Below are positions 1 to 64,000 of a stretch of 64,000 nucleotides of DNA, one piece after another. Every line of letters begins with the position of its first letter. Within the stretch, counting starts at the first letter, position 1. The notes beneath the pieces were generated by a model. That model did no database searches and had not been told where the DNA came from. It saw only the letters and a list, made by a program, of their open reading frames with translations. This DNA is from Sulfurimonas sp. RIFOXYB12_FULL_35_9 (GTDB taxonomy: Bacteria > Campylobacterota > Campylobacteria > Campylobacterales > Sulfurimonadaceae). Where the stretch lies: positions 904-64,903 of the forward strand of contig NZ_MICC01000076.1 in assembly GCF_001829715.1 (NCBI RefSeq), read 5' to 3'. Made by a program: the position numbers and the translations under genes.

Positions 1-747
1 AATGTTTTTGCAACACTAGTACTTAACCACAGCTATGATTTTGGGGATAGAAAAGGGTGGACGCTAGATAACAGTTTTGTTACATATAGCAAAATAAGCA
101 AAGAGTACAGCAATAACAACTTGGCGCTTTTCTCACTAAGCATGGCGCCTACTTGGAGTGAAGACAGCTACAGACTCTCTTTCCCGATTACCTATGACCG
201 TATATTTTTGGATGAGAAGGGATACCTCTACAATCTAAGTTCAGGCATAAGAGGTACATACATGCTAGACGCAACTTCTGCAATCGATGGCGGATATATC
301 TATAAAAGAGGATATTACGACAACGATGAGTCGCAAGACAGCACAAGCAATACATTTGCCGCTTCTTACAAAAAAGCATTTGGCACAAACCCGATTATGC
401 TCTCTCTAAACTCAAGCCACACATCTACTTCTGCCATAAACAGCGGTCGTACGGATATCGAGAGTAGTGGTTATAGCTACGGTGCGGAGATAGCTAAAAA
501 GTTTACAAACGGTATCAGAACATCTGTAGGCTACACGGGAAGTTCCATCGATTATGAGATGGTAGACGCTCTTTTTGGGACAAAACGCTCAGATACCAGA
601 GATGAGTATGAGCTTGGTTTAGGATACGGCATTAGCAATAATATAATGCTAAATACCGCATTCTCTTATGCTAAAAACCACTCTAACCATGATCCGTTCA
701 ACTATGACAAGGTTACTGTTCTGGCAAATGCAATACTAAGTTTTTAA
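1..747 (+). CDS. outer-membrane beta-barrel protein, C-terminal part (5' end outside window)
   Basis: The frame of the listed ORF 121..747 stays open back to base 1 with no stop. Composition is Tyr/Gly/Ser/Asn-rich with alternating beta-strand patterns. The terminal ...ANAILSF has the aromatic end typical of OM barrels. The stop lies 1 nt before the next gene. Confidence 0.6.
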   Translation, partial: NVFATLVLNHSYDFGDRKGWTLDNSFVTYSKISKEYSNNNLALFSLSMAPTWSEDSYRLSFPITYDRIFLDEKGYLYNLSSGIRGTYMLDATSAIDGGYIYKRGYYDNDESQDSTSNTFAASYKKAFGTNPIMLSLNSSHTSTSAINSGRTDIESSGYSYGAEIAKKFTNGIRTSVGYTGSSIDYEMVDALFGTKRSDTRDEYELGLGYGISNNIMLNTAFSYAKNHSNHDPFNYDKVTVLANAILSF

Positions 748-748
748 A

Positions 749-2965
749 ATGCGCAAAACTTTGGTTCAGTTTATTGTCGCACTTTTTATAGCCATAGTTA
801 CTACGACACTCTATCTGCACCTCTCCGAGCTGTACCTGCCTTTTGAGCATAAGCTTAAAGATTTTATGTTTAAAGCCAGAGGGGAAGTTAAGGGCGATGA
901 AAATATTGTCATCATCGATATAGATGAAAAAAGTCTAAAAGCACTCGGGCAGTGGCCTTGGAGCAGAGACACGGTTTCTACGCTTCTGCAAAATCTTGCA
1001 GAGTATGAAGTCGGGATTGTAGGGCTTGATATCGTTTTTGCAGAACCCGACAACAGCTCTCCTAAAAAAGTATTTCAAAAGCTCGGACTCCCTTTTGAAA
1101 ATGTTATGGATTATGATGCACTTTTAGCCCAAACGATTGGCGATACGCCTACGATAGTCGGGTATGTTTTTGCTCTCTCAAATGATGGAATCGCACCTGA
1201 GGCGGCTCCAAAATCAAATGCTATCATTGTTGAGAAAAACAGACCGGAAAATTCATTTCTCATCAAACCATACAGAACCATTTTAAATATCCCATCCATT
1301 CAAGAAAATGCTTACTCCAGCGGCTACTTTAACACTATCCCCGACAACGACGGAGTTGTTCGCAGTATCCCACTGGTCATGCAGTATGACGGCATTGCCT
1401 ACCCTGCCCTAAGCCTTGAGATGATACGCGTTATGCTGGATCAAAAAAAGATTTCCATCGTATATGACGAAAGAGGGATAGAGCAGATAGAGTTGGGCGA
1501 CATTGCTATTCCTACGGATTTTTTCGGTCGCATGATAGTTAATTACCGAGGCGGAAGTAAGAGTTACCGATACATCTCCGCTGTCGATATCTACAATAAA
1601 ACCGCCGATGCTTCACATGTAAAAGGTAAAATCGCACTTCTTGGAACTTCCGCAGCAGGGCTTCTAGATCTCAGAAGCACACCGTTTGAGAGTGTTTTCC
1701 CCGGGGTAGAAGTACATGCAAACGCTCTTGATAACATTCTAAACAAAAACTTTATCGCTAAACCGATTTGGGCGGTTGGTGTTGATATGGCGGCAATTGC
1801 GATTGTGGCGTTGCTGACGTTTACTATCCTTCTTATTCCCTCTGCCATTTTTAGTTTTCTCTCACTTGTTCTGCTAAATTCGATTATTATCGGATTACAC
1901 TACTATTTTATGGTTTACGAGGGGATTATATTTCATACATTTCTTCTCCTCTTAAGTGCAAATATTCTTTTTGTTCTCGGTCAGGCTATAAACTACTTTT
2001 TGGAAATCAAACAAAAAGAGATGATTAAAGGCAAATTTGCGAGTAAAGTCAGCCCTGCCGTTATGAACGATATCTTATCAACACAGGGCGATGTTCTCTC
2101 GGGAAGAGAAAAAGAGATTACGGTCTTCTTCTCGGATGTACGTAACTTTACCAACCTCTCTGAAGCTATGGGAGATCCAAAGAGTTTGATTCATCTGATG
2201 AATGCATATATGGACCCGATGACGGATATCATTATAAAAACAGGCGGAACGGTAGATAAATTTATCGGCGATGCCATCATGGCATACTGGAATGCTCCGC
2301 TACATGTAGACAATCATGCCGATAAAGCGGTGTCAGCAGCACTGGAACAGCTGCACCACCTCAGAGATTTAAATGCCGAGCTTAGACTATCTCCGGAATT
2401 TAAAAATGCCGTTACCATGTCGGATAAAAAAGGCGTGCCCATCATAGATATCGGTATCGGAATCAACACGGGTGTGGCAATCGTTGGAGAGATGGGTTCA
2501 AGCAGCAGAAGCGACTATACCGTTATCGGAGACCCAATTAACCTCGGCTCTCGCCTTGAATCACTTTGTAAATACTACTCTTCAAAACTAAATATCTCAA
2601 ATTTCACAAAAGAGCAGCTTGAGGGTAAATATATTTTTCGCTTTTTAGATCTTGTTACCGTAAAAGGAAAGAGCGAACCAATCGAAATCTGGCAGGTACA
2701 TGACTACGATAGGGTAATGCCGATTCCCCTTTATAACGTCTCAAAAGAGGAGTTAGAAAAAGAGCTGCAACGCTATCATGAGGGCATCGCACTCTATAAA
2801 AAAGGTTTGTTTGAAGAGGCTTTAAAGATATTTGAAGAGCTTGATGCAAAAGAGGATAAAACAAACCAGACGATTTACGCAATTTACCGTGAGAGATGTT
2901 TACACTACATAGAGATGCCGCCGCAAAATTTTAACGGTGTTTTCGTACATACAAGCAAAGGATAA
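749..2965 (+). CDS. CHASE2 sensor domain / class III adenylate-guanylate cyclase
   Basis: An N-terminal TM segment is followed by an extracytoplasmic domain and a block of 3-4 TM helices, which is the CHASE2 layout. The catalytic core shows ITVFFSDVRNFTNLSE, DKFIGDAIMAYWNAP and GINTGVAIVGEMGS..RSDYTVIGDPINLGSRLES. The C-terminal tail is TPR-like. Confidence 0.85.
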   Translation: MRKTLVQFIVALFIAIVTTTLYLHLSELYLPFEHKLKDFMFKARGEVKGDENIVIIDIDEKSLKALGQWPWSRDTVSTLLQNLAEYEVGIVGLDIVFAEPDNSSPKKVFQKLGLPFENVMDYDALLAQTIGDTPTIVGYVFALSNDGIAPEAAPKSNAIIVEKNRPENSFLIKPYRTILNIPSIQENAYSSGYFNTIPDNDGVVRSIPLVMQYDGIAYPALSLEMIRVMLDQKKISIVYDERGIEQIELGDIAIPTDFFGRMIVNYRGGSKSYRYISAVDIYNKTADASHVKGKIALLGTSAAGLLDLRSTPFESVFPGVEVHANALDNILNKNFIAKPIWAVGVDMAAIAIVALLTFTILLIPSAIFSFLSLVLLNSIIIGLHYYFMVYEGIIFHTFLLLLSANILFVLGQAINYFLEIKQKEMIKGKFASKVSPAVMNDILSTQGDVLSGREKEITVFFSDVRNFTNLSEAMGDPKSLIHLMNAYMDPMTDIIIKTGGTVDKFIGDAIMAYWNAPLHVDNHADKAVSAALEQLHHLRDLNAELRLSPEFKNAVTMSDKKGVPIIDIGIGINTGVAIVGEMGSSSRSDYTVIGDPINLGSRLESLCKYYSSKLNISNFTKEQLEGKYIFRFLDLVTVKGKSEPIEIWQVHDYDRVMPIPLYNVSKEELEKELQRYHEGIALYKKGLFEEALKIFEELDAKEDKTNQTIYAIYRERCLHYIEMPPQNFNGVFVHTSKG

Positions 2966-2968
2966 AAA

Positions 2969-5365
2969 ATGGATAAAATTACGATACTAGGAGCACAGGG
3001 AAGCAGATCTGAGAATGCTTTTACGACATGTATTCAAGTTACGCAGAACACGCTTATCGATGCAGGAAACATTATGCATGCTCTTGGCGAAAAAGCAAGT
3101 CATATCAACAAAATATTTTTTTCACATGCACATTTGGATCACATTGTAGATAGTGCTTTTTTGATAGACAACAGCTTCGCAAACCGTACTGAACCTCTTT
3201 ATCTTTATGGACTTCCGCAGACCATAAAAGCACTTAAAACGCATATTTTCAACTGGGAAATTTGGCCTGATTTTAGTGAAATCAACCTAACTCAAAGCGA
3301 ATCTCCTGCCGTAATCTATGTTGAACTTGAATTTCATAAACGCTATGAAATCGAAAATGGAATTTTTCTAACTCCAATTCCTGCAAACCACTCCGTGCCA
3401 TGTTGCGGTTATCTGATACAAAACAGCGAAGGCGCAATTCTTTATTCGGGTGATACGTTTAAAAACAGCGAATTATGGGATTTTATAAACCAACATGACT
3501 CCATCAAAGCACTAATCATAGATGTCTCTTTTCCAAACAAGTTCGCAAAAATTGCCGAAGTAAGCAAGCACCTTACTCCGCAGTTTTTACATGAAGAGTT
3601 GCAACAGCTAGAGCGTAAAGATATCAAAATATATATAAATCATCTTAAGCCTTTTTATAACTCTCAAATCGTATCGGAGCTAAAAGAGTTAGGAATTTCT
3701 GAAAATCAAATTCTTCAAGACGCAGAGCAGATCTCTTTAAATAATGGCTTGATTAAGCGTACATCTTCACACTACACGACGCAACAAAAGATTCAAAAGC
3801 TCAACAAAATAGGAACTGCCCTCTCGGCTGAAAACAACTTAGATGCTCTTTTGGAGATAATAGTCTCCGAAGCAAAAATGCTTACAAACGCCGATGCAGG
3901 GACTCTATATATTTTGGATGAGGGACATCTGCACTTTAAAGTTGCGCAAACCGATTCGCTGGGCATAAAAATGGGAGGAACAAGCGGCGCTATCACATGG
4001 CCTCCGCTTCCTCTCTATCTTGAAGACGGTTCACCTAACAAAAAGATGGTTGCCGCAACCTGTGCACTTGAGGACAAGCTTATAAATATTCCAGATGTTT
4101 ATGAGGCGGTAGGTTTCTCTTTTGATGGAACTAAAAAGTTCGATACAGGCACAGGTTATCGCTCAAAATCGATGCTGGTAATTCCGCTTAAAAACCATGA
4201 ATTTGAGATTATCGGAGTACTGCAGCTTCTAAATAAACATGACAGTGATACGGATGAAACGATAGCTTTTGACACTGAGGATGAAGAGCTTACACTATCG
4301 TTAGCCTCACAGGCGGCAGTTGCGATTACAAATACCACTCTAATCCAAGGTTTGGAAACACTGCTTGAAGCATTTTTACAAAGCATTATTTTTGCCATCA
4401 GTAAAAAATCTCCATATACCGCAGGACATATTGAGCGCATGGTAAAACTGAGCGTAATGATTGCCGAGGCGATAAACAAAGATGAGACAACCTACAAAGA
4501 TAAGAACTTCAGCATCCAAGAGATTAAGCAGATAAACTTTGCCGCACTTATGCATGACATAGGAAAGTTGGCAACTCCTGAGCAGATAGTCGATAAATCG
4601 ACAAAACTTGAGACTATCTTTGATCGCATAGAAGTTGTTAGAGGTCGCATAGAGATTATAAAAAAAGCGCTTCATGTAGAGCTTTTAAACCAGAAAATAA
4701 AATTAATAAGCGATGGAGACACCCAGCGTATAGAGCAGTCTGAGAATGAATTTATCCAAAGCCTTGCTACTTTGGATAGTTACCTTGCATGCATCGAGAC
4801 AAGCAACAAAGGGACTGAATTTACAAAAGATGAGCAGATAGCTCTAATCCAAAAAATCGCAAGCGAGCCTTGGGTAGTAGAGGGTGTGAGTTACCATATT
4901 TTAAATGAGAATGAAGCCTACAATCTAAGCGTGCAAAAAGGAACTCTCACGGCAGAAGAGCGTGAGATTATAAACGACCATGCAAAAATAAGCATCGACA
5001 TCTTAAACAAACTTCCTTTCCCTAAAAAGTATAAAGAGATTCCGCAAATTTCAGGAAATCATCATGAGAAAATCAGCGGCAAAGGGTATCCGCTGGGACT
5101 CAAGGGAGATGAGATAAGCTTTGAAGCACGTATTTTAGCCGTAGCCGATGTCTTTGAAGCCTTAACGGCAAGCGACAGACCGTACAAAAAAGGAAATCCG
5201 CTCTCTTCGGCTATGAAAATCATGTACTTTATGGCAAAAGACGATGAGCTTGACAGAGAGATAGTAAAGTTTTTCTACCACTCAGGGCTATATCTGGAAT
5301 ATGCAGAAAAACTGCTTCCGCCGCAGAGCATTGACGAGGTTACCACGGATTTTAGTTCGCTCTAA
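2969..5365 (+). CDS. multidomain phosphodiesterase: class-II cyclic-nucleotide PDE (metallo-beta-lactamase fold) - GAF - HD-GYP
   Basis: The N-terminus has FFSHAHLDHIVDS, matching the HxHLDH class-II 3',5'-cNMP PDE signature. The middle region is GAF-like (LLEIIVSEAKMLTNADAGTLYILDE...). The C-terminus has the HD-GYP motifs MHDIGKLATP and HHEKISGKGYPLGLKG. Confidence 0.8.
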   Translation: MDKITILGAQGSRSENAFTTCIQVTQNTLIDAGNIMHALGEKASHINKIFFSHAHLDHIVDSAFLIDNSFANRTEPLYLYGLPQTIKALKTHIFNWEIWPDFSEINLTQSESPAVIYVELEFHKRYEIENGIFLTPIPANHSVPCCGYLIQNSEGAILYSGDTFKNSELWDFINQHDSIKALIIDVSFPNKFAKIAEVSKHLTPQFLHEELQQLERKDIKIYINHLKPFYNSQIVSELKELGISENQILQDAEQISLNNGLIKRTSSHYTTQQKIQKLNKIGTALSAENNLDALLEIIVSEAKMLTNADAGTLYILDEGHLHFKVAQTDSLGIKMGGTSGAITWPPLPLYLEDGSPNKKMVAATCALEDKLINIPDVYEAVGFSFDGTKKFDTGTGYRSKSMLVIPLKNHEFEIIGVLQLLNKHDSDTDETIAFDTEDEELTLSLASQAAVAITNTTLIQGLETLLEAFLQSIIFAISKKSPYTAGHIERMVKLSVMIAEAINKDETTYKDKNFSIQEIKQINFAALMHDIGKLATPEQIVDKSTKLETIFDRIEVVRGRIEIIKKALHVELLNQKIKLISDGDTQRIEQSENEFIQSLATLDSYLACIETSNKGTEFTKDEQIALIQKIASEPWVVEGVSYHILNENEAYNLSVQKGTLTAEEREIINDHAKISIDILNKLPFPKKYKEIPQISGNHHEKISGKGYPLGLKGDEISFEARILAVADVFEALTASDRPYKKGNPLSSAMKIMYFMAKDDELDREIVKFFYHSGLYLEYAEKLLPPQSIDEVTTDFSSL

Positions 5366-5376
5366 AATCTGAGGTT

Positions 5377-7206
5377 TTACTCTACCTCTGCTATCTTTTT
5401 ATCATAATCTTGCGAGATTTCATCAAACTCGCTCTGTAATATCTCTAAAAGTTCAAACATCTTCTCAACCTCTTTTTGCTCAAGAGAGACAAGTTTTGAA
5501 AACTCGATAATCTTAAAAGTGTCGCCCTTGGTTGAGGCTTCAAGCAGTTTCTTTTGATGAGAAGCCAAAGTCTCTTCAGACTTTATAATGGATGCTTCAA
5601 GCTTTTCAATTTTTTTCTTTATCGGTGAAGTGAGCTTATTTTTATCTCTAATAAGATCTGCTTTTGCTTTTTTGTTGTCTTTGAAAGAGCTTTTTGGTTT
5701 TTGCTTAACTCTATCCTCTTCTTCCTCTTCCCAGCCCATTTTCTCTAAGAAAAGGTCGTAACCGCCGTCAAAATACTCTGCACCGTTTCTTGTAAAGATT
5801 ATTAGTCTATCGCATACACGGCGTAAAAGCTCTTCGGAGTGGGTTACTACGATAACCGAACCGTCATAGTTCTCAATAGCCTTTGTAAGTGCTTCGATAG
5901 AGTCCATGTCAAGGTGGTTTGTCGGCTCATCAAGGAAAAGTACATTAACTTCCCTAGCCAAAATCTGCCCAAGCATAACACGGCTTTTCTCTCCACCTGA
6001 GAGAAGCGAAACTTTTTTGTCCGCACTATCTCCGCTAAACATCATAGCCCCTGCTATGCCTCTGATAGTCTGGGCTGAGAGCTTAGTGTTAGCAGAGTGA
6101 ATCTCATCCAAAACGGTACTTGTCGGATGGAGTCTTGCAATATTTGTTTGACCAAAGTGCGCAAAAGCCGTACTTGGATGCATGTGGACTTCGCCCTCCA
6201 CTGCTTTTAGCTCGCCTGCAATAGTATTTAAGAGAGTTGATTTACCTTTACCGTTTTTTCCGATAATGCCGAGTCGTTCCCCTTTTTCAAGTACAAACGA
6301 GATATTTTTAAAAAGTATATTATCAGGTGTATATCCAAAACTCAGATTTTTAACGTCAATCAGAACTTTTGCAGGCGTCTCTTTGTAATTAAAATTGAAT
6401 TCCAGTGTTGAATCGTAATCCAAATCATCAAGCAAGTCCATCTTCTCCAGCTGTTTTACTTTGGACTGCGCCAAAGCCGCCGTAGAAGCACGAGCTTTGT
6501 TTCGGGCGATGAAATCTTCAAGCTCTTTTACCTTTTTATCTTGTGAAATCTTCTGTTTTTCATGCAGCTCATCGCTTGATTTTAGCTGTTCATAGTATTT
6601 GTGAGTATCTCCGGCAATAATTCTTAGATTTTTGCGCACAATTCCCATCGTGTGTGTTACCACGGCATCCATAAAATCACGGTCGTGCGTGATTAAAATA
6701 ACTTCGCCCTCAAATGCCTTTAAAAAGGTTTTTAGCCATCTAAGCGAAAGGATATCAAGGTAGTTTGTCGGCTCATCAAGAAGGAGCAGATTCGGTTCTG
6801 TTACAAGCAGTTTTGCAAGATTTATACGAATCTGATATCCGCCTGAAAATGAGAGCGGATCTTTCTCCAAATCATCTTGCGTAAAACCTAAACCAAAAAG
6901 AATCTTCTCAACTCTATAGACATCATACTTCATGTCCTCTTCAAGTGCGAGTGCCGCTTCTTCTCTTAAAGTGCCCTCAGTAAATACCAAATACTGTTTT
7001 AACGTCCCTATTTTGTACCCTTTTGGTATAACTACTTCACCGACATCAGGCGTCTCTTCTCCGAGTATAAGTTTAAAAAGAGTCGACTTTCCGCTTCCGT
7101 TACGACCTACAAGACCCATTTTATTGCCCGAATTTAGTTTGAAACTAAGATTGCTAAAAAGCTCTTGTTTGCCGAAATTTTTTGATATATTTATTAGTTG
7201 TATCAT
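5377..7206 (-). CDS. ABC-F family ATPase (two fused ABC domains, no TM domain)
   Basis: Two Walker A motifs (GRNGSGKST, GKNGKGKST) and two signature motifs (LSGGYQ, LSGGEKSR) are present. A charged inter-domain linker and a C-terminal coiled-coil tail complete the ABC-F layout. Confidence 0.9.
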   Translation of the reverse strand: MIQLINISKNFGKQELFSNLSFKLNSGNKMGLVGRNGSGKSTLFKLILGEETPDVGEVVIPKGYKIGTLKQYLVFTEGTLREEAALALEEDMKYDVYRVEKILFGLGFTQDDLEKDPLSFSGGYQIRINLAKLLVTEPNLLLLDEPTNYLDILSLRWLKTFLKAFEGEVILITHDRDFMDAVVTHTMGIVRKNLRIIAGDTHKYYEQLKSSDELHEKQKISQDKKVKELEDFIARNKARASTAALAQSKVKQLEKMDLLDDLDYDSTLEFNFNYKETPAKVLIDVKNLSFGYTPDNILFKNISFVLEKGERLGIIGKNGKGKSTLLNTIAGELKAVEGEVHMHPSTAFAHFGQTNIARLHPTSTVLDEIHSANTKLSAQTIRGIAGAMMFSGDSADKKVSLLSGGEKSRVMLGQILAREVNVLFLDEPTNHLDMDSIEALTKAIENYDGSVIVVTHSEELLRRVCDRLIIFTRNGAEYFDGGYDLFLEKMGWEEEEEDRVKQKPKSSFKDNKKAKADLIRDKNKLTSPIKKKIEKLEASIIKSEETLASHQKKLLEASTKGDTFKIIEFSKLVSLEQKEVEKMFELLEILQSEFDEISQDYDKKIAEVE

Positions 7207-7216
7207 ATTTTATTTT

Positions 7217-7750
7217 TTACCTTTTTATCTTTTCTAATATCCAATGCCACTCGCCGTAACCGCTTGAGACGTTGATATGCCCTGCGTTTTCTAAAACCTT
7301 TATCTCTATACCAAGTGCTTTTTGAAGCTCTGAAGCTTCATCTTGTGTCATGTATGGGTCGTTCGTTGATGTAATGAGCAAAGACTCTTTTGCATGGAGA
7401 TTTTTAGGTATCTCACATGGAAAAAAGCTCTTTAACTCTTCGATATCACATGCCAAACTCGGCACGGCAACCAAAAAAAGTCTCTCTATCTCTTTTGGTT
7501 TTATCTCGTTGCAGATATGAAACCATAAAATATTTGCGATAGAGTGGCAAACCACGATGTCTGGTTTAAACTCTTCAAGCTCTTTAGCCAACTCGCTCAT
7601 CCACACATCTTTTTGTGGAAAATCAAAATTGCTAAACTTGAAAAAGCTTACACACCCGTAATCTTTTGCAATCTCTGCGGCAAGCCAACTCTGCCAATGA
7701 GGAAAATCGCTTCCGCCCCAGCCATGCAAAATCAAAGTCTTCTGTTTCAC
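7217..7750 (-). CDS. small alpha/beta serine hydrolase (YdeN/RBBP9-like)
   Basis: The 177-aa protein starts LILHGWGGS, has a nucleophile-elbow-like VCHSIA, and a C-terminal GH...W region. Confidence 0.55.
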   Translation of the reverse strand: MKQKTLILHGWGGSDFPHWQSWLAAEIAKDYGCVSFFKFSNFDFPQKDVWMSELAKELEEFKPDIVVCHSIANILWFHICNEIKPKEIERLFLVAVPSLACDIEELKSFFPCEIPKNLHAKESLLITSTNDPYMTQDEASELQKALGIEIKVLENAGHINVSSGYGEWHWILEKIKR

Positions 7751-7889
7751 TCTCTATTCCTGTTAAAATTGCCAAGTCAACTGCACCACGATGCCAATTT
7801 TAGTGGAAGTATACCAAATATGATAAAAGAATCGGATAAGCTAAAGAACTCTATAATCAAAATTAAAAATTATAGAAAAAGGTACAAGG

Positions 7890-9281
7890 ATGCAAAAGAG
7901 AAGCATTAAAGCAATTACCGTAACCCGACTACTGCAGGTTTTTATAGTTGCTACATTGGTTATAGTCTCTATAGTTCTATTAAGTTACAGAAGTTTTTTT
8001 CAGTTTATAGTAGAAAATAAAATCCATACAATTTCAGAAATCATACAAGCAGGTCTGACATCGCATATGAAAGCCGGGATAATGGATAAGCGAGATTATT
8101 TTTTGGATGAAATATCTTCGGTTCATGATATAAAAACTATTAAAATTATTCGTGGGGATGCGGTCATAAAAGAGTATGGCGAGTCAACCTTGTCCGAAGA
8201 GAAACTAAACAGTGATCTTAGAGCCATTTTAGAAAAAAAAGAGGTATATGTAGAGTGGAGAGATATGCAAGGCAGTGTTAAATCGGTTGTTCCTTATATC
8301 GCAAATTCTGACTGTCTGCAGTGTCATAATGTCAAAGAGGGTACGCTTTTGGGTGCTGTAGATATTGAGATGGAGATTGATGCATACCAGAACTTTGTCA
8401 TAAAAAACAGTTATGTGATTATTGCGGCTCTGCTTTTGTTTGCTTTGATTGTAGTGTTTAATATGTTTCATGTCATTGAGCGTTATATAAGCAAACCTCT
8501 TTTAAATATTATCGATGAAACTGAAGATGCTTATTTTTTACATAAAAATATAGACAGCAGTAAGTACGAAAGCAAAGAGTTTGAAGATGTTGCATTAAGC
8601 GTAAATAATTTTAACAAAACAGTTATAGAAAAAGAGAATGAGCTAACATATAAAAACAAACAACTTCGACTTTTAAATGAAGAGATAGAATCAACTCTAA
8701 AAGAAACTATGCTTGCGATAGGAAAAATAGAGGAGATCCGTTCATTTCCTACAAGTCAGCATACCAAACGGGTTGCCGCACTAAGCACAATAATCGCAAA
8801 AGAGTACGGATTGAGCGATGAGCAGATAAAACTCATAGAGGTAGCATCGCCTCTTCATGACATAGGAAAAGTCGGAATTGCCGATGCCGTTTTAAATAAA
8901 CCCGGCAAATTGACGCCTGATGAATTTAATATTATTAAATCCCACTCTCTTTTCGGATATAACATTTTAAAAAATTCTAAACGAGAGATACTAAAAACTG
9001 CGGCTGCTATTGCTTATGAACATCATGAAAGATATGACGGAACCGGTTATCCGCAAGGGCTAAAGGGCGAAGATATCTCTATCTATGCGCGCATTGTTGC
9101 GATTGTCGATGTTTTCGATGTTCTGCTCTCCAAACGGGTATATAAAGAGCCATGGTCAACAGAAGATGCTATCGCCTTTTTCAAAGAGCAAAGAGGTAAG
9201 CATTTTGAGCCGAAATTAGTAGATATATTGCTTGAAAATATTGATGATTTTGTACAGCTGCATAGAGATTTATCCGTATAG
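7890..9281 (+). CDS. membrane-bound HD-GYP phosphodiesterase with periplasmic CxxCH (heme-c type) sensor domain
   Basis: TM1 lies at about residues 15-35. The extracytoplasmic domain contains SDCLQCHNVKEGTLLGAVDIE. TM2 lies at about residues 175-195 and is followed by a coiled coil. The HD-GYP motifs are HDIGKVGI and HHERYDGTGYPQGLKG. Confidence 0.8.
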   Translation: MQKRSIKAITVTRLLQVFIVATLVIVSIVLLSYRSFFQFIVENKIHTISEIIQAGLTSHMKAGIMDKRDYFLDEISSVHDIKTIKIIRGDAVIKEYGESTLSEEKLNSDLRAILEKKEVYVEWRDMQGSVKSVVPYIANSDCLQCHNVKEGTLLGAVDIEMEIDAYQNFVIKNSYVIIAALLLFALIVVFNMFHVIERYISKPLLNIIDETEDAYFLHKNIDSSKYESKEFEDVALSVNNFNKTVIEKENELTYKNKQLRLLNEEIESTLKETMLAIGKIEEIRSFPTSQHTKRVAALSTIIAKEYGLSDEQIKLIEVASPLHDIGKVGIADAVLNKPGKLTPDEFNIIKSHSLFGYNILKNSKREILKTAAAIAYEHHERYDGTGYPQGLKGEDISIYARIVAIVDVFDVLLSKRVYKEPWSTEDAIAFFKEQRGKHFEPKLVDILLENIDDFVQLHRDLSV

Positions 9282-9301
9282 GTATACAGAAATTTCGTGT
9301 T

Positions 9302-9325
9302 ATGCAAAGATTAGAATCTTTGCAT
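9302..9325. terminator. bidirectional hairpin between convergent genes
   Basis: The sequence atgcaaagatt-ag-aatctttgcat is a near-perfect inverted repeat. It lies between the stops at 9281 (+) and 9334 (-) and has T/A-rich flanks. Confidence 0.55.
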
Positions 9326-9333
9326 ATTTATGT

Positions 9334-10722
9334 TTAATGGTGGGCTGTTATTGCGTTATCTATCCTTGAAATTGTCTCGTCTTTACCGATTATCGCCATA
9401 ACGCTGTCAAGCCCCGGACCACTCATTTTTCCTAAAAGTGCAAGGCGAAGAGGCTGACCGATTTTACCGAAGCCGATACCCATCTCATCAACCACCTCTT
9501 GCATCAGGTGATGATAATCGCTCGGAAGATGAAGCTCGCTACATGTAGCTATTTTTGCTGCAAAAGCATTTAAAACCTCTACCGCATCGCTCTTAAACGA
9601 TTTGGCAACGGCTTTTTCATCATAAGAAACAGGAGCAACAATAATCTCATTTACGAGCAAAGCCATCTCTTTAATAGTCTTTGCGCGATCTTTTAGAGCA
9701 TCAAGCAAAATCTCTTTTTTATCATGTGAAGCAAGCAACAAACCATGCTCCTCAAGCAAATCTGCAAGCTTGCCGTTTGGCATATTTTTGATATAGTGAG
9801 CGTTAAGCCAGTCAAGTTTTTCCGTGTTGTAGATAGATGCGGATTTGTTGATATCTTTAGGATTGAAAAGTTCTTGCATCTCATCCATAGAGAAAATCTC
9901 TTGATCTCCGTGACTCCAGCCAAGACGCACCAAAAAGTTCAAAAGTGCCTCAGGCGTGTAACCCATCTCTTTATATGCCATAACATCCGTTGCACCGTCA
10001 CGTTTAGAGAGTTTTTTGCCCTCGTGGTTATGAATCATCGGCACATGGTAAAACTTCGGCACATCAAATCCGAGTGCTTCATAAACTACAATCTGCTTAG
10101 GCGTGTTTGAGAGGTGATCATCACCGCGGATAACCTCGGTAACACCCATCAAATGGTCATCAATCGCTACGACAAAGTTGTAAGTCGGCGAACCGTCGCC
10201 TCTGGCAATAACAAAATCATCCAAAATATCTTCAGCTTTAAAAGTTATATCTCCTTTAACGCCGTCACGGACGATGATTTCTCCGCTAAGAGGTGCTTTT
10301 ATGCGGATAACCGGTTCTATACCCTCAGGCACAGTACCCTCAAAATCACGATATTTGCCGTTATACTTTGTACGCTCTTTGTTTGCCATCTGAGTTTCTC
10401 TGAGGGCATCAAGCTCTTCTCTTGACATGTAGCACTTGTAAGCATTGCCGCTATCTAAAAGCTGTTTTATGTAAATTGCGTAAATGTCATCTCTTTGCGA
10501 CTGATAAGTTATCTCTCCGTCATGTTCCAAACCCAGCCAATGAAACGCTTTTACGATTGCCTCAGCTGCTTCTTGTGAGTTTCTCGCTTTATCGGTATCT
10601 TCGATGCGAAGAAGAAATTTACCGCCGTTTTTTCTAGCCCAGAGATAGGAAAAAAGGGCAGTTCTTAAACCGCCGATATGTAAATAGCCCGTAGGACTTG
10701 GAGCAAAACGAGTAACAACCAT
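9334..10722 (-). CDS. gltX: glutamyl-tRNA synthetase
   Basis: Class I motifs are present: HIGGLRTAL (HIGH) and KLSKRD (KMSKS). The length is 462 aa. Confidence 0.93.
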   Translation of the reverse strand: MVVTRFAPSPTGYLHIGGLRTALFSYLWARKNGGKFLLRIEDTDKARNSQEAAEAIVKAFHWLGLEHDGEITYQSQRDDIYAIYIKQLLDSGNAYKCYMSREELDALRETQMANKERTKYNGKYRDFEGTVPEGIEPVIRIKAPLSGEIIVRDGVKGDITFKAEDILDDFVIARGDGSPTYNFVVAIDDHLMGVTEVIRGDDHLSNTPKQIVVYEALGFDVPKFYHVPMIHNHEGKKLSKRDGATDVMAYKEMGYTPEALLNFLVRLGWSHGDQEIFSMDEMQELFNPKDINKSASIYNTEKLDWLNAHYIKNMPNGKLADLLEEHGLLLASHDKKEILLDALKDRAKTIKEMALLVNEIIVAPVSYDEKAVAKSFKSDAVEVLNAFAAKIATCSELHLPSDYHHLMQEVVDEMGIGFGKIGQPLRLALLGKMSGPGLDSVMAIIGKDETISRIDNAITAHH

Positions 10723-10805
10723 AAAAAAGCCTTTGTAAAATAGTTGTCGAATTTTAGGCTATTATTTGTTAAAAGCGGGTAAAAAATCTTTGTGCTTAAG
10801 TTTAA

Positions 10806-12488
10806 TCAGTTTTCCAGATAAAATCGCTCAAATATTTTTCTATTATCCAGAGGTTTTAAAAATATTTTATACTTAAATTTAATTTTACTCTTCTCCAACA
10901 GCTCTTTTTGCGCAGATGTTGCCAGAAAATAAAGCTCACCTCTCTCTACTATTTTTTCAAACTCCGGAAATCTTTTGTTAAGCAGTTTTACAAGCAAATA
11001 TCCGTTGTCGAATATGGCATTTGCAAAGCTTAAATCTACAATAACTCTTTTGTAACTATGTTTTTCAAGTTCATTTTTCAGTATTGAGACACTCTTAAAT
11101 ATCAATATTTCAAGCGGCGGCATGTCAAGTGTCAGCTTTTTCTTAAACATTTCAAGCGTCTCCAAATCTCTTGTTGCCAGAACTATTTTTTCTTTATCAT
11201 ATTTTTGAAATTTTTTTATCTCATTTCTATCGATTACACCTCTCTGATGCAATAAATTGTGAGTATTAATCATCTTAAACTTTAAATTGCTTTTTAAATA
11301 CCCTACGATTTTAGACGATTTTTTTGCATTTTGCCATGACAGCTCATTTGCTTTAAATACATAATAAGGAACTATTTGTTGCGAGATATACTTTATACAT
11401 GTGTTGATATGCTTTTCTACATCCTCCAATATATCCGAATCATCTTTTAAATAAACAAATTTATCAATTAAATTGGACTTTTGCAGTAAAGGTTTTAACT
11501 CTTCTTGAAATTCCTCAATCTCTTTAATATGATTTAAAATTGATAAAACTTCCATATTTTTATAGTTAGAATCTATTTCAAGAAATATATCCAGTAATTT
11601 GTCTAAATAAGGCGTAAAATCATCATGCAAAAGTTTTTGTTTATCTTTTGCCATATCTCTTACCTTTGTTAAAAGACGGTTAAGCGGCAAAATAAATGAA
11701 TATTTAAGATGCTCTTTTATCGGCATGCTGTTCGAGAATGCTTCTGCATTTAAGATAATTTCATGGAAGTTTTCACTCATGCCCAGTGCTTTATATTTTT
11801 CAGGATGACGCCATATATTATAAATTTTTTCCATAAGCAAACTATTTACTACTAGAGAATTATCTATGCTTTTTATATAGTTTTCTAAAACAATTTGACA
11901 CGTCATGTACAACTCATCTGCATCAATAGCATAAAAATGATCAAATTCACTGCGGATAAGAGTCTCTAATGCTTCTGTTTGAATATCGATTTTATCTTCA
12001 TCACAATAGGTTTGAACCCATGTTCTGATATATTTCATCTGTTTGGCATGATCTGATTTTATTTTTTTCTCATATTGAATTTTTCTTTCATGTTCTCTTT
12101 CTAAATTATTAAAAAAATCAGAAAAACTCTCGGCACTAAAAGGTTTGTAGATAACGCCTTTGATATTTTCACTGATTTTTTTTGATATGATTTTTGTATT
12201 TATGGGTGTGGTTATAAAAATTACATCCAGTGTTTTAATCTTTCCCGTATCTATAAGTATCTCTATAAGCTCATGTCCGTTAAGTTCTGGCATCATAATG
12301 TCAGAGATTAAAAGCGATATATTGGGGTATTTGCTAAGTATCTCAATAGCTTGCATGCCATCATAGGCGATGTAAATATAATCTTCATGAAAAAAATAGT
12401 TAGAGATTTTATTTGACAACAAAATTTTGGCTGTCAATTTTGTAATCATTTTTGAGTCATCAATTATAAGTACATTTGTCGGTGTCAT
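10806..12488 (-). CDS. orphan response regulator (REC domain) with large uncharacterised C-terminal region
   Basis: The N-terminus has the receiver pattern VLIIDDS ... LLISDIMMPELNGHELI ... KP. The remaining ~430 aa show no recognisable output motif. The last ~120 aa have a receiver-like alternation of secondary structure. Confidence 0.7.
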   Translation of the reverse strand: MTPTNVLIIDDSKMITKLTAKILLSNKISNYFFHEDYIYIAYDGMQAIEILSKYPNISLLISDIMMPELNGHELIEILIDTGKIKTLDVIFITTPINTKIISKKISENIKGVIYKPFSAESFSDFFNNLEREHERKIQYEKKIKSDHAKQMKYIRTWVQTYCDEDKIDIQTEALETLIRSEFDHFYAIDADELYMTCQIVLENYIKSIDNSLVVNSLLMEKIYNIWRHPEKYKALGMSENFHEIILNAEAFSNSMPIKEHLKYSFILPLNRLLTKVRDMAKDKQKLLHDDFTPYLDKLLDIFLEIDSNYKNMEVLSILNHIKEIEEFQEELKPLLQKSNLIDKFVYLKDDSDILEDVEKHINTCIKYISQQIVPYYVFKANELSWQNAKKSSKIVGYLKSNLKFKMINTHNLLHQRGVIDRNEIKKFQKYDKEKIVLATRDLETLEMFKKKLTLDMPPLEILIFKSVSILKNELEKHSYKRVIVDLSFANAIFDNGYLLVKLLNKRFPEFEKIVERGELYFLATSAQKELLEKSKIKFKYKIFLKPLDNRKIFERFYLEN

Positions 12489-12766
12489 TGTCGAATCAAC
12501 CCTTTTAGCTCTTTAAGGGTGTTTTTTCGCATTCAATTCCTTTTGTCAATTACTTAATAATTTGATTTTAAAATATTTTCCCTTGTATTCTAACAAAGAT
12601 AAAACAAATTTTGAGTTAATTTGTGCAGAGGTTTATAAATAAAATGAAATAATACTGTTATCTCGCCTCACATGCACAGCTATACACTCTAAGCAAATAG
12701 CTAAAATAGTGCAAGGTTAATAAATATATTGGTAAAATACCTCTCTTAAATTTTACAGGATTTTAA

Positions 12767-13603
12767 ATGTACAAAATATTACTACCTCTTCTTTTTAGCA
12801 CGTTTCTTTGTGGGGAACCTCTTAATGGGGTGAGTGTTATGGTCAAAGGAGATATTATTACTCTCCATGATATCAAAGAGGAGATGCGCATTTCAAATGT
12901 AAATGCAGCCGCTGCAACTGATATTTTGATAAGAAAAAAACTCGAAACTGCGGAGATAGATGAGAGAAAAATCAGCGTAAGTTCTGCGGAAGTTTACGAT
13001 GATATCAAAAAAATGGCGGCAGCAAATAAGATGAGTATTGACGAGCTTTATGAAGCAGTTAGAAACTCAAACGGCTTTAGTTCTACGGAGTTTAAAGAGA
13101 AAACAAAAGAGAAACTTATCTCTCAAAAGCTCTACTCCGCTATTGCTTACTCATCTATCGATATCCCAAAAGAGGACGAGATAAAAGAGTATTATGAACT
13201 TTATAAGAAAGATTTTTCACGCCCGAGTGCTTTTAAAGTTACAATATACGGCTCACAAAACAGGGACGCACTTGAAAAAAAGATAACTACTCCCATGTAC
13301 AACTCTGGCGAAATAAAAGTCAATGAGCAGATACTTCCATATGACAAAATTTCACCTGAATTGGCAAAAATACTTCAAAATACAAAAGATGGCAGTTTTA
13401 CTCCTATTATTAAAGAACCAAACGGCTCTTTTGTGAGTTTTTTCCTCCAAGAGACTCAAAATCGCAAAGAGTCAGACTATGAAAGCTCTAAAAATGAGAT
13501 AATAAATCTTATTATGGAGAAAAAGAGAGAACAGGTTTTAAGCGACTACTTTGCAAGACTTAAGGGAAATGCGGAGATTAAAACGATTCGAGAAGTCAAA
13601 TAG
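12767..13603 (+). CDS. SurA-like periplasmic chaperone / parvulin-like protein
   Basis: A signal peptide is followed by a SurA-N-like helical region and a degenerate parvulin-like C-terminus. The size and the position next to gltX resemble C. jejuni Cj1289. Confidence 0.6.
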   Translation: MYKILLPLLFSTFLCGEPLNGVSVMVKGDIITLHDIKEEMRISNVNAAAATDILIRKKLETAEIDERKISVSSAEVYDDIKKMAAANKMSIDELYEAVRNSNGFSSTEFKEKTKEKLISQKLYSAIAYSSIDIPKEDEIKEYYELYKKDFSRPSAFKVTIYGSQNRDALEKKITTPMYNSGEIKVNEQILPYDKISPELAKILQNTKDGSFTPIIKEPNGSFVSFFLQETQNRKESDYESSKNEIINLIMEKKREQVLSDYFARLKGNAEIKTIREVK

Positions 13604-14041
13604 ATGTTAAGTGATGAAAATTTTATAAAAATCGCACAGGAGATTGCAACCGCTTCAAAATGCGTCTCCAAACAGGTAGGCGCTGTAATCGTAAAAGACG
13701 GAAGAATTCTAAGTACGGGTTACAACGGCACTCCTGCAGGATATATAAACTGTCGTGAGCACTGGAGCGGCGAATATACTGCCGAACATCATGAGTGGTC
13801 AAAAACTTATGAGATACATGCAGAGATGAATGCTATCATCTGGGCGGCTAGAAAAGGTATCAGTATAGAAAATGCGACAATTTATGTCACGCTTGAGCCT
13901 TGCAGCGAATGCAGCAAAAACCTTATAGCAAGCGGAATCACGAGAATCGTATATCTAAAACCGTATGAACACACGCACTCAGAAGTAATATCAAAATTTA
14001 TCAAAGACAACGGCGTAAGCATAGAAAAACTTGGAGAGTAA
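13604..14041 (+). CDS. dCMP/CMP zinc deaminase
   Basis: The zinc-binding motifs HAEMNAI and PCSECSK are present. The length is 145 aa. Confidence 0.88.
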   Translation: MLSDENFIKIAQEIATASKCVSKQVGAVIVKDGRILSTGYNGTPAGYINCREHWSGEYTAEHHEWSKTYEIHAEMNAIIWAARKGISIENATIYVTLEPCSECSKNLIASGITRIVYLKPYEHTHSEVISKFIKDNGVSIEKLGE

Positions 14042-14044
14042 AAA

Positions 14045-14587
14045 ATGAGTGAAGATAAAGAGCTGCAAGCAGAAATCGGCAAACATCTTATGCAACCTGA
14101 AAACTACGGGAAATTTGAAGATGCCGATTGTGTCGGAATAGGCATAGACCACGCTACAAAAAGCTATGTCATCATGTATATAAAAAGAGATGAGAAATTT
14201 ATAACGGATGTAAAGTTCGGTACAAACGGCACGCAAGATACAACAACGCTTGGCTCTATTTTTACCGAGATGATAAAAGGCGACGAGATAGCAAATGCGA
14301 TGGAGACGACTTCTACACTTGAGAATGAACTAAAAGAGAGTTACGCATCCATTCCTGCTCCAAAAGTTGATACAAGCAAGCCGGAGGGTGAGCAAGTTGA
14401 GCGTGTTTCAACCGAACATCAAGACAGTGCAAATATGGTTCTAACTGCTTTTCGTGCCGCAATGCGACATTATGAACGAAAACAAAGCGGCATAGAGGAA
14501 GAGCAGTTTGAGATGAGTATATCAAAAACATGTCCATACTCAACCACGGAGTGTCACTTTGTAAAAAAAGAGAGCGATCACTCTTAA
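14045..14587 (+). CDS. IscU/NifU-N-like fold protein lacking the cluster-ligand cysteines
   Basis: The region ENYGKFEDADCVGIGIDHATKSYVIMYIK..ITDVKFGTNGTQDTTTLGSIFTEMIKGDEIANAM follows the IscU pattern. However, the CGD and GC..A cysteine positions are substituted. The C-terminal extension carries CPYSTTECH. Confidence 0.45.
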   Translation: MSEDKELQAEIGKHLMQPENYGKFEDADCVGIGIDHATKSYVIMYIKRDEKFITDVKFGTNGTQDTTTLGSIFTEMIKGDEIANAMETTSTLENELKESYASIPAPKVDTSKPEGEQVERVSTEHQDSANMVLTAFRAAMRHYERKQSGIEEEQFEMSISKTCPYSTTECHFVKKESDHS

Positions 14588-14670
14588 GGTCGCTTTTTTT
14601 ATCATCTCCCAACAGCGAATTTTATGATAGTATATACGAATAACTTTTTCACATCAGAGGAGTTCTTCTT

Positions 14671-17052
14671 ATGCAATATATACGCTTTTTCAATGAACTT
14701 AATATCAAAGATGTTCCTATTGTCGGCGGTAAAAACGCTTCGCTTGGAGAGATGTACCAAAACCTGACCCCAAAGGGTGTAAATATTCCAAACGGTTTTG
14801 CCACCACAAGCGATGCTTACTGGCTACTTCTTGAAGAAAACGCCATTAAAGATAAAATTTCGGCAATACTAAATGATTTGGATATAGCCGATACCAAAAA
14901 TCTTCAAGAACGTGGGCTTAAGGTTCGCAATCTTATTTTAAACTCACATCTTCCAAAAGCACTCGCTGAAGAGCTGCTTGAAGCATATAAAATTCTCTCA
15001 AACGAATACGGCTCACAAAATATCGATGTAGCAGTTCGTTCATCAGCAACGGCAGAGGATTTGCCCGATGCCTCTTTTGCAGGGCAACAAGAGACTTTTT
15101 TAAATGTCGGCAGCGAAGAGGAACTTTTAGAGTGCGTTTTAAAATGTTTTGCTTCACTATTTACTGACCGAGCCATCAGCTACCGCACAAGCCGCTCTTT
15201 TAGCCATTTCAAAGTTGCCCTCTCGGTGGGTGTACAGAAGATGGTGCGAAGCGACATCTCTTCAAGCGGAATTATGTTTACCATAGACACCGAAAGCGGT
15301 TCTGAAAATCTCATACTTATAAACTCCATCTGGGGCTTGGGTGAGAATGTGGTAAGCGGGCGGGTAAACGCCGATGAGTTTTTTATCTTTAAACCTACTC
15401 TAAAAAATGGAATCAATACCATTTTAAAACGCTCTTTGGGAAGCAAAAAAGAGAAGATGCTATACAGCGAAGATACACGCACCCTAAATGTCGTAACAAC
15501 GAAAGAAGAGCAAGAGAGCTTCTCCATAAACGATGATGAAGTGATAGAACTTGCAAAACAGGCACTCCTTATCGAAGAGCATTATAAACGACCGATGGAT
15601 ATCGAATGGGCAAAAGACGGAAATGACTCCAAACTCTACATCGTTCAGGCAAGACCGGAAACGGTCATGAGCAAACAGAACAGAAGTATGACAAGCCAAA
15701 AATATTCACTTAACGCAAAAGGTGCAAAAATTTTAATATCGGGACGTGCAATCGGTGAAAAAATCGGTACGGGAAAAGTAACCGTTATAAATGACACGAC
15801 CGAATTTGCACGCTTTAATGACGGCGATATCTTAGTCGCGGATACGACAAATCCCGACTGGGAGCCTGTTATGAAAAAAGCTTCGGCAGTTATAACCAAC
15901 CGAGGAAGCCGTACATGTCATGCCGCTATTGTTGCACGAGAAATAGGCGTTCCAGCAGTTGTCGGGTGTACAAATGCCACAAAAGTTTTAAAAGATTCTC
16001 AAATAGTAACCGTTAGTTGTGCCGAGGGCGATGAAGGGCATGTGTATGAAGGCAAACTTAAGTACGATATCAAAACGATAGATATGAGCAAACTTCAACC
16101 TACAAAAACAAAACTCTTTGTAAATGTCGGGAATCCCGCAGAGGCTTTTAACTTTGCAAAGATGCCAAACGACGGTGTGGGGCTTGCCAGAATGGAGTTT
16201 ATCATGAACAACTCCATCAATGCTCATCCTATGGCACTTGTTGATATGCACAAAGGAAAAAGCGTCAAAGACGAGGATAAAATCCGCTCTTTTATGACTC
16301 CATGCAGTGATGCAAAAGAGTTCTTTTTGCAAAAAATCAGCGAGGGCGTGGGAATGATTGCGGCTGCTTTTTATCCAAAACCGGTAATTATAAGAACAAG
16401 TGATTTTAAAAGCAATGAGTACCGCGGTATGACGGGCGGTCTTATTTATGAAGCGGAAGAAGAAAATCCCATGATAGGCTTTCGCGGTGCAAGCCGTTAC
16501 TACGACGATAGTTACCGTGAAGCATTTATGTGGGAGTGCGAGGCATTAAAGAGGGTGCGTGACGATATGGGACTTAGCAATATTAAAATCATGATTCCAT
16601 TTGTCCGCACACCTGAGGAGGGCAAAAAAGTCATAGATATTATGAATGAACAAGGACTTATTCAAGGCAAAAACTCTCTTGAAATCTATGCAATGTGCGA
16701 AATTCCTGCAAATGTAATTTTAGCCGATAAGTTTTTAGAGGTTTTTGACGGCTACTCCATCGGCTCAAACGACTTGACACAGTTAACTCTGGGGGTAGAC
16801 AGAGAAAGCGCAAAAATCGCCCATATATTTGATGAGAGAAACGAGGCAGTTAAGAGAATGTTAAAAATGGCGATAGAGGCATGCAAGAAAAGAGACAAAT
16901 ACATAGGCATCTGCGGACAAGCCCCATCTGACTATCCTGAAATCACGGAGTTTTTGGTACAAGAGGGCATAGACTCCATATCGCTAAATCCCGATTCGCT
17001 CTTTAAGATGCGTCAAGTAGTGAGTGATTTGGAGGAGAGGCTCTCTTTATGA
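14671..17052 (+). CDS. ppsA: phosphoenolpyruvate synthase (pyruvate, water dikinase)
   Basis: The motifs GGKNASLGEM and the phosphohistidine motif TNRGSRTCHAAIVAREIGVPAVVG are present, followed by a C-terminal PEP-utilising TIM barrel. The length is 793 aa. Confidence 0.95.
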   Translation: MQYIRFFNELNIKDVPIVGGKNASLGEMYQNLTPKGVNIPNGFATTSDAYWLLLEENAIKDKISAILNDLDIADTKNLQERGLKVRNLILNSHLPKALAEELLEAYKILSNEYGSQNIDVAVRSSATAEDLPDASFAGQQETFLNVGSEEELLECVLKCFASLFTDRAISYRTSRSFSHFKVALSVGVQKMVRSDISSSGIMFTIDTESGSENLILINSIWGLGENVVSGRVNADEFFIFKPTLKNGINTILKRSLGSKKEKMLYSEDTRTLNVVTTKEEQESFSINDDEVIELAKQALLIEEHYKRPMDIEWAKDGNDSKLYIVQARPETVMSKQNRSMTSQKYSLNAKGAKILISGRAIGEKIGTGKVTVINDTTEFARFNDGDILVADTTNPDWEPVMKKASAVITNRGSRTCHAAIVAREIGVPAVVGCTNATKVLKDSQIVTVSCAEGDEGHVYEGKLKYDIKTIDMSKLQPTKTKLFVNVGNPAEAFNFAKMPNDGVGLARMEFIMNNSINAHPMALVDMHKGKSVKDEDKIRSFMTPCSDAKEFFLQKISEGVGMIAAAFYPKPVIIRTSDFKSNEYRGMTGGLIYEAEEENPMIGFRGASRYYDDSYREAFMWECEALKRVRDDMGLSNIKIMIPFVRTPEEGKKVIDIMNEQGLIQGKNSLEIYAMCEIPANVILADKFLEVFDGYSIGSNDLTQLTLGVDRESAKIAHIFDERNEAVKRMLKMAIEACKKRDKYIGICGQAPSDYPEITEFLVQEGIDSISLNPDSLFKMRQVVSDLEERLSL

Positions 17053-19617
17053 CGAGAACCTCTTCCTAAAAAATTTCTCTGCCTCCATAACCGCAACAAG
17101 CGTTAAAGCGATAAAAAGCAGTGTTGTCCACATCTCTATACTAACAGGCGAAATACTCAGCAGCGATTGCATAAAAGGATTATACATGGATATGATGTGA
17201 GCACCTTGAGCGGCTATGACGGATATCCATAAAAATTTATTTTGAAAATGATTTATTTTAAATATAGAGTTATTTTCACTGCGTGAATTAAACGTAGATA
17301 CATTTTCAAAGAGCACCATCAGAAGCAAAGTAATATTTCTTGCCATATCCTCACTATAACCCATCTCAAGCAGTGTATAAAAAAGAGCAAATGCGCAAGC
17401 TCCCATATAAAAACCGCCGACAACTACTCTGCTTAGCATTGCCTTGTTAAATATAGGCTCTTTCGTATCCCTTGCTTTGCGTTTTAAAACTCCCGGTTCA
17501 GCTTTTTCAACTCCCAAAGCCATATCTTGAAAACCGTTTGCGACAAGGTTGAGCCAGAGTATCTGAACAGGCAAAAGCGGTATAGGAATAAAAAAGAGCA
17601 TCGAGAGCAAAATAAGTGTTATCTCCGCAAAGCTCGTTGATATAAGCAGGTGAATAACTTTGCGGATGTTATCGTACGCAACCCGTCCCTCTTCTATGCC
17701 GTTGACAATAGAGCTAAAAGCATCATCCGTCAAAATCAAATCGCTTGATTCACGTGCGACATCCGTACCGCTTTTTCCCATTGATATGCCGATATTTGCA
17801 AACTTTAACGCCGGCGCATCATTTACACCGTCTCCGGTTACTGCTACAAAATGACCGAGATCTTGAAATGTTTTGACTATAAGCTGTTTTTGTTCAGGCG
17901 AAACCCGTGCAAAAACACGCTTATGGGCTATCTCCTCTTTGTATGCTCCACGCTCATGCCAACGAGAGATCTCCAACCCGTCAATTACCTCATCTTTACT
18001 AATGGCAATGCCTAGTTCTTTTGCTATATAAAATGCCGTATTTGGATGATCTCCCGTTACCATTACGACTTCGATTCCAGCTTCTTCGGCAGTTTTTACA
18101 GCCTCTTTAACTCCCTCACGCAGTGGATCTGTGATGGCTGCAAATCCGAGATAAATATAACCCTCTTTGGCTATCTCTTTTTCATCGCTTAGTTTATATG
18201 CCAAAGCAATATTCCTAAACCCTTTAGCCGCCCACTCATCCACCTGTTTTAAAATATATTTCGTATCATCTTCACCAAGTTCGCATTTGCCGAGTATAAC
18301 TTCAGGAGAGCCTTTTATAAAGTGCACCTTTTTACCATCAATCTCATAACTTGCCGCAGAATATTTATTTACAGGTTCATAAGGTATTTGATTGAGAGGC
18401 TTTAGTGTTTTATATTTCTCAAAGAGTGATTCATCTAAAGCAAGCGTATATCTCAAGAGTGCAACATCAACCTGATCCCCGATAAAAACAGACTCGCCCT
18501 CTTTTTTATGAAAAGTCGACTCGTTGCATAAAATCGCTACAAGAACTACATGTTCGTCAATATGTTCATCCGGATTATAAGCCCTCTCTTTCGTTACAAA
18601 ATACTCAACGCTAAGGCGATTTTGCGTCATAGTTCCCGTTTTATCGCTTGCTATGAGGGTACAAGATCCAAGCCCCTCAATGGCAGAGAGTTTACGGACA
18701 ATTACATTTCGTCTGCTCATAACACCGCTTGCAACGCTAAGGGCTACCGTAATTGCCACAGGAAGCCCCTCGGGTATTGCAGACACGACAAGTGCAACCG
18801 TTAAGAAAAAAATCTCTTTTAGTGGAATCTCTCGGTAGATGCCAAGCATAATGATTAAAATAGCAATTATGCCTATCATCTTTGAAATATTGATTGAAAA
18901 CTTCTCCATGCGAAGAATCAACGGTGGTTTTGTCTCCTTGCTAGAGGCTAAAAGAGAGGCTATTTTACCGACCTCTGTTTGACTTGCAATCGCGCTCACT
19001 ACTCCGATTGCTCTTCCTTTTGTAACTAAAGAGCCGCCATAGAGCATGTTTTGTCTCTCACCCAAAGGCTCATCAACATTGCTTGAGATATAGTTGCAGT
19101 TTTTATTTACTTCAATCGACTCTCCCGTGAGAAGCGACTCGTTTACCTGCAGTTCGTATGTTTCAAGGAGACGGATATCGGCAGGCACTTTAACACCGGA
19201 TTCAAAAAAAACTATATCTCCAACGGTGATATCTTCACTTAAAATTTCAACTCTATTACCGTCTCTTAGGGCATTTACATAGGTTTTGATTACCTTTCTT
19301 AGTGCATCGGCTCTCTCGCTGGCCGTATACTCCTGATACGTTCCCACCACTGCATTCATAGCAAGCGCTGCCATTATAAATCCGGCATCGCTAAACTCTT
19401 TTATAGCAAACGAAATGGCAGCTGCGATTAGAAGTATGTAGATAACAGGGCTTTTAAACTGCTCTACAAATATCTCTAAAAGAGTCTGTTTTTTGGCTTC
19501 TTCTAAATAATTTTTTCCGTAATGTTCACTGCGAGATGCTACTTCAGAGCTGCTTAGTCCACCGATACTGCACTCTAAATCCAGCAGAGTCTCTTCTGCA
19601 CTTTTTGTATGAAACAT
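17047..19617 (-). CDS. cation-transporting P-type ATPase (P2-type, Ca2+/Na+-like)
   Basis: The phosphorylation motif is DKTGTMTQN, the actuator motif is TGES, and the hinge is VTGDGVNDAPALK. There are about 10 TM helices. The 6-nt overlap with ppsA is convergent. Confidence 0.88.
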   Translation of the reverse strand: MFHTKSAEETLLDLECSIGGLSSSEVASRSEHYGKNYLEEAKKQTLLEIFVEQFKSPVIYILLIAAAISFAIKEFSDAGFIMAALAMNAVVGTYQEYTASERADALRKVIKTYVNALRDGNRVEILSEDITVGDIVFFESGVKVPADIRLLETYELQVNESLLTGESIEVNKNCNYISSNVDEPLGERQNMLYGGSLVTKGRAIGVVSAIASQTEVGKIASLLASSKETKPPLILRMEKFSINISKMIGIIAILIIMLGIYREIPLKEIFFLTVALVVSAIPEGLPVAITVALSVASGVMSRRNVIVRKLSAIEGLGSCTLIASDKTGTMTQNRLSVEYFVTKERAYNPDEHIDEHVVLVAILCNESTFHKKEGESVFIGDQVDVALLRYTLALDESLFEKYKTLKPLNQIPYEPVNKYSAASYEIDGKKVHFIKGSPEVILGKCELGEDDTKYILKQVDEWAAKGFRNIALAYKLSDEKEIAKEGYIYLGFAAITDPLREGVKEAVKTAEEAGIEVVMVTGDHPNTAFYIAKELGIAISKDEVIDGLEISRWHERGAYKEEIAHKRVFARVSPEQKQLIVKTFQDLGHFVAVTGDGVNDAPALKFANIGISMGKSGTDVARESSDLILTDDAFSSIVNGIEEGRVAYDNIRKVIHLLISTSFAEITLILLSMLFFIPIPLLPVQILWLNLVANGFQDMALGVEKAEPGVLKRKARDTKEPIFNKAMLSRVVVGGFYMGACAFALFYTLLEMGYSEDMARNITLLLMVLFENVSTFNSRSENNSIFKINHFQNKFLWISVIAAQGAHIISMYNPFMQSLLSISPVSIEMWTTLLFIALTLVAVMEAEKFFRKRFSS

Positions 19618-19722
19618 GTACTCTCTTTCAATACTTTATTGTTATTATCATAGTTCTTCACAGCTTAATTTAAACCACATTTTTTTCTATACATAATATA
19701 AAATTATGGTAAAATTCCACAG

Positions 19723-19989
19723 ATGAAATTAAACGTGCTTCTCTCGATACTCTTTGCCATTGTTACAAGCTTTGCCGCAATCCATGAAGTGGAGCATATT
19801 CAACATAATGACAGCTCGTCATGTTTGGTATGTACCGTAAATAATAATTTAGTATCCGCCGATGCAGTGCAATTCACAGCCGATGTGGAAATTTTCCACT
19901 TTCAAGAGATAATACAAGAGAGTTCAACTTCATACTCATACAGAAAAATAAACTTCAATCAAAACCGCGCCCCTCCAAAAATATCCTAA
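19723..19989 (+). CDS. small secreted/membrane His-Cys protein (hypothetical)
   Basis: The N-terminus is hydrophobic and is followed by HEVEHIQHNDSSSCLVC. The gene heads a metal-uptake-looking cluster. Confidence 0.4.
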   Translation: MKLNVLLSILFAIVTSFAAIHEVEHIQHNDSSSCLVCTVNNNLVSADAVQFTADVEIFHFQEIIQESSTSYSYRKINFNQNRAPPKIS

Positions 19990-20012
19990 TTAACAAAATA
20001 TTATTTTAATTC

Positions 20013-20035
20013 TGCCTCTAATGAGGCAAGCTTTT
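20013..20035 (+). terminator. hairpin after small ORF
   Basis: The hairpin tgcctc-taat-gaggca is followed by agctttta. Confidence 0.4.
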
Positions 20036-20142
20036 ATAAAGGAACTTCGTTTTGTGCCTTAGCGGCTAGCGTAGCTTTTTGGACTTGTTCAAAAAGTGTA
20101 CAAAATAAATAAAAAATATTATCAAATAGGATATGTACAACA

Positions 20143-21420
20143 ATGAAAAAAATATTATTAGCAAGCACACTTTGTGCAGTTTTGGTTTATGGCGATGCGG
20201 CAGCTCTGCTTCCTGTAGAAAAAAGAACTTTTGATCAATCAAAATATATTCCGGATATCTCTGCAATTTTAGATTTCTCTTATGTAAACAACAGCGTAAA
20301 AGATGATGAAATCGCACATTTAGAACTTCCTGGAGTGGCTCACGGGCTTTTAGGAGAACACTCTCACGGTGACTCAAATCATGCAACATATAATGCAAAA
20401 AATGGTTTTAACCTAAACTATGCAGAAGTTGTACTCTCAAGCAGCGTAGATCCGTTTCTTAGCATGGATGCCGTTTTTCACTTTAGTGAACATGGTGTTG
20501 AAGTTGAGGAGGCTTACTTTACAACGACTGCACTGGGTCATGGGATAAGAGCTAGAGGTGGAAAGCTTAACTCAAATTTCGGCTACTTAAATGCTCAACA
20601 TCACCACTACTGGGATTTTGGAGATATGCCGCTTGTTTATGAAGCGTTTTTAGGAATGCATGGCATCAATGAGCTAGGCGGTCAAATCCAGTGGACTGCT
20701 CCGACACCGTTTTACCTAATGGCAGGTTTTGAGGTGCTTCAAGGCACAAATGAACAGATGTTCGGAAACGAATCTGTAGATATAGAGGAGTTTAGCGGCG
20801 TAGAAGAGGATAAAATAAAGGGCACAAGCGCACCGTCTCTATATGTCGGATATGTAAAAGCTTCTCATGATATCGGAGATACAACAATTGCAGGAGGCGT
20901 CTCTTACGCTCAGGGCGATTCCATGATAGATCACAGCGATGACCATGAGGGTCCACATGTATTTAACGGAGATGCTAAACTTTACGGAGCAGATTTTGTA
21001 GTTCTGCACTCGCTTGATTCATACAGTTCTATAAAATGGCAAAGTGAATGGCTAGGAAGAGAACTTGATGGCATTCAGTATAATTTAGAAACATTCATAA
21101 ATCCAAACATGAATAAAAAACAGAGCGGTCTATACTCTCAGCTCATCTACACGCATGACAAAAACTGGAAAATGGGCGTTAGATACGATACAATTTACAA
21201 AAATGATGTTGTAGCAAACGGCGTAAATAAAAATATGACGGATGATTTTAATAAATACTCTGCGATGGTGGAGTATCACACAAGCGAGTTCGCTCGTTTT
21301 AGACTTCAGTACAACCGCAATGAGGCGATGTACAATGAAGACGGAAACAGAGTTGATATAGATACGATTATGCTTCAAGCAAATATCTCTATCGGAGCAC
21401 ATGCGGCTCACAGTTTTTAA
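20143..21420 (+). CDS. His-rich outer-membrane beta-barrel protein (putative metal-uptake porin)
   Basis: A signal peptide and beta-strand periodicity are present, and the protein ends ...AAHSF. His clusters include EHSHGDSNH, AQHHHYWDF and DHSDDHEGPH. Confidence 0.55.
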   Translation: MKKILLASTLCAVLVYGDAAALLPVEKRTFDQSKYIPDISAILDFSYVNNSVKDDEIAHLELPGVAHGLLGEHSHGDSNHATYNAKNGFNLNYAEVVLSSSVDPFLSMDAVFHFSEHGVEVEEAYFTTTALGHGIRARGGKLNSNFGYLNAQHHHYWDFGDMPLVYEAFLGMHGINELGGQIQWTAPTPFYLMAGFEVLQGTNEQMFGNESVDIEEFSGVEEDKIKGTSAPSLYVGYVKASHDIGDTTIAGGVSYAQGDSMIDHSDDHEGPHVFNGDAKLYGADFVVLHSLDSYSSIKWQSEWLGRELDGIQYNLETFINPNMNKKQSGLYSQLIYTHDKNWKMGVRYDTIYKNDVVANGVNKNMTDDFNKYSAMVEYHTSEFARFRLQYNRNEAMYNEDGNRVDIDTIMLQANISIGAHAAHSF

Positions 21421-21481
21421 GAGTTTCTTAAAAACTTATCAGGTACGGTTATAGCCGTACCCCAAACAAAGAAGGCAAAAA

Positions 21482-22357
21482 ATGAATAAATTTTTACTAC
21501 TGTTTTTCTTACCTCTCTCTCTTTTTGCTCACCTAAATATTGCCGTAAGCTACCCATATATCGGTGCTTTAACAAAAACAATAGGCGGTGATCATATAGA
21601 AACGGTTGTTTTAGCCAAGGGAAATTGGGATCCGCACTTTATAATCCCTCGCCCCTCTCTTATCTCAAAAGTAAGAAATGCCGATGCGCTTATTATGAAC
21701 GGCGGACAACTTGAAATCGGCTGGTTGCCTCCGCTGCTTAACCGTGCAGGAAACCCGAAAATAGAGCCAAATGCCAAAACATTTCTAAATCTATCGCACC
21801 ATATAGGACTTATCAACAAACCTTCAAACGTAGATCGTTCAGGCGGCGATATTCATCCTGAGGGAAACCCGCATTTTCATCTAAGTCCACAAAATATTTT
21901 ACTTTTGGCAAATACTATAAAAGATTTTTTGATCTCAATAGATACGGAACATAAAGCGGTCTATGAAAAAAATCATAGCGAGTTTTTATCCATGTGGAAT
22001 CAAAAAATGAAACTTTGGAGCGAAAAAATGGCTAATAAAAAAGGTTTAAAGGTAATCCAGTTTCATGACAATTTAGCCTATTTTAACAACGCATACGGAC
22101 TTGTAAATATAGGTACGATTGAGCCGCTCCCGGGAATTCCACCATCTTCAAAACATACGATTGAGATGATAGAGCTTATAAAAAAAGAGAACCCTTGCTG
22201 TATCCTGCATGATGTTTACCACTCTACAAAAACAGCCGAATTTATATCCGAAAAAACGGGCATAAAAGTTGTTTTAATGCCGCATGACATAGAAGCGTTG
22301 GAAAATATTAACGATTTAGGCTCACTCTTTGATCATCTCACAAGTGCTATAAAATGA
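21482..22357 (+). CDS. metal ABC transporter substrate-binding protein (ZnuA/TroA cluster 9-like)
   Basis: A signal peptide is followed by NIAVSYPYIGALTK..GGDH, DPHF and GNPHFHL metal-site-like motifs. The length is 291 aa. Confidence 0.7.
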   Translation: MNKFLLLFFLPLSLFAHLNIAVSYPYIGALTKTIGGDHIETVVLAKGNWDPHFIIPRPSLISKVRNADALIMNGGQLEIGWLPPLLNRAGNPKIEPNAKTFLNLSHHIGLINKPSNVDRSGGDIHPEGNPHFHLSPQNILLLANTIKDFLISIDTEHKAVYEKNHSEFLSMWNQKMKLWSEKMANKKGLKVIQFHDNLAYFNNAYGLVNIGTIEPLPGIPPSSKHTIEMIELIKKENPCCILHDVYHSTKTAEFISEKTGIKVVLMPHDIEALENINDLGSLFDHLTSAIK

Positions 22358-23100
22358 TAGATATTCTGCTCACTCCCATAGCCTTGGTTATTATTTTAGT
22401 TATGCTTCACTCCTACTTCGGCATGGAGATCCTAAAACGCGGCATTATCTTTACAGATCTTGCAATTGCGCAGTTTGCAGCACTCGGTTCATCTGTTAGT
22501 CTTGGCTATTTTCATGAGGAGTATTTCTATCTTTTAACTCTAAGTTTTGCGCTCTTTAGCGCATTTCTTATAGCGTTCGCTTCTACAAGAAAGCTGCATC
22601 TGGAGGCTTTTATCGGGATTCTTTATGTTTTAGGCGCAAGCGGTATTATGATGGTTCTCTCCCATTCGGCTGAGGGAATGGAACATTTTAAATCTCTTTT
22701 AGCCAGCGATATACTCTTTACGCCTCCGAGCGAAGTTCTTAAAAGCGGCATTATCTACTCATTTATCGCTCTTGCGTTATACTTTTTATATCCAAAACTC
22801 GACGGTTTTTTAAAAGAGCTTCTCTTCTTCTCGCTATTAGCCATAACCGTGACATCTTCGGTCGCACTGGCGGGAGTTTTTGTGGTTTTCGTACTTCTTA
22901 TAGCTCCGCCGTTTGTAGCTATTTCATTAGGGTTTAAAAGACCTCTGCTTTATAGCTTCTTTTTTGGATGGTTTTTTGGCATAAGTGCAATCGTCATCTC
23001 CTACTTCTACGACTTGCCTACAGGTTACAGCGTAGTATTTTTAGGCGCATTTCTAACGGCAGTCGTAGTTTTAGGAACATCAAAAAAAGAAAAAATATGA
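22354..23100 (+). CDS. metal ABC transporter permease (ABC-3 family-like)
   Basis: The protein is polytopic with 7-8 TM helices and contains the GIIFTDLAIAQFAALG motif region. It overlaps the binding-protein gene by 4 nt. Confidence 0.6.
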   Translation: MIDILLTPIALVIILVMLHSYFGMEILKRGIIFTDLAIAQFAALGSSVSLGYFHEEYFYLLTLSFALFSAFLIAFASTRKLHLEAFIGILYVLGASGIMMVLSHSAEGMEHFKSLLASDILFTPPSEVLKSGIIYSFIALALYFLYPKLDGFLKELLFFSLLAITVTSSVALAGVFVVFVLLIAPPFVAISLGFKRPLLYSFFFGWFFGISAIVISYFYDLPTGYSVVFLGAFLTAVVVLGTSKKEKI

Positions 23101-23408
23101 AATTTCCAAGCGAGTGGACACAAAAAGAGTTTTTGCAAAATAAAAAGGTGCTTGAAGCCGAGGGCATAAAAGTCCTTCTTATAGATACCATCCTCTCGCC
23201 CATTGAAAAAACAGATACCGTAGTCTACAATCCTTATGAGCTAAATAAAGAGCCGCGAGGGAGTGTCTTCGTATTTTACTGTGACAGTGGAAAAAGCACG
23301 CTAAACAGGCTTGAAGAGTATAAAAAGAGGTTCCCTCTGTATAACTGCATCTCGCTAAAGGGCGGCAGAGGTTACTGGCGGATAAATATGAGTGTTTTTG
23401 ATGAGTAA
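23097..23408 (+). CDS. rhodanese-like domain protein
   Basis: I set the start to the ATG at 23097, which forms an ATGA overlap with the permease stop. The listed longer ORF 22968.. has an implausible basic N-terminus. The active-site loop is VFYCDSGKST. Confidence 0.6.
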   Translation: MKFPSEWTQKEFLQNKKVLEAEGIKVLLIDTILSPIEKTDTVVYNPYELNKEPRGSVFVFYCDSGKSTLNRLEEYKKRFPLYNCISLKGGRGYWRINMSVFDE

Positions 23409-23727
23409 TCATGAAGAGCATCTAGAGAAGTTCATCCAAAATTTGCATAGCGGAAATTTTTATGATGCACATGAAGATATTGAATCTCTCTGGTTTCCTA
23501 GAAGATTCGAGGAGAGCGATGAAGTGAAACTCTTAAAAGGTTTTATAAATGCTTCGGTATCTTTTGAACTTCATAAAAAAGGCAAAATCGAACCTTCTAA
23601 AAAAGTTTGGAATAATTATCTTAAATATATGGATCTCATACACTCTATAAACTCGCCATATCTGGAAAAATATCACCAAATCATAAAAGATATTGACATA
23701 ATCAAGAAGAGTTTTATAAACATATAG
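23401..23727 (+). CDS. DUF309-like protein
   Basis: The N-terminal motif LHSGNFYDAHEDIESLW is present. The ATG at 23401 overlaps the upstream stop by 8 nt. Confidence 0.55.
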   Translation: MSNHEEHLEKFIQNLHSGNFYDAHEDIESLWFPRRFEESDEVKLLKGFINASVSFELHKKGKIEPSKKVWNNYLKYMDLIHSINSPYLEKYHQIIKDIDIIKKSFINI

Positions 23728-23741
23728 GTAAAATTTCACCC

Positions 23742-24494
23742 ATGAAAACACCTATATTAATATCACTTTTAACGGCACAATCCCTTTTTGCACTTGTATC
23801 TATCATTCCCGTTGAGATCGGCAAAGAGATCGGCTTATCAAACATAGCGGAAGCTTCCCTTGAAACTACAAGAGGAAATACAGACACGGACAGCTACAAA
23901 GCATCTTACAGAACTACTTATGATGACGGAGAAAATTTTGTTACATGGGCAGAGGCTTCCGGAGCATACGGAAAAGCAAATAGAGATGAAAACACAAATA
24001 AAGTTTTTGCACATGCAAGATATATACATGCGATTACTCCGGAGTTGGTAAGAGCCGAAGTATTTACACAATACCAAAATGATATGTTTATGAATATCAA
24101 AAATAAGGTTTCATACGGAACAGGTGCCAGATTTAAGGTGCTGGACTTCGAGCGTGATGCGAGAGGATATATCGGACTTGGTCTATTCCATGAAACTATC
24201 AGTTATAGAAATCCGGAGATTAATCCCTCAGAGAGAAATACCAGACTAAATTCATACTTTTCCTACTCAATAGATTTAAATGATAAAACATCTTTAGCCT
24301 ATGCACTCTACTTTCAGCCGAAAGTAAATGACATCACGGATAACATCCAATCACATGAGATTGAATTAAAAGTAAATATCTATAGAGATATGTTTTTAAA
24401 ATTTAACATCGCCTATACTATGGATAGCGAACCTCCTGTTAATATAAAAAGATATGATTTTACCCAAAACACATCTTTTGTTTTTAAATTTTAG
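23742..24494 (+). CDS. DUF481 (YdiY-like) outer-membrane protein
   Basis: A signal peptide is followed by TTRGNTDTDSYKASYRTTY and a beta-barrel pattern. The terminal residue is F. Confidence 0.6.
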   Translation: MKTPILISLLTAQSLFALVSIIPVEIGKEIGLSNIAEASLETTRGNTDTDSYKASYRTTYDDGENFVTWAEASGAYGKANRDENTNKVFAHARYIHAITPELVRAEVFTQYQNDMFMNIKNKVSYGTGARFKVLDFERDARGYIGLGLFHETISYRNPEINPSERNTRLNSYFSYSIDLNDKTSLAYALYFQPKVNDITDNIQSHEIELKVNIYRDMFLKFNIAYTMDSEPPVNIKRYDFTQNTSFVFKF

Positions 24495-24524
24495 TCTTTT
24501 ATTTAAAAGATAAAAGGATATAAA

Positions 24525-25334
24525 GTGGATATAGCAAAATACACAGATTTGGCAGTTATGTATATAAGTGAGTATGGACTTAAAGTTGTTGTTTCAATAG
24601 CCATATTCATTATCGGTAAAATGGTTGTTAAAAAAATTACCGCACTTCTAAAAATAGTGATGCATAAGGCTAAAGTTGATAATACTTTGGTTGAGTTTTT
24701 ATCCAATTTAATCTATTTCGTGCTTCTTATAGTAGTTATTTTGGCTTCACTGAATACTTTGGGCATAAATACTACATCATTTCTAGCAGTATTTGGAGCA
24801 GCATCTTTAGCTATCGGTTTGGCACTTAAAGATTCACTCTCAAATATCGGTGCAGCAGTGCTTATAATAATATTTCGTCCGTTTGAAGTAGGAGATTCCA
24901 TAGAAGCGGCAGGAGCTTCAGGCAAAGTGGAAGAAATAAATCTCTTCTCGACTGTTATGGTAACACCTGATAATAAAACAACAACCATTCCAAACTCTAA
25001 AATCATAGCAAGCAATATCACAAACTACTCAAGCAAGCCGATACGCCGTGTAGACCTTGTTTTTTGCATAGATTACCGCGATGATTTAAAACTTGCAAAA
25101 GATATAATGATGCAGGCTATAAAAGATGACAGCAGGATTCTAGAAGAGCCTGCCCCATTTGTAGCCGTTGGCGAGCTTGGCGAGAAAAGTTTGAACTTTG
25201 TGTTTCAAGTTTGGGTAAAAACAGAAAACTATTCAATCGTTCGTTTTGATATGCTTGAGAAAGTCAAGCTTGCATTTGACACACATGGGATATCTATCCC
25301 ATTTCCCAATATGAATATTCCTTTAATCAAGTAA
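24525..25334 (+). CDS. small-conductance mechanosensitive channel (MscS family)
   Basis: Three N-terminal TM helices are followed by FRPFEVGDSIEAAGASGKVEEINLFSTVMVTPDNKTTTIPNSKI. The start codon is GTG. Confidence 0.85.
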   Translation: MDIAKYTDLAVMYISEYGLKVVVSIAIFIIGKMVVKKITALLKIVMHKAKVDNTLVEFLSNLIYFVLLIVVILASLNTLGINTTSFLAVFGAASLAIGLALKDSLSNIGAAVLIIIFRPFEVGDSIEAAGASGKVEEINLFSTVMVTPDNKTTTIPNSKIIASNITNYSSKPIRRVDLVFCIDYRDDLKLAKDIMMQAIKDDSRILEEPAPFVAVGELGEKSLNFVFQVWVKTENYSIVRFDMLEKVKLAFDTHGISIPFPNMNIPLIK

Positions 25335-26442
25335 TATTTAGCTCTGCTTTTTTGCGACTTCCCCAAAGATATAAAAAATAGCTTGCTAAAAGTGCGATAA
25401 AAGTCGAACTTAAGAAAAGCTGTGCCGGATAGAGTTCATACACATATCCGGCAATGAGAGCACCTAAAAAAGCTCCAAAACCATAAGTTATCCCCGAAAA
25501 AAGCTGTTGTGCCAAAGATTTGTGTTTATAAAGATAAAAAAGATAGCTTATCGCCGCCGAGTGAAATAGTGCAAAACTGAGTGCATGCAGAGCTTGCGAG
25601 AAAAACAAAATAGTTATATTTTCCGGAAATATAAATAGCAAAAGCCAGCGGAAGGCTGTGATAAAAGTCGTTGCTTGAAGAATCAAAAGCAGGTTTTTGC
25701 GAAGTAGCGATCCTTGGAAATAGAGCATAAAGATTTCAACAACTACACCAAAACTCCACAAATATACCGCTATATCCATGCTCACTTTATGATCTGTCAC
25801 ATAGATAGTAAAAAAGTTATAAAACGAACCGAAACTTACCTGCATAAGAGTAAGCCCAGCCCATAACCTCCAATCTTTTAAAATATCTATATCATTTTTT
25901 GACTCTTCGCCCTTATCTAAAAAAGTGTCCGCTCTCTTTGCTATAACAAACGCTGATAAAGATGTAATAAAAGTTAAAACCAAAAGGTAAGCAAGTGCGA
26001 CATTTGCGGAGCTTAAAAACTTTACTAAAACAAGTGCAACCAAAATAAAACCAACCGAACCAAACAGCCTGATTTTACCGTAATCCTCTTTACCGAGATA
26101 CTTCAAAGATATAAGCTCAACATACGGAAGCACTATGCTTAACCCGATTCCCAAACTAATATTTGAGAAGAGCAGTTTGTAAAAGCTATCAAGCGAAAAG
26201 TAAAATGAGGTGGCGCTCAAGCACATAATGAATAGTGCTATGTTAAAAGCACTTCTATTGATTTTAAGCCCTTTTATAAAAGCAAAAGGAACCGCAAACC
26301 TCACTAAAGGAGCAGCCGCAAATATAATGCCTATATCGCTTGCGGAGTAACCCGCCATAGATAAAACCTTTGGCAAAAATATTATATACACGCCAATAAT
26401 TGAGAAATAAAAGAAATAAAATATTGCTAGTAAGAATGACAT
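25327..26442 (-). CDS. MFS transporter (MFS_1-like / PPP-type)
   Basis: The 371-aa protein has about 12 hydrophobic helices. Confidence 0.7.
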   Translation of the reverse strand: MSFLLAIFYFFYFSIIGVYIIFLPKVLSMAGYSASDIGIIFAAAPLVRFAVPFAFIKGLKINRSAFNIALFIMCLSATSFYFSLDSFYKLLFSNISLGIGLSIVLPYVELISLKYLGKEDYGKIRLFGSVGFILVALVLVKFLSSANVALAYLLVLTFITSLSAFVIAKRADTFLDKGEESKNDIDILKDWRLWAGLTLMQVSFGSFYNFFTIYVTDHKVSMDIAVYLWSFGVVVEIFMLYFQGSLLRKNLLLILQATTFITAFRWLLLFIFPENITILFFSQALHALSFALFHSAAISYLFYLYKHKSLAQQLFSGITYGFGAFLGALIAGYVYELYPAQLFLSSTFIALLASYFLYLWGSRKKAELNIT

Positions 26443-26526
26443 TCGTGATTATATACTAAAGAGATAAAATATATGTTATACTTACAATAACTTAAAGTAA
26501 TATTAAAAAATAAGGAATGGTTTCGA

Positions 26527-27015
26527 ATGTTAAAAGAAATGAAGGATGAAGATTTCATTGTATCAAAAACAGACCTTAAAGGTCGTATTGTATACTCTAA
26601 TCAAATCTTTATGGATATGGCGGAATATACAGAAGATGAGCTTTTGGGAAAGCCTCACAGTATTATTAGACATCCGGATATGCCAAAAGCGGTTTTTAGG
26701 CATCTATGGAACGTAATCCCTACAAAACAAGAAATCTTTGCTTTTGTTATCAATAAAACTAAAAACAATAACGATTACTGGGTATACGCAAATGTAACGG
26801 CAACGGTAGATATTAACGGTAAAATCGTAGATTACTATTCCGTCAGAAGAAAGCCAAATCCAAAAGCTCTAGCAGTCATCATACCTCTGTATAAAAAAAT
26901 GATGGAAGTAGAAAAGAGTAGCGGTATAGACGCATCATTTAAGGTATTAACAGATATTTTAGCAGAAAAAGGAGTAAGTTACGATGAGCTTGTTATCTCT
27001 CTTCAAAACCAATAA
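26527..27015 (+). CDS. stand-alone PAS domain protein (CetB/Aer-PAS-like)
   Basis: The PAS core reads [47 protein letters not shown]. The length is 162 aa and there is an AAGGA ribosome-binding site. Confidence 0.8.
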
Positions 27016-28303
27016 AAATAAACAAAGACATGAGCAAATGCATGATTTAGTCATCAAAGTTCTAAGAGAAGCCGCTGATGGAAAGCTAAACGGCAGAATT
27101 ACAAACATACCAAATGATAACTCAAGAGAATCCGCATTTGCATGGACGATTAATGATGTATTAGATCAACTTGAAGCATTTATGAGAGATGTTGAAACAT
27201 CCATAGAGAGCGCATCCATAGGCAAAACATACAGAACAACGAATCCGGAAGGCTTACACGGAATCTTTCGTACAACATCAGAAAAATTAAAACTGGCTAT
27301 TTCATCTATTGCAGTCGGGTATGAAACTAGAATCAAAAGCAAACTTTCAGACGATCTTAGCACTTTGGGCGGCGGTATCGGAGCCGGGCTTGAGGTTATA
27401 CAAAAAGATATCGTCGTTTCTCAAAATGGCTCAGATGAAATTTCACAAGTTTCACAAAGGACAGCAGATCTCTCTTCAAAAAGCTTACACAGCGTACAAG
27501 AGATAAGCCAAAAACTAAGTATTCTCATGAATTCTATCTCATCTTCGCATGAAATAATCGTAAATCTTGAACAGAGATCTCGCGATATCTCTAACGTCGT
27601 AGGACTTATCAAAGATATCGCAGATCAGACAAATCTTCTTGCACTCAACGCTGCTATTGAAGCAGCTCGCGCAGGCGAACATGGACGAGGATTTGCGGTA
27701 GTTGCAGATGAAGTTAGAAAACTGGCAGAGAGAACACAAAAAGCAACTCAAGAGATAGAGATAAATATCTCAACTCTTCAACAAGAAGCAAATGAGATGA
27801 AAAGCAGTTCCGACAATATTTCAGAAATTGCCGGAGAGTCAAACGAGGTGATACATGAGTTTCAAAAAACTTTTGAGGAACTAAACTCATACGCAAACAA
27901 ATCATCTGATATCTCTATAAAAATCAATAATCAGCTCTTTACAACACTTGTAAAAGTAGACCACATCATATTTAAATCAACTGCATATTCATCCGTACTT
28001 AATTCTCACGGAGATAAAAAATTCGTAGATCATAGAAACTGCCGCATGGGTAAATGGTATGCCGGGATTGGGCAAGAGAAATTTGGACATACTAAAGCCT
28101 TTAAAGAGATGGATTCTATACATGCAAGCGTTCATGACTCTGTTTTAAGAAATCAGGAGTACGTACAAAGCGGTAGCGTACTAAAAGGAGATCATCCGAC
28201 TGTCATTTTTAATAACTTCAATGAAATGGAACGCTCATCAGATATCCTCTTTCACAAGTTGGATGAAATGGTTGAAGAGTATATGAAAAATAGTAAAAAA
28301 TAA
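26984..28303 (+). CDS. soluble methyl-accepting chemotaxis protein with C-terminal CZB zinc-binding domain (TlpD-like)
   Basis: No TM segment is present. The MCP hairpin reads [38 protein letters not shown]. The CZB motifs are DHIIFKS...CRMGKWY...HASVHD. The gene overlaps the PAS gene by 32 nt. Confidence 0.85.
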
Positions 28304-28457
28304 TTATTTACTTACTATTTACTTATAATTAATATAATTTTAAATCTCAAATATGTTTAACCCCTTTCGTACTTGAGATGTATATAACCTATAAATTATT
28401 TTTAATTATCCACTCCTTCTCCCCTTTTGGGCTGGATAATTATGTTACACTTCATTT

Positions 28458-29963
28458 ATGAAAAAAATCCTTTTAACAACACTAAATTCAAGATTTACTC
28501 ACACATCCATAGCTCTGCGTTATCTTTATGCAAACTTAAAAGAGTTGCAGAATGATGCAAAAATCATAGAGTTCAGTATCAATGATGCCATCCAAACCAT
28601 AGCGGAAAAACTTCTTACCCACTCCCCGCAAATCATCGGCATAGGCGTCTATATCTGGAACGCTTTAGAGGTGCGTGAACTTATACATATCATTAAAAAA
28701 ATCTCCCCGAATACAAAGATAGTTCTCGGCGGTCCGGAAGTCTCACATGAACCCTTTAGGGTTAACCTAGATAGTGCAGACTTTATCATTCAGGGCGAGG
28801 GAGATGAAGCATTTTACAGATTATGCAGAGATATTTTTGATGGTCTAGCAAACCAAAGAGTTATAAAAATGAGTATGCCATCTCTTAAAAATGTAGAATT
28901 ACCGTACAAATTTTACACCGACGATGATATAAAGAACAGATACATTTATGTTGAAGCTTCACGAGGTTGCCCTTTTGAGTGTGAATTTTGTCTCTCTTCG
29001 ATGGATGAAAAAGTAAGGGCGTTTGATATAGAACTGTTTTTAAGTGAACTTGAACTTCTTTGGAAGCGAGGTGCAAGAAACTTTAAGTTTATAGATAGAA
29101 CTTTTAACCTCAATATAAAAACGGCGAACAGACTGCTAGACTTTTTTTTGGAAAAAGAGGAGATGTCGCCATACTTTGCACATTTTGAGGTTGTGCCTGA
29201 TCACTTTCCTGAGTCGCTAAAAGAAAAAATTGCTTCCTTTCCGCATGGCGCATTGCAGCTTGAAATCGGTATACAAACTCTAAATCCCGATATTGCCAAC
29301 AACATTTCAAGACCGTTAAAACTTGATAAAATCAAAGAAAACATCCGTTTTTTAGAAAATGAAACCAATGCGCATATCCACCTTGATTTAATAGTAGGCT
29401 TACCAGGTGAGTCTTTAGAGAGTTTTGGAGCAAATCTTGACGAACTGGTAAGTCTGAGCAGCTGTGAGATACAAATCGGCATACTAAAAAAGCTATCAGG
29501 AACCTACATAAATCGTCATGATATAGAATACGGCATGGTTTATAGCGATATTCCTCCGTATGATGTTCTTCAGACCTCAACACTCTCTTTCTTTGATATT
29601 CAGATTATGAAAAGATTTTCAAGATTTTGGGATCTCACTTACAACAGCGGTAACTTTAAAGAGAGTGTAAAACTGATTTGGCAAGATGAGAGCGTGTTTG
29701 AAAATTTTTATGCTTTTAGTTTATGGATTTACACTCAAACGGATTCGACATGGCAGATTTCACTTCAAAGGCTCGGAGAGCTTCTATTTAAATATCTTTG
29801 TGAAGTAAAAAAAATAGATGCAAAAGATATTGCAAAAAATATGTTAAACGATATGATGAAACTAGAGGGCAGAGTAGTTCCAAACTACCTTAAACCTTAT
29901 GCAGAGAACATTGAAAAAAATAAAAAACACGGAACATCGGGTTTCAATAAAAGGCAACAGTAA
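28458..29963 (+). CDS. B12-binding-domain radical SAM protein (DUF4080-type C-terminus)
   Basis: The N-terminal region has a Rossmann-like B12-binding layout. The CX3CX2C motif is CPFECEFC. The length is 501 aa. Confidence 0.75.
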   Translation: MKKILLTTLNSRFTHTSIALRYLYANLKELQNDAKIIEFSINDAIQTIAEKLLTHSPQIIGIGVYIWNALEVRELIHIIKKISPNTKIVLGGPEVSHEPFRVNLDSADFIIQGEGDEAFYRLCRDIFDGLANQRVIKMSMPSLKNVELPYKFYTDDDIKNRYIYVEASRGCPFECEFCLSSMDEKVRAFDIELFLSELELLWKRGARNFKFIDRTFNLNIKTANRLLDFFLEKEEMSPYFAHFEVVPDHFPESLKEKIASFPHGALQLEIGIQTLNPDIANNISRPLKLDKIKENIRFLENETNAHIHLDLIVGLPGESLESFGANLDELVSLSSCEIQIGILKKLSGTYINRHDIEYGMVYSDIPPYDVLQTSTLSFFDIQIMKRFSRFWDLTYNSGNFKESVKLIWQDESVFENFYAFSLWIYTQTDSTWQISLQRLGELLFKYLCEVKKIDAKDIAKNMLNDMMKLEGRVVPNYLKPYAENIEKNKKHGTSGFNKRQQ

Positions 29964-30074
29964 TATTTGATTTTTTTTGATATAATTATCACATAAGCGT
30001 GGGGTGGATAATTTTATTATTTTATGGAATAAGAATATAATTTATGCCGGCTATATTAAAGAGAAAGGTTGTTG

Positions 30075-31190
30075 ATGTTCTTCAAAAAAAACAATAAGCT
30101 CATTGCCGATTTAGAGGCTAAAGAGAGGGAAATAGTAAATTTAAAAAATGAGCTTGATGGTGCAAATCTAAAAATCTTAGATTTAGAGAGAAAAATGAAC
30201 ATCAACAGTGATGAACATACTCTTAATGAACTCATTAAATCTCTGGTAAATGGTTTAACTGACTCTTGTTTCAGAGATTTATCGGGATTGCAAGTCGATT
30301 TAAGCAATAACCTAAACGAACTTCAAGATATTCATCAAAGAAGTGACCAAAGCAATGAAAATGCGAATAGTGCATTGGTTGATGTAAATACTCTATCCAA
30401 CACAATGATATCTTTGCTAGAGCACATAACAAACACTTATGATCAAGTAAATATATTAAATACAAATGTTGAAAACATCTCAAGCGTAATTAGTCTAATA
30501 AAAGATATCAGTGATCAGACAAACCTTTTAGCACTAAATGCGGCCATCGAAGCTGCCCGTGCAGGTGAGCACGGAAGAGGCTTTGCAGTTGTCGCAGATG
30601 AGGTGCGAAAACTTGCTGAGAGAACGCAAAAAGCGACGAGCGAAGTTGAGATAACGGTACAAGGTTTAAAGCAAAATGCTCAAGAGATACATGAACACTC
30701 AAAATCAATGGAAGATCTCTCATCGGACTCAAATAAACAGGTAAGCTCTCTTCATGAAAAAATGCTAGATCTGCTTGGCAGTTCCAACGTTATAGCCAAT
30801 GAAAATCAAAATATTACAAATGCTATATTTATGGCGCTTGTAAAACTTGATCATCTGCTATTTAAGTCAAATGGATACAAAGCCGTATTTAAAAATCAGG
30901 CTGATGCCCATTTTGCTTCAGATTCCGAGTGCCGTTTAGGTCAATGGTATAATAGCGGCATAGGAAAAGAGCATTTCAGCAAAACACCTAGCTACTCAAA
31001 ACTAAGCATACCACATAAAGAAGTTCATGACAGCATTAAAAAAGCTATAGATTGCGTAACAAAAGGTACATGTACGCAAGAGGCAAAAAATGTAATGACT
31101 TACTTCGTAAATGCAGAAAAAGCAAGCGGTGAAGTAACACAAATATTAAGCAGTATGCTTCAAGAAGAGAGAACTTCAAGACATAAATAA
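30075..31190 (+). CDS. soluble MCP with C-terminal CZB domain (TlpD-like paralog)
   Basis: The ATG at 30075 follows aaagagaaagg. The signalling hairpin has the same 44-aa block as the 26984 gene but with many synonymous DNA differences. The CZB motifs are DHLLFKS...CRLGQWY...HKEVHD. Confidence 0.85.
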
Positions 31191-31197
31191 CTCTAAG

Positions 31198-31213
31198 CTC
31201 CTCTGGAGTTTAG
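31198..31213. repeat. putative att core, left copy (element A)
   Basis: The 16-bp sequence ctcctctggagtttag lies 7 nt after the MCP stop codon and is identical to 35533-35548. Confidence 0.6.
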
Positions 31214-31245
31214 CCAAATGGTCTTGAATACCGTAATTTAGGGCT

Positions 31246-32346
31246 TTAAACTTGTTTTACGTTTTCAATTGTAACCGTATCGTCACAGTAAAGAGAAAAA
31301 TTAAACTCCAAATTTACTTTGTCACCATCTATTACACTCGCATAATATTCTAGTGTTGTACTGGCTTTATTGTGACCGAGTAAACCTGCTAATTCATTTA
31401 TACTCACTATCTTACCTTGAAGCATTAAGGTTGCAAAAGTATGACGGGTCGCATACATTCTATATCTTGGAACACCGCTATCTTTTACAACCTTATTCCA
31501 ATATCGTTTTAACTTATCGGCATCGTCCATATCTCCAAAAATAAAGATATTATTTGTCTGTATCTTTTTGACTTCATCTAAAATCAATTTAGAGTAAGGA
31601 ACTTTTCTAACTGCATTAGCTGTTTTTCCGTTTCCTATAATGCCTTTACTTCTAGTTCTTTTAATATGAATATACCCATCATCTTTAAAATCACCGATTT
31701 GAAGTCCTAAAATTTCACCAACTCTCATTCCCGTATTGAATGCAATCTCTAAATATACTTTCATCACTCCAGAGGCTACACTAAGAAGCTTTCTTACCTC
31801 TTCTTTGGTGTAATATTCAATTTCCTCTTTAGCTTCTTTTTTGAGCTTTATATTAAGTGCTGGATTGAAATCTATTACTGCGTCGTCAACTGCTAATTCA
31901 AAAATCTCATTGATACAACTTTTATAAACTTTGAGTGATGATACTTTCATATCTAATGAAATCAAATATCTCTTAATGTCTAGTCTCGTTATGGTGTCAA
32001 TATTGCGACCGTTAAAAAACTGAATAACTCGTAAAAAATATTCTTTCTTTACTAAGTAACTCCGATTTTTATCTTTCTGCTCTAAAAATATACCACCGTA
32101 ATACTCGAAAGTTTTAGGTTTTTTTTTGTATATTTCACCTGTTGCAATTTTAATATCAAGAGCTGGTATAATCTTGTCTTTTACTATTTTTATGTTTTGA
32201 GGTGTGTCTTTTAACTTAGTGGACTTTTGTTTTCTCACACCATCAACATAATAATTAAGCCATATTACAGAGCCTCTTAAAAAATATGTTGTCATTCCTT
32301 TGTTACCTTTTTTAGTGGTAACAGCCTTACTATGAAACAAAATCAT
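31246..32346 (-). CDS. tyrosine recombinase / phage-type integrase (element A)
   Basis: The catalytic residues are GMRVGEILGL (Arg), ATRHTFATLML (HxxR), LLGHNK (His) and TLEYYA (Tyr). The start may instead be the internal ATG at 32295. Confidence 0.88.
   Translation of the reverse strand: MILFHSKAVTTKKGNKGMTTYFLRGSVIWLNYYVDGVRKQKSTKLKDTPQNIKIVKDKIIPALDIKIATGEIYKKKPKTFEYYGGIFLEQKDKNRSYLVKKEYFLRVIQFFNGRNIDTITRLDIKRYLISLDMKVSSLKVYKSCINEIFELAVDDAVIDFNPALNIKLKKEAKEEIEYYTKEEVRKLLSVASGVMKVYLEIAFNTGMRVGEILGLQIGDFKDDGYIHIKRTRSKGIIGNGKTANAVRKVPYSKLILDEVKKIQTNNIFIFGDMDDADKLKRYWNKVVKDSGVPRYRMYATRHTFATLMLQGKIVSINELAGLLGHNKASTTLEYYASVIDGDKVNLEFNFSLYCDDTVTIENVKQV
31270..31295. promoter_or_regulatory. putative arm-type site, left (element A)
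   Basis: The sequence tgtaaccgtatcgtcacagtaaagag matches 35443-35468 at 23 of 26 positions in the same orientation. Confidence 0.45.
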
Positions 32347-32352
32347 ACCTTT

Positions 32353-32562
32353 TTATATTAAAAATTTATCTAAGTCAATTTCATCAGAAATTGAATTGAT
32401 AGGCTTAATGCTATTATTGAACTCTTCAACATCAATATAAATTCTCTTATATCCATTTATTTTATGAGCTGCAAGGTCTTTATTTTTAATCATGGTTCTA
32501 AGATATGAACTATCTATGCCCATATCTTCGGCTACCTTTTGGATAGTTTGAAATCTACTCAT
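32353..32562 (-). CDS. excisionase-family / AlpA-MerR-like HTH DNA-binding protein
   Basis: The 69-aa protein has the pattern TIQKVAEDMGIDSSYLRTMIKNKDLAAHKINGYKRIYI. It lies directly upstream of the integrase. Confidence 0.65.
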   Translation of the reverse strand: MSRFQTIQKVAEDMGIDSSYLRTMIKNKDLAAHKINGYKRIYIDVEEFNNSIKPINSISDEIDLDKFLI

Positions 32563-32563
32563 T

Positions 32564-33589
32564 TTAGGCTACCAATCTGCCAGCGATATTAACAGTAAAA
32601 TTTTCTTGTCTCAAATAGAGCAATTCTTTATCGTCCCAAATTTCCATAATTTTGTCATTATCAATATTTGAAAGTATTTTAAGACTGTTGCCTTTTCGTA
32701 CTTGCGTAAGACCATAGAGAGAAAAGCGGTGATTTAACATTCTGTAAAGATACATAGGAGCAGTTGACCTACTTCCACAAAATCTGTTTATGCGGTGCTT
32801 GATATACCAAGCATTGAGATATTCATCTTTTGTTGTAATCTCTTTTTTTGACATAGGAAGTGTTTTATTTATATATTTCATTATGTAGCTCGTTGCACTT
32901 CTGATATTTTTTTCAAACTTGTTCGACTTTTGATTAAACAAGTGGTAGAAAGCTTTTTCAACTCGTTCGATGCGTTCTTTTGGAATAAATAGAAGTATAT
33001 GCGTGTGCGGTGTACCGTCTTTGTGTGGCTCATTCACACGATAATACATGCGTTGCATTTTTGTAAGCTCTTTTAATGAGCGGTCTTGTCGTAATTTAGC
33101 CAACATCTTTGTTAATATTTTTACTGACTCTTTAGGCTCTACACCATTATATTTAGGGTTTCTGATTAACTTACCGTCTCTAGTAGCTTTCATTATGTGA
33201 AATTCACTAGGCAGAGTAAGAGTCAAAAATACGGGAGTTAAATTTGCATTCGTTGCCTCACGCTCTAACGTATTAACACGATTTTGGATTTCACCGTAAT
33301 ATCTGTGTGGGCTATGATTTGATGAAACAATACAATCTTTTAAACTGAATTGTTGACCCGTAGAGTTATCTTGTATATAGCTATAATCTAAAAAGATACT
33401 TTGAGCTTTTATCTTTGCTTTTGTCATAGCTAAGTCATCGTTAGTCAGCCCGTATATTCTCGAGATGTCCACAACTTTTTTATAATTAGTCAAGAGGGCT
33501 TTCGCCTCCTCTTTTTTTGTTCGTCCCTCACAAATAAAGGAGGAGGCAGTCGCCCATTTTTCTAACTTCATAAAATTACTCATTATCAT
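32564..33589 (-). CDS. HUH rolling-circle replication initiator (superfamily-I Rep, two-Tyr type)
   Basis: Motif 1 is FLTLTLPSEFH. Motif 2 (HUH) is GTPHTHILLF. Motif 3 is SATSYIMKYINKT, with two Tyr residues spaced as in phiX174 gpA YVAKYVNK. Confidence 0.7.
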   Translation of the reverse strand: MIMSNFMKLEKWATASSFICEGRTKKEEAKALLTNYKKVVDISRIYGLTNDDLAMTKAKIKAQSIFLDYSYIQDNSTGQQFSLKDCIVSSNHSPHRYYGEIQNRVNTLEREATNANLTPVFLTLTLPSEFHIMKATRDGKLIRNPKYNGVEPKESVKILTKMLAKLRQDRSLKELTKMQRMYYRVNEPHKDGTPHTHILLFIPKERIERVEKAFYHLFNQKSNKFEKNIRSATSYIMKYINKTLPMSKKEITTKDEYLNAWYIKHRINRFCGSRSTAPMYLYRMLNHRFSLYGLTQVRKGNSLKILSNIDNDKIMEIWDDKELLYLRQENFTVNIAGRLVA

Positions 33590-33767
33590 CTAATGGAATA
33601 TAATTAAATGAGCCTTTGAGGCAATCTAGCATTACATTGTAATCCGTGAGGTGCAACGAGCCAAAAGCATTTAAACCTAATAATAATCTATGAAATTCAT
33701 CTAGTTTTCTATGCACCGTAGAGCAGTCAATTTCTGTTTTTTTAATATCTTTTTGTGTATCATTCAT
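33576..33767 (-). CDS. hypothetical protein (element A)
   Basis: The 63-aa ORF overlaps the Rep start by 14 nt on the same strand. Confidence 0.35.
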   Translation of the reverse strand: MNDTQKDIKKTEIDCSTVHRKLDEFHRLLLGLNAFGSLHLTDYNVMLDCLKGSFNYIPLDDNE

Positions 33768-33913
33768 CGTTTCTTTCCTTCTAGGCTTGGAACACGGTAG
33801 GGAGTTTTTATCTTGCAGGATGGACTCTCTATGCGTTCTTATTGTTTAAGACTTCAAATAAAACCACTATTAGTGCAAATAGTATGTGTTCATACTCTAT
33901 CATCTAACTTTTT

Positions 33914-34183
33914 TTAAGACACGTAAAAACTTACCGGCGATTTAGAAATAAAACTGCATTGAACGCTTACCTCTTTACCTATTTGAGCTTCATACTGTTT
34001 CACTTGCTCGTCTGGTATGCTGACATCTTGCATATCATGTTTAACAGAGCCGTTAGAGAGTTTTGTTTCAACCAATAGCTGTAATTTATGTTTACCAGTA
34101 CTTACAACCTCGCCCGTCTCTTTATCTTTAAAGTCAGGGTTTTTATACAATGACATTAACTTGCCGTGAATTGATATTTTCAT
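33914..34183 (-). CDS. hypothetical small beta-rich protein (possible OB-fold/ssDNA-binding)
   Basis: The protein is 89 aa with a predicted all-beta pattern. It is translationally coupled to the upstream ORF by a 4-nt overlap. Confidence 0.4.
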   Translation of the reverse strand: MKISIHGKLMSLYKNPDFKDKETGEVVSTGKHKLQLLVETKLSNGSVKHDMQDVSIPDEQVKQYEAQIGKEVSVQCSFISKSPVSFYVS

Positions 34184-34737
34184 TTTTCATCCTTCATATT
34201 AAGATTAAATTTTTCGAGAACAATATCATTATATTTTCCTTGAACAGCATTAAACTCGTCTTTTTTATCCATATTTCTAGCTATTCTACGAATGCATGCA
34301 GTTGCAGAATCCATAAGATTTAAAGCATCAAATTTATACGAAAAATCCATTCCTATATAAACATGATTTGTTTCTTTAAACTCATTTATCGCTAGTGATA
34401 ACTCTAAATAAATCTTCATAAGCTTTTCAAAATCATCTTCTGAAACAGTTTTGGAAAACATTGGATTACTATCGGATATTGGATTTGGCAAGAATATATC
34501 TTCAGAATTAAGAATATATTTTAAATCAGATAATAATTCCTGAACTTTTGGAACGGATGAAAGATAAGACTCAACTAAACTAACTTCCATTAATGAAATA
34601 ATCATGGATGTAACGGTTACATCATCTTTCTTGCATTGATGTTCAAATTCAGCTTTTAAGAGATTTGGGATTTGTAAATTAAATCCAACTTTTTTGTTTT
34701 CGGCACCTTGTGCTTTTTGTAGAGCTTGTTTGTACAT
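34180..34737 (-). CDS. hypothetical protein with N-terminal ribbon-helix-helix-like segment
   Basis: The segment KKVGFNLQIPNLLKAEFEHQCKKDDVTVTSMIISLME has a beta-alpha-alpha pattern. The gene is first in the leftward operon and lies behind GTACAT repeats. Confidence 0.4.
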   Translation of the reverse strand: MYKQALQKAQGAENKKVGFNLQIPNLLKAEFEHQCKKDDVTVTSMIISLMEVSLVESYLSSVPKVQELLSDLKYILNSEDIFLPNPISDSNPMFSKTVSEDDFEKLMKIYLELSLAINEFKETNHVYIGMDFSYKFDALNLMDSATACIRRIARNMDKKDEFNAVQGKYNDIVLEKFNLNMKDEK

Positions 34738-34946
34738 GTGTACTCCTTATATTATACGTACATTAAATATGTACATTAAGGAATTGTATATTTTTTTAGA
34801 GTGAATGTCAAGCTTTAGAAAACTAACGCCTCGATTAGTTGTCATATATTACAACTTTTAAGCTCGTTGTTATCCCTATCGTTCGTTCCTCTCTATGACG
34901 GGAGTTTATTTTTATAAATTGTGTATAATAGTTAGAAAGGAGTACT

Positions 34947-35420
34947 ATGAATTTATCAACCATCCCATCGGATAACTTATATAAGTTTATGTCTATTTTT
35001 GGTTTAGTTTTGATTGTGTCGTGTATGACTGTTTATATGTTAATGCATGATTCGTGGACTGAACAAAAATATAAACTAGAACTAAAAATAGAAGAAATGA
35101 ATGTAAAAACGAAGCACCAGGGTGATAGTATTGAATTATTTGATATTGACTCGTGCAAAGCTAATCCTAAAGATTGTCATGACAATTTTAAAAAAATAGA
35201 AAAAACTCAAAGAGAACAGGAGATTGATAATAGTCAAATTATTGTTCTAAATAAATATCTTAATGAAAGATTAAAAGAAATCACCAGTTATTCTTATGCT
35301 CTCTCTTTTTTAACTTTGTTTGGATTTTTGATATCTACAGCAGGATTCATTCTATGGTATTATAAATTGCAAATCTATCAAGATGCACTGATTATTAAAG
35401 AATATAAGAAACAAATATAA
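34947..35420 (+). CDS. two-TM membrane protein with central coiled coil (hypothetical, element A)
   Basis: The TM segments lie at about residues 14-34 and 117-139. The central segment between them is charged. This is the only + strand gene in the element. Confidence 0.45.
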   Translation: MNLSTIPSDNLYKFMSIFGLVLIVSCMTVYMLMHDSWTEQKYKLELKIEEMNVKTKHQGDSIELFDIDSCKANPKDCHDNFKKIEKTQREQEIDNSQIIVLNKYLNERLKEITSYSYALSFLTLFGFLISTAGFILWYYKLQIYQDALIIKEYKKQI

Positions 35421-35442
35421 CATAATTAGATGTAGATAAAAA

Positions 35443-35468
35443 TGTAACCGTAGTGTCACAGTAAACAG
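35443..35468. promoter_or_regulatory. putative arm-type site, right (element A)
   Basis: The sequence tgtaaccgtagtgtcacagtaaacag matches 31270-31295 at 23 of 26 positions. Confidence 0.45.
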
Positions 35469-35527
35469 CTAAATTCATAGTAAAACTGTTACATTACACC
35501 CCTAAAAGCCCTTGTTTGTGGGGTTTT

Positions 35528-35974
35528 TCAAACTCCTCTGGAGTTTAGACCTTTTGTTACTGCCTCGTTTATCTCTTTTTTATATTCAGGATTTAGCCTT
35601 CCAAGTTCTCTATCAAAGTAAATTATTATGTCTTTATTTGTATGTTTGTGTCTGCATATCGTAAAAAGCAAATCTGCATAAATATCAAAATCAGGATGAG
35701 GTCGCATCCCAAGTTTTTTGTTTATAACTCCGTAATATTTTGTAATCAATTGAACGGCTTCCAATAGTTCGGCGGCATCTGATTTTTTATTTTTTATTAC
35801 ATGTACCAAAGATTTAAAATCAGGCGTTGTTGAAGTGTTACTCTCATATTTTTCTATAGATGGTTTTTTTTTATTTGCATTATCTTTACTAGGTTCTAAA
35901 AATAGAAAAAACATTAAAACTGCTAAGATTACAACCAATCCCATTATAGATTTAATGATTAATTCTGCTTCCAT
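35528..35974 (-). CDS. membrane-anchored hypothetical protein (probable integration target of element A)
   Basis: I preferred the ATG at 35974 over the TTG at 36022. The N-terminal TM helix is IMGLVVILAVLMFFLFL and the C-terminal domain is soluble. The 3' end contains the 16-bp repeat. Confidence 0.5.
   Translation of the reverse strand: MEAELIIKSIMGLVVILAVLMFFLFLEPSKDNANKKKPSIEKYESNTSTTPDFKSLVHVIKNKKSDAAELLEAVQLITKYYGVINKKLGMRPHPDFDIYADLLFTICRHKHTNKDIIIYFDRELGRLNPEYKKEINEAVTKGLNSRGV
35533..35548. repeat. putative att core, right copy (element A)
   Basis: The sequence is identical to 31198-31213. It overlaps the last codons (LNSRGV*) of the ORF at 35528..35974. Confidence 0.6.
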
Positions 35975-36062
35975 TACGCTACTTTTTTTATAGATTATAT
36001 CACACTCAATAAGGCTTACCAAGTAAAAGTTATAAATTTAAAAAATAAATTAAATGGCTAGT

Positions 36063-36083
36063 ATAGTTTAATGTGGTGGACAG
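36063..36083. repeat. att core, distal copy (partial tRNA-Ser 3' end)
   Basis: The sequence is identical to 40309-40329. It diverges from the tRNA immediately afterwards. Confidence 0.8.
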
Positions 36084-36142
36084 TGAGGGATTTCAAGCTT
36101 AGACGCTCAGAAACTCCAGAAATAAGGGTTTCTAGCTGTTTG

Positions 36143-36176
36143 TCGGATAGCGAAAGTATCATAGTTTCTAGCCTTA
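36143..36176. promoter_or_regulatory. pair of arm-type repeats (element B, distal arm)
   Basis: AGTATCATAGT occurs at 36145 and 36166, 21 bp apart. The stretch aaagtatcatagttt is identical to 40226-40240. Confidence 0.55.
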
Positions 36177-36231
36177 GTATCATAGTAAAATTACGCTGAA
36201 TTTTACAAGAATTAAGCAAACAATAAAAATA

Positions 36232-36837
36232 CTATGCAGAAATTCGATTTAAGTTCAATTCAATTTCATTTACAATTTTACTTAATTCTTCTTTGCTGAT
36301 ATCATTTTGCACTTTTTTTTCTGTACCGTTAGAGTGATTTCTTATTCTCTCCAGTTCTCTTCTTTCGTCTTCTTCTTTCTTTATCTGTCTACCCATTGCC
36401 GCAGAATAAAATACATTAAGCTTTAAAGATTTTCTATGTTTCATAATATCTTTCCATGAGCCTTTGCCGAACAAATAAGTGTTAAGTGTGTACACTCCAG
36501 TATTAACACGAATTAACACTTCATTATTAACAAGTTTCGTTAGATTATTATTGACAAAGCTTAAACTCTTATCAAGCTCTTTTGCTATTCTCTCTTTAAT
36601 AGCTTTGTTGATAATTATTTCTTGTTCATAGTTAACATATTTAAGCAATGCGTACATTAAATCGCTACTAATATCTAACTTATAAAAATAAGCGATATCT
36701 TCGATATATAGCTTAATATAACTGGGCTCTACTTCTGCTTTAAATTGTGCTATCTGTTCTCTTTCTACTGTTTCGCCTAACTCATTTATTGTTGTATTTG
36801 TTTCAAGATAAGCTAATGTTCTTTTCATTTTTTCCAT
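36232..36837 (-). CDS. RepL-like winged-helix replication/maintenance protein
   Basis: The region YIKLYIEDIAYFYKLD...LMYALLKYVNYEQEIIINKAIKERIAKELDKSLSFVNNNLTKLVNNEVLIRVNTGVYTLNTYLFGKGSW follows the RepL-type wHTH...G.Y.lN...fgKG pattern. Iterons lie upstream. Confidence 0.5.
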   Translation of the reverse strand: MEKMKRTLAYLETNTTINELGETVEREQIAQFKAEVEPSYIKLYIEDIAYFYKLDISSDLMYALLKYVNYEQEIIINKAIKERIAKELDKSLSFVNNNLTKLVNNEVLIRVNTGVYTLNTYLFGKGSWKDIMKHRKSLKLNVFYSAAMGRQIKKEEDERRELERIRNHSNGTEKKVQNDISKEELSKIVNEIELNLNRISA

Positions 36838-36956
36838 AATTTATTACTCCTGTTGTTGTGTAATGCGATTACTCGCTTTTAAGTAATAATGCTCTAATGA
36901 AAAAAAATCAAAGAAGTGTTAAAAAATGAGCAAAAATAGTAAAAAATAGTAAATCA

Positions 36957-37020
36957 TTACTCAAATAGAGGAAAAACATTCCTCAAACTGAGGAATGTAC
37001 TTACTCAAACTGAGGAATGT
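36957..37020. repeat. three iteron-like repeats at 22-bp spacing (putative origin/operator)
   Basis: CTCAAA(C/T)(T/A)GAGGAA units start at 36960, 36982 and 37004. The last two are identical over 17 bp. The stretch 36976-36998 also forms a perfect 10-bp-arm palindrome, acattcctca-aac-tgaggaatgt. A 2x10-bp A-rich tandem, aaaaatagta, lies at 36932-36951. Confidence 0.7.
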
Positions 37021-37108
37021 TTTTCAATTAAAAAAACCTTTATAAAGCCCTAAAAATAGGGTTAAAAAAGGTGTTAAAAAAAATACAATTCCCTCTATTA
37101 TATTTTAC

Positions 37109-37142
37109 GCGTGATTTATCACGCATTACCGCTTGCGGTAAT
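37109..37142. repeat. two adjacent GC-rich hairpins downstream of the recombinase-like gene
   Basis: The first is gcgtgat-tt-atcacgc at 37109-37124. The second is attaccgc-tt-gcggtaat at 37125-37142. Both are perfect and lie back to back. Confidence 0.6.
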
Positions 37143-37149
37143 CCATATA

Positions 37150-38061
37150 TTAATCAGCTTGAAAAGTCGTATAATGGTCTGTAATATCTAAACGACTATG
37201 CCCTAGCTCTAAGCTAGTTATCCCTTTCGCTTCGTCTTCGCTATGTCCGCCCTCTCTTAGCTCTTCCATACGTTCTTGAGCAAAGTTATATCTAAGCCCG
37301 TGCGTTCCGCTCCACTCTTGCCCTGTTGCTTCGACTGCCTCTTTTAACGCTTCTCTATAATCACTATAATTAGCGTTATAACCATTTTCTATCGCTTCGC
37401 TTACTCTTTGTATCAACTCGTCGCTCAAATGCGTTGTAGTGTAATCTATGCCGCCCTTACTATCATGCACGGTAAGCGTGTTATCTTCGTTTACGCTCCA
37501 CTTGCCGGAGTTTATAGCGTCGTCGGCTCTTAAACCTGCCTCATGTTGAAGCTCGGCACTCAAAGTGTAAGGAGTGTGTTGCATTTCGTCTTTGATTGCT
37601 TGTGCGTCTTCGTAAGCTCTGTTTATATGCTCAGAATGTAAGCTATAAGCCTCTTTTAGCTCTGACTTAATATCTTGTATAGCTTCTCTGCTTAAATCGC
37701 CTATACCGTCCTTTTGTAAGTTGTCAGCGATTTTGTTCATAGTAGACACATAAGTATTAAGAGAACCGCCGCTTATCTCTTGTGCTTTAGCTTCCAAAAA
37801 AGCTTTAGCACTATCTGCATTAATATTATTAGCGACTTTACCCTCGTAATTTTCATTGACAAAATTAACGAACTGCGTCGTAACACTTCGCATGTTTTGA
37901 ACTTCTTTTATGGAGTGGGCTTTATCGCTTACATTGTGTCCATTCGCACCTTTAATGCCACTACTCGCTCTCGCTTCCGATTTACTTTGTCCTATGCCGT
38001 TGGCATTTGACATAACTCTATTTATGATACTATTCGCACTCGCTCGTGAAGCATTAAACAT
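37150..38061 (-). CDS. divergent tyrosine-recombinase-fold protein (candidate relaxase or resolvase-type recombinase)
   Basis: The full R-K-HxxR-H-Y set is present in the right order: AGLRADDA, HDSKGG, THGLRYNFA, LGHSR and ITDHY. An N-terminal SAM-like segment reads AKAFLEAKAQEISGGSLNTYVSTMNKI. There is no arm-binding domain. Confidence 0.6.
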   Translation of the reverse strand: MFNASRASANSIINRVMSNANGIGQSKSEARASSGIKGANGHNVSDKAHSIKEVQNMRSVTTQFVNFVNENYEGKVANNINADSAKAFLEAKAQEISGGSLNTYVSTMNKIADNLQKDGIGDLSREAIQDIKSELKEAYSLHSEHINRAYEDAQAIKDEMQHTPYTLSAELQHEAGLRADDAINSGKWSVNEDNTLTVHDSKGGIDYTTTHLSDELIQRVSEAIENGYNANYSDYREALKEAVEATGQEWSGTHGLRYNFAQERMEELREGGHSEDEAKGITSLELGHSRLDITDHYTTFQAD

Positions 38062-38446
38062 TTAAAACCTCTAAAGCATTTCGTAATGTTTCTCTGCTTA
38101 CTTTTACTTTGAAATGCTCTTTAGCATAGTTGCTTAACTCTTGATATGACGCCCCACGATTTCTAAGCACTTGAAGCTGTGGCAGATAATCTTTATATGT
38201 TTTTATCTTGCTTTGTTGTTTAACTTTCTCTTCTCTCGAGAGTTCAATTTCAGAGAATTCTGAAAATACTTTTAAAGCTTTGTTGGGGCGGTCATTGTTT
38301 TTAGCAGCGTAACGATAAACCAATTCAAGCAATTGATCAAGAACGATATTCATATCATTAACATTAGCAGATAAAGATATTCTATCATTAAGATTTTTAA
38401 TGCCTAATCTTGCACTTGCTTCTAATTCTAAAAATTTTTTACTCAT
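38054..38446 (-). CDS. small C-terminal HTH protein (accessory DNA-binding partner)
   Basis: The 130-aa protein has a Hin/resolvase-like HTH, LRNRGASYQELSNYAKEHFKVKVSRETLRNAL. Its stop overlaps the next gene's start by 8 nt. Confidence 0.5.
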   Translation of the reverse strand: MSKKFLELEASARLGIKNLNDRISLSANVNDMNIVLDQLLELVYRYAAKNNDRPNKALKVFSEFSEIELSREEKVKQQSKIKTYKDYLPQLQVLRNRGASYQELSNYAKEHFKVKVSRETLRNALEVLNV

Positions 38447-38468
38447 TAATAGGTTCTCCTTTAGATTT

Positions 38469-38497
38469 ATCCTTTTATCGCATAGCGATAAAAGGAT
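38469..38497. promoter_or_regulatory. perfect 13-bp-arm palindrome upstream of the HTH/recombinase-like operon (oriT, operator or recombination site candidate)
   Basis: The sequence atccttttatcgc-ata-gcgataaaaggat lies 23 bp upstream of the start at 38446. Confidence 0.6.
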
Positions 38498-38728
38498 GAA
38501 TCTCCTAGAAGAAGATTAGAAAATATCTAACAGTTATTTAAAGGTAATTCAATAAATAAACAAGCTAAAAACACAGAAATGTACTCTGCTATAAAGATAA
38601 CTTTATAGAATTTTTTTAGCTTGGCACCCGTATGCGTTCAGACAGATTTCTTTTTATTGGAAGAATAACCGGGATAAATTTTTTCACAAAAAAACTTTCA
38701 AAAAAGAGGGTGCGAATATGCTTAAAGT

Positions 38729-38944
38729 TTAGCGGACTTTGTCGGCGACTTTGAGGTGCATTTGACTAAAAAAATTTGTAGTAGCTTGTATTGGTTTATT
38801 TTGTATAGTGATTGTCATTTTTGCACCGTTAATATCGTAGAGCGGATAAAGCCCCGACTCAAGGCTATGATAAGTTATATATACTTTTGCAAAAAAAATT
38901 GCAATAAATACAAAAATAGCAAAAAAGAGAAATGCAAACAACAA
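38729..38944 (-). CDS. possible small membrane protein
   Basis: The ORF starts with TTG and has a hydrophobic N-terminus, LFAFLFFAIFVFIAIFF. Support for coding is weak. Confidence 0.25.
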   Translation of the reverse strand: MLFAFLFFAIFVFIAIFFAKVYITYHSLESGLYPLYDINGAKMTITIQNKPIQATTNFFSQMHLKVADKVR

Positions 38945-39021
38945 AGAAAGTTCGTAAACATGGGAGTATTGCGTTAAGAAGCGTTAGCTTCTTGACGCAA
39001 GGTATTCTTGCAATGGGGTTG

Positions 39022-40197
39022 CTATTGTTGATAAGTAACGCTATTAACTATTTCTTGCTTTAAATTTATATTAAAGCCTTTTGCATACGTATCAATGGTT
39101 AACGCCTCGCCTTTGTGTTTTGAATGTCCGACGATCTCTTGAATTATTAATAATTTTTCAGGAAAATTATTAATACATTCAGCGATAAAATTCGCTCTGC
39201 AAGTATGTATAGTTTTTGTGTGTCCTTTCTCAATTACTCTATAAAGCTCTCTTAACATTTTTTTCTGCATAGCTGAACTTGACTTACCCGGGAATAGCGG
39301 AAAGTTTGTATGCTCAATAAGTCCTATAATACTCGTATGTATCGGAACTTTTCTCGTTGCGTTTGTTGATTTTCCAATTTTAACATTGAAATATTTAATG
39401 CCTTCTTCTTCTTTTATGTCTTCATTCGTTAATCTATGCACGTCGTCAATTCTCATTCCAGTATACATAAGAATTTTTAAAGTCGTTGCAACATTTTCTT
39501 CATAATCAAATTGTAAAATATTATTAACTTCTTGGTATGTGAAGTTTTCTTTAACAACCGCTTCTTCTTTCAAATTTTCAAGTGCTTTTACATTATTTTC
39601 TTTAATAAGTTTATAATTAATTGCAAATTCAATAAAAGAATTAATGTACATGAAATGATTATTGATAGTTTTATTCTTAATTTCAGCAGATTTTAAATAA
39701 TTTCTAAAAGCTTTAAAATCGTCAATAGTTATATCGTCAATCGCTTTTTCTTCAAAATATCTTTGAAGTTTTTTAAATGTACCTGCATACGCTTTATAAG
39801 TTGAGTGCTTTACTTTGTCTAGTTCTTTTTTTTCTTGAATAAATTTAGCTTCCAACACAAACCAGTTCAACGGCAAATGATTACGATTATTTGCAAATTC
39901 ATTTAAAGTTTCGTGTGCTTGTTTCATTTTTCGCATTTCATTTTCAATTTCTAAAACTTCTTTATGCGTTTTTAAAGCGTCAAGTCTTCGACGCTCAAAC
40001 TCTTCTTCTGTATCGTACTCAAAAATATATTCATAGTCGCCAAATTTTAATGTATGCAACAGCTCTTCCTTTGACATTATATTTAACAATTTCTTACGCT
40101 GTAAAGCTGTTTTAAGCTGTTGCGTTTGAAGTGATATTCTATATAATTTTTTATTAATCCTTTTACGATAGTAAAAAATATTATCAACTTTATACAA
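39022..40197 (-). CDS. tyrosine recombinase / integrase (element B)
   Basis: The catalytic residues are TGMRIDDVHRL (Arg), KSTNATRKVPIH (Lys), HTCRANFIAECI (HxxR), IVGHSK (His) and TIDTYAKG (Tyr). The gene lies 112 bp from the tRNA-Ser 3' end. Confidence 0.88.
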   Translation of the reverse strand: MYKVDNIFYYRKRINKKLYRISLQTQQLKTALQRKKLLNIMSKEELLHTLKFGDYEYIFEYDTEEEFERRRLDALKTHKEVLEIENEMRKMKQAHETLNEFANNRNHLPLNWFVLEAKFIQEKKELDKVKHSTYKAYAGTFKKLQRYFEEKAIDDITIDDFKAFRNYLKSAEIKNKTINNHFMYINSFIEFAINYKLIKENNVKALENLKEEAVVKENFTYQEVNNILQFDYEENVATTLKILMYTGMRIDDVHRLTNEDIKEEEGIKYFNVKIGKSTNATRKVPIHTSIIGLIEHTNFPLFPGKSSSAMQKKMLRELYRVIEKGHTKTIHTCRANFIAECINNFPEKLLIIQEIVGHSKHKGEALTIDTYAKGFNINLKQEIVNSVTYQQ

Positions 40198-40206
40198 ATT
40201 TTTTGC

Positions 40207-40240
40207 AGTATCATACTTTTTCGCAAAAGTATCATAGTTT
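40207..40240. promoter_or_regulatory. pair of arm-type repeats (element B, tRNA-proximal arm)
   Basis: AGTATCATACT lies at 40207 and AGTATCATAGT at 40228, 21 bp apart. They have the same orientation as the pair at 36145/36166. Confidence 0.55.
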
Positions 40241-40308
40241 GTCTTTATAGCTAATTTAAAATCAGTAGAAGCACCTATTTCACGGGGTTTTGAGGGGTTT
40301 TGTAAATG

Positions 40309-40329
40309 GTGGTGGACAGTGAGGGATTT
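40309..40329. repeat. att core, tRNA copy
   Basis: The 21 bp are identical to 36063-36083. They cover the CCA end, the acceptor 3' strand and part of the T stem. Confidence 0.8.
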
Positions 40330-40397
40330 GAACCCTCGGTAGGTTTCCCTACGCTACCTTTCCAAGGTAGTAGATTAAACCGCTCTCCCAACTGTCC
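40310..40397 (-). tRNA. tRNA-Ser (anticodon GGA), 88 nt with encoded CCA
   Basis: Folded by hand, the acceptor stem is GGACAGT/ACTGTCC. The anticodon stem is CTACC/GGTAG with loop TTGGAAA. The long variable arm is GTAGG-GAAA-CCTAC. The T arm is GAGGG-TTCAAAT-CCCTC, followed by A-CCA. Confidence 0.9.
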
Positions 40398-40484
40398 GGT
40401 GAAGAGCCGAAATTCTACACTTTTAAGACTTAATTTAAGCAATACTTTTATAAAAGTGTCTGGTAAAACACTCTTGATAAATCA

Positions 40485-41129
40485 TTACATCAAATCGCTG
40501 TAGTCATACTTTTGCAGATCTATATATAGTTTTTTGCCTATGGCTATGATTCGAGAGTCATCTTTTGAGTATTCTTTAAACTTCTCTTTTATTTTTGATA
40601 TTTTTTTCTTTGAAAAGTCTCTACTCTTTAAATATTTGTTTAATGACATCAATCTTCTGTTTTCTAAAGGCTCTTCCGAGCTATTCTCTTCTATCTCTGC
40701 TTCGAAAAGTTCCTCTTTATTTTGAGGAGTGCTTAATATAAATTTTGAAGAGATAGCGTTGATAATACTTTTTAGCTGCTCATCTTTTTCTTTATAAATC
40801 TGCTCAATCTTTATTCTCTCTTCTATAAGCATCTTCTCTTTTTGATCTCTTAGAGTTCTGGTTTCGCCCTCAAGAGTTTCAACTTTTTGCTGTAGTTTAA
40901 TATTTTGGTCTTCTAAAAATTTATAATATCTCTCATCTGTATGATTGAGTGATTTTTTGCTATCTGTTTTTCTTAATACTGCTTGAATTTTATCGTCATC
41001 ACCGAGCATAACAAGCTTTATTCCATCCTCAACAACGCTTTGTAGAGAACCTCTTCTTATGCGATTATGAATTGCTTCTCTTGATACGCCAAGTTGCTCT
41101 GCAGCATCTGAGATAGATAGTTTTTGCAT
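40485..41129 (-). CDS. HTH (excisionase/MerR-type) DNA-binding protein with long coiled coil
   Basis: The N-terminus reads LSISDAAEQLGVSREAIHNRIRRGSL. The rest of the protein is a charged heptad-like region. Confidence 0.5.
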   Translation of the reverse strand: MQKLSISDAAEQLGVSREAIHNRIRRGSLQSVVEDGIKLVMLGDDDKIQAVLRKTDSKKSLNHTDERYYKFLEDQNIKLQQKVETLEGETRTLRDQKEKMLIEERIKIEQIYKEKDEQLKSIINAISSKFILSTPQNKEELFEAEIEENSSEEPLENRRLMSLNKYLKSRDFSKKKISKIKEKFKEYSKDDSRIIAIGKKLYIDLQKYDYSDLM

Positions 41130-41141
41130 ATAAATATTCCC

Positions 41142-41639
41142 TTATCTCATATTCTCAAAAACTAAAGGTGCTTCCCACTCCATAGAGCGAATCGCTGAGA
41201 TTACTTTTTGCAAATCATCTATTTTCGCCCCTTTTACTCTTATTGAGTCACCCTCTATTTGAGCCGTAACTTTGAGTTTTAGGTTTTTTATCTCCGCAAC
41301 TATTTTTTTAGCCTCTTTTGACTCAATATAATCAACAATCTTAAAAGTCACCTTTCTATTGTTTCCGCTTGCATTTTCAGTTTTTGCCTCTTCCAAAACC
41401 TTTGAAGAAAGTTCTTGGTTTAGAAGTTTTGCTATAACTATATCTTTAAGTGCATCGAGCTTGTTATCGCTTGATGCTACTAACACCAAAAGCTTATCTT
41501 TCTCTTTATAGTCAATCTCGTAAGTCGTACCTTTAAAATCGTAACGGTTTGCGACCTCTTTATCGGCGGAATTAACAGCGTTTTTAAACCTCTGCATATC
41601 TATCTTTGCACTTATATCAAATGAATACTCTTTTGCCAT
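41142..41639 (-). CDS. yajQ: YajQ-family nucleotide-binding protein (UPF0234)
   Basis: The start MAKEYSFDISAKIDMQ is typical of YajQ, so I preferred the ATG at 41639. The length is about 165 aa. Confidence 0.75.
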   Translation of the reverse strand: MAKEYSFDISAKIDMQRFKNAVNSADKEVANRYDFKGTTYEIDYKEKDKLLVLVASSDNKLDALKDIVIAKLLNQELSSKVLEEAKTENASGNNRKVTFKIVDYIESKEAKKIVAEIKNLKLKVTAQIEGDSIRVKGAKIDDLQKVISAIRSMEWEAPLVFENMR

Positions 41640-41705
41640 TACTAACACTCCATATTTTTAAAACTAACAATAATTAATTATATAACAAACAAAATCTAAA
41701 ACAAC

Positions 41706-42389
41706 TTAAAAGCTTAAACCGCCGCCAAAATTAGAAAAAGATGGATCCATATAGCCAAACATGACACTTCTTGCTCTTAGTTTTTCTATATCTGCTTTGC
41801 TTGAAATACCTTGCGGGCAGACAAGCGTGCATGCATTGCAAAGCGTACAATCCCAAACACCGTTTATCTGAACAGTGTCAATCTTCTCTTTTTTATTTAG
41901 CTCTCTCTTATCACTAACATATCTCCAAACTCTTGTTAGCGAAAACGGCCCTAAAAACTCACTGTTTATTGCATAAACCGGACAAGCACTATAGCAAGAG
42001 CCGCAAAGTATGCAATTGCTCTGTACTTCATTTAACTTTTCATCTTCATGTGAGAGTAAAACACTGCTTGTGATAGAACTCTGATATGCTTTTGCCTTTG
42101 CATTAAAAGCATAAGCCTTATCCATGTCTACAACCAAATCACGAATAACGGGAGTGTTATTTAGAGGCTCAACAAAATCGCCATCTTGCACATGGTAAGA
42201 ACAGGCTAAAACTTCTCTGCCATTTACTCTTACCGCACAACTTCCGCAGACGCTGCTTCGGCATCCACTGTTATATGCAAGAGAGCAGTCTTGCGTAATT
42301 TTTATCTCATTTAATGCTTCTAGCAGAGTTTGATTTTTTGCCTCAATTTCATAACAAACAACACTATCTCTTTTGATATTAATCTTCAT
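41706..42389 (-). CDS. sdhB: succinate dehydrogenase/fumarate reductase iron-sulfur subunit
   Basis: The cysteine clusters are CRSSVCGSCAV...C for 2Fe-2S, then CILCGSCYSACP and CTLCNACTLVCP. Confidence 0.85.
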   Translation of the reverse strand: MKINIKRDSVVCYEIEAKNQTLLEALNEIKITQDCSLAYNSGCRSSVCGSCAVRVNGREVLACSYHVQDGDFVEPLNNTPVIRDLVVDMDKAYAFNAKAKAYQSSITSSVLLSHEDEKLNEVQSNCILCGSCYSACPVYAINSEFLGPFSLTRVWRYVSDKRELNKKEKIDTVQINGVWDCTLCNACTLVCPQGISSKADIEKLRARSVMFGYMDPSFSNFGGGLSF

Positions 42390-43986
42390 AACAAATCGCT
42401 CCGTTTTTATCTATTATCGAATGAGCTTTGAATTTTTCATCATCTGCTGTTGGAAAATCAACTCTAAAATGTGCTCCTCTGCTCTCTTGCCTGTTTATTG
42501 CAGAGATGATAATAAATTCGGCGAGTTCAAGCATATTTTTAAACTCTAAAAACTCTATGAGATTTGTGTTATATATTTTTGTTTTATCACTCAGACCCAT
42601 CTTTGGTAAAATACTTTTTATCTCTTGGACTTCATTCAAAACATTTTGCAGAGCGGTTTTATCCCTTTTTATTCCGACATTTTTATAAAACAGATCTCCT
42701 ATAAATTTCTGCTTTTCATAAAAATTTATCTCATTCGTATACTCTTTTATCTCTGTGATTTGCTCTTGTAAAACTATTTTTCGCTCTTGCAAATCTAGAT
42801 TTTTATCAGTGTTTTTTGCATACTCTGCCGCATTTTTTCCGACTTGCCTGCCAAATACTACAAGCTCTAAAAGAGAGTTTCCGCCTAGCCTGTTTGCTCC
42901 ATGAACTCTATGGTTCGCACACTCTCCCACCGCATATAGTCCGGCTATACATGTAGAGGAGTTTTCATCTACGTCTATTCCGCCCATCGTATAGTGTGCT
43001 GCAGGTTTTATGGGAATTAGCTCACATGTAGGATCAATATTTTCATACAGTTTCGCAAGTTTTGCCTCTTGCGGAAGCTCTTTTTCTATAAATTCTAATC
43101 CTAAATGGCGAATATCTAAAAATATATCTTCCCCTTTTGCTATCTCATCATCAATAGCTTTTGAGACTTCATCGCGTGGCAAAAGTTCATTGACAAACCG
43201 CTCACCTTTTGAGTTTAAGATATATCCGCCTGCGCCTCTAGCACTCTCGGAAATTAAAATGGAGGAGTTTTTAAGAGCGGTGGGATGAAACTGTACAAAC
43301 TCCAAATCACTCGCTTTTGCTCCTGCCCTTAGTGCTGTTGCTATGCCGTCGCCGGTAGATGAAACAGAATTTGTCGAGTAGTTATGGTAAATCCTGCTAT
43401 ATCCGCCCGTTGCTACGATAACGCTTTGCGCTTCATACGTTTGTACTTCGCCGCTTCTTTTGTTTAAAACACTGACACCGTAAACAAAAATTTTCTCTTG
43501 AGCATCTTTACATGTAAGAAACTCTAAGAGATATCGCTCATTTAAAATCTCAATTCCCTCTGCCAAACATCTGTCATAAAGCGTGTGAAGAATCTTTAAT
43601 CCTGTATAATCTTGTGCATAACATGCTCTTGGAGCATAAGCACCGCCTAGTTTTCTTTGAGCGATTTTTGACTCATTAGTTCTGCTAAAACCAACACCGA
43701 TACTATCAAGCCACGCTACTGCATGAGGAGCTTCTTGACACATATATCGCACTGCATTTTCATCTGCCAAGCCAGCGGCAGATTTAAGCGTATTTTGTAC
43801 ATGTAGCTCTATGCTATCGCCGCCATCTTCTGACAAAACGGCATTTATACCGCCTTGAGCCATACATGTCTGGCTTCTTGTCGGGTACTCTTTTGTTATA
43901 ACCGTTACTTTCGCACCGCTCTCTTTTGCACTAAGCGCGGCAACAAGCCCTGCTCCGCCTGCTCCTATAATTATCACACTTTTCAT
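42379..43986 (-). CDS. sdhA: succinate dehydrogenase/fumarate reductase flavoprotein subunit
   Basis: I preferred the ATG at 43986 (MKSVIIIGAGGAGLVAA). Other motifs are HPTAL and HYTMGGI. The gene overlaps the Fe-S subunit gene by 11 nt. The listed 565-aa ORF has an implausible Cys-rich leader. Confidence 0.85.
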   Translation of the reverse strand: MKSVIIIGAGGAGLVAALSAKESGAKVTVITKEYPTRSQTCMAQGGINAVLSEDGGDSIELHVQNTLKSAAGLADENAVRYMCQEAPHAVAWLDSIGVGFSRTNESKIAQRKLGGAYAPRACYAQDYTGLKILHTLYDRCLAEGIEILNERYLLEFLTCKDAQEKIFVYGVSVLNKRSGEVQTYEAQSVIVATGGYSRIYHNYSTNSVSSTGDGIATALRAGAKASDLEFVQFHPTALKNSSILISESARGAGGYILNSKGERFVNELLPRDEVSKAIDDEIAKGEDIFLDIRHLGLEFIEKELPQEAKLAKLYENIDPTCELIPIKPAAHYTMGGIDVDENSSTCIAGLYAVGECANHRVHGANRLGGNSLLELVVFGRQVGKNAAEYAKNTDKNLDLQERKIVLQEQITEIKEYTNEINFYEKQKFIGDLFYKNVGIKRDKTALQNVLNEVQEIKSILPKMGLSDKTKIYNTNLIEFLEFKNMLELAEFIIISAINRQESRGAHFRVDFPTADDEKFKAHSIIDKNGAICYED

Positions 43987-44009
43987 TTTTTCACCATATT
44001 TCAATTTTC

Positions 44010-44330
44010 CTACACCACAAGTGTTAGAGCATAATATCTTGCAATCCTCAAACCACCGGCTATTATAACAAACCAAACAAACCTAAGCCTAACTACTCCG
44101 GCAACCAGTGTTAGCGGATCTCCGATTATAGGAAGCCAAGATAAGAGAAGTCCATAGTATCCATAACGATGCCCATAGTTGTACGAGAGAGTTCCTATTT
44201 TTGAAGAGAGAAGTTTTGTTTTAGTTTTTTCATAGAGCCAAAAGCCAAAAAAATAATTAACGATTATTGCAACTATATTTCCGCTTGAAGCAAATATCAA
44301 AGCGGATGCTACAGGCATATCGTTTGCCAA
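44010..44330 (-). CDS. YqaA/DedA-type membrane protein (N-terminus uncertain)
   Basis: The region GLLLSWLPIIGDPLTLVAGV is characteristic. The frame stays open upstream to about 44440 and encodes family-typical ...FLSAALAATILPFSSEVAFV. No ATG, GTG or TTG is available in that stretch. Confidence 0.55.
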   Translation of the reverse strand: MANDMPVASALIFASSGNIVAIIVNYFFGFWLYEKTKTKLLSSKIGTLSYNYGHRYGYYGLLLSWLPIIGDPLTLVAGVVRLRFVWFVIIAGGLRIARYYALTLVV

Positions 44331-44419
44331 AGCCGTAACAAATGCTACTTCAGAACTAAATGGTAAAATTGTCGCTGCTAAAGCGGCAGATAAAAAAAGT
44401 ATAAATTCTGCGATAGGGT

Positions 44420-45346
44420 CTACCTCGTAAATGCTTTTATATTTTCCACAACACCTGCAATAAGTCTCTCTCTTGCTTCAACACTCGCCCAAGCGATATG
44501 AGGAGTAATATATAGATTTTCTTGATTTTTTACTCTTAAGAGCGGATGATTTTCTCTCATCGGTTCTTTTTCCAAAACATCTAAACCAAAATAGATATTT
44601 TTTGTTTCAACAATGCGTGCGACAGCCTCTTCATCGACAATTCCGCCACGTCCTAGATTTAAAACAACTGCCCCGTTTTTACAAGTTAATAACTGCTCAT
44701 AACCCAAAAGATTGAGAGTTTTCTCATTTAGCGGTGCATGTATGGAGATGATATCACATGTATTTAGAAGCTCATCCAAATCTACTTGTACAAAATCAGT
44801 TGAGCTGTTTTTGCCGCTTGTTGAGTAGTAGCATATATCTGCACCGAATGTTTTTGCAACATTTGCGACTCCACGACCGATAGTTCCCAAACCGATAATT
44901 CCCCACTTTTTGCCTTTTACTTCAAAAAACGGTTTTGTTATATCCGTAAAAATCGGGCTTTTTGAATAAGAACCGCTTTTAACAAATCCATCATAATATC
45001 CGGAGTGTCCAACAAGATAAAAGAGCATTGAGAATGTATGCTGTATGACCGAATCGGTTGAATAGCCTGAGACATTTTTAACTTCAATTCCTATTTCTTT
45101 TGCAGCTTCAAGGTCTACATTATTCATGCCCGTCGCCGCAACACAGATAAGTTTTAACGATGGAGTATTTAACATGAGAGCTTTGGTTATAACAACTTTG
45201 TTAGTTACTATAACAGCTGCGTTAGCGATTCTCTCATGTGTCTGCTGCAAAGATGTAGTCTGATAAATATCGACATCGCCTAGTTTGAAAAAAGCACTTA
45301 AATCAGTATCTCCGAAAGTAAGAGCGTCAAGTATTACTATCTTCAC
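44420..45346 (-). CDS. D-isomer-specific 2-hydroxyacid dehydrogenase (glycerate dehydrogenase-like)
   Basis: The NAD-binding motif is [14 protein letters not shown] catalytic R/E/H pattern is present ([10 protein letters not shown] ... TPHIAW). Confidence 0.8.
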
Positions 45347-46509
45347 TTCGTGTCTTTTACTTTGGTTATAAGATCTCTTGCTTTCTCTAGAGCTTTTTCT
45401 ACTTTGTCAAAAACAAGTGCAACTGCAAGCCTTCTGCCCTTATGAGCTTCAGGTTTACCGAAAATTCTCACAAAACTATTGTCGCTAAAGAGTGTCTCAT
45501 CTACATCTACGACTGGAGCGTAGCTGTGAACTTCCGACTTAAATGCGGCACTTGCACCTTCGCCGTAAAATGTAAATCCTAAAGGAAGACCAAGCACTGC
45601 TCTTAAATGAAGCGCAAATTCACTTTGAGACTGCGTGATGAGTGTTACCATTCCCGTATCATGTGGACGAGGTGAAACTTCTGAAAAGTAAACTTCATCC
45701 CCTTTTACAAATAGTTCAACACCGAATATACCGCGACCACCAAGCCCATCCGTAATAGTTTTAGCCATCTCTTGCGAACGTTGTTTTGCAACCTCACTCA
45801 TCTGCATCGGCTGCCATGAGAAAACATAATCTCCGTCTCTTTGCTCATGTCCGATAGGCTCACAAAAAACAGTCTCTTTACCGTTTCTAGCGGTAAGCAT
45901 CGTTATCTCATAATCAAAATCAATAAACGCCTCAACTATGAGTTCGCTCGCATCGCCTCTTGCTTCCTTTGCCATTTCCCATGAAGCATCTATATCATCT
46001 ATGCTTTTTGCAACGCTTTGACCATGTCCCGAACTGCTCATAACAGGTTTTATAACACATGGAAAGCCCATACGAATTGCTGCTTCTCTTAAACCCTCTT
46101 TTGTTGTTACAAACTCATACGGTCCTGTTTTAAGCCCCAAAACCTCAGCAGCAAAAGTACGGATATTTTTTCTATTCATGGTTTTGCTTACGGCACTTGC
46201 GTTTGGAATAACGTTATACCCTTTGTCTTCTGCGGCAAAAAGAGCGTCTATGCTTATAGCCTCGATTTCAGGAAGTATAAAATCCGGTTTTTCACGCTCT
46301 ATTATCTCCAAAAGAGCATCTTTATCCTGCATATTTACCACATAACTTCTGTGTGCTACATGATGTGCCGGAGCGTTTTGGTATCTATCGACTGCTATAA
46401 CTTCAAGACCAAGTCTTTGAGCTTCAATAGCTACTTCACGACCTAGTTCGCCTGAGCCGAGTAACATTATTTTTTTTGAGTTTGATTTTAGAGGAGCAGA
46501 GAAACGCAT
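45343..46509 (-). CDS. purT: formate-dependent phosphoribosylglycinamide formyltransferase
   Basis: The ATP-grasp protein starts [22 protein letters not shown]. The length is 388 aa and the organisation is typical of PurT. Confidence 0.88.
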
Positions 46510-46510
46510 A

Positions 46511-46540
46511 ATAATTCCTTCATTGATATGAAGGAATTAT
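46511..46540 (-). terminator. 12-bp-stem hairpin between flgE and purT, overlapping the purT ribosome-binding site
   Basis: The sequence ataattccttca-ttgata-tgaaggaattat is a perfect inverted repeat. On the minus strand, the AAGGA 6 nt before the purT ATG lies in the 3' arm. Confidence 0.5.
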
Positions 46541-46552
46541 ATCAAATAAAAC

Positions 46553-49282
46553 TTATCGTTTTATACCTAGTAAAGTTTCAAGAAGCGTATCTGAAGTGGT
46601 AATCGTTTTACCGTTTGCCTGATACCCTCTTTGGATAATAATAAGCTGTGTCAGTGACTTTGAGAGATCCACATTCGATGCTTCAAGTGATGCCGATTGC
46701 ATAAATCCACGTCCTGCCGTTGCAGCAGTTCCGATAATGGGATCTCCGGAGTTAGCGGTTTGAGTATAAACATTTCCGCCCTCGGTTGAGAGACCCTCAT
46801 TATTTGTAAACTTTGCCATACCGATTTGTGCTAGACCGAAGCTTCTGCCGTTGCTGAATGAGCCTACTAACGTTCCGCTTTGATCTATCCTGATACCGAC
46901 GATATCTCCGCCCGTAAATCCATCTTGGCTTATCCCTGATGTTGATGATTTAGCATCAAAACTTGTCATACCGTCAAACTTATTTGCGGTTCCTAGTTCA
47001 AGTGAAACCTGCTGATTTGGCGCAGAGCCGTTGTTTGCGCTGAAAGAAACATTTGGCGGATTATATGTTGCTAAAGATCCATCATTGTTAAATCGTATAA
47101 AACCCATTTTTTCATTATACGGTTCTACAGAGTTGATTGTTGCAGGTTCAGGCACACTTATCTTCATGCTCCATTCGCTTCCCGTTGATTCATTTACGGC
47201 AATTTTTCTATACTCCGTTCTAAGTGTATGTTTTGAACCGAGTGAGTCAAAAACATCTATACTTGCCGAGTGTGTAGCGGCATTAAACGCTTGTGAGAAT
47301 GCCGCTCCGGTGCTTCCCACGGGAAGAGTCGCATTGAGTGCTTCCATATTTCTGGTGAATCGCTCATTTTCAGTAATCCTAGCACCGACGACACTATCCG
47401 CATCCATACCCGTAATGGCAAGACTCATATCATAATCACCTGTTGCACCGCCAGGGTTTCTTATCTCAAACTTACCTTGAGCATTGACAGAAACTTCAAT
47501 ATTGTTATTAGATGCGCCTAAGTAAGGTATAGTGGTCGCTACGTTAGCAGGTAAACCGCTTATACCTGCTCCAAATCCACCTAAAACCGTTGTGTCTAAA
47601 GTAATATTAGCACCTGAAGCATTTGTAATAATAAGTGTAGCTCCATTTGTCGTAGCAGTTACGCCGGCCGGCAAACCAACAGCTGCATTTATAGCGTTAG
47701 CATATGCAGTTGCTACACCTGCTGCAGTAGTAGCGTCGGGAATATTTCCTATATTAACCGTTACACCTGCTATTGAAAAATCGTGAGTTTCATCAACCCC
47801 CACTACACTCGCCGTAGCCGTGCTTGTAAGTATATGTGCCGTAGGATTAATACCTCTTGCCTCATTTTCTAACGCTTCACGTAAGTCTGCGATAGTCGTA
47901 AAAGTTTTATCATATCCTGCACTTGTTGCAGCACTCGTCGGATCATACTGATATCTGTATGCTGTGGTTACCACGGTATTTGCCAATGTGTTAAATCCAC
48001 TATTTGCATTTCCTGCCGTTAAACGGATATTATGTGATGAATTGGCATCTAAATTTGTATTTGTAAGCGTAATAGTATTGTTTAGCATATCGTATGAAGC
48101 ACTTACACCCGTAACGGAACCTTGCGCATTGATGGCTGAAACATAGCGTGCGGCATTTTGCAAAGGAGTTTCATAACCGGTACCGCCTGAGGTAGTTACC
48201 TGCTTTGTTGTTCCGTCATCAAGCGTAAATGTCAAACTTAGCTCATGCGGAGTTCCGCTAACTGCTACTACTCCACTTGCACTTCCGTTGTCGTTTTCCA
48301 GATCTGCGACAACCATTGTAGCACCTGCGGCAATAGGTTCAAAAGTAAGAGTATCTCCGACTGCGGTAAGCGTTGCGACTGCACCCACAGCTGTTGCCAA
48401 GTCTGCATAAGTTGTTACGGCATCTGTATTAAAAGGTGCAGAATAAACTACTCCATTAATCTCAACACTTATGGTATCACCTGCTACAGGCGCTCTGTCA
48501 AACGTTAAAACTACAGAATCCTCAATAGCTCCACCGGTTGTCGTAGCAGTCTGAAATCCTGCCCAGATCCCTTGTCCTGCTTGAAGACTAAACGCTTCTC
48601 CGCTATCGTTAAACATAACTCCCATGTCATCCGCTTCTATAGGGTTTCCGTTTGCATCGAGTGCAGGCGGAGTAGGAAGTGCCGGTGCAGGACCGGATGC
48701 AACTTTATATGCAGGTGAATAGGTATTTGTCAACGGACCGGAATTAAGATTTGCCTTAATAACCACCTCAGCCGTAGGTTGTGCAGGAGTCGTAAGCCCC
48801 GGCGGAATTTGAATATTTTTTATCGGTGCAGTTGCATCCACAAATCCCGTAACCGGATCTCTCAACCATCCTTGCACGATAAAGCCGTTATTATCTACAA
48901 AGTTTCCGCCTGCATCAAATTTAAAGTCGCCGGAACGAGTGTATTTGTAAGTATTGCCACCATCGGGAGAGATGATAAAAAAACCGTCTCCTTGAATAGC
49001 AACATCGGTATTTTTATCAGAACTTTGCACTGAACCTTGCGAGAAGATGCGTGTCATAGAGTCTATAGTAGATCCAAGCCCGACTTGCACGGGGTTTTTA
49101 CCGCCAATATCACCTTGCGGAGCTGTAGCGATTGACTTTGTTTGTGCTAAGAGGTCTGAAAAGTTGGCACGAGAGTATTTAAAACCTACCGTATTAACAT
49201 TTGCGATATTGTTTGATTCAACGTCCATTGCGACTTGATGTGATTGTAAGCCAGCTACACCTGAATAGAGTGATTTTAACAT
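46553..49282 (-). CDS. flgE: flagellar hook protein FlgE (giant epsilonproteobacterial type)
   Basis: The N-terminus is MLKSLYSGVAGLQSHQ..NNIANVNTVGFK and the C-terminus is SLTQLIIIQRGYQANGKTITTSD. The central insertion is long and Thr/Ala/Gly-rich. The ATG at 49282 follows AAGGA. Confidence 0.9.
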   Translation of the reverse strand: MLKSLYSGVAGLQSHQVAMDVESNNIANVNTVGFKYSRANFSDLLAQTKSIATAPQGDIGGKNPVQVGLGSTIDSMTRIFSQGSVQSSDKNTDVAIQGDGFFIISPDGGNTYKYTRSGDFKFDAGGNFVDNNGFIVQGWLRDPVTGFVDATAPIKNIQIPPGLTTPAQPTAEVVIKANLNSGPLTNTYSPAYKVASGPAPALPTPPALDANGNPIEADDMGVMFNDSGEAFSLQAGQGIWAGFQTATTTGGAIEDSVVLTFDRAPVAGDTISVEINGVVYSAPFNTDAVTTYADLATAVGAVATLTAVGDTLTFEPIAAGATMVVADLENDNGSASGVVAVSGTPHELSLTFTLDDGTTKQVTTSGGTGYETPLQNAARYVSAINAQGSVTGVSASYDMLNNTITLTNTNLDANSSHNIRLTAGNANSGFNTLANTVVTTAYRYQYDPTSAATSAGYDKTFTTIADLREALENEARGINPTAHILTSTATASVVGVDETHDFSIAGVTVNIGNIPDATTAAGVATAYANAINAAVGLPAGVTATTNGATLIITNASGANITLDTTVLGGFGAGISGLPANVATTIPYLGASNNNIEVSVNAQGKFEIRNPGGATGDYDMSLAITGMDADSVVGARITENERFTRNMEALNATLPVGSTGAAFSQAFNAATHSASIDVFDSLGSKHTLRTEYRKIAVNESTGSEWSMKISVPEPATINSVEPYNEKMGFIRFNNDGSLATYNPPNVSFSANNGSAPNQQVSLELGTANKFDGMTSFDAKSSTSGISQDGFTGGDIVGIRIDQSGTLVGSFSNGRSFGLAQIGMAKFTNNEGLSTEGGNVYTQTANSGDPIIGTAATAGRGFMQSASLEASNVDLSKSLTQLIIIQRGYQANGKTITTSDTLLETLLGIKR

Positions 49283-49381
49283 GTTCAATCCTTATTTTAT
49301 TATCTTTGAAACCTCTTTTAGCATAAACTAAATCAAGGTATTTTTTTAAATAGTAACTAAAAACAGCATTTAGTGTTCCAA

Positions 49382-50683
49382 CTATTTTGCATCCATATCT
49401 AAAGCTTTTTGTAACATCTCATGTGCCGTTGTTATGGATTTTGAATTTGCATCATAAGATCTTTGCATAACGATCAACTCGGTAAGTGCCGTCTCGATTT
49501 CAACATTTGAGCCTTCAAGTTTATAGTTTGTAATATCCACACCCTTAATGTTGCTTCCATCCGGATCTTGAAAGAAAATTGCTTTACCGCTATTTGAAGA
49601 CTCTGCGAATCTTGTACCGCTTACCTTTTCTAATCCACCGTCATTGATGAAATGATAAATAGCCAATGTAGCCACACTGCTTTGTACTCCATTTGTAAAA
49701 GCTGCCACCACTTCACCATTTCTGTTAATATCATAACCCACAAGTTCTCCCGCTTCTTTTCCGTTTGATTCGCTTGAGGCTCTAATCGTATCGTTTATAG
49801 AAATAACCCCGTCATATCCTGTTCCTAAATTGACAACAACACTGGCACCGTTATTATCAATAGCCGGAAGAGAGTTTGAGATAAGTTGCCCGGCTTCATC
49901 AAATGCGACTACTCCAGTTTGTGTATCGTAAATCGTCTCAGGCTCATATGTAATTGCTTGAGTCTCCGAATTAACCACTGTTACCAAATTGTTACTTTGT
50001 GCAGTTGCGACAACATTCCACTGTGTTCCGGGTGAGACTTGCGGATCTGCTTTGCTAAATTCTAATCGTATTGCATTATTATTGTTTTGAGGATCTATGG
50101 CTTTACCGCTCATTACTCTTACGGTATCTTCCAACCCTATATTCGCATAAAATTTTACTTCCGTTGTAGGTTGTACGGCAACTTGCAACTCTTGAGGAAG
50201 ACTAAGTTTTTGTTGGCTTTTTGCATCTCCTAGAGGTATTTCTGCTAATGTTTCAACTAGCACTCCGTCTTCTATGTTATTTCCGATAGTTCCTAAAACA
50301 TAATAGCCGTCATCCGTTACCAACTCTCTATTTGCATTAAAAGTAAAAGCCCCGTCACGTGTATAAAGCGGTTCTCCTTGACCTTGAATGGCAAACCATC
50401 CATCACCCATAATCGCCAAATCCGTGCTTCTCTCGGTTAGTTGATAAACGCCTATATTTTGATTCATCGTAACGGCATTTAGTTTTGATCCAAGCCCGAT
50501 ATTGCTATCTACGCTTGAGAGTTGTGCATCGGTAGAGATATTTTCCTGAAAAAGTGACGAAAACTCCGCATTTGAACTGCGAAAACCGTTTGTGCTGATA
50601 TTTGATAAATTATCTGCAATTATGTCAATACCGTATTGGTGTGTCTTAATCCCACTGACACCAGTATAAAAAGCTTGAATCAT
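49382..50683 (-). CDS. flagellar hook/rod-family protein (short FlgE paralog)
   Basis: The N-terminus is MIQAFYTGVSGIKTHQYGIDIIADNLSNISTNGFR and the C-terminus is LTELIVMQRSYDANSKSITTAHEM. Confidence 0.8.
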   Translation of the reverse strand: MIQAFYTGVSGIKTHQYGIDIIADNLSNISTNGFRSSNAEFSSLFQENISTDAQLSSVDSNIGLGSKLNAVTMNQNIGVYQLTERSTDLAIMGDGWFAIQGQGEPLYTRDGAFTFNANRELVTDDGYYVLGTIGNNIEDGVLVETLAEIPLGDAKSQQKLSLPQELQVAVQPTTEVKFYANIGLEDTVRVMSGKAIDPQNNNNAIRLEFSKADPQVSPGTQWNVVATAQSNNLVTVVNSETQAITYEPETIYDTQTGVVAFDEAGQLISNSLPAIDNNGASVVVNLGTGYDGVISINDTIRASSESNGKEAGELVGYDINRNGEVVAAFTNGVQSSVATLAIYHFINDGGLEKVSGTRFAESSNSGKAIFFQDPDGSNIKGVDITNYKLEGSNVEIETALTELIVMQRSYDANSKSITTAHEMLQKALDMDAK

Positions 50684-50694
50684 GAGAAAATCCT

Positions 50695-51360
50695 TTAGTA
50701 GATTTCTTTTACCTTGCTGAGTTCAACATAACTTGAACCCACTTTTACATAACTTGTAGCTCCGTCAAACTTAACCGACTCTATAGGATATGCTCCCATT
50801 CTCGTTGTAAGTGCTTTGCCATCAGGGTTTGTATATGCCGCGCTAACATAATAAACACCGCTTGTAAGTTCACTGCCGCTTGTATTTGTTCCATCCCACG
50901 TAAACTTATATACACCTTTAGGATTTGTACCGACATCCAATGTTTTTAAAGTATTTCCATTGACATCCGTTATCTGTATATCTCCCTGCTCTATATCATC
51001 CGGAAAATAGACCTCAAAAGTACTGTCAGATCCCTCGTCCAGTGTAATTGCGTTGCTTCCAAGATCAGCTGTCTTACCGATTGCGGCAACAGTGCTGAAC
51101 TGTTGTGAAGTTCCGAGTGCCGCAGCTAAAGTTTCTAAAGCCTTATTTGTATTTTCGCTCGCCTCTAAACCTGCCAACTGGGATGTTTGAGTTAAAATCT
51201 TATCACTGTCCATAGGTTCGGTCGGATCTTGATTTTGAAGCTCAACTAACAGTAGCGTCATAAAATCATCTTTGCCCAATACCGTTTTATCATCTGTTTT
51301 TTTTGCACTAACATATTCTGCGTTTGTTGCCGCATTTAAACCTTCTGATGTAATTGCCAT
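50695..51360 (-). CDS. flgD: flagellar hook capping/assembly protein FlgD
   Basis: The FlgD motif LGKDDFMTLLLVELQNQDPTEPMD is present, followed by an Ig/FlgD-like C-terminal domain. Confidence 0.88.
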   Translation of the reverse strand: MAITSEGLNAATNAEYVSAKKTDDKTVLGKDDFMTLLLVELQNQDPTEPMDSDKILTQTSQLAGLEASENTNKALETLAAALGTSQQFSTVAAIGKTADLGSNAITLDEGSDSTFEVYFPDDIEQGDIQITDVNGNTLKTLDVGTNPKGVYKFTWDGTNTSGSELTSGVYYVSAAYTNPDGKALTTRMGAYPIESVKFDGATSYVKVGSSYVELSKVKEIY

Positions 51361-51388
51361 AATAAACTCCTTTATCTAGTAAAAATTT

Positions 51389-52894
51389 TTATATATATCT
51401 AGGAACAATAATCTCTAAAGAGCTTAGTATCTCTTCATGTGCCTCTTCATTTTCAAAATAGCTGTACTCTGTGTGAGCTTTTTGCTCATTTTGTCTCTTT
51501 TGCTGCTCTGCGCCGCCGCTTTGGTTATCTGCGTAACCACCTTGTTGAGAAGTATCACTAAAATTTAATGTAGCATTATTTATTCCACTATTACTGAGCT
51601 GTACCCTTAGCTCGTTGGAGTTCATTACTAAAGTATTTATAGCTGCATTGTTTGAAGAGAGATTTACATGTAGGTTCTTGCCTCTTTGAACTATAGTCAA
51701 GTCAATCTCACCCAAATGTGCAGGATTTAGCTGTACTTTTACTCTCGTAAAGGGAGATTTATACTCATCTATTGCATTTTTAATATCATCGGAAAGATAA
51801 CGAATCATCTGTTTTGCTTCATTGATTTTCACTTCGAAACTATCGGCTTTTTGTGTAGAGAGTGCCTCTACTTTTACATCTAACTGACTCTGCTCGCTTA
51901 TAAAAGATTCACCGCGTAAAAGCTGCTCTAATGTTTTTGTATTTTCTTGCGTTACTGCTGCAGGGGCAACTTTAAGAGCAGATAAATCAGAAGTGACCGA
52001 GGTAGTATTTTGAGATGATTTTTCATCGCTAAGAAGAAGCTTGAGAGACTCATCCGACTTATCTTTTGATGTCTTTTGATCTGCTTTAGACAAGTTATTT
52101 GCCTTTGCCTGAACAATCTGCTCGGTAGTCGCATGCTCACTCACCGTTTGTGCTTTAAAAAGCGGAGTCTCTTTTTGAGCTTGTGCTACTTTTTCATCAC
52201 TCTTTATCTCATTTGAGAGCTGTGTCTGCGTTATTTGCTGATTGATTGGAATCTGTTTTTCGCTTGCATGTTGGGCTTTTTTATCTTGAACTATCTCTTT
52301 TGGCAGAACTTCACTCTTTATATTTGCTGTCTCTTTTGATAAAGCCTCACTCGAAGGAGAGAGACCGACTGCACTGTCTTTATCTGTTTTTGCGACTTGT
52401 ATAGTTGCTTGAGAAGATTTTTTTACCTCTTCAATACTTATTTTACCGATATCGATACCTAATTTTTTAGCAGCCTCAATTAAGCCGCCCAAAGTTTTTG
52501 GAAGCTCTTTAATCTCTGCTTTTTTATACCCATCACTATTTTGAATTATATCTTTGAGGTAATTTTTTGCATCACTTATCAATGTTTTCATCTCAGCGGA
52601 TGTTAAATTTGGAGCAAGTTTAGGGTTAAGCTCTAGCAACTCTTGCTCTTCATCCGAAGACAATGCAAGAGAAGCCAGATTATCTGTTTTTAAAAGTGAT
52701 TTTGTAGACTTTATGCTTTTCTCTTCAGAGCCCAAAGCTAGAACTAAAGAGCCGTTTTGAATAGTTTTACCCTCTTTTTTTTCGCTTGCTCCTCTTAAGA
52801 GATCCGAAAATGAGAGGAGAGGTTTATCTTTAGAGGCAGAGAGATTAAGAGGCGAAGATACGGTTTTGCTATTTTTCATATCCAATAAAATCAT
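51389..52894 (-). CDS. fliK: flagellar hook-length control protein FliK-like
   Basis: The N-terminal and central regions are low-complexity and Ser/Lys/Gln-rich. The C-terminus has a Flg_hook-type domain, VKVQLNPAHLGEIDLTIVQRGKNLHVNLSSNN. The gene lies upstream of flgD. Confidence 0.75.
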   Translation of the reverse strand: MILLDMKNSKTVSSPLNLSASKDKPLLSFSDLLRGASEKKEGKTIQNGSLVLALGSEEKSIKSTKSLLKTDNLASLALSSDEEQELLELNPKLAPNLTSAEMKTLISDAKNYLKDIIQNSDGYKKAEIKELPKTLGGLIEAAKKLGIDIGKISIEEVKKSSQATIQVAKTDKDSAVGLSPSSEALSKETANIKSEVLPKEIVQDKKAQHASEKQIPINQQITQTQLSNEIKSDEKVAQAQKETPLFKAQTVSEHATTEQIVQAKANNLSKADQKTSKDKSDESLKLLLSDEKSSQNTTSVTSDLSALKVAPAAVTQENTKTLEQLLRGESFISEQSQLDVKVEALSTQKADSFEVKINEAKQMIRYLSDDIKNAIDEYKSPFTRVKVQLNPAHLGEIDLTIVQRGKNLHVNLSSNNAAINTLVMNSNELRVQLSNSGINNATLNFSDTSQQGGYADNQSGGAEQQKRQNEQKAHTEYSYFENEEAHEEILSSLEIIVPRYI

Positions 52895-52977
52895 TACACG
52901 CTCCTTTTATCTTTTTACAAAGATTTTAGGAGATGTAGCATAAATTATTCCAATATTACTAAATCATAAATACCTAG

Positions 52978-53403
52978 CTAAAATTTTAGCAGTGGGTTAA
53001 AATTGCTCAAACATCTCAAACTGTTTTTATATTTTTTATCTGCCATATCCATCAGCTCTTCAATTAACAGTTCTGATTTTTCTCCATCAACCGGATAACT
53101 TACTGCACATGTATTTAAATTGACGCCAAAAAACTCACAAAACATCTCTTTAACGATATTCGTACCATATTTGTCAGTATAAGGAAGTATAAGAAAGTAG
53201 TCGGATTCGTTATTTACGATAGCATCGGAATTTCTCAGTATCTGCTCTATAGAATTATCTATAACAGATTTTTCAAATTTTGCAAAATCACAATAAAGCA
53301 GAGTAAAGCTCTCTGCACGATTCTCATCTAACCTTTGGGCTAAGCCTATAGTTAAATCAAGAAGTTGTTTAAAATTATCAAACGTAAAATGTACACCAGC
53401 CAT
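52978..53403 (-). CDS. conserved hypothetical protein upstream of fliK
   Basis: The ORF is 141 aa and codes cleanly. No diagnostic motif was found. Confidence 0.45.
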   Translation of the reverse strand: MAGVHFTFDNFKQLLDLTIGLAQRLDENRAESFTLLYCDFAKFEKSVIDNSIEQILRNSDAIVNNESDYFLILPYTDKYGTNIVKEMFCEFFGVNLNTCAVSYPVDGEKSELLIEELMDMADKKYKNSLRCLSNFNPLLKF

Positions 53404-53446
53404 CTCTCACCTCACTTTAAAAATTTAAATAAAGTATACCTAAATT

Positions 53447-54424
53447 TCACATTATCGTATAAGGTTTTATCTCATCCCTTGAAGCAAACGGTGTCGCTTG
53501 AAGTTCATCCTTATCAAATGTTAACGTATAACTCACACCCTCTTTTGTCTTGCAATATGTCAGTATGATTTTTGCCGCTAATTCTTTGTCTGCTTGTGTC
53601 GCACTTTTGCTTAGCATTGAGTGAGGACCTGGAAGCCCCGGTGTTTTAATATGGTAGTATTTATCGTTCTCTATATTTTGAAGATGAGAATTCTCATCTT
53701 GATTTCTTCCAATAACCAGTTTTGCACCGTCTTTTAGGCGAAGATGACGACCAAACTTCATAAGCTTAATATCTCTTACTTCAAATGTATCATGTTTTAT
53801 AAAGTCAAACATCTTTTTGGCAAAATTCTCATCTGTCAGGAGACATCCTCCGCCCGGACTCTCAAAATTATCCAAACCTATCTCTTTGACTAGCTCAAGC
53901 TGTCTCTCACGATTTCTTCCAGTGATGTTTTCTAGTTTTTCTCTGTCGACCCAACCATTTATCTCAGCAATTGTTGGCTCAAGAGCTTTTGCAGAGAGAG
54001 GACGCAAAAGTAGTCCGTTACAATTGCTCTCGTTTAAAACCGTCTGCAGAGACTCTCTGTTTTGGCTCATCGGTCGCTGTCCTAAAACCTCACCGCTCAC
54101 CAAAAACGAAGCACCCTCCGCTTCCATAACCCTCTTTGCCACGGCGAACATCTTTGCATGACAATCTATACATGGGTTGAAATTTTTACCGTAGCCATGC
54201 TTTGGATCAAAGAGCACATCTTGTAAAAATTCACTCTCGATATCTATAATTTTTAACTCTGCTCCGACTTGGTCACACATGCTCTGCATATGTTCAAGTC
54301 TATCTTTTGTGCTTCCAAAACCCGTGTTAATATTTACCGCCAAAACTTCTATGCCTTGGTCTATTATAAGTTTCATTGCCAAAGTTGAGTCTAATCCACC
54401 GCTAAAGAGTGCGATTGCTTTCAT
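53447..54424 (-). CDS. PP-loop ATP pyrophosphatase (ThiI / tRNA sulfurtransferase-like)
   Basis: The PP-loop motif is ALFSGGLDST. The motif NPCIDCH is also present. The length is 325 aa. Confidence 0.6.
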   Translation of the reverse strand: MKAIALFSGGLDSTLAMKLIIDQGIEVLAVNINTGFGSTKDRLEHMQSMCDQVGAELKIIDIESEFLQDVLFDPKHGYGKNFNPCIDCHAKMFAVAKRVMEAEGASFLVSGEVLGQRPMSQNRESLQTVLNESNCNGLLLRPLSAKALEPTIAEINGWVDREKLENITGRNRERQLELVKEIGLDNFESPGGGCLLTDENFAKKMFDFIKHDTFEVRDIKLMKFGRHLRLKDGAKLVIGRNQDENSHLQNIENDKYYHIKTPGLPGPHSMLSKSATQADKELAAKIILTYCKTKEGVSYTLTFDKDELQATPFASRDEIKPYTIM

Positions 54425-54469
54425 CTTTTTCCCTTGTATATTTGATAATTTAAATTATGAAATTATACA

Positions 54470-55729
54470 CTACTTATCTCTTCTTCTGCCCGAAGGGCTT
54501 TGCGTTCTATTTTGAGCCGGTTTTGTGCTTGGTCTGTTTCTTTGATTTGAGCCTCTGTTGCCGCCTTGGTTTATAGGCTCTGCTTTTATGGAAGGATCAG
54601 GTTTAAAATCTTTAAGCCACACTTTTGGAATATCTTTTTTTATCAATTTTTCTATTGTTGAGAGATACTCATGTTCATCTATGCAAACTAGAGATATCGC
54701 TTCACCTTCACACCCTGCACGACCTGTTCTGCCGATTCTGTGAATATAATCCTCAGGCACATTCGGTAGTTCATAGTTGATGACATGCGGAAGCTGATCT
54801 ATATCTATACCTCTGGCTGCTATATCCGTTGCGACCAAAACTCTTACTACACCATCTTTAAAATCTGCCAAAGCTTTAGTTCTTGCATTTTGACTCTTAT
54901 TTCCATGAATTGCGGCAGACGTGATCCCATCTTTTTCAAGCTGTCCCGCCAAACGGTTAGCTCCATGTTTTGTTCTGGTAAATACTAGCACCTGTTTCCA
55001 TTTACCCTCATTTATGAGGTGTGTTAAAAGCTCGCGTTTACGCTGGCTATCAACCGGATAAACTACCTGTTTTACGGTTTCTGAAGCTGTATTGCGGCGT
55101 GCTACTTCTATGAGTGCCGGAGAGTTTAGCAGTTTATCGGAGAGTTTTTTAATCTCATCAGAGTAAGTAGCCGAAAATAGCAGATTTTGTCTCTGTTTTG
55201 GGAGAACCGCCAATATCTTTTTAATATCGTTTATAAAGCCCATATCCAACATTCTATCGGCTTCATCGAGTATAAGAAACTCGACACTTCCCAAATCTAT
55301 GCTTTTTTGAGAGAGATGATCTAGCAGTCTCCCCGGAGTAGCAATAACAATATCAACACCCTTGCGAAGCTGTGCAAGCTGCGGATTTATTTTAACTCCT
55401 CCAAAAATTATCGCCGATTTAAATTGGAGATATTTTCCGTAAGTCTCAACGCTCTCACCCACTTGTGCTGCCAACTCTCTTGTGGGAACAAGGATAAGTG
55501 CTCTTATGCTCTGTTTTGACTTTGTAGGTTTTGTTTTGCTTAAAAGTTCAAGAAGCGGAAGCGTAAAACCTGCTGTTTTACCTGTTCCTGTTTGTGCTCC
55601 GGCTAAAATATCACGTCTACCGAGTATTACCGGAATCGCTTCTTTTTGGATAGGTGTCGGCTCGCTATAGCCTTGATCTTTGATAGCTTTTAGTAAAGGA
55701 GCTGACAAACCTAGTGTTGTAAATGACAT
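54470..55729 (-). CDS. DEAD-box ATP-dependent RNA helicase (RhlE-like) with basic C-terminal tail
   Basis: The helicase motifs are [15 protein letters not shown] and [10 protein letters not shown]. The ATG at 55729 follows AGGA. Confidence 0.9.
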
Positions 55730-55770
55730 TATAATCCTGATTGTAGTATTCATACATAATAGCATAATTT

Positions 55771-56700
55771 ATGGCAACATGGGATATAATCCACAAATTT
55801 ATATCAAATACCCTCTTAGGACTTCTTATGCCAGATGATCAAATATCTCTAAAACACAACAAACACCGTATCCATCCATGTCCTAATGATAAAAAACTCT
55901 CACTTCTTAACCTCTTGATTGCTCAAAATGCTACTTTAGATATAGTTGTAGCAACGGCGGAAGATACACAAGCTATAAAAGAGGCTATAACAGCTAGCAA
56001 CGTTAAAGTTTTAAACGATAAAGAATTATTAAAGTTGCCTGAACTAAGATGTAAACTCCTTATCAGCTATGATTTACCCTCAACTGCGATTCTCTACATG
56101 GCTAGAGTTGCCAAGGCTACGGAGGGTGCGATAATTTTACTCGACAAAGATGAGCAAAAACAGCTTTACCCGATAGAGACACTCCTTGGACGGGTTATCA
56201 GACAAGAGATTGTTGCAGGTTTTGAGTATGCGGTTGAAGAGAAGATAAAAAGAGAGCAAAAACCTTTTGATAGACCAAAGAGAGATGGCGAGAGATCCGA
56301 ACGCAAGCCTTTTGAAAAGCCAAAGTATGACAAGCCCAAAAGAGACTCTGAAAAACCTGAGCGTAAACCTTTTGACAAACCTAAATATGACAAGCCTAAG
56401 AGAGACGGTGAGAGTTCTGAACGCAAGCCATTTGACAAACCTAAATTCGATAAGCCTAAGAGAGACGGTGAAAAATCCGAACAAAAAGCTTATGACAAAC
56501 CAAAAAGAGATGATAAAAAATCAAATAAATTTTTAGGAAAAGACGAAAGCGGAAAGGCAAAATTCTCAGGTAAAAGCGGAGAAAGAAACCATCGCTATGA
56601 CGGAACTCCAAAAGAGAAGTATGAAGCACCGAAAAATGTTGGAAGAAAAATATCTATAAAAGAGCGTAAACCGACGGAGGACTCTAAGCCTAACTCTTAA
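55771..56700 (+). CDS. degenerate helicase-C-like domain protein with basic 20-aa tandem repeats
   Basis: The N-terminal half aligns by eye to a DEAD-box RecA2 domain, with LLISYDLPSTAILYMARVAKATEGAIILL in place of [18 protein letters not shown]. The C-terminal half carries RKPFDKPKYDKPKRDGExSE repeats. Confidence 0.6.
   Translation: MATWDIIHKFISNTLLGLLMPDDQISLKHNKHRIHPCPNDKKLSLLNLLIAQNATLDIVVATAEDTQAIKEAITASNVKVLNDKELLKLPELRCKLLISYDLPSTAILYMARVAKATEGAIILLDKDEQKQLYPIETLLGRVIRQEIVAGFEYAVEEKIKREQKPFDRPKRDGERSERKPFEKPKYDKPKRDSEKPERKPFDKPKYDKPKRDGESSERKPFDKPKFDKPKRDGEKSEQKAYDKPKRDDKKSNKFLGKDESGKAKFSGKSGERNHRYDGTPKEKYEAPKNVGRKISIKERKPTEDSKPNS
56257..56516 (+). repeat. about 4.5 copies of a 60-bp in-frame coding tandem repeat
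   Basis: Units of the form cgcaagccttttga(a/c)aa(g/a)cc(a/t)aa(g/a)t(a/t)(t/c)ga(c/t)aagcc(c/t)aa(a/g)agaga(c/t)... recur and encode KPKRD/ERKPF. Confidence 0.8.
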
Positions 56701-58342
56701 AAGGCACAAGTTCACCGCGTTTAAGCTGTGAAATCTTCCCCTTAAATTTACGAATGTAAAAAGCCTTCTCTTCAAAAGAGACGGTTGTTTGAAAATTTAC
56801 CTTTTTATACTCTCTCTCATAATGCTTTATCAAAAATGCGATAAGTTCGGCTTTTAGCGAGGCTTCATCTTTAAGCGGAGCTATCTTTTCATCCACCGAT
56901 ATCGCCATAAGCGAAGGCTCATCAAATTTCCCTCTAAGTGCCAAAGTAAACTCAAATGAGTGAAACTGCAAAAGCGAAGGATCTAGTACATCCAAAATTT
57001 GATCTATAAACTCAGGATGTTCTAAAACTGTTTTGATAAGTGTTAGCTCCCACATATCTCTATGACGGCTAGCATCAAGAGTGGGTTTGTTTTGGTTTGT
57101 CTTAGTTTGGTTGGTTAGTTTTACGAATGACGGGTTTATTCCCAGTCTCTGTGCAAGATATGTTTTGTATCTGTCTTGGAGCATAGGCGAGAGGGTTTTT
57201 AGATAGCCTATCGCCTCTTGCATGCAGATCTCTTTAGCTTTTGGATCTAGAAGATTATAGAGTGATAAAATCTCATCTAAAACAAACTCTATAAATGGCT
57301 GAGGCTCTCTAAACATAGTTGAGAGTTCTTCAATCGCACCATTTTTTACCATATCTGCGGGATCTAACCCAGCTCCAAATATAACAACACCGCCACTAAA
57401 TCCGCTTGCACTTAAAAGTTTTGATGCTTTGAGTGCCGCCGCTCTTCCTGCTTTATCACCGTCATACGCCATTACAACTTCAGGTTCACCCTTTCGCAAA
57501 AGTGGCAAATGTTCAGGAGTAAGTGCCGTTCCCAAAGTAGCAACCGCATTTGTAAAACCTGCTTGATGCAGCATAATAACGTCAAGATAACCCTCTGTTA
57601 TAACAATCTGTTTGGTTTTATGGATACTCTGTTTTGCATGGTGGTAGGCATATAAAAGGCGTGATTTGTTAAAAAAATGCGTTTCAGGCGAATTTATATA
57701 TTTTGCCTGATGTCCAGTTATAGTTCTACCGCCAAAACCGACGATAGTTCCATTGACAGAGTGAATCGGAAATGTTATACGCTCTATAAATCTGGCATAT
57801 GTTCTTCCACTCTCATAGCCTACAACACCCATTTCCAAGGCTTCGCTCATATTTAAAAGCTGTGATGTTATATAGCTAATCGTAGCATTAGAATCTGGTG
57901 CATACCCAGCACCAAACTTTTCAATACTGCTTTCGTAGATACCGCGGTCTTTTATATAAGAGAGTGCCTCATGATTTTTTGTAAGCAGATATTGATACCA
58001 GTCGTTAATTTTTTCCATAAAATTGGAACGAGGCTTAGAGTTTTTGCTATCACTATAAGCAAGGGAGAAGTTATAAGATGATGCGAGTTTTTCTATTGCT
58101 TCTGGATAATTTAATTTTTCATGCTCCATAACAAACTTGATACTGTCACCGCCTGCACCACAGCCAAAACAGTGGTATATCTGTTTTGCAGGACTCACTA
58201 CGAACGAAGCCGTTTTTTCGCCGTGAAAAGGACACGGAGCTTTGTAGTTTGCACCGGCTTTTCTAAGTTCCACATACGAACCTATAACATCAACAATATC
58301 AAGGCGTGCTTTTAAGGCTTCTATGGAATCTTGGATAATCAT
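56690..58342 (-). CDS. dnaG: DNA primase
   Basis: The zinc finger is CPFHGEKTASFVVSPAKQIYHCFGCGAGGD. A Toprim region with EGYLDV is present. I preferred the ATG at 58342 (MIIQDSIEALK). Confidence 0.92.
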   Translation of the reverse strand: MIIQDSIEALKARLDIVDVIGSYVELRKAGANYKAPCPFHGEKTASFVVSPAKQIYHCFGCGAGGDSIKFVMEHEKLNYPEAIEKLASSYNFSLAYSDSKNSKPRSNFMEKINDWYQYLLTKNHEALSYIKDRGIYESSIEKFGAGYAPDSNATISYITSQLLNMSEALEMGVVGYESGRTYARFIERITFPIHSVNGTIVGFGGRTITGHQAKYINSPETHFFNKSRLLYAYHHAKQSIHKTKQIVITEGYLDVIMLHQAGFTNAVATLGTALTPEHLPLLRKGEPEVVMAYDGDKAGRAAALKASKLLSASGFSGGVVIFGAGLDPADMVKNGAIEELSTMFREPQPFIEFVLDEILSLYNLLDPKAKEICMQEAIGYLKTLSPMLQDRYKTYLAQRLGINPSFVKLTNQTKTNQNKPTLDASRHRDMWELTLIKTVLEHPEFIDQILDVLDPSLLQFHSFEFTLALRGKFDEPSLMAISVDEKIAPLKDEASLKAELIAFLIKHYEREYKKVNFQTTVSFEEKAFYIRKFKGKISQLKRGELVPFKS

Positions 58343-58785
58343 AAAGGAATTATACAAAATAGTTCGTTAAAGAGAGTTTGGATGGGAACTATGGATCTAT
58401 GTCACTAAAACAGGTATTAAGGGGTACCTGTTTTAGAAGGAGAAATAAAATTTTTAGATATTTAGTAAATATCTGTGCTCGGATGATTAGGCTTGCTAAT
58501 CGGAGTTTTTGTATCTTGAGCATCGTAGTGAACGATACTATCTGCTTGGAGGACACCCAACATAAATACAACACATAAAATGATTTTTTTCATTTTGTTT
58601 ACTTTGGTAAGAACGCATTACGCTCTAAGTTTTAAATCGGAGGAATTTTATCCGATTTAGAAAAAAGAGTCCTTGATTTGTATCAATTTTAGAATTAATT
58701 TTATAAATTCCTAAAACAAAATGTTAAATAAAGATTGTTATGCTACAATTCGCTTTCAAATTTTACAGAAAGTGGGTGATGTGAT

Positions 58786-58998
58786 ATGCCTGGTATAGTA
58801 CTACGCAGTGATGACAATTTTGATGCATCTTATCGTCGTTTCAAGAAGCAAACTGACCGTAACTTAATCGTTACAGAAGTTCGCGCTCGTCGTTTCCATG
58901 AAACGAAAACTGAAAAACGTAAGAAATTCTTAATTGCATCTCGTAAGAAAATGCTTAAACGTCTTTATATGATGAGACGTTACGAATCACGCCTATAA
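58786..58998 (+). CDS. rpsU: 30S ribosomal protein S21
   Basis: The protein reads [22 protein letters not shown]...[12 protein letters not shown]. The length is 70 aa and there is a GGTGA ribosome-binding site. Confidence 0.93.
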
Positions 58999-59053
58999 AA
59001 CGTAAACCTTCGGGTTTATGTTTTAACCTCTACTACAACTCCAAAAATATCGA

Positions 59054-60151
59054 CTATAACTTCCCGTACATCTCATTATAAAATGACAGAGCATGTCTAT
59101 CGCTCATTGAAGCTATGTAATCGGCTATTACCCTATGCTTATTTCTGCTTTGCAACTGATCTAGATAAAACTTCGGCAACATCTTCGGCTCTTCGTTAAG
59201 CCCACTGTAAAGTCCTTTAATAGCCTGCTTACCTGCATACATCTTAATCATAATATCTTTATGCTGATAAAGTTTTGTAAAGAGCAGTTTTTTTAACTTT
59301 TTTAACTCTGTTTCAAGTTTTGAGTCAAAACCGATAGGCAGTTCAGTTTTATTATCAAGCGTCGCACATAAGATCCTGCTGTTATCCACTCTGTCTTTTG
59401 AGTAAGCAATAAGTGAGTAAACCAGATGATTAATCAGGTGTGAAATAAAACGATACCGAAACATCTCATCTTCCTCTTGCGATATTCCTTCCTCTTTAAC
59501 TTTTGCCAAGATATCTCTAATGAGTTCGCTCTCTTTTAAATCATCAAAGTTTATTAGCCCAGAGTTTACACCATCATCAATATCATGGCTCACATACGCT
59601 ATCTCATCGGCACGATCTACAATCATTGCTTCTATGCTTGGATGGGTATCTAAGTTAAACTGCTCATCTATTATGGAGGGTAAAAAACTTTTTTTATAAG
59701 GGTATGAGTGTTTAAGGATTCCTTCCAGTGTTGCAAAAGTGAGATTTAAACCGCTAAAGTCGTTATATCTCTTCTCTAGCGAAGAGACAACCCTGAAACT
59801 TTGAAAATTATGCTCAAAACCATTTATAAATCCATCATTTTTCAAACACTCATCCAAAGCATCCCCACCTATATGACCAAACGGTGTATGCCCCAGGTCA
59901 TGAGAGAGAGCGATAGCTTCTGCCAAAGATTCATTAAGCCCCAAATGAGAGGTAATTGAACGGGCAATCTGTGAAACTTCTATGGAGTGCGTAAGACGTG
60001 TGCGAAAAAAATCACCCTCTTGATTTAAAAATACCTGTGTTTTATACTCAAGTTTTCTAAAACTCCCTGAGTGAATAATTCTGTCTCTATCCCTTGCGTA
60101 CGGGTTTCTAAAATCATCATCTATTTTGTGAAATCTATCATATGCTCTCAT
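59054..60151 (-). CDS. dGTPase-family deoxynucleoside triphosphate triphosphohydrolase (HD domain)
   Basis: The motifs are RDRDRIIHSGSFRKLEYKTQV, RLTHSIEVSQIAR and HDLGHTPFGH. Confidence 0.88.
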   Translation of the reverse strand: MRAYDRFHKIDDDFRNPYARDRDRIIHSGSFRKLEYKTQVFLNQEGDFFRTRLTHSIEVSQIARSITSHLGLNESLAEAIALSHDLGHTPFGHIGGDALDECLKNDGFINGFEHNFQSFRVVSSLEKRYNDFSGLNLTFATLEGILKHSYPYKKSFLPSIIDEQFNLDTHPSIEAMIVDRADEIAYVSHDIDDGVNSGLINFDDLKESELIRDILAKVKEEGISQEEDEMFRYRFISHLINHLVYSLIAYSKDRVDNSRILCATLDNKTELPIGFDSKLETELKKLKKLLFTKLYQHKDIMIKMYAGKQAIKGLYSGLNEEPKMLPKFYLDQLQSRNKHRVIADYIASMSDRHALSFYNEMYGKL

Positions 60152-60165
60152 GTTTATTACCTTTT

Positions 60166-61329
60166 TTATGCTTTTACTACCTGATTTCTTCCCGCTTTTT
60201 TTGCCTTATAAAGAGCATTGTCTGCTCTTTTCATCACTGCGAACGGGTCTTTGTCTTGAGAATTTTTTTGTACAATCCCAGATGAGATATTTATGTATAT
60301 CGTTTTTGAGTTCTGCTTATTTCTAACTATAAAAGGGCTCTTTGCAATAGTCTCTCTTAAAATATCCGTATGTTTATAAGACTCATCCACCTCTCTTGAT
60401 GGGAAAAGCAGTACAAACTCCTCTCCGCCGTATCTGTAAGCTTTTCCGCCACCGCCCACTTCTGCAAGCTTTGAAGCAACCATTTTTAAAACCTCATCAC
60501 CGGTATCATGTCCGTATGTGTCGTTAAACTTCTTAAAGTGATCAATATCAATCATTGCTAGCGAATATTTCATACCCAATTTTGCCATATCTTCCACCAA
60601 AGCCCTTCTTCCCGGAAGCGATGTAAGCTCATCATAAAAAGCCAGACGATAGGATTCACGTATAAGCAAAATAAAGATAATTACCCCGATTGCTAAAAGA
60701 GACAGCTCTTTGGCATAGGAAGTTTTTATAAAATAGAATCCCATGTAAAACGTCACGGCTATAACCAAAAATGAGCTGTTATAGAGCAAATATCTATTGA
60801 ACAACACCAATGCGACCATGATAAATATAACAAGAATTGCAATTATTATCGAAATATCCTCAAGAGGATAGAATGAAATTACAAACAGTTTCATCTTTAA
60901 AAGAGCGATAAAATCGGCATTCGGATAGATAACAAGATATAAAATAACAGCTATCTCGACTACAAAAAAAGCAATTTTTAAAATTCCCCATATTGAAAAA
61001 AGCCCTCTCTCCTTTAGGGATAAAAACAGAAGAAGATGCAGCGGATAGAGCATGGAAGCATAAAGAAAGAGATCTGTTGCTCTTTTGCCTCCTAAATATA
61101 CAAATCCGAAATATATCAATAAAAGAGGAAGGATTATAAATATAAATCTGTTACGGTTAAAATGCCATGACACCCATAAAATAAGTGCGCTTATGGCATA
61201 AAATAGATATGGAACTATGCTAAATATGATTTTTGGTATTTTATCTTCATAAAAAAGCATAGATCCTAGCACTGCGGATATAAAAAAAGGTATAGAAATA
61301 TTTAGTGCTATAGATTTTAAGGAGTTCAT
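60166..61329 (-). CDS. membrane-bound diguanylate cyclase (GGDEF)
   Basis: About 6-7 N-terminal TM helices are followed by the motifs DIDHFKKFNDTYGHDTGD and YRYGGEEFVLLF. Confidence 0.88.
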   Translation of the reverse strand: MNSLKSIALNISIPFFISAVLGSMLFYEDKIPKIIFSIVPYLFYAISALILWVSWHFNRNRFIFIILPLLLIYFGFVYLGGKRATDLFLYASMLYPLHLLLFLSLKERGLFSIWGILKIAFFVVEIAVILYLVIYPNADFIALLKMKLFVISFYPLEDISIIIAILVIFIMVALVLFNRYLLYNSSFLVIAVTFYMGFYFIKTSYAKELSLLAIGVIIFILLIRESYRLAFYDELTSLPGRRALVEDMAKLGMKYSLAMIDIDHFKKFNDTYGHDTGDEVLKMVASKLAEVGGGGKAYRYGGEEFVLLFPSREVDESYKHTDILRETIAKSPFIVRNKQNSKTIYINISSGIVQKNSQDKDPFAVMKRADNALYKAKKAGRNQVVKA

Positions 61330-61368
61330 ATATACCTTTTTATATTTGCTTATAAGTGAAGTATTAAA

Positions 61369-61926
61369 CTATGCTTTTTTCAAAAACTCTGTTTTTAGAT
61401 AGATTTTAGTACCGTTTACACGACCCTCTATATGGTCGGCAACATCCGAGGGAATAGAGATATTTCTAACCGTCGTACCTCTTTTTGCAGTAAAGCCTGC
61501 ACCTTTAACCTCTAAATCTTTAATTATTACAACGCTGTCACCGGTATTTAGAACCACGCCGTTAGAGTCTTTGACTACTACGTTGCTTGAACTGCCGCCT
61601 ATCGCTGCATCTGCCCAGCTTTTAACATCATCTTCCATGTAGATCATATCAACAAGGTCTTCTCTTCCAAGTGCTTTTAAGATTCTATATGACATAACTA
61701 CAACCGCAGGAGTTTCACTCCACATGCTGTCATTTAAACAGTTAAAATGTGCCTCGTCCATATTATCTTGGTTTCCTATCTGATTTCTACATGTAGAGCA
61801 GATATAGACACACTGTTCGGTGCTTCCGTCTGATGGTGCGACTTCAAAAACACTAAGACCTTCACTGCTTCCACACAATTCACAAACACCACCGCTTCTA
61901 CTTACTAACTCTTTTTCGACATTCAT
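61369..61926 (-). CDS. phnA: PhnA-family zinc-ribbon protein
   Basis: The N-terminus has Cys4 motifs (CELCGS...CSTC). The C-terminus has the PhnA domain VKDSNGVVLNTGDSVVIIKDLEVKGAGFTAKRGTTV. Confidence 0.8.
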   Translation of the reverse strand: MNVEKELVSRSGGVCELCGSSEGLSVFEVAPSDGSTEQCVYICSTCRNQIGNQDNMDEAHFNCLNDSMWSETPAVVVMSYRILKALGREDLVDMIYMEDDVKSWADAAIGGSSSNVVVKDSNGVVLNTGDSVVIIKDLEVKGAGFTAKRGTTVRNISIPSDVADHIEGRVNGTKIYLKTEFLKKA

Positions 61927-61940
61927 TATATTTTCCTTTT

Positions 61941-62156
61941 CTATTTTTTAAATTCTATTACATCTTCTTTTTTCGTTGAAGATTTATGTTTCGTATTATC
62001 GAAGGCTTTTTGCGCCTCTTCTTCATTGTAGTTTCTACACTTCTCTATCATTTCGGGATTTTGTTCAGACCCGATATTGTCACACATCGCAAAATTGAAC
62101 TCAAAATTTGAGCATCCGCTAAACAAAAAAACTGTTAATAAACTATATTTCCACAT
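61941..62156 (-). CDS. small lipoprotein (hypothetical)
   Basis: The lipobox is LFSGC. The length is 71 aa. Confidence 0.5.
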   Translation of the reverse strand: MWKYSLLTVFLFSGCSNFEFNFAMCDNIGSEQNPEMIEKCRNYNEEEAQKAFDNTKHKSSTKKEDVIEFKK

Positions 62157-62160
62157 ATGA

Positions 62161-62994
62161 TTACCCTTTTTTAATAATTAAATCTAAATATTTTGACGGT
62201 GTTTTTCTCATCATCTCTTGAGCAAGCCATCTTATTTGAAAGTAAGCTGCACCGCTGTCTCTGAGCGTAAAATAGTTTTTAAGGCTTCTGAGATTAAATG
62301 TAACGACCATGTCTACTTTAAAATTGTCCGTTACAACATGTTTGAAAGCATCTCCGACATTTCGTTTCTTTTTTCCCTCTTCAAGTGCATTAAATAACAT
62401 TTCAGAGTTACCGTCAAACTCTTCTAAAAGCGGCAATGAACTTTTCGCTACGGCAATATCGTTAAAATTTTCTACCGTTGAGGCTTGATACTTTAGCTTA
62501 TCGTATATCGCACCGATTTCGATTCTGTTGTAGGCTTCATCACATGTAACTAACATTTCAAAACCCAAAACTTTATCTATAAAGAAATTTTTATCATTTG
62601 TCGCCTGTGAAGCAACAAAAGCATTGATAACCGAACTCATGGTATAACGGGTGCTTCTAACGCTGATGGCTTGTATGCGATGTCTTGCATGTTCTTGAAG
62701 CACGCCTCTGCTAGTTCCGCGCACCAAAAAACTTAAATTTGCATGTTCTAAAATAGAGTGGTGAAAATGTGTCCAAGCCAAATCATTTAGCAAATTTGAC
62801 TCTTCTATAGTGTTGATTTTCCCGCATGTATCACCATCGGGCATAGCATATTCAATAGACCTAATAGCCTCATTTTCACTATTTTCAAAAGAATCGTAAC
62901 AAGTTCTAGCTGCTGCTTCAGCCACACCTATACCAGTATCTTGCATTAAGATTACTTCAGGTTTTGAGTACTCTACTCCAAAAACTGTTTCCAT
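62161..62994 (-). CDS. thyX: FAD-dependent thymidylate synthase ThyX-like
   Basis: The sequence RHRIQAISVRSTRY matches the ThyX RHRxxS...SxRY signature. Confidence 0.7.
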   Translation of the reverse strand: METVFGVEYSKPEVILMQDTGIGVAEAAARTCYDSFENSENEAIRSIEYAMPDGDTCGKINTIEESNLLNDLAWTHFHHSILEHANLSFLVRGTSRGVLQEHARHRIQAISVRSTRYTMSSVINAFVASQATNDKNFFIDKVLGFEMLVTCDEAYNRIEIGAIYDKLKYQASTVENFNDIAVAKSSLPLLEEFDGNSEMLFNALEEGKKKRNVGDAFKHVVTDNFKVDMVVTFNLRSLKNYFTLRDSGAAYFQIRWLAQEMMRKTPSKYLDLIIKKG

Positions 62995-63052
62995 TGATTT
63001 ATGTCCTAGATTAAACTAATAGTATTTTACAATAAAAAGCTTATTGTAGCCT

Positions 63053-64000
63053 CTATCTTGATATGCTAAATCCAACACCGATTTTTTTAACATGGTTGTC
63101 ATAGTCTATGAGAGACTCACCATATCCATTGAAAAATTTAAGATAGAAAAAAAGATCGTCTCTGCTGGAAATCGGGTAGCTGTAATTTGACTCCAAAGCC
63201 CCCTTATCACTAAAGTTACTTCTTAGTTTTATATCTAAAAGGTGCTTTTTATACGGCAATGTAAATTTAAGATACCCATGCCCCATAACATCGATTAGCT
63301 CTGGGTTATAATCATATGCATCAGGCAATCTTGTCCAAAGCTTTAGCTCTGCAAGGATTGATTTATACTGGAAAAAGAGGCTGCTGTCCAAATAATTCCA
63401 AGAGCGCTCAGCCTCTCCTCCTCTGCCGTTAGATTCATGCCCTACTCCAAAACGCACCGCTTTTATAAGCCTGCCATCACCCATTTCCGATGTTGGAATG
63501 GTTACAAAAAATTCAGGGTTATAGTTTGACTCTCTAAAGAAGGCAGAATCTGTATAGGCTTGCCAAAAAGATCTCTGCGTATATGCAACAGAGTATATTT
63601 CGCCAAAATGAAAAAGATTTGTGGCAAAATCAAATTTTACACTCACTTGAAACTCTGTCTCTGCTTTTTCCACCCTATGCCCATTTACACTTGCATAATC
63701 GCCATCATAACGATAGCTTAGAGGTAAAATATAGTTTGAATTATGTGCTTTAAAATTATAAAGAGATTGTGCATATTGCCTTAAAGTAGTTTGAGTCTCT
63801 TTGTCTTCAGGCTTTTCAAATGAGCTATATATCTCCCTTTGCTGTTTTCGCACTTCTCTTAGTGGGCTATGTCTCTCTTGTTCATAATAAGTTCTAGAAG
63901 ATACTTTGTACCACTTCAAAGCCTCTTTTTCGTTTGCTTCACACCCTTCTCCACGCTCATACATCTTTGCTAACATGTGAGCAGCGTCTGGATCGTTTAT
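63053..64000 (-). CDS. pldA: outer-membrane phospholipase A (OMPLA) with N-terminal Sel1-like repeat region; 5' end outside window
   Basis: The catalytic motif is GVGHESNGRGG (HxSNG) and the protein ends in an aromatic residue. The frame stays open past the listed ATG (63976) to base 64000. The upstream part reads ...INDPDAAHMLAKMYERGEGCEANEKEALKWY. Confidence 0.75.
   Translation of the reverse strand: MNDPDAAHMLAKMYERGEGCEANEKEALKWYKVSSRTYYEQERHSPLREVRKQQREIYSSFEKPEDKETQTTLRQYAQSLYNFKAHNSNYILPLSYRYDGDYASVNGHRVEKAETEFQVSVKFDFATNLFHFGEIYSVAYTQRSFWQAYTDSAFFRESNYNPEFFVTIPTSEMGDGRLIKAVRFGVGHESNGRGGEAERSWNYLDSSLFFQYKSILAELKLWTRLPDAYDYNPELIDVMGHGYLKFTLPYKKHLLDIKLRSNFSDKGALESNYSYPISSRDDLFFYLKFFNGYGESLIDYDNHVKKIGVGFSISR

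Follow-up and report, generated by a model that had tools for sequence, protein, structure and literature searches.

Do two exact copies of one 16-mer, CTCCTCTGGAGTTTAG, mark the ends of an inserted element, and if so, of what kind? Both copies, first reported by a sequence-only reading of the 64-kb stretch of DNA analysed here (the window), are on its + strand, and allowing up to 2 mismatches gave no others in the window. That reading proposed integration into the 3′ end of a protein-coding gene. The segment concerned, 31198-35548 (4,335 bp with one core copy counted), is referred to below as Element A, and its features are listed in Table 1.

Borders, target gene and arm sites

The left core begins 7 nt past the stop of the MCP-CZB gene, which encodes a methyl-accepting chemotaxis protein (MCP), and 32 nt separate its end from the stop codon of the integrase gene (31246-31248). 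The right core encodes L-N-S-R-G and the first base of V in the ORF at 35528-36022, which ends LNSRGV*, and the same frame through the left core reads LNSRGA*. With 3 bases added on the left, the attR core forms a perfect dyad (AAACTCC-TCT-GGAGTTT) and the attL core an imperfect one (AAgCTCC-TCT-GGAGTTT). These positions and reading frames are as first described. The caution that a 16-bp match could arise by chance was also correct: first-order Markov simulations yield about 1.2 exact direct repeats of ≥16 nt, with at least one in 72 % of simulations, and the window contains 11. The 16-mer pair by itself is no proof of insertion, and it is comparative data that settle the question.

The insertion is accepted because an empty site exists in which homology breaks exactly at the 16-mer. 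In locus L001, from a related MAG (90-98 % nucleotide identity), the target homologue ends ...LNSRGA*, directly adjoins the convergent MCP gene and carries no insert, which is the type of homologue that the sequence-only reading had suggested searching for. Inside the 16-mer, homology to the window passes from the attR side to the attL side, and the tRNA-Ser, target and MCP genes are contiguous. This empty site, the synteny of the target gene, related elements at the same site and the arm repeats together bear out integration into a gene end. The opposite view, that the 16-mer pair is coincidental and the genes between are ordinary chromosome, could appeal to the simulated frequency of such repeats, around one per 64 kb, and to the 11 pairs present. 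However, it is refuted by the empty-site breakpoints, and it would also have to account for independent elements at the same gene end with the same flanking repeat, an arm motif confined to the two ends of the element, and a GC content of 0.29-0.35 across the element versus roughly 0.35-0.45 in most of the remaining window. We consider it virtually impossible.

Judged from sequence comparison, the target is a genuine, syntenic host gene. Its place between tRNA-Ser and a radical-SAM gene is the same in the genomes of 14 Sulfurimonas species, with the order DUF520, HTH, tRNA-Ser, target gene, radical SAM kept. The protein is 148-164 aa long (164 aa in L001), has a conserved C-terminus (...EYKKEINEA..KGLNSR(G/R)x*) and, at the N-terminus, a hydrophobic segment that we read as a transmembrane helix; it gave no significant match in Pfam or NCBIfam.

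A 26-bp repeat, 23/26 identical and in the same orientation 56 and 64 nt inside the cores, had been described as a single site at each end. Its positions and identity were confirmed, but each copy is in fact a tandem pair of (C/T)GGT(T/G)ACA units of approximately 8 bp spaced 11 nt apart, and a repeat search extends the similarity to 36 nt at 83 % identity. The tandem motif GTKACA-N4-GGTTACA occurs in the 64 kb only at the two ends of Element A (0.06 expected). The same pair is present in the P′ arm of six related elements (L015, L016, L011, L038, L042 and L150), and the repeat is kept in relatives of which some have a different core. The final integrase codons contain the left copy, so its conservation there is partly due to coding constraint. 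Conservation across relatives and an arm-binding domain match in the integrase back the earlier reading of these repeats as arm-type integrase sites.

Table 1. Features of Element A and its flanks (window coordinates)
Feature	Position	Strand	Evidence or context
MCP with C-terminal CZB domain (left flanking host gene)	30069..31190	+	Pfam MCPsignal 6.9e-34, CZB 1.4e-13; adjoins target gene in L001
attL core	31198..31213	.	Left copy of 16-bp identity segment; left-flank homology to empty site L001 continues through it
Tyrosine integrase, 366 aa, N-terminal arm-binding domain	31246..32346	-	Pfam Phage_integrase 2.5e-15; PHROG integrase 4.4e-55
P-arm repeat copy	31270..31295	-	GTGACgataCGGTTACA; two units 11 nt apart, 56 nt from core; overlaps last int codons
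Small HTH protein, 69 aa	32353..32562	-	Sub-threshold matches and gene position
HUH rolling-circle replication initiator Rep, 341 aa as called	32564..33589	-	Pfam Phage_GPA 1.3e-24, REP_ORF2-G2P 2.4e-10, Gemini_AL1 2.2e-5
GC-rich hairpin, then motif CTCTTGACTAATTATAAAAAAGTTGTGGACA	33466..33511	-	Shared with complete inovirus-like prophages, just upstream of their rep genes
63-aa protein	33576..33767	-	Conserved just upstream of rep in mini elements
89-aa predicted OB-fold protein	33914..34183	-	AlphaFold model pLDDT 82.5; beta1-3/alpha/beta4 topology
185-aa protein, N-terminal ribbon-helix-helix (RHH, Arc-like) domain	34180..34737	-	PHROG Arc-like repressor 5.6e-5, residues 5-54
Tandem 13-mers TTAATGTACATAT and TTAATGTACGTAT	34754-34779	-	Follow operon promoter
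Operon promoter TTGACA-17-TACAAT	34811..34783	-	11/12 matches; best promoter-like site in region
Conserved non-coding block TCCCGTCATAGAGAGGAACGAACGATAGGGATAACAACGAGC ... TCGAGGCGTTAG	34823..34903	-	In all mini elements, with either Rep type
157-aa accessory protein	34947..35420	+	Divergently transcribed; 94 % identical copy in L015
P′-arm repeat copy	35443..35468	-	GTGACActaCGGTTACA; 64 nt from core, non-coding
attR core	35533..35548	.	Right copy of 16-bp identity segment; gives target gene's last codons
Target host gene, conserved Sulfurimonas protein	35528..36022	-	Homologous loci n=14, 51-88 % identity in best aligned segment

Gene content and non-coding features

The genes of Element A specify an arm-binding-domain integrase, a small Xis/AlpA-like HTH protein, a HUH Rep, a predicted OB-fold SSB-like protein, an RHH regulator and a two-TM protein; virion, assembly and secretion genes are absent from 31198-35548. 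All of its ORFs are intact and full length relative to their homologues, the core copies are identical, and both arm sites and the promoter are kept.

The integrase aligns to XerA and lambda Int, and the match to Arm-DNA-bind_2 scored 22.5 bits (cut-off 22). Reading of the sequence suggests as active-site residues the Arg in TGMRVGE, the Arg in TRHT, the His in LGHN and the Tyr in LEYY; a Tyr stands in place of the first catalytic His, a substitution conserved in the family. Profile matches of the 69-aa HTH protein are all below the curated cut-offs (HTH_17, 21 bits with a cut-off of 27; TIGR01764 'excise', 21.9 bits with a cut-off of 28.8; PHROG excisionase, 1.7e-3). Its gene is immediately upstream of int in every relative, complete inovirus-like prophages included, and the product is a candidate excisionase or AlpA-like directionality factor. 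Rep is approximately 30 % identical to P2-type gpA, and its PHTHILL (HUH motif) and SYIMKYINK (Tyr motif) can be aligned with TYLCV Rep. The true start of rep is possibly further downstream than called.

The 63-aa protein has copies 48-90 % identical in L015, L016, L019, L020, L038 and L042, and no family match in Pfam, PHROG or NCBIfam profile searches. Homologues of the 89-aa protein form 52 clusters, those with a named source being from Campylobacterales apart from one labelled only 'bacterium', and an alignment of 23 of the 52 has a mean column identity of 73 %. The top 11 PDB matches to its model are all SSB proteins, at weak scores (best E 0.018, TM about 0.5), and it is a candidate single-stranded-DNA-binding protein on the strength of this model. 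The RHH gene is the first in the operon and would encode a repressor; the tandem 13-mers are a candidate operator. The 157-aa protein, in which we read two transmembrane segments, had no match in Pfam, NCBIfam or PADLOC and only a marginal one in PHROG, to a family of unknown function (1.4e-3).

Around the hairpin and its motif, a 65-90-nt stretch is 84-91 % identical across loci whose rep genes are approximately 70 % identical, and this region is a candidate replication origin or rep promoter. The hairpin also scored as terminator-like on the opposite strand. The conserved block at 34823..34903 had covariation in 0 of 16 predicted pairs and gave no signal for stability (z = -0.12), and is missing from the complete inovirus-like loci tested.

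Related elements and known systems

The same gene end is occupied by related elements in at least four other Sulfurimonas genomes, holds a 780-bp remnant between two retained cores in one more (L008), and is empty in approximately 10. The element in L015 has the 17-mer TCTAAACTCCAGAGGAG at both ends, is 4,646 bp long and encodes an integrase 95 % identical to that of Element A; that in L016/L009 (3,993 bp) has GGACTAAACTCACGAAG at both ends, and L013 is the empty-site counterpart for the second core type. In a single genome, the element is divided between two contigs (L011 and L030), and in three metagenome contigs (L032, L036 and L062) the integrase gene adjoins the MCP flank. The element modules of the window and of L015 are 93 % identical at the nucleotide level, compared with 69 % (76 % at the amino acid level) for the radical-SAM flank and 37 % for the target protein. 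That the modules are so much closer than the flanks supports horizontal mobility of Element A, and a 93 % identical copy in a distant host species points to recent transfer. All copies found were integrated, with no attP junction or circular contig in IMG/VR, JGI metagenome contigs or small contigs carrying relatives, and no DNA match to Element A in PLSDB.

Sulfurimonas inoviruses with integration modules have been published (PMC11531552), and relatives of the Element A genes were found beside filamentous phage genes. In L035, an integrase 68 % identical to that of Element A is encoded together with Xis, a GPA-family Rep, a secretin and Zot, and homologues of Zot, of a secretin or of both accompany eight more integrase relatives. 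Of the 77 loci with Zot, which come almost entirely from Campylobacterota, most encode a Rep 27-42 % identical to that of Element A a few kb downstream of Zot. The mini elements L015 and L020 have a 1.67-kb rep module approximately 90 % identical in nucleotide sequence to that of L139, a complete prophage that lies in the same MAG as L020 and is the contig region also listed as L018.

Filamentous prophages with an integrase from Sulfurimonas and other Campylobacterota (proposed 'Amplinoviridae', PMC11531552; here L017, L018, L021, L023 and L035) share with Element A the integrase family (61-73 % identity), the small HTH gene upstream of int, the GPA/G2P-type HUH Rep family and the arm-site sequence at the integrase C-terminus, and the complete prophages L072, L081, L135 and L139 have the same hairpin and motif near rep. 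The arm sites and this short motif are the only non-coding sequences common to mini elements and complete prophages. However, pI/Zot, secretin and coat genes are missing from Element A, no Zot or secretin homologue was found in the 64-kb window, and the 341-aa Rep subtype (best identity 42 %) and the OB-fold gene occur in none of the complete filamentous prophages found. Prophages with an identified att site are at the 3′ end of rnpB, unlike Element A. As the Int-Xis and Rep families are common to filamentous prophages and the virion genes are missing, we regard Element A as a minimal integrative replicon related to those phages. Very probably, it is a small, self-replicating mobile element, put in place by its own lambda-type integrase and lacking morphogenesis genes. 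The family to which it belongs appears to be undescribed so far.

The mechanism of insertion is of an ordinary, well-understood kind. Lambda-type elements that insert at 3′ ends and bring a replacement gene end include phage 21 and e14 in icd of E. coli and many tRNA-targeting prophages. Element A resembles them in its tyrosine integrase with an N-terminal arm-binding domain, short identity core with a dyad, repeated arm sites on both sides, small HTH gene beside int, and a target ORF restored by element codons. It differs in its target, a lineage-specific gene that encodes a small, conserved, uncharacterised protein, in being only 4.3 kb without virion genes, and in having one arm site within the integrase coding sequence. 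Integrative rolling-circle elements of the pSAM2 type, from actinomycetes, likewise combine Int, Xis and a rolling-circle Rep in a single integrative element (compared by features), but these have conjugative transfer genes and tRNA gene targets.

RS1 and TLC-phi of Vibrio cholerae are satellite filamentous phages with proven helper dependence that integrate at dif via the host XerCD (PMC3545932, PMC6744903). Like Element A, they are a few kb long, retain a rolling-circle Rep and regulators, lack morphogenesis genes (again compared by features) and are kin to co-resident filamentous phages; Element A has its own integrase, Xis-like gene and arm sites instead of hijacking XerCD. The phage-inducible chromosomal minimalist islands (PICMI) of Vibrionaceae, approximately 6 kb and flanked by 17-bp direct repeats, are also very small, with int, an alpA/HTH_17-type gene, a replication gene, few unknown genes and no capsid genes. 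However, they encode a primase (DUF3987/DUF5906) rather than a HUH Rep, lie beside fis in a different host phylum, and have virulent tailed phages as helpers (PMC10803314).

Proposed movement of Element A and competing explanations

In the mechanism we propose, the Element A integrase would recombine attP on a circle with attB, the last codons of the conserved Sulfurimonas gene, with the crossover inside the 16-bp identity segment (7-bp dyad, 3-nt centre). Element A supplies its own final codons and stop codon, so that the host protein stays whole except for the last residue (A to V). The integrase is predicted to be heterobivalent, its N-terminal domain binding the tandem (C/T)GGT(T/G)ACA arm sites that flank the core, and the small HTH protein would act as excision or directionality factor. 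Element A may still be active; the circle left by excision would carry the attP junction AAACTCCTCTGGAGTTTAGCC and would be replicated by the HUH Rep via a single-stranded intermediate that the 89-aa OB-fold protein would coat, with expression from one promoter controlled by the RHH protein. The most likely route between cells would be packaging by a helper filamentous phage.

Element A may be a satellite that excises and replicates alone and is packaged and secreted by a helper inovirus, comparable to RS1 and TLC-phi. This would sharpen the explanation given above, and we hold it tentatively, as a possibility short of even chances. It fits the absence of morphogenesis genes alongside an Int-Xis module and a Rep family shared with complete Zot/secretin prophages, and the fact that many independent copies, spread over three different att sites, have one minimal gene set in common, which indicates a stable design and argues against random decay. 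The approximately 90 % identical rep module of L015, L020 and L139, the last co-resident with L020, and a Zot locus (L077) in the same MAG as L015 point the same way. However, neither a helper for this Rep subtype nor a packaging signal common to complete prophages was found, and the block specific to mini elements has no hairpin signal. In IMG/VR, no relative of the Element A Rep was found, and the only integrase relatives there (57-63 % identical) are on viral contigs of 11.5-37 kb. Zot loci are not enriched alongside mini elements, being present in 2 of approximately 5 mini-element genomes and 2 of approximately 11 empty-site genomes, though such counts are anecdotal.

Rather unlikely, in our view, is a non-viral rolling-circle plasmid or mobilizable element that integrates and is spread by natural transformation or conjugative mobilisation, with the HUH protein as relaxase. 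The Int-Xis-Rep(HUH) layout is shared with integrative rolling-circle elements such as pSAM2, L154 and L156 combine the same replication module with an unrelated integrase at a tRNA gene, and in L029 the integrase module is accompanied by non-phage cargo, in L037 by a gene that, judged directly from its sequence, encodes a Walker-type NTPase. Against this, the closest Rep relatives found adjoin Zot, the PLSDB matches to Rep are only P2-type 'replication endonuclease' genes at approximately 30 % identity with no DNA match, and neither an oriT nor a coupling protein nor a free plasmid copy was observed. That Element A is instead the dead remnant of a once-complete filamentous prophage, immobile after deletion of its structural genes, we judge improbable. 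Decay does occur at the same insertion site: only 780 bp are left between the cores of L008, and the L016 integrase is shortened and its P-arm sites are missing. The L029 integrase is frameshifted. Element A itself has retained its ORFs, identical cores, arm sites and promoter, the 93 % identical copy is in a distant host species, and many diverged copies share the same minimal layout, with apparent purifying selection in the clusters of the 89-aa protein.

Core repeats, empty site and target gene

Element A is bounded by the 16-mer CTCCTCTGGAGTTTAG, which is present in exactly two copies in the window, with no further copy at up to 2 mismatches. The sequence-only reading had cautioned that a match of this size could arise by chance, and the caution was justified: the window contains 11 exact direct repeats of at least 16 nt, against a mean of 1.2 in first-order Markov simulations, 72 % of which produced at least one. 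The 16-mer repeat by itself is no evidence. The placement of the copies is as that reading had described. The left copy starts 7 nt past the stop codon of the chemoreceptor gene and its end is 32 nt from the integrase stop codon, and the right copy supplies the final residues of the target ORF, which ends LNSRGV*. Followed through the left copy, the same frame ends LNSRGA*. Read from the sequence, the attR core extended by 3 nt makes up the dyad AAACTCC-TCT-GGAGTTT, which fits two putative inverted core-binding sites flanking a short overlap region.

A homologue of the target ORF that ends LNSRGA* and lacks the insert, proposed as a check on the earlier reading, was found in the closest locus, L001, a MAG contig of 2,058 nt that aligns collinearly to the window in three segments (see the table). 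In L001, 2 nt separate the stop codon of the ORF from the convergent chemoreceptor stop codon, as predicted for an unoccupied site. The second of the two junctions between the aligned segments coincides with the 16-mer. At the first, a second element, element B, is likewise missing from L001, with a clean breakpoint. Element A is therefore flanked by direct core repeats, the unoccupied attB has its breakpoints within the core, and the element is a clean site-specific insertion with a duplicated core and a restored target ORF. A further locus, L013, is an empty site for a second core type. The predicted attP junction is ...GGGGTTTTTCAAACTCCTCTGGAGTTTAGCCAAATGGTC... and the predicted repaired attB is ...CTCTAAGCTCCTCTGGAGTTTAGACCTTTTG.... 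The mechanism of integration matches that of lambda-type integrases, which target gene 3' ends and bring a replacement end, and is ordinary, indeed textbook.

The 164 aa ORF is a real host gene. Homologues were found at 14 loci in species-representative genomes (12 labelled Sulfurimonas and 2 labelled to family only), and their best aligned segments are 51-88 % identical. The C-terminus ...EYKKEINEA..KGLNSR(G/R)x* is common to all 14, and the synteny DUF520 - HTH - tRNA-Ser - target ORF - radical SAM is conserved. We considered whether the target ORF is part of element B, or whether Element A and element B were inserted in tandem at tRNA-Ser. Both were rejected, because the tRNA 3'-end repeat is present in only two copies and the ORF in L001 lies between two independent empty sites.

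Features of Element A, of its surroundings and of related loci
Feature	Locus	Coordinates	Strand	Description
Low-GC patch	window	11001-13000		GC 0.29-0.31
Chemoreceptor gene	window	30069-31190	+	MCPsignal and CZB domains
Left core (attL)	window	31198-31213	+	16-mer
Right core (attR)	window	35533-35548	+	16-mer
Int-side (P) arm repeat	window	31270-31295		tandem pair at 31270-31286
P' arm repeat	window	35443-35468		tandem pair at 35443-35459
Inverted pair	window	32318-32336 and 35474-35492		19 nt, 89 % complementarity
Operon promoter-like site	window	34811..34783	-	TTGACA-17-TACAAT
Operon gene 1	window		-	185 aa, Arc-like RHH N-terminus
Operon gene 2	window		-	89 aa, OB-fold topology in AlphaFold model (pLDDT 82.5)
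Operon gene 3	window		-	63 aa, conserved
Operon gene 4	window		-	341 aa HUH Rep; Phage_GPA 1.3e-24, REP_ORF2-G2P 2.4e-10
Operon gene 5	window		-	69 aa HTH protein
Operon gene 6	window	31246-32346	-	integrase
157 aa protein	window		divergent	read as two transmembrane segments; no significant family match
GC-rich hairpin and AT-rich motif	window	33466-33511		inside annotated 5' part of rep
Non-coding block	window	34823-34903		~80 nt, TCCCGTCATAGAGAGGAACGAACGATAGGGATAACAACGAGC ... TCGAGGCGTTAG
Target ORF	window	35528-36022	-	164 aa
Element B	window	36073-40332		~4.2 kb, in tRNA-Ser(GGA), 0.5 kb right of Element A
Element B flanks	window	36073-36096 and 40309-40332		24 nt tRNA-Ser(GGA) 3'-end repeat, one mismatch
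Element B arm-like repeat	window	36155-36186 and 40207-40238
Element B RepL-like protein	window	36232-36837
Element B weak tyrosine-recombinase-like protein	window	37150-38061
Element B integrase	window	39022-40197
Element B 130 aa protein	window
Exact repeat pairs	window	56371/56431 and 56392/56452		60 nt spacing (56371-56471)
Empty-site alignment	L001	1-281		window 40589-40309, 98 % identity
Empty-site alignment	L001	258-825		window 36096-35530, 94 % identity
Empty-site alignment	L001	805-2058		window 31215-29963, 91 % identity
Element at same gene end	L015			integrase 95 % identical; 17-mer TCTAAACTCCAGAGGAG at both ends; 4,646 bp
Element at same gene end	L016 (contig shared with L009)			integrase 79 %, Rep 84 % identical; GGACTAAACTCACGAAG at both ends; 3,993 bp
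Element at same gene end	L011 and L030			single genome, element divided between two contigs
Element at same gene end	L032, L036, L062			metagenome contigs, integrase adjoining MCP flank
Remnant at same gene end	L008	10451-11246		780 bp; both cores, P' arm, conserved non-coding block, last ~60 int codons
rnpB target	L035	6589-6927	-	shared flank AAGCCGAGTTTTGTTTTGATAGCATTAATCTAC
rnpB target	L017	9126-9448	-	shared flank AAGCCGAGTTTTGTTTTGATAGCATTAATCTAC
rnpB target	L018, L021, L025, L027, L033, L039, L044			same flank
rpsR target	L019	1377-1640 and 1627/9132		core CGAAAA(T/C)CTTAGATAG or species variant
rpsR target	L020	3651/9132		core as for L019
rpsR target	L029	2388/9118		core as for L019
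rpsR target	L038, L042, L149, L150			core as for L019
Related element next to atpE	L159 (CP043617.1)	1790695-1802964		Sulfurimonas lithotrophica complete genome; element around 1.794-1.800 Mb

Integration and replication modules

The integrase contains a tyrosine recombinase catalytic domain (PF00589, 2.5e-15, 57 bits, cut-off 27.1), is alignable to XerA and lambda Int, and has a marginal match to the arm-binding domain PF12167 (Arm-DNA-bind_2; 22.5 bits against a cut-off of 22). The 26-mer repeat that the sequence-only reading had taken for arm-type sites was recovered as described (23/26 identical, both copies oriented alike, 56 and 64 nt inward of the cores), and a repeat search extended it to 36 nt at 83 %. 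It consists of two (C/T)GGT(T/G)ACA units, 11 nt start to start, and the pattern GTKACA-N4-GGTTACA with no more than one mismatch occurs in the whole window only within these two repeats (0.06 expected). This tandem pair is also present in the non-coding P' arm of the related elements L015, L016, L011, L038, L042 and L150. Most relatives also have it close to the C-terminus of the integrase, and the elements that carry it include some with another core and target. The left arm copy overlaps the last int codons, where coding confounds the interpretation of its conservation. Conservation of the pair is what one would predict if arm-type sites were recognized by a conserved N-terminal domain.

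The 69 aa HTH protein matches HTH_17 and TIGR01764 'excise', both under the curated cut-offs, and the position of its gene beside int is conserved among relatives. A 19 nt inverted pair is made up of the P'-arm sequence TGTAACAGTTTTACTATGAA and a reverse-oriented copy at the start of the int coding sequence. In L015, L016, L011, L038 and L042 the P'-arm copy is conserved, and it may serve as an additional site for the integrase or a regulator.

The six operon genes follow the best promoter-like site in the region, after which there are two tandem 13-mers. The top 11 PDB matches to the model of the 89 aa protein are all SSB, though weak (best E 0.018, TM ~0.5), and the HUH and Tyr motifs of Rep are alignable to geminivirus Rep. 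Both int and rep are intact. No capsid, coat, assembly or transfer genes were found in Element A, and PADLOC gave no match that would indicate a defence function for the accessory genes. The hairpin and AT-rich motif within rep are homologous to a conserved stretch directly upstream of rep in complete inovirus-like prophages; hence, the true rep start may be the Met at ~33427, and the motif itself may be an origin or the rep promoter. The ~80 nt non-coding block is nearly invariant in all of the small relatives of Element A, here called mini elements, whatever their Rep type, and is absent from the complete prophages tested. An RNA or hairpin role for this block was rejected, as there was no covariation or stability signal and Rfam was blank across the element.

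In the proposed cycle, Int would bind the arms and core, and the HTH protein would direct excision. The excised circle would then undergo rolling-circle replication, its single strands covered by the OB-fold protein, and the operon would be regulated by the RHH protein. The element-side junction common to attR and attP had no exact match in IMG/VR or JGI metagenome contigs, a weak negative since only assemblies were searched. None of the small contigs carrying relatives had a terminal overlap, no circular contig was found among the relatives, and the contig ends of L032, L038, L042, L149, L150, L154 and L156 are host flanks or an att site.

Related elements and their targets

In a scan with the Element A integrase, this gene end proved to be occupied by related elements in further species. 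The core sequence tracks the host version of the gene end (LNSRG or LNSRR), and the element-side codons GTTTGA (V*) are identical in the window, L015 and L011. Arm sites are conserved and there has been recent horizontal spread. The element modules of the window and of L015 share 93 % nucleotide identity, whereas the flanking radical-SAM gene shares only 69 % (76 % amino acid identity) and the target protein 37 %, which implies recent horizontal movement. The mid-element replication module differs between the two, and the Rep identity of 30 % indicates modular exchange. The remnant in L008 is an internal-deletion derivative and shows decay in situ. One locus thus offers an occupied, empty and decayed series together with an exact attB/attL/attR set, verified comparatively. 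In L016, the integrase is shorter (8001-9060, matching residues 1-341), the P-arm tandem sites are missing and the core lies ~25 nt past the integrase match; this element may be a partly disabled copy.

Integrase relatives (57-79 % identical) were found at three targets, namely the conserved Sulfurimonas gene, rpsR and rnpB. As these relatives have the same arm sites, they form a natural series for the study of core-specificity change in tyrosine integrases. The 3' end of rnpB, the RNase P RNA gene, adjoins many elements whose integrase is related (61-73 % identical), among them complete filamentous prophages with Zot, the pI morphogenesis ATPase, and secretin. The rnpB-using relatives examined are all either complete prophages or undetermined. 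The third target is the 3' end of rpsR (bS18, ...VTAPFENLR*, identified by eye from the translation), immediately downstream of ssb. At one rpsR locus, L029, the same Int-Xis module, with a frameshifted integrase, accompanies cargo unrelated to replication that includes a 589 aa protein with an N-terminus resembling an ATPase, and the integration module therefore serves other kinds of island too. In the JGI metagenome contigs L154 and L156, the RHH - OB-fold - small ORF - Rep341 module has another integrase attached to it and adjoins the 3' end of an apparent tRNA gene, recognized by eye. This indicates that replication and integration modules reassort.

Relation to filamentous phages

Several integrase relatives are complete filamentous prophages. 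One of them, the rnpB-associated L035 (integrase 68 % identical), contains Zot, secretin, a GPA/G2P Rep and the same small HTH gene in addition to the integrase, and a Zot and/or secretin homologue is present in eight more integrase relatives. Scanning with a Zot alignment recovered 77 loci, nearly all from Campylobacterota. In most of these, a Rep 27-42 % identical to that of Element A is found a few kb downstream of Zot, and the Element A Rep is thus a replication protein typical of the inovirus lineage. It has the PF05840 and PF23343 matches of the rolling-circle Rep of that lineage. The mini elements L015 and L020 share a 1.67 kb rep module at ~90 % nucleotide identity with the complete prophage L139, which corresponds to the contig region of L018 and is in the same MAG as L020. 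The Rep subtype of Element A together with the OB-fold gene was found only in mini elements, in 52 protein clusters (those with a named source are from Campylobacterales, and one is labelled only 'bacterium').

An autonomous inovirus is ruled out by the absence of Zot and coat genes. None of the Element A ORFs has a Pfam match to Zot, tblastn of the window with the Zot and secretin of L035 returned nothing, and the translated intergenic gaps contain no small hydrophobic membrane-spanning ORF on the - strand; the sole protein read as membrane-spanning is the 157 aa one, on the opposite strand. A plasmid origin was also not supported, as Element A has no DNA match in PLSDB and its Rep matches there only P2-type 'replication endonuclease' at ~30 % identity. 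In size and in the int-alpA-replication layout, Element A resembles the PICMI (PMC10803314). However, though int is present, PF12728 is under the cut-off, an HUH Rep replaces the primase (DUF3987/DUF5906), and the neighbours are the MCP gene and the 164 aa gene rather than fis; it is not a member of that group. Element A also resembles RS1 and TLC-phi, in that the replication module is kept, morphogenesis genes are absent and complete phage kin occur in the same host group. Unlike these, Element A encodes its own integrase and uses the end of a protein-coding gene as attB, not dif via host XerCD.

Element A is an integrase-mediated integrative element belonging to an apparently undescribed family of minimal filamentous-phage relatives. 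In view of the modules shared with the phages and the stability of the minimal design, transfer between cells most likely depends on a helper filamentous phage, though little evidence points to a helper. In the window no helper for Element A was found, nor one for its Rep subtype anywhere. Zot loci are present in 2 of the ~5 genomes that carry a mini element and 2 of the ~11 in which the site is empty, a comparison that is uninformative. A short-word blastn search of all non-coding parts for a packaging signal common with complete prophages returned only arm-site matches. Viral catalogues yielded no DNA of the element: IMG/VR contained no Rep relatives, and its integrase relatives (57-63 % identical, on viral contigs of 11.5-37 kb) show only that the integrase family is shared.

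It is possible, but we consider it rather doubtful, that the ~4 kb elements form an undescribed and widespread family (Sulfurimonas, Sulfuricurvum and related Campylobacterales) of self-integrating filamentous-phage satellites exported by helpers. Such satellites would have kept only Int-Xis, an HUH Rep, an RHH switch and an OB-fold SSB of their own, would be exported by a helper inovirus, and would swap replication modules with their helpers. They would retarget among the 3' ends of the conserved Sulfurimonas gene, rpsR and a tRNA gene, and would keep their arm sites unchanged in every case where the integrase family is retained. If they are satellites, filamentous-phage satellites would extend beyond Vibrio and to an integrase-based lifestyle. 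The pI marker served to describe Sulfurimonas inoviruses that have integration modules, in a paper in which the word 'satellite' does not occur (PMC11531552). As the mini elements lack pI, they are invisible to inovirus searches based on that marker and would be missed by current surveys of Sulfurimonas mobile elements. They point to a recurrent family of minimal integrative rolling-circle replicons in Campylobacterales that have integration and replication modules in common with the filamentous phages of these bacteria. A related element, L159, is found next to atpE in the complete genome of Sulfurimonas lithotrophica and encodes a NikA-like RHH protein, an OB-fold protein (56 % identical to that of Element A), a 68 aa ORF, a GPA Rep, an 81 aa ORF and an integrase.

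Follow-up and report, generated by a model that had tools for sequence, protein, structure and literature searches.

A putative MpsA-like mobilisation module with a conserved hairpin in a small tRNA-Ser element of Sulfurimonas

Why should a mobile element of four genes that already encodes an integrase carry a second protein of the tyrosine-recombinase type? The question arises in a 64,000-nucleotide stretch of Sulfurimonas sp. RIFOXYB12_FULL_35_9 (contig NZ_MICC01000076.1; hereafter the window), for which a preliminary description had proposed that a small gene, a tyrosine-recombinase-like (TR-like) gene and a 29-bp palindrome serve as a multimer-resolution system, a shufflon or a relaxase with the palindrome as oriT. 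The module sits in a 4.26-kb element inserted in tRNA-Ser(GGA) of this genome, on balance an integrative, probably self-replicating, mobilizable one. The direct repeats attL and attR are identical at 23 of 24 positions, and no such match appeared in 100 shuffles. The four genes encode an integrase, a small probable-HTH protein, the TR-like protein and a RepL-like protein, and the element shows the features of an IME, namely a tRNA-adjacent integrase, flanking direct repeats and no type IV secretion gene. The conventional integrase noted before is indeed present beside attL (39022..40197, minus strand); this 391-aa protein matches Pfam Phage_int_SAM_5 (E = 9e-10), the PHROG integrase model (8.8e-32) and Xer-type models of NCBIfam. 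The 201-aa protein matches Pfam RepL (E = 1.1e-5; 25.4 bits with a cut-off of 20.3), and NCBI names an identical protein replication/maintenance protein RepL. Rfam across 35900-40600 returned the tRNA and no other family. The features are as follows.

36073..36096, no strand: attR, where a copy of the tRNA-Ser 3' end bounds the 4.26-kb element (direct repeat)
36232..36837, minus: RepL-family replication protein, 201 aa (Pfam RepL)
36957..37021, minus: three iteron-like direct repeats of 22 bp (..CATTCCTCAGTTTGAG..), upstream of rep and probably oriV (repeat family D6)
37150..38061, minus: TR-like gene, 303-aa tyrosine-recombinase-fold protein, MpsA-like, putative relaxase or site-specific nickase (ORF call)
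38054..38446, minus: small gene, 130-aa putative accessory or regulatory DNA-binding protein, probable C-terminal HTH (weak Pfam HTH)
38469..38497, no strand: 29-bp perfect palindrome, probable operator or 5'-UTR element of the operon (sequence)
38524..38552, minus: promoter-like TTGAAT-17 nt-TAGATA, preceded by TG, putatively of the HTH/TR-like operon (read by eye)
38880..38968, minus: T-rich, with recurring TTGCA(A) motifs beside the hairpin; limits approximate (sequence)
38969..39000, minus: conserved mismatched hairpin or inverted repeat TTGCGTCAAGAAGC-taac-GCTTCTTAACGCAA, candidate oriT core (covariation)
39022..40197, minus: conventional integrase, 391 aa, SAM-like core-binding and catalytic domains, adjoins attL (Pfam, PHROG, NCBIfam)
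40309..40332, no strand: attL, 24-bp repeat from the tRNA-Ser(GGA) 3' end (ARAGORN and direct repeat)
40310-40397, minus: tRNA-Ser(GGA) (ARAGORN)

The TR-like gene and the small gene overlap by 8 nt, in agreement with the preliminary description. The catalytic hexad reported for the 303-aa protein is complete and in canonical order; all its motifs were found, and R178, K202, H254, R257, H288 and Y297 do not vary among 41 homologues (47-73% identity) and match the corresponding residues of MpsA and TcpM in alignments. The AlphaFold model (pLDDT 91) gave XerA, IntI4, XerH, lambda Int and Cre as top Foldseek matches (E = 1e-8 to 1e-6 over ~300 columns). As modelled, the TR-like protein is a tyrosine recombinase fold of two domains, core-binding and catalytic. 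It had been called arm-less, and an arm-binding domain is absent, but the alignments of ~300 columns to Xer, Cre and IntI reveal an N-terminal helical domain of the core-binding type, on which Pfam gave weak SAM-like matches. Likewise, the Ser/Ala/Asn-rich N-terminus exists but is not filler; it forms a conserved, confidently modelled extension of ~50 residues, in which S26, K27, H49, S50, R58 and Q63 are invariant. In the family alignment, 1-8 residues separate the catalytic Tyr from the C-terminus, and in 142 of 146 cluster representatives at most 8 do; the Xer/Cre-type segment beyond the Tyr is missing from the family. In the Cre, lambda Int and XerD structures, this tail makes the cyclic contacts between the protomers of the recombination tetramer. 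It numbers 2 residues in MpsA, 7 in TcpM, 63 in MobK and ~20 in the ordinary integrases compared here.

The 303-aa protein scored 18.8 bits with Pfam Phage_integrase (PF00589), below the gathering cut-off of 27.1, which some family members pass (P0062, for example, at 29.1 bits). Solved structures searched by sequence with the protein and with the family profile yielded no match. NCBIfam and PHROGs gave no informative match, with no Xer model in the former and no integrase in the latter, and NCBIfam yielded no match to a dedicated MpsA, MobK or TcpM model. Members of the family are annotated merely as 'integrase domain-containing' or 'hypothetical'. The protein is also unlike the two integrases of the window (BLASTP E = 0.06 and 0.05), as had been stated.

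TcpM, MobK and MpsA are the only tyrosine-recombinase-like relaxases that have been studied, and the nick site of MpsA could not be mapped in the SGI1 study (PMC6414798, PMC8152469). All three were described as having no core-binding domain (PMC8152469), and in each the oriT lies upstream of the gene (PMC9299015). BLASTP aligned the TR-like protein with MpsA from the first Arg to the Tyr (E = 1e-7, 28% identity), and hhalign of the family profile with MpsA gave 95.3% over 236 columns, including MpsA residues 32-111 against the core-binding domain. For TcpM, hhalign gave 92.8% with the single sequence and 95.8% with the TcpM family profile. Among the controls, three single ordinary integrases gave 28.6, 7.5 and 4.9%, but a profile of eight ordinary integrases gave 94.7%; profile probabilities alone therefore do not separate relaxase-type from ordinary recombinases, which leaves the link to TcpM a less specific one. 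The signatures HG.R..(F/Y)AQ.R and E(L/M)GH.R.(D/E)(I/V)T..Y, the latter followed by the C-terminus, are common to MpsA and the family across phyla. Judged by sequence, the closest characterised relative of the TR-like protein is MpsA of SGI1. The kinship with MobK that had been suggested found no specific support (hhalign 0.85%, BLASTP E = 1.5). MobK of the Klebsiella plasmid pIGRK (PMC8152469) further differs in its 63-residue tail and in having no partner gene. The RepL of pIGRK, whose sequence was located via a primer in the supplement of the paper, and that of the element are not detectably similar either.

Comparison with the MpsA/MpsB system of SGI1 (Kiss et al. 2019, PMC6414798; PMC9299015) showed several shared features: an integrative mobilizable element with a separate conventional integrase, similarity that covers the catalytic domain and extends into the N-terminal one, a Tyr at the extreme C-terminus, a co-transcribed small second protein, and inverted repeats (here those of the candidate cis site) upstream of the operon with a sizeable non-coding stretch between them and the gene. 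However, identity is only ~28% in the catalytic domain, and MpsA carries ~37 extra residues between HxxR and GH. MpsB is encoded downstream and is SAM-like, whereas the partner here is a probable HTH protein encoded upstream with the 8-nt overlap. The oriT of SGI1 is GC-rich and has no similarity to the hairpin, and the present element is ten times smaller, has its own RepL replicon and resides in a host of the Campylobacterota. SGI1 encodes sgm-sRNA between oriT and the enzyme gene, where the present element has a conserved non-coding 0.5 kb with no Rfam match. TcpM of Clostridium perfringens pCW3, the MOB_M prototype, shares with the TR-like protein the tyrosine-recombinase catalytic domain, the 34 residues from the His of HxxR to the second His (H216-H250 in TcpM, H254-H288 here) and the short tail after the Tyr. 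However, TcpM passes the Pfam Phage_integrase and PHROG integrase models, both of which the window protein fails, and is encoded in a conjugation locus beside its coupling protein. XerA, XerH, Cre and IntI have the two-domain fold and the catalytic hexad in common with the family, but not its truncated C-terminus or its extra N-terminal extension.

The partner of 130 aa had been credited with a C-terminal Hin-like HTH. Its model is poor overall (pLDDT 68); a C-terminal unit of three helices is modelled with moderate confidence (pLDDT 78-88), but the Pfam HTH E-values are only 0.002-0.06 in this protein and its positional orthologues. Profile and structure searches, which had been advised for both proteins, returned a recombinase fold for the 303-aa protein and no Foldseek match for the 130-aa one, on which NCBIfam and PHROGs were also uninformative. 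Since a homologue search gave only 4 close matches, positional orthologues were taken from the loci. In the Campylobacterota, each TR-like gene examined has such a gene upstream, encoding 124-165 aa, and the C-terminal motif of the small protein aligns with 73-77-aa genes on Vibrio and Klebsiella plasmids.

The palindrome at 38469-38497 is as described, with perfect arms in a 13+3+13 arrangement and a spacer that reads tat in the coding direction and ata on the plus strand. If one mismatch is allowed, its arms reach 19 nt (38463-38503). It folds as single-stranded DNA with -14.8 kcal/mol (z = -7.8) and ends 8 nt before the AGGAG ribosome-binding site of the small gene. The window contains three perfect inverted repeats with arms of at least 13 bp, and 60 first-order Markov simulations contained none. 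In loci L060 and L061, a compensatory change of CC/GG to TT/AA preserves the inverted repeat, and unrelated perfect palindromes occupy the same position in L014/L015, L006, L009 and L031. As oriT the palindrome is not supported: its sequence is not conserved, and the palindromes just upstream of the ribosome-binding site are specific to lineages. Lineage-specific palindromes in one shared spot fit the operator of a fast-evolving small protein, and the 29-bp palindrome is probably the operator of the operon. The promoter-like block upstream of it is identical in L060 and L061; the consensus scan did not list it.

A hairpin at 38969-39000 shows the conservation that the palindrome lacks. It lies upstream of the small gene, in constant orientation, in at least 14 lineages, at a distance of 70-830 nt across loci. 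It consists of two near-identical arms and a short centre (GC-N2-5-GC), has a loop of 2 to 6 nt among relatives, and folds as single-stranded DNA with -11.6 kcal/mol (z = -6.4). Compensatory changes occur in 8 of the 15 stem pairs, a number reached in 0 of 500 shuffles. The outer stem positions vary freely yet stay complementary, which together with the variable loop fits base pairing better than a fixed crossover region. Stem position 7 has a conserved C opposite A/T, and this conserved mismatch suggests that one strand of the hairpin is marked. When metagenomes were scanned with the hairpin pattern only, HTH and TR-like genes followed in all seven informative matches. These patterns make the hairpin a better oriT candidate than the palindrome and the putative cis site of the TR-like protein. 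TTGCAA/TTGCCA-like motifs are found on both sides of the hairpin in most lineages and are possible accessory-protein or bending sites. A role as transcription terminator was rejected: the operon strand has no T-run, and in relatives the opposite strand has none that is conserved. The 0.5 kb between hairpin and operon is conserved and non-coding; a 71-aa ORF in this region (38729..38944) was rejected as a gene because a 2-nt indel breaks its frame in L060.

Of the three functions first offered, that of a relaxase is the best supported, with MpsA as the relative instead of MobK and the hairpin as the site instead of the palindrome. We therefore favour, with modest confidence, a putative MpsA-like (MOB_M-type) mobilisation module. 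The recombinase fold with its invariant hexad, the specific relationship to MpsA, a proven mobilisation protein, and the position of the Tyr near the C-terminus all argue for mobilisation. The distribution of the module points in the same direction. The gene pair and the hairpin travel as one module independently of the integrase; in the Campylobacterota, the module occurs with different integrases at tRNA-Ser(GGA), Asn, Leu, Ser(TGA) and Ser(GCT), amounting to at least five integrase/tRNA targets. It is also found on small plasmids and in Aliarcobacter islands that lack a rep gene and consist solely of int, the small gene and the TR-like gene. Mobilisation is further supported by the plasmids with a TR-like homologue, 122 of 131 of which are typed as having no known relaxase and most of which are classed as non-mobilizable (MOB-suite typing as given by PLSDB), and by the exclusive linkage of one conserved, covarying hairpin to the module. 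A small DNA-binding gene that overlaps the enzyme gene, with the cis site upstream, is the usual layout of a relaxosome operon, and the same layout here speaks for mobilisation. So does an ArdA anti-restriction gene, typical of conjugatively transferred DNA, that adjoins the module in one relative. A preprint adds support in reporting that MOB_M relaxases are mostly chromosomal and that 96% of them lie near an integrase; its threshold for membership in the CONJscan MOB_M profile is a score of at least 84 (bioRxiv 10.64898/2026.01.13.699239). The TR-like family comprises 1241 clusters at 50% identity in several phyla. Distant homologues on larger plasmids of Pseudodesulfovibrio, Trichlorobacter and Bacillus lie in uninformative contexts.

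Several observations weigh against mobilisation. The profile of ordinary integrases matches the family about as well as the TcpM profile does, and the full core-binding and catalytic architecture is that of real recombinases. The accessory protein is an upstream HTH protein rather than a downstream MpsB-like one, and the hairpin arms could equally form the core site of a recombinase. No type IV secretion or coupling protein gene lies beside the family members examined, and none was found among the window ORFs scanned with Pfam.

If the module mobilises the element, the conventional integrase would first excise it. The TR-like protein, aided by the small DNA-binding protein, would bind the hairpin region, and Tyr297 would cut one strand, generating a covalent protein-DNA intermediate. 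The intermediate would be exported by the coupling protein and type IV secretion system of a co-resident conjugative element, an assumed helper. In the recipient, the TR-like enzyme or the RepL origin would re-establish the circle, which the integrase would then reinsert. The small protein may autoregulate the operon via the palindrome, which lies between the promoter-like site and the ribosome-binding site.

The alternative that survives best, although we consider it unlikely, is true site-specific recombination: with help from the small protein, the TR-like protein would recombine two copies of 38969-39000 and thereby, like Cre/loxP or Xer/cer, resolve multimers or cointegrates of the small plasmids or of the excised circle that replicates by RepL. 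A single site per replicon with two near-identical arms and a short centre would suit such a system, but the covarying outer stem and the loop of 2 to 6 nt fit base pairing better. Many homologues are found on small multicopy plasmids, and the window element has a rep gene and iterons; however, the module also occurs in integrated elements without a replication gene. Similarly, the complete hexad, the Xer/Cre-like fold and the 94.7% of the ordinary-integrase profile are set against the almost complete lack of residues after the catalytic Tyr, the absence of Xer and integrase matches in NCBIfam and PHROGs, respectively, and the mobilisation function of MpsA.

It is less probable still that the protein processes single-stranded DNA, reading the folded hairpin as an integron integrase reads attC, and recombines or closes the single strand, for instance in recircularisation or conversion of the element once it has entered a cell or while it replicates. 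The pairing kept by compensatory change and the mismatch marking one strand would fit such an enzyme, but the analysis revealed no partner site for it. One of the best structural matches is IntI4, an enzyme that recombines folded attC, but the Foldseek ranking of Xer, IntI, lambda Int and Cre is not discriminating. This explanation also overlaps heavily with the relaxase model, because termination of transfer acts on a hairpin as well.

Pairs of xis and int share the layout in which a small DNA-binding gene overlaps an integrase-like one. However, that the operon is a second Xis-like and Int pair, inserting the element or plasmids at another chromosomal target, is very improbable: the element ends match the tRNA beside the conventional integrase, neither the hairpin nor the palindrome has a related second pair of repeats in the element, the module is unchanged where integrase and target differ, and the Pfam scan of the small protein gave no excisionase-type (HTH_17) match. 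The shufflon or DNA-inversion switch proposed earlier, for which only the recombinase-like gene and inverted repeats are present, can practically be dismissed because each element has a single copy of either repeat (one palindrome, one hairpin), with no invertible segment and no alternative gene ends.

For the family as a whole, mobilisation would have a wider, rather doubtful, extension: the TR-like proteins may form a widespread unrecognised branch of recombinase-type relaxases, whose site is a folded single-stranded hairpin with a conserved mismatch, read like attC, and whose intermediate is 3'-phosphotyrosyl. If this is true, the islands of 3-5 kb that are composed of int, the small gene, the TR-like gene and the hairpin would rank as the smallest known to be self-sufficient and mobilizable, and they would provide the first tractable site for mapping the nick of a MOB_M-type enzyme. 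For the question of how an enzyme attached to the 3' end can drive transfer, a short, sharply defined hairpin with a conserved mismatch would be a convenient substrate on which to study the chemistry. Mobilisation by the module would also mean that many small plasmids and tiny islands, at present scored as non-transmissible, can be transferred, among them the qnrVC plasmids of Vibrio, small Klebsiella plasmids and the islands of the Campylobacterota.

The 3' 24 nt of the tRNA-Ser(GGA) gene recur at 36073-36096 with 23/24 positions identical, and these repeats delimit a 4.26-kb element. The features of the element and the tRNA gene are as follows:

36232..36837, RepL-family gene (Pfam 25.4 bits, over the cut-off)
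~36957-37021, iteron-like repeats, 3 x 22 bp
37150..38061, minus strand, TR-like gene, 303-aa ORF
38054..38446, minus strand, small gene, 130-aa ORF, 8-nt overlap with the TR-like gene
38469-38497, palindrome ATCCTTTTATCGC-tat-GCGATAAAAGGAT, ending 22 nt ahead of the ATG and 8 nt ahead of the ribosome-binding site (AGGAG)
38969-39000, conserved inverted repeat, consensus CCGTCAAGAAGC-N2-5-GCTTCTT(A/T)ACGG
39022..40197, conventional integrase, 391 aa
40310-40397, tRNA-Ser(GGA) gene whose 3' end is repeated

An exact-sequence look-up returned the annotations 'integrase domain-containing protein', 'hypothetical protein' and 'RepL' in Sulfurimonas sp. RIFOXYB12_FULL_35_9. Just within both ends of the element, at 36150-36190 and 40205-40245, GTATCATA(GT) motifs are repeated, with an 18-bp repeat (GCGAAAGTATCATAGTTT / GCAAAAGTATCATAGTTT) among them; these motifs are probably arm-type binding sites for the conventional integrase. 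Two short hairpins directly past the TR-like stop codon (37105-37145; TTACCGC-aag-CGGTAA and GCGTGAT-aa-ATCACGC) are probably terminators between the TR-like gene and the iteron/rep unit. The preliminary description assigned two integrases to one island. Both are present, but the second sits in a separate element:

31195-35548, second integrated element, ~4.3 kb, with 19-bp direct repeats AAGCTCCTCTGGAGTTTAG / AAACTCCTCTGGAGTTTAG at its bounds
31246..32346, 366-aa integrase
32564..33589, Phage_GPA/REP_ORF2-G2P HUH rolling-circle Rep (Pfam 1e-24)

The small ORFs of this second element gave no matches. Close relatives of the 4.26-kb element lack the second element; in these, a 148-aa gene comes after RepL and the chemoreceptor gene comes next.

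The two overlapping ORFs had been placed correctly in the preliminary description, and the catalytic motifs that it read in the TR-like protein were all found, with R178, K202, H254, R257, H288 and Y297 invariant in 41 homologues at 47-73% identity. Residues S26, K27, H49, S50, R58 and Q63 are also invariant in these homologues, and the N-terminal segment has a model pLDDT of 80-95; the N-terminus is a conserved segment and no low-complexity filler. Pfam searches gave a sub-threshold match to Phage_integrase (E = 0.0015, 18.8 bits vs. a cut-off of 27.1) and a weak SAM-like match at residues 46-110, and no match came from NCBIfam, PHROGs or sequence searches of the PDB. The AlphaFold model, built with 41 sequences as input, is confident (pLDDT 91.4), and Foldseek aligned it over ~300 columns with XerA, IntI4, XerH, lambda Int (75-356) and Cre (E = 1e-8 to 1e-6). 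Based on the model and these alignments, the TR-like protein has a two-domain (core-binding and catalytic) tyrosine-recombinase fold without an arm-binding domain, in agreement with the arm-less fold proposed earlier. It is also unlike both window integrases, as had been noted (BLASTP E = 0.06 and 0.05). In the family alignment, 1-8 residues follow the catalytic Tyr with a single outlier; 142 of the 146 cluster representatives have at most 8, and the median is 2. The corresponding segment has 2 residues in MpsA, 7 in TcpM and ~20 in the ordinary integrases compared. The post-Tyr segment of Cre, lambda Int and XerD gives the cyclic protomer contacts of the recombination tetramer. The short tail of the TR-like family fits a nickase better than a recombinase.

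Three recombinase-type relaxases have been described, TcpM (pCW3), MobK (pIGRK) and MpsA (SGI1) (PMC8152469, PMC9299015). They are grouped as MOB_M, which is mostly chromosomal and adjoins integrases, and the species behind the MOB_M profile are six, from Pseudomonadota only (preprint, bioRxiv 10.64898/2026.01.13.699239). Comparison of the TR-like family profile with single sequences in hhalign gave probabilities of 95.3% for MpsA (E = 2e-8, 236 columns), 92.8% for TcpM and 28.6, 7.5 and 4.9% for three ordinary integrases; that for MobK was just 0.85%, which does not support the MobK kinship raised earlier. In a profile-profile control, eight ordinary integrases reached 94.7% against the TR-like family, about equal to the 95.8% of the TcpM-family profile. 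The MpsA link is also seen in plain BLASTP of the window protein (E = 1e-7; identity between the first Arg and the Tyr, 28%), and a multi-phylum alignment showed HG.R..(F/Y)AQ.R and E(L/M)GH.R.(D/E)(I/V)T..Y(L), followed immediately by the C-terminus, to be common to MpsA and the TR-like family. Because only MpsA has this additional support while ordinary integrases rival the TcpM-family profile, kinship to MpsA alone is treated as specific.

A word-index search with the TR-like protein gave 164 matches in Sulfurimonas, Aliarcobacter, Arcobacter and Campylobacter, often on contigs only a few kb long, and the full profile scan (E 1e-3 or better) gave 1241 clusters at 50% identity. A 124-165-aa gene lies directly upstream of the TR-like gene, mostly overlapping it, at every Campylobacterota locus with sufficient upstream sequence. 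The partners of the module are differing integrases of 344 to 629 aa, and the elements target tRNA-Ser(GGA), tRNA-Asn, tRNA-Leu, tRNA-Ser(TGA) and tRNA-Ser(GCT). The entire island of Aliarcobacter butzleri, like that of A. thereius, consists of the tRNA, the integrase, an ORF-less 1.6 kb, the small gene and the TR-like gene, with no rep gene. The module is present on plasmid pCORI-2 of Campylobacter sp. and, at ~25% identity, on small plasmids of Vibrio, Aeromonas and Klebsiella. Inspection of one Vibrio and one Klebsiella plasmid showed a 73-77-aa gene with the same 8-nt overlap as in the window, and the C-terminal motif of its product aligns with that of the small protein. Downstream of the pair, small plasmids of Klebsiella and Vibrio (L004:873-1571, L005:3875-4666) have a third gene, of 232-263 aa and overlapping, with no Pfam match and no window counterpart; some Vibrio plasmids of this type carry qnrVC. 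Among 131 plasmids with a TR-like homologue, 122 are typed as without a known relaxase. No type IV secretion genes were found near the TR-like gene at any locus examined. In one relative (L065:11110-11649) an ArdA anti-restriction gene directly adjoins the HTH/TR-like pair; the cargo of this island is a type I restriction-modification system and a SIR2-domain protein, with an integrase at its end. Another island (L063: integrase, Sel1-repeat cargo, HTH, TR-like) apparently interrupts a mutS-like gene (4122-5363, 12935-14695), with MutS_I/III domains on one side and MutS_V and HNH on the opposite side.

In at least 14 lineages, the conserved hairpin (38969-39000) is present in constant orientation 70-830 nt ahead of the small gene; the identity of the TR-like proteins of these lineages to the one in the window goes down to 44%. 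When 14 copies were aligned, 8 of the 15 stem pairs had changes on both sides and 88.6% of cells were paired; slid registers are 38-43% paired, and none of 500 shuffles reached the covariation score. Stem position 7 always places C opposite A or T, and the arms are therefore never identical. The folding energy of the hairpin as ssDNA ranges from -11.6 to -13.9 kcal/mol, with z near -6.4, and no terminator T-run occurs on its operon strand. A scan of a metagenome collection by the repeat alone found 10 loci; the small gene and the TR-like gene lie downstream on the same strand in all seven with enough flanking DNA, and the remaining three are interrupted by a contig end. In most lineages the hairpin is bordered by T-rich stretches containing TTGCA(A) motifs. 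On both sides of it, in the window (38880-38968) and in the related loci L006, L009, L013, L056 and L060, T-tracts occur in phase together with TTGCA(A)/TTGCC(A) motifs; the window and L060 share 92% identity over this non-coding stretch. This hairpin is the strongest candidate as the site of action of the TR-like protein.

That role had previously been proposed for the 29-bp palindrome as oriT. The palindrome is indeed a perfect inverted repeat, but its sequence is not conserved. Perfect inverted repeats with 13-bp arms number three in the window and zero in 60 first-order Markov simulations; the other two lie at 39145-39175, within the integrase gene and close to its 3' end, and at 46511-46540, between two genes (46509/46553) and terminator-like in look. 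L060 and L061, two relatives at 95% identity, preserve the repeat via a CC/GG to TT/AA double change. Distant lineages (L006, L009, L031, and L014/L015 with 17-bp perfect arms) have unrelated palindromes at the equivalent spot directly before the small gene; the small protein is the fastest-evolving part. Taken together, the preserved repeat, the lineage-specific palindromes and the variable protein fit an operator that the small protein would read, though the palindrome may instead form a 5'-UTR hairpin.

Several functions may be considered for the module. Resolution at the same hairpin by a Cre/Xer-like system is the main rival and would suit the complete recombinase architecture of the TR-like protein, but we consider it unlikely given the islands without rep, the absent C-terminal segment and the link to MpsA. 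A role in ssDNA-hairpin recombination is doubtful, and a second xis-int pair would be a surprise. The shufflon suggested earlier is contradicted by the single-copy sites and has hardly any credibility.

Recombinase-type relaxases on integrative mobilizable elements are already known, and the TR-like module, of which no description was found in the searchable literature, appears to be a differing branch with a predicted relaxase role. In contrast to the known relaxases, this branch keeps a core-binding-type domain, and has a conserved N-terminal extension, its own sharply defined hairpin and, where SGI1 has MpsB, an upstream HTH-type partner; it is found in Campylobacterota and several further phyla, where small plasmids and islands of 3-5 kb carry it. 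The module is spread over differing integrases and plasmids, and its linkage to the covarying hairpin is exclusive. The limits and genes of the element, the fold, the invariant active site and the specific MpsA similarity are likewise shown. We lean, with little more than even confidence, to mobilisation. The TR-like protein would nick in or close to the hairpin via Tyr297, aided by the small protein, which would use the 29-bp palindrome for autoregulation; the coupling protein and the pore would come from a helper element, and RepL and the integrase would re-establish the element in the recipient.
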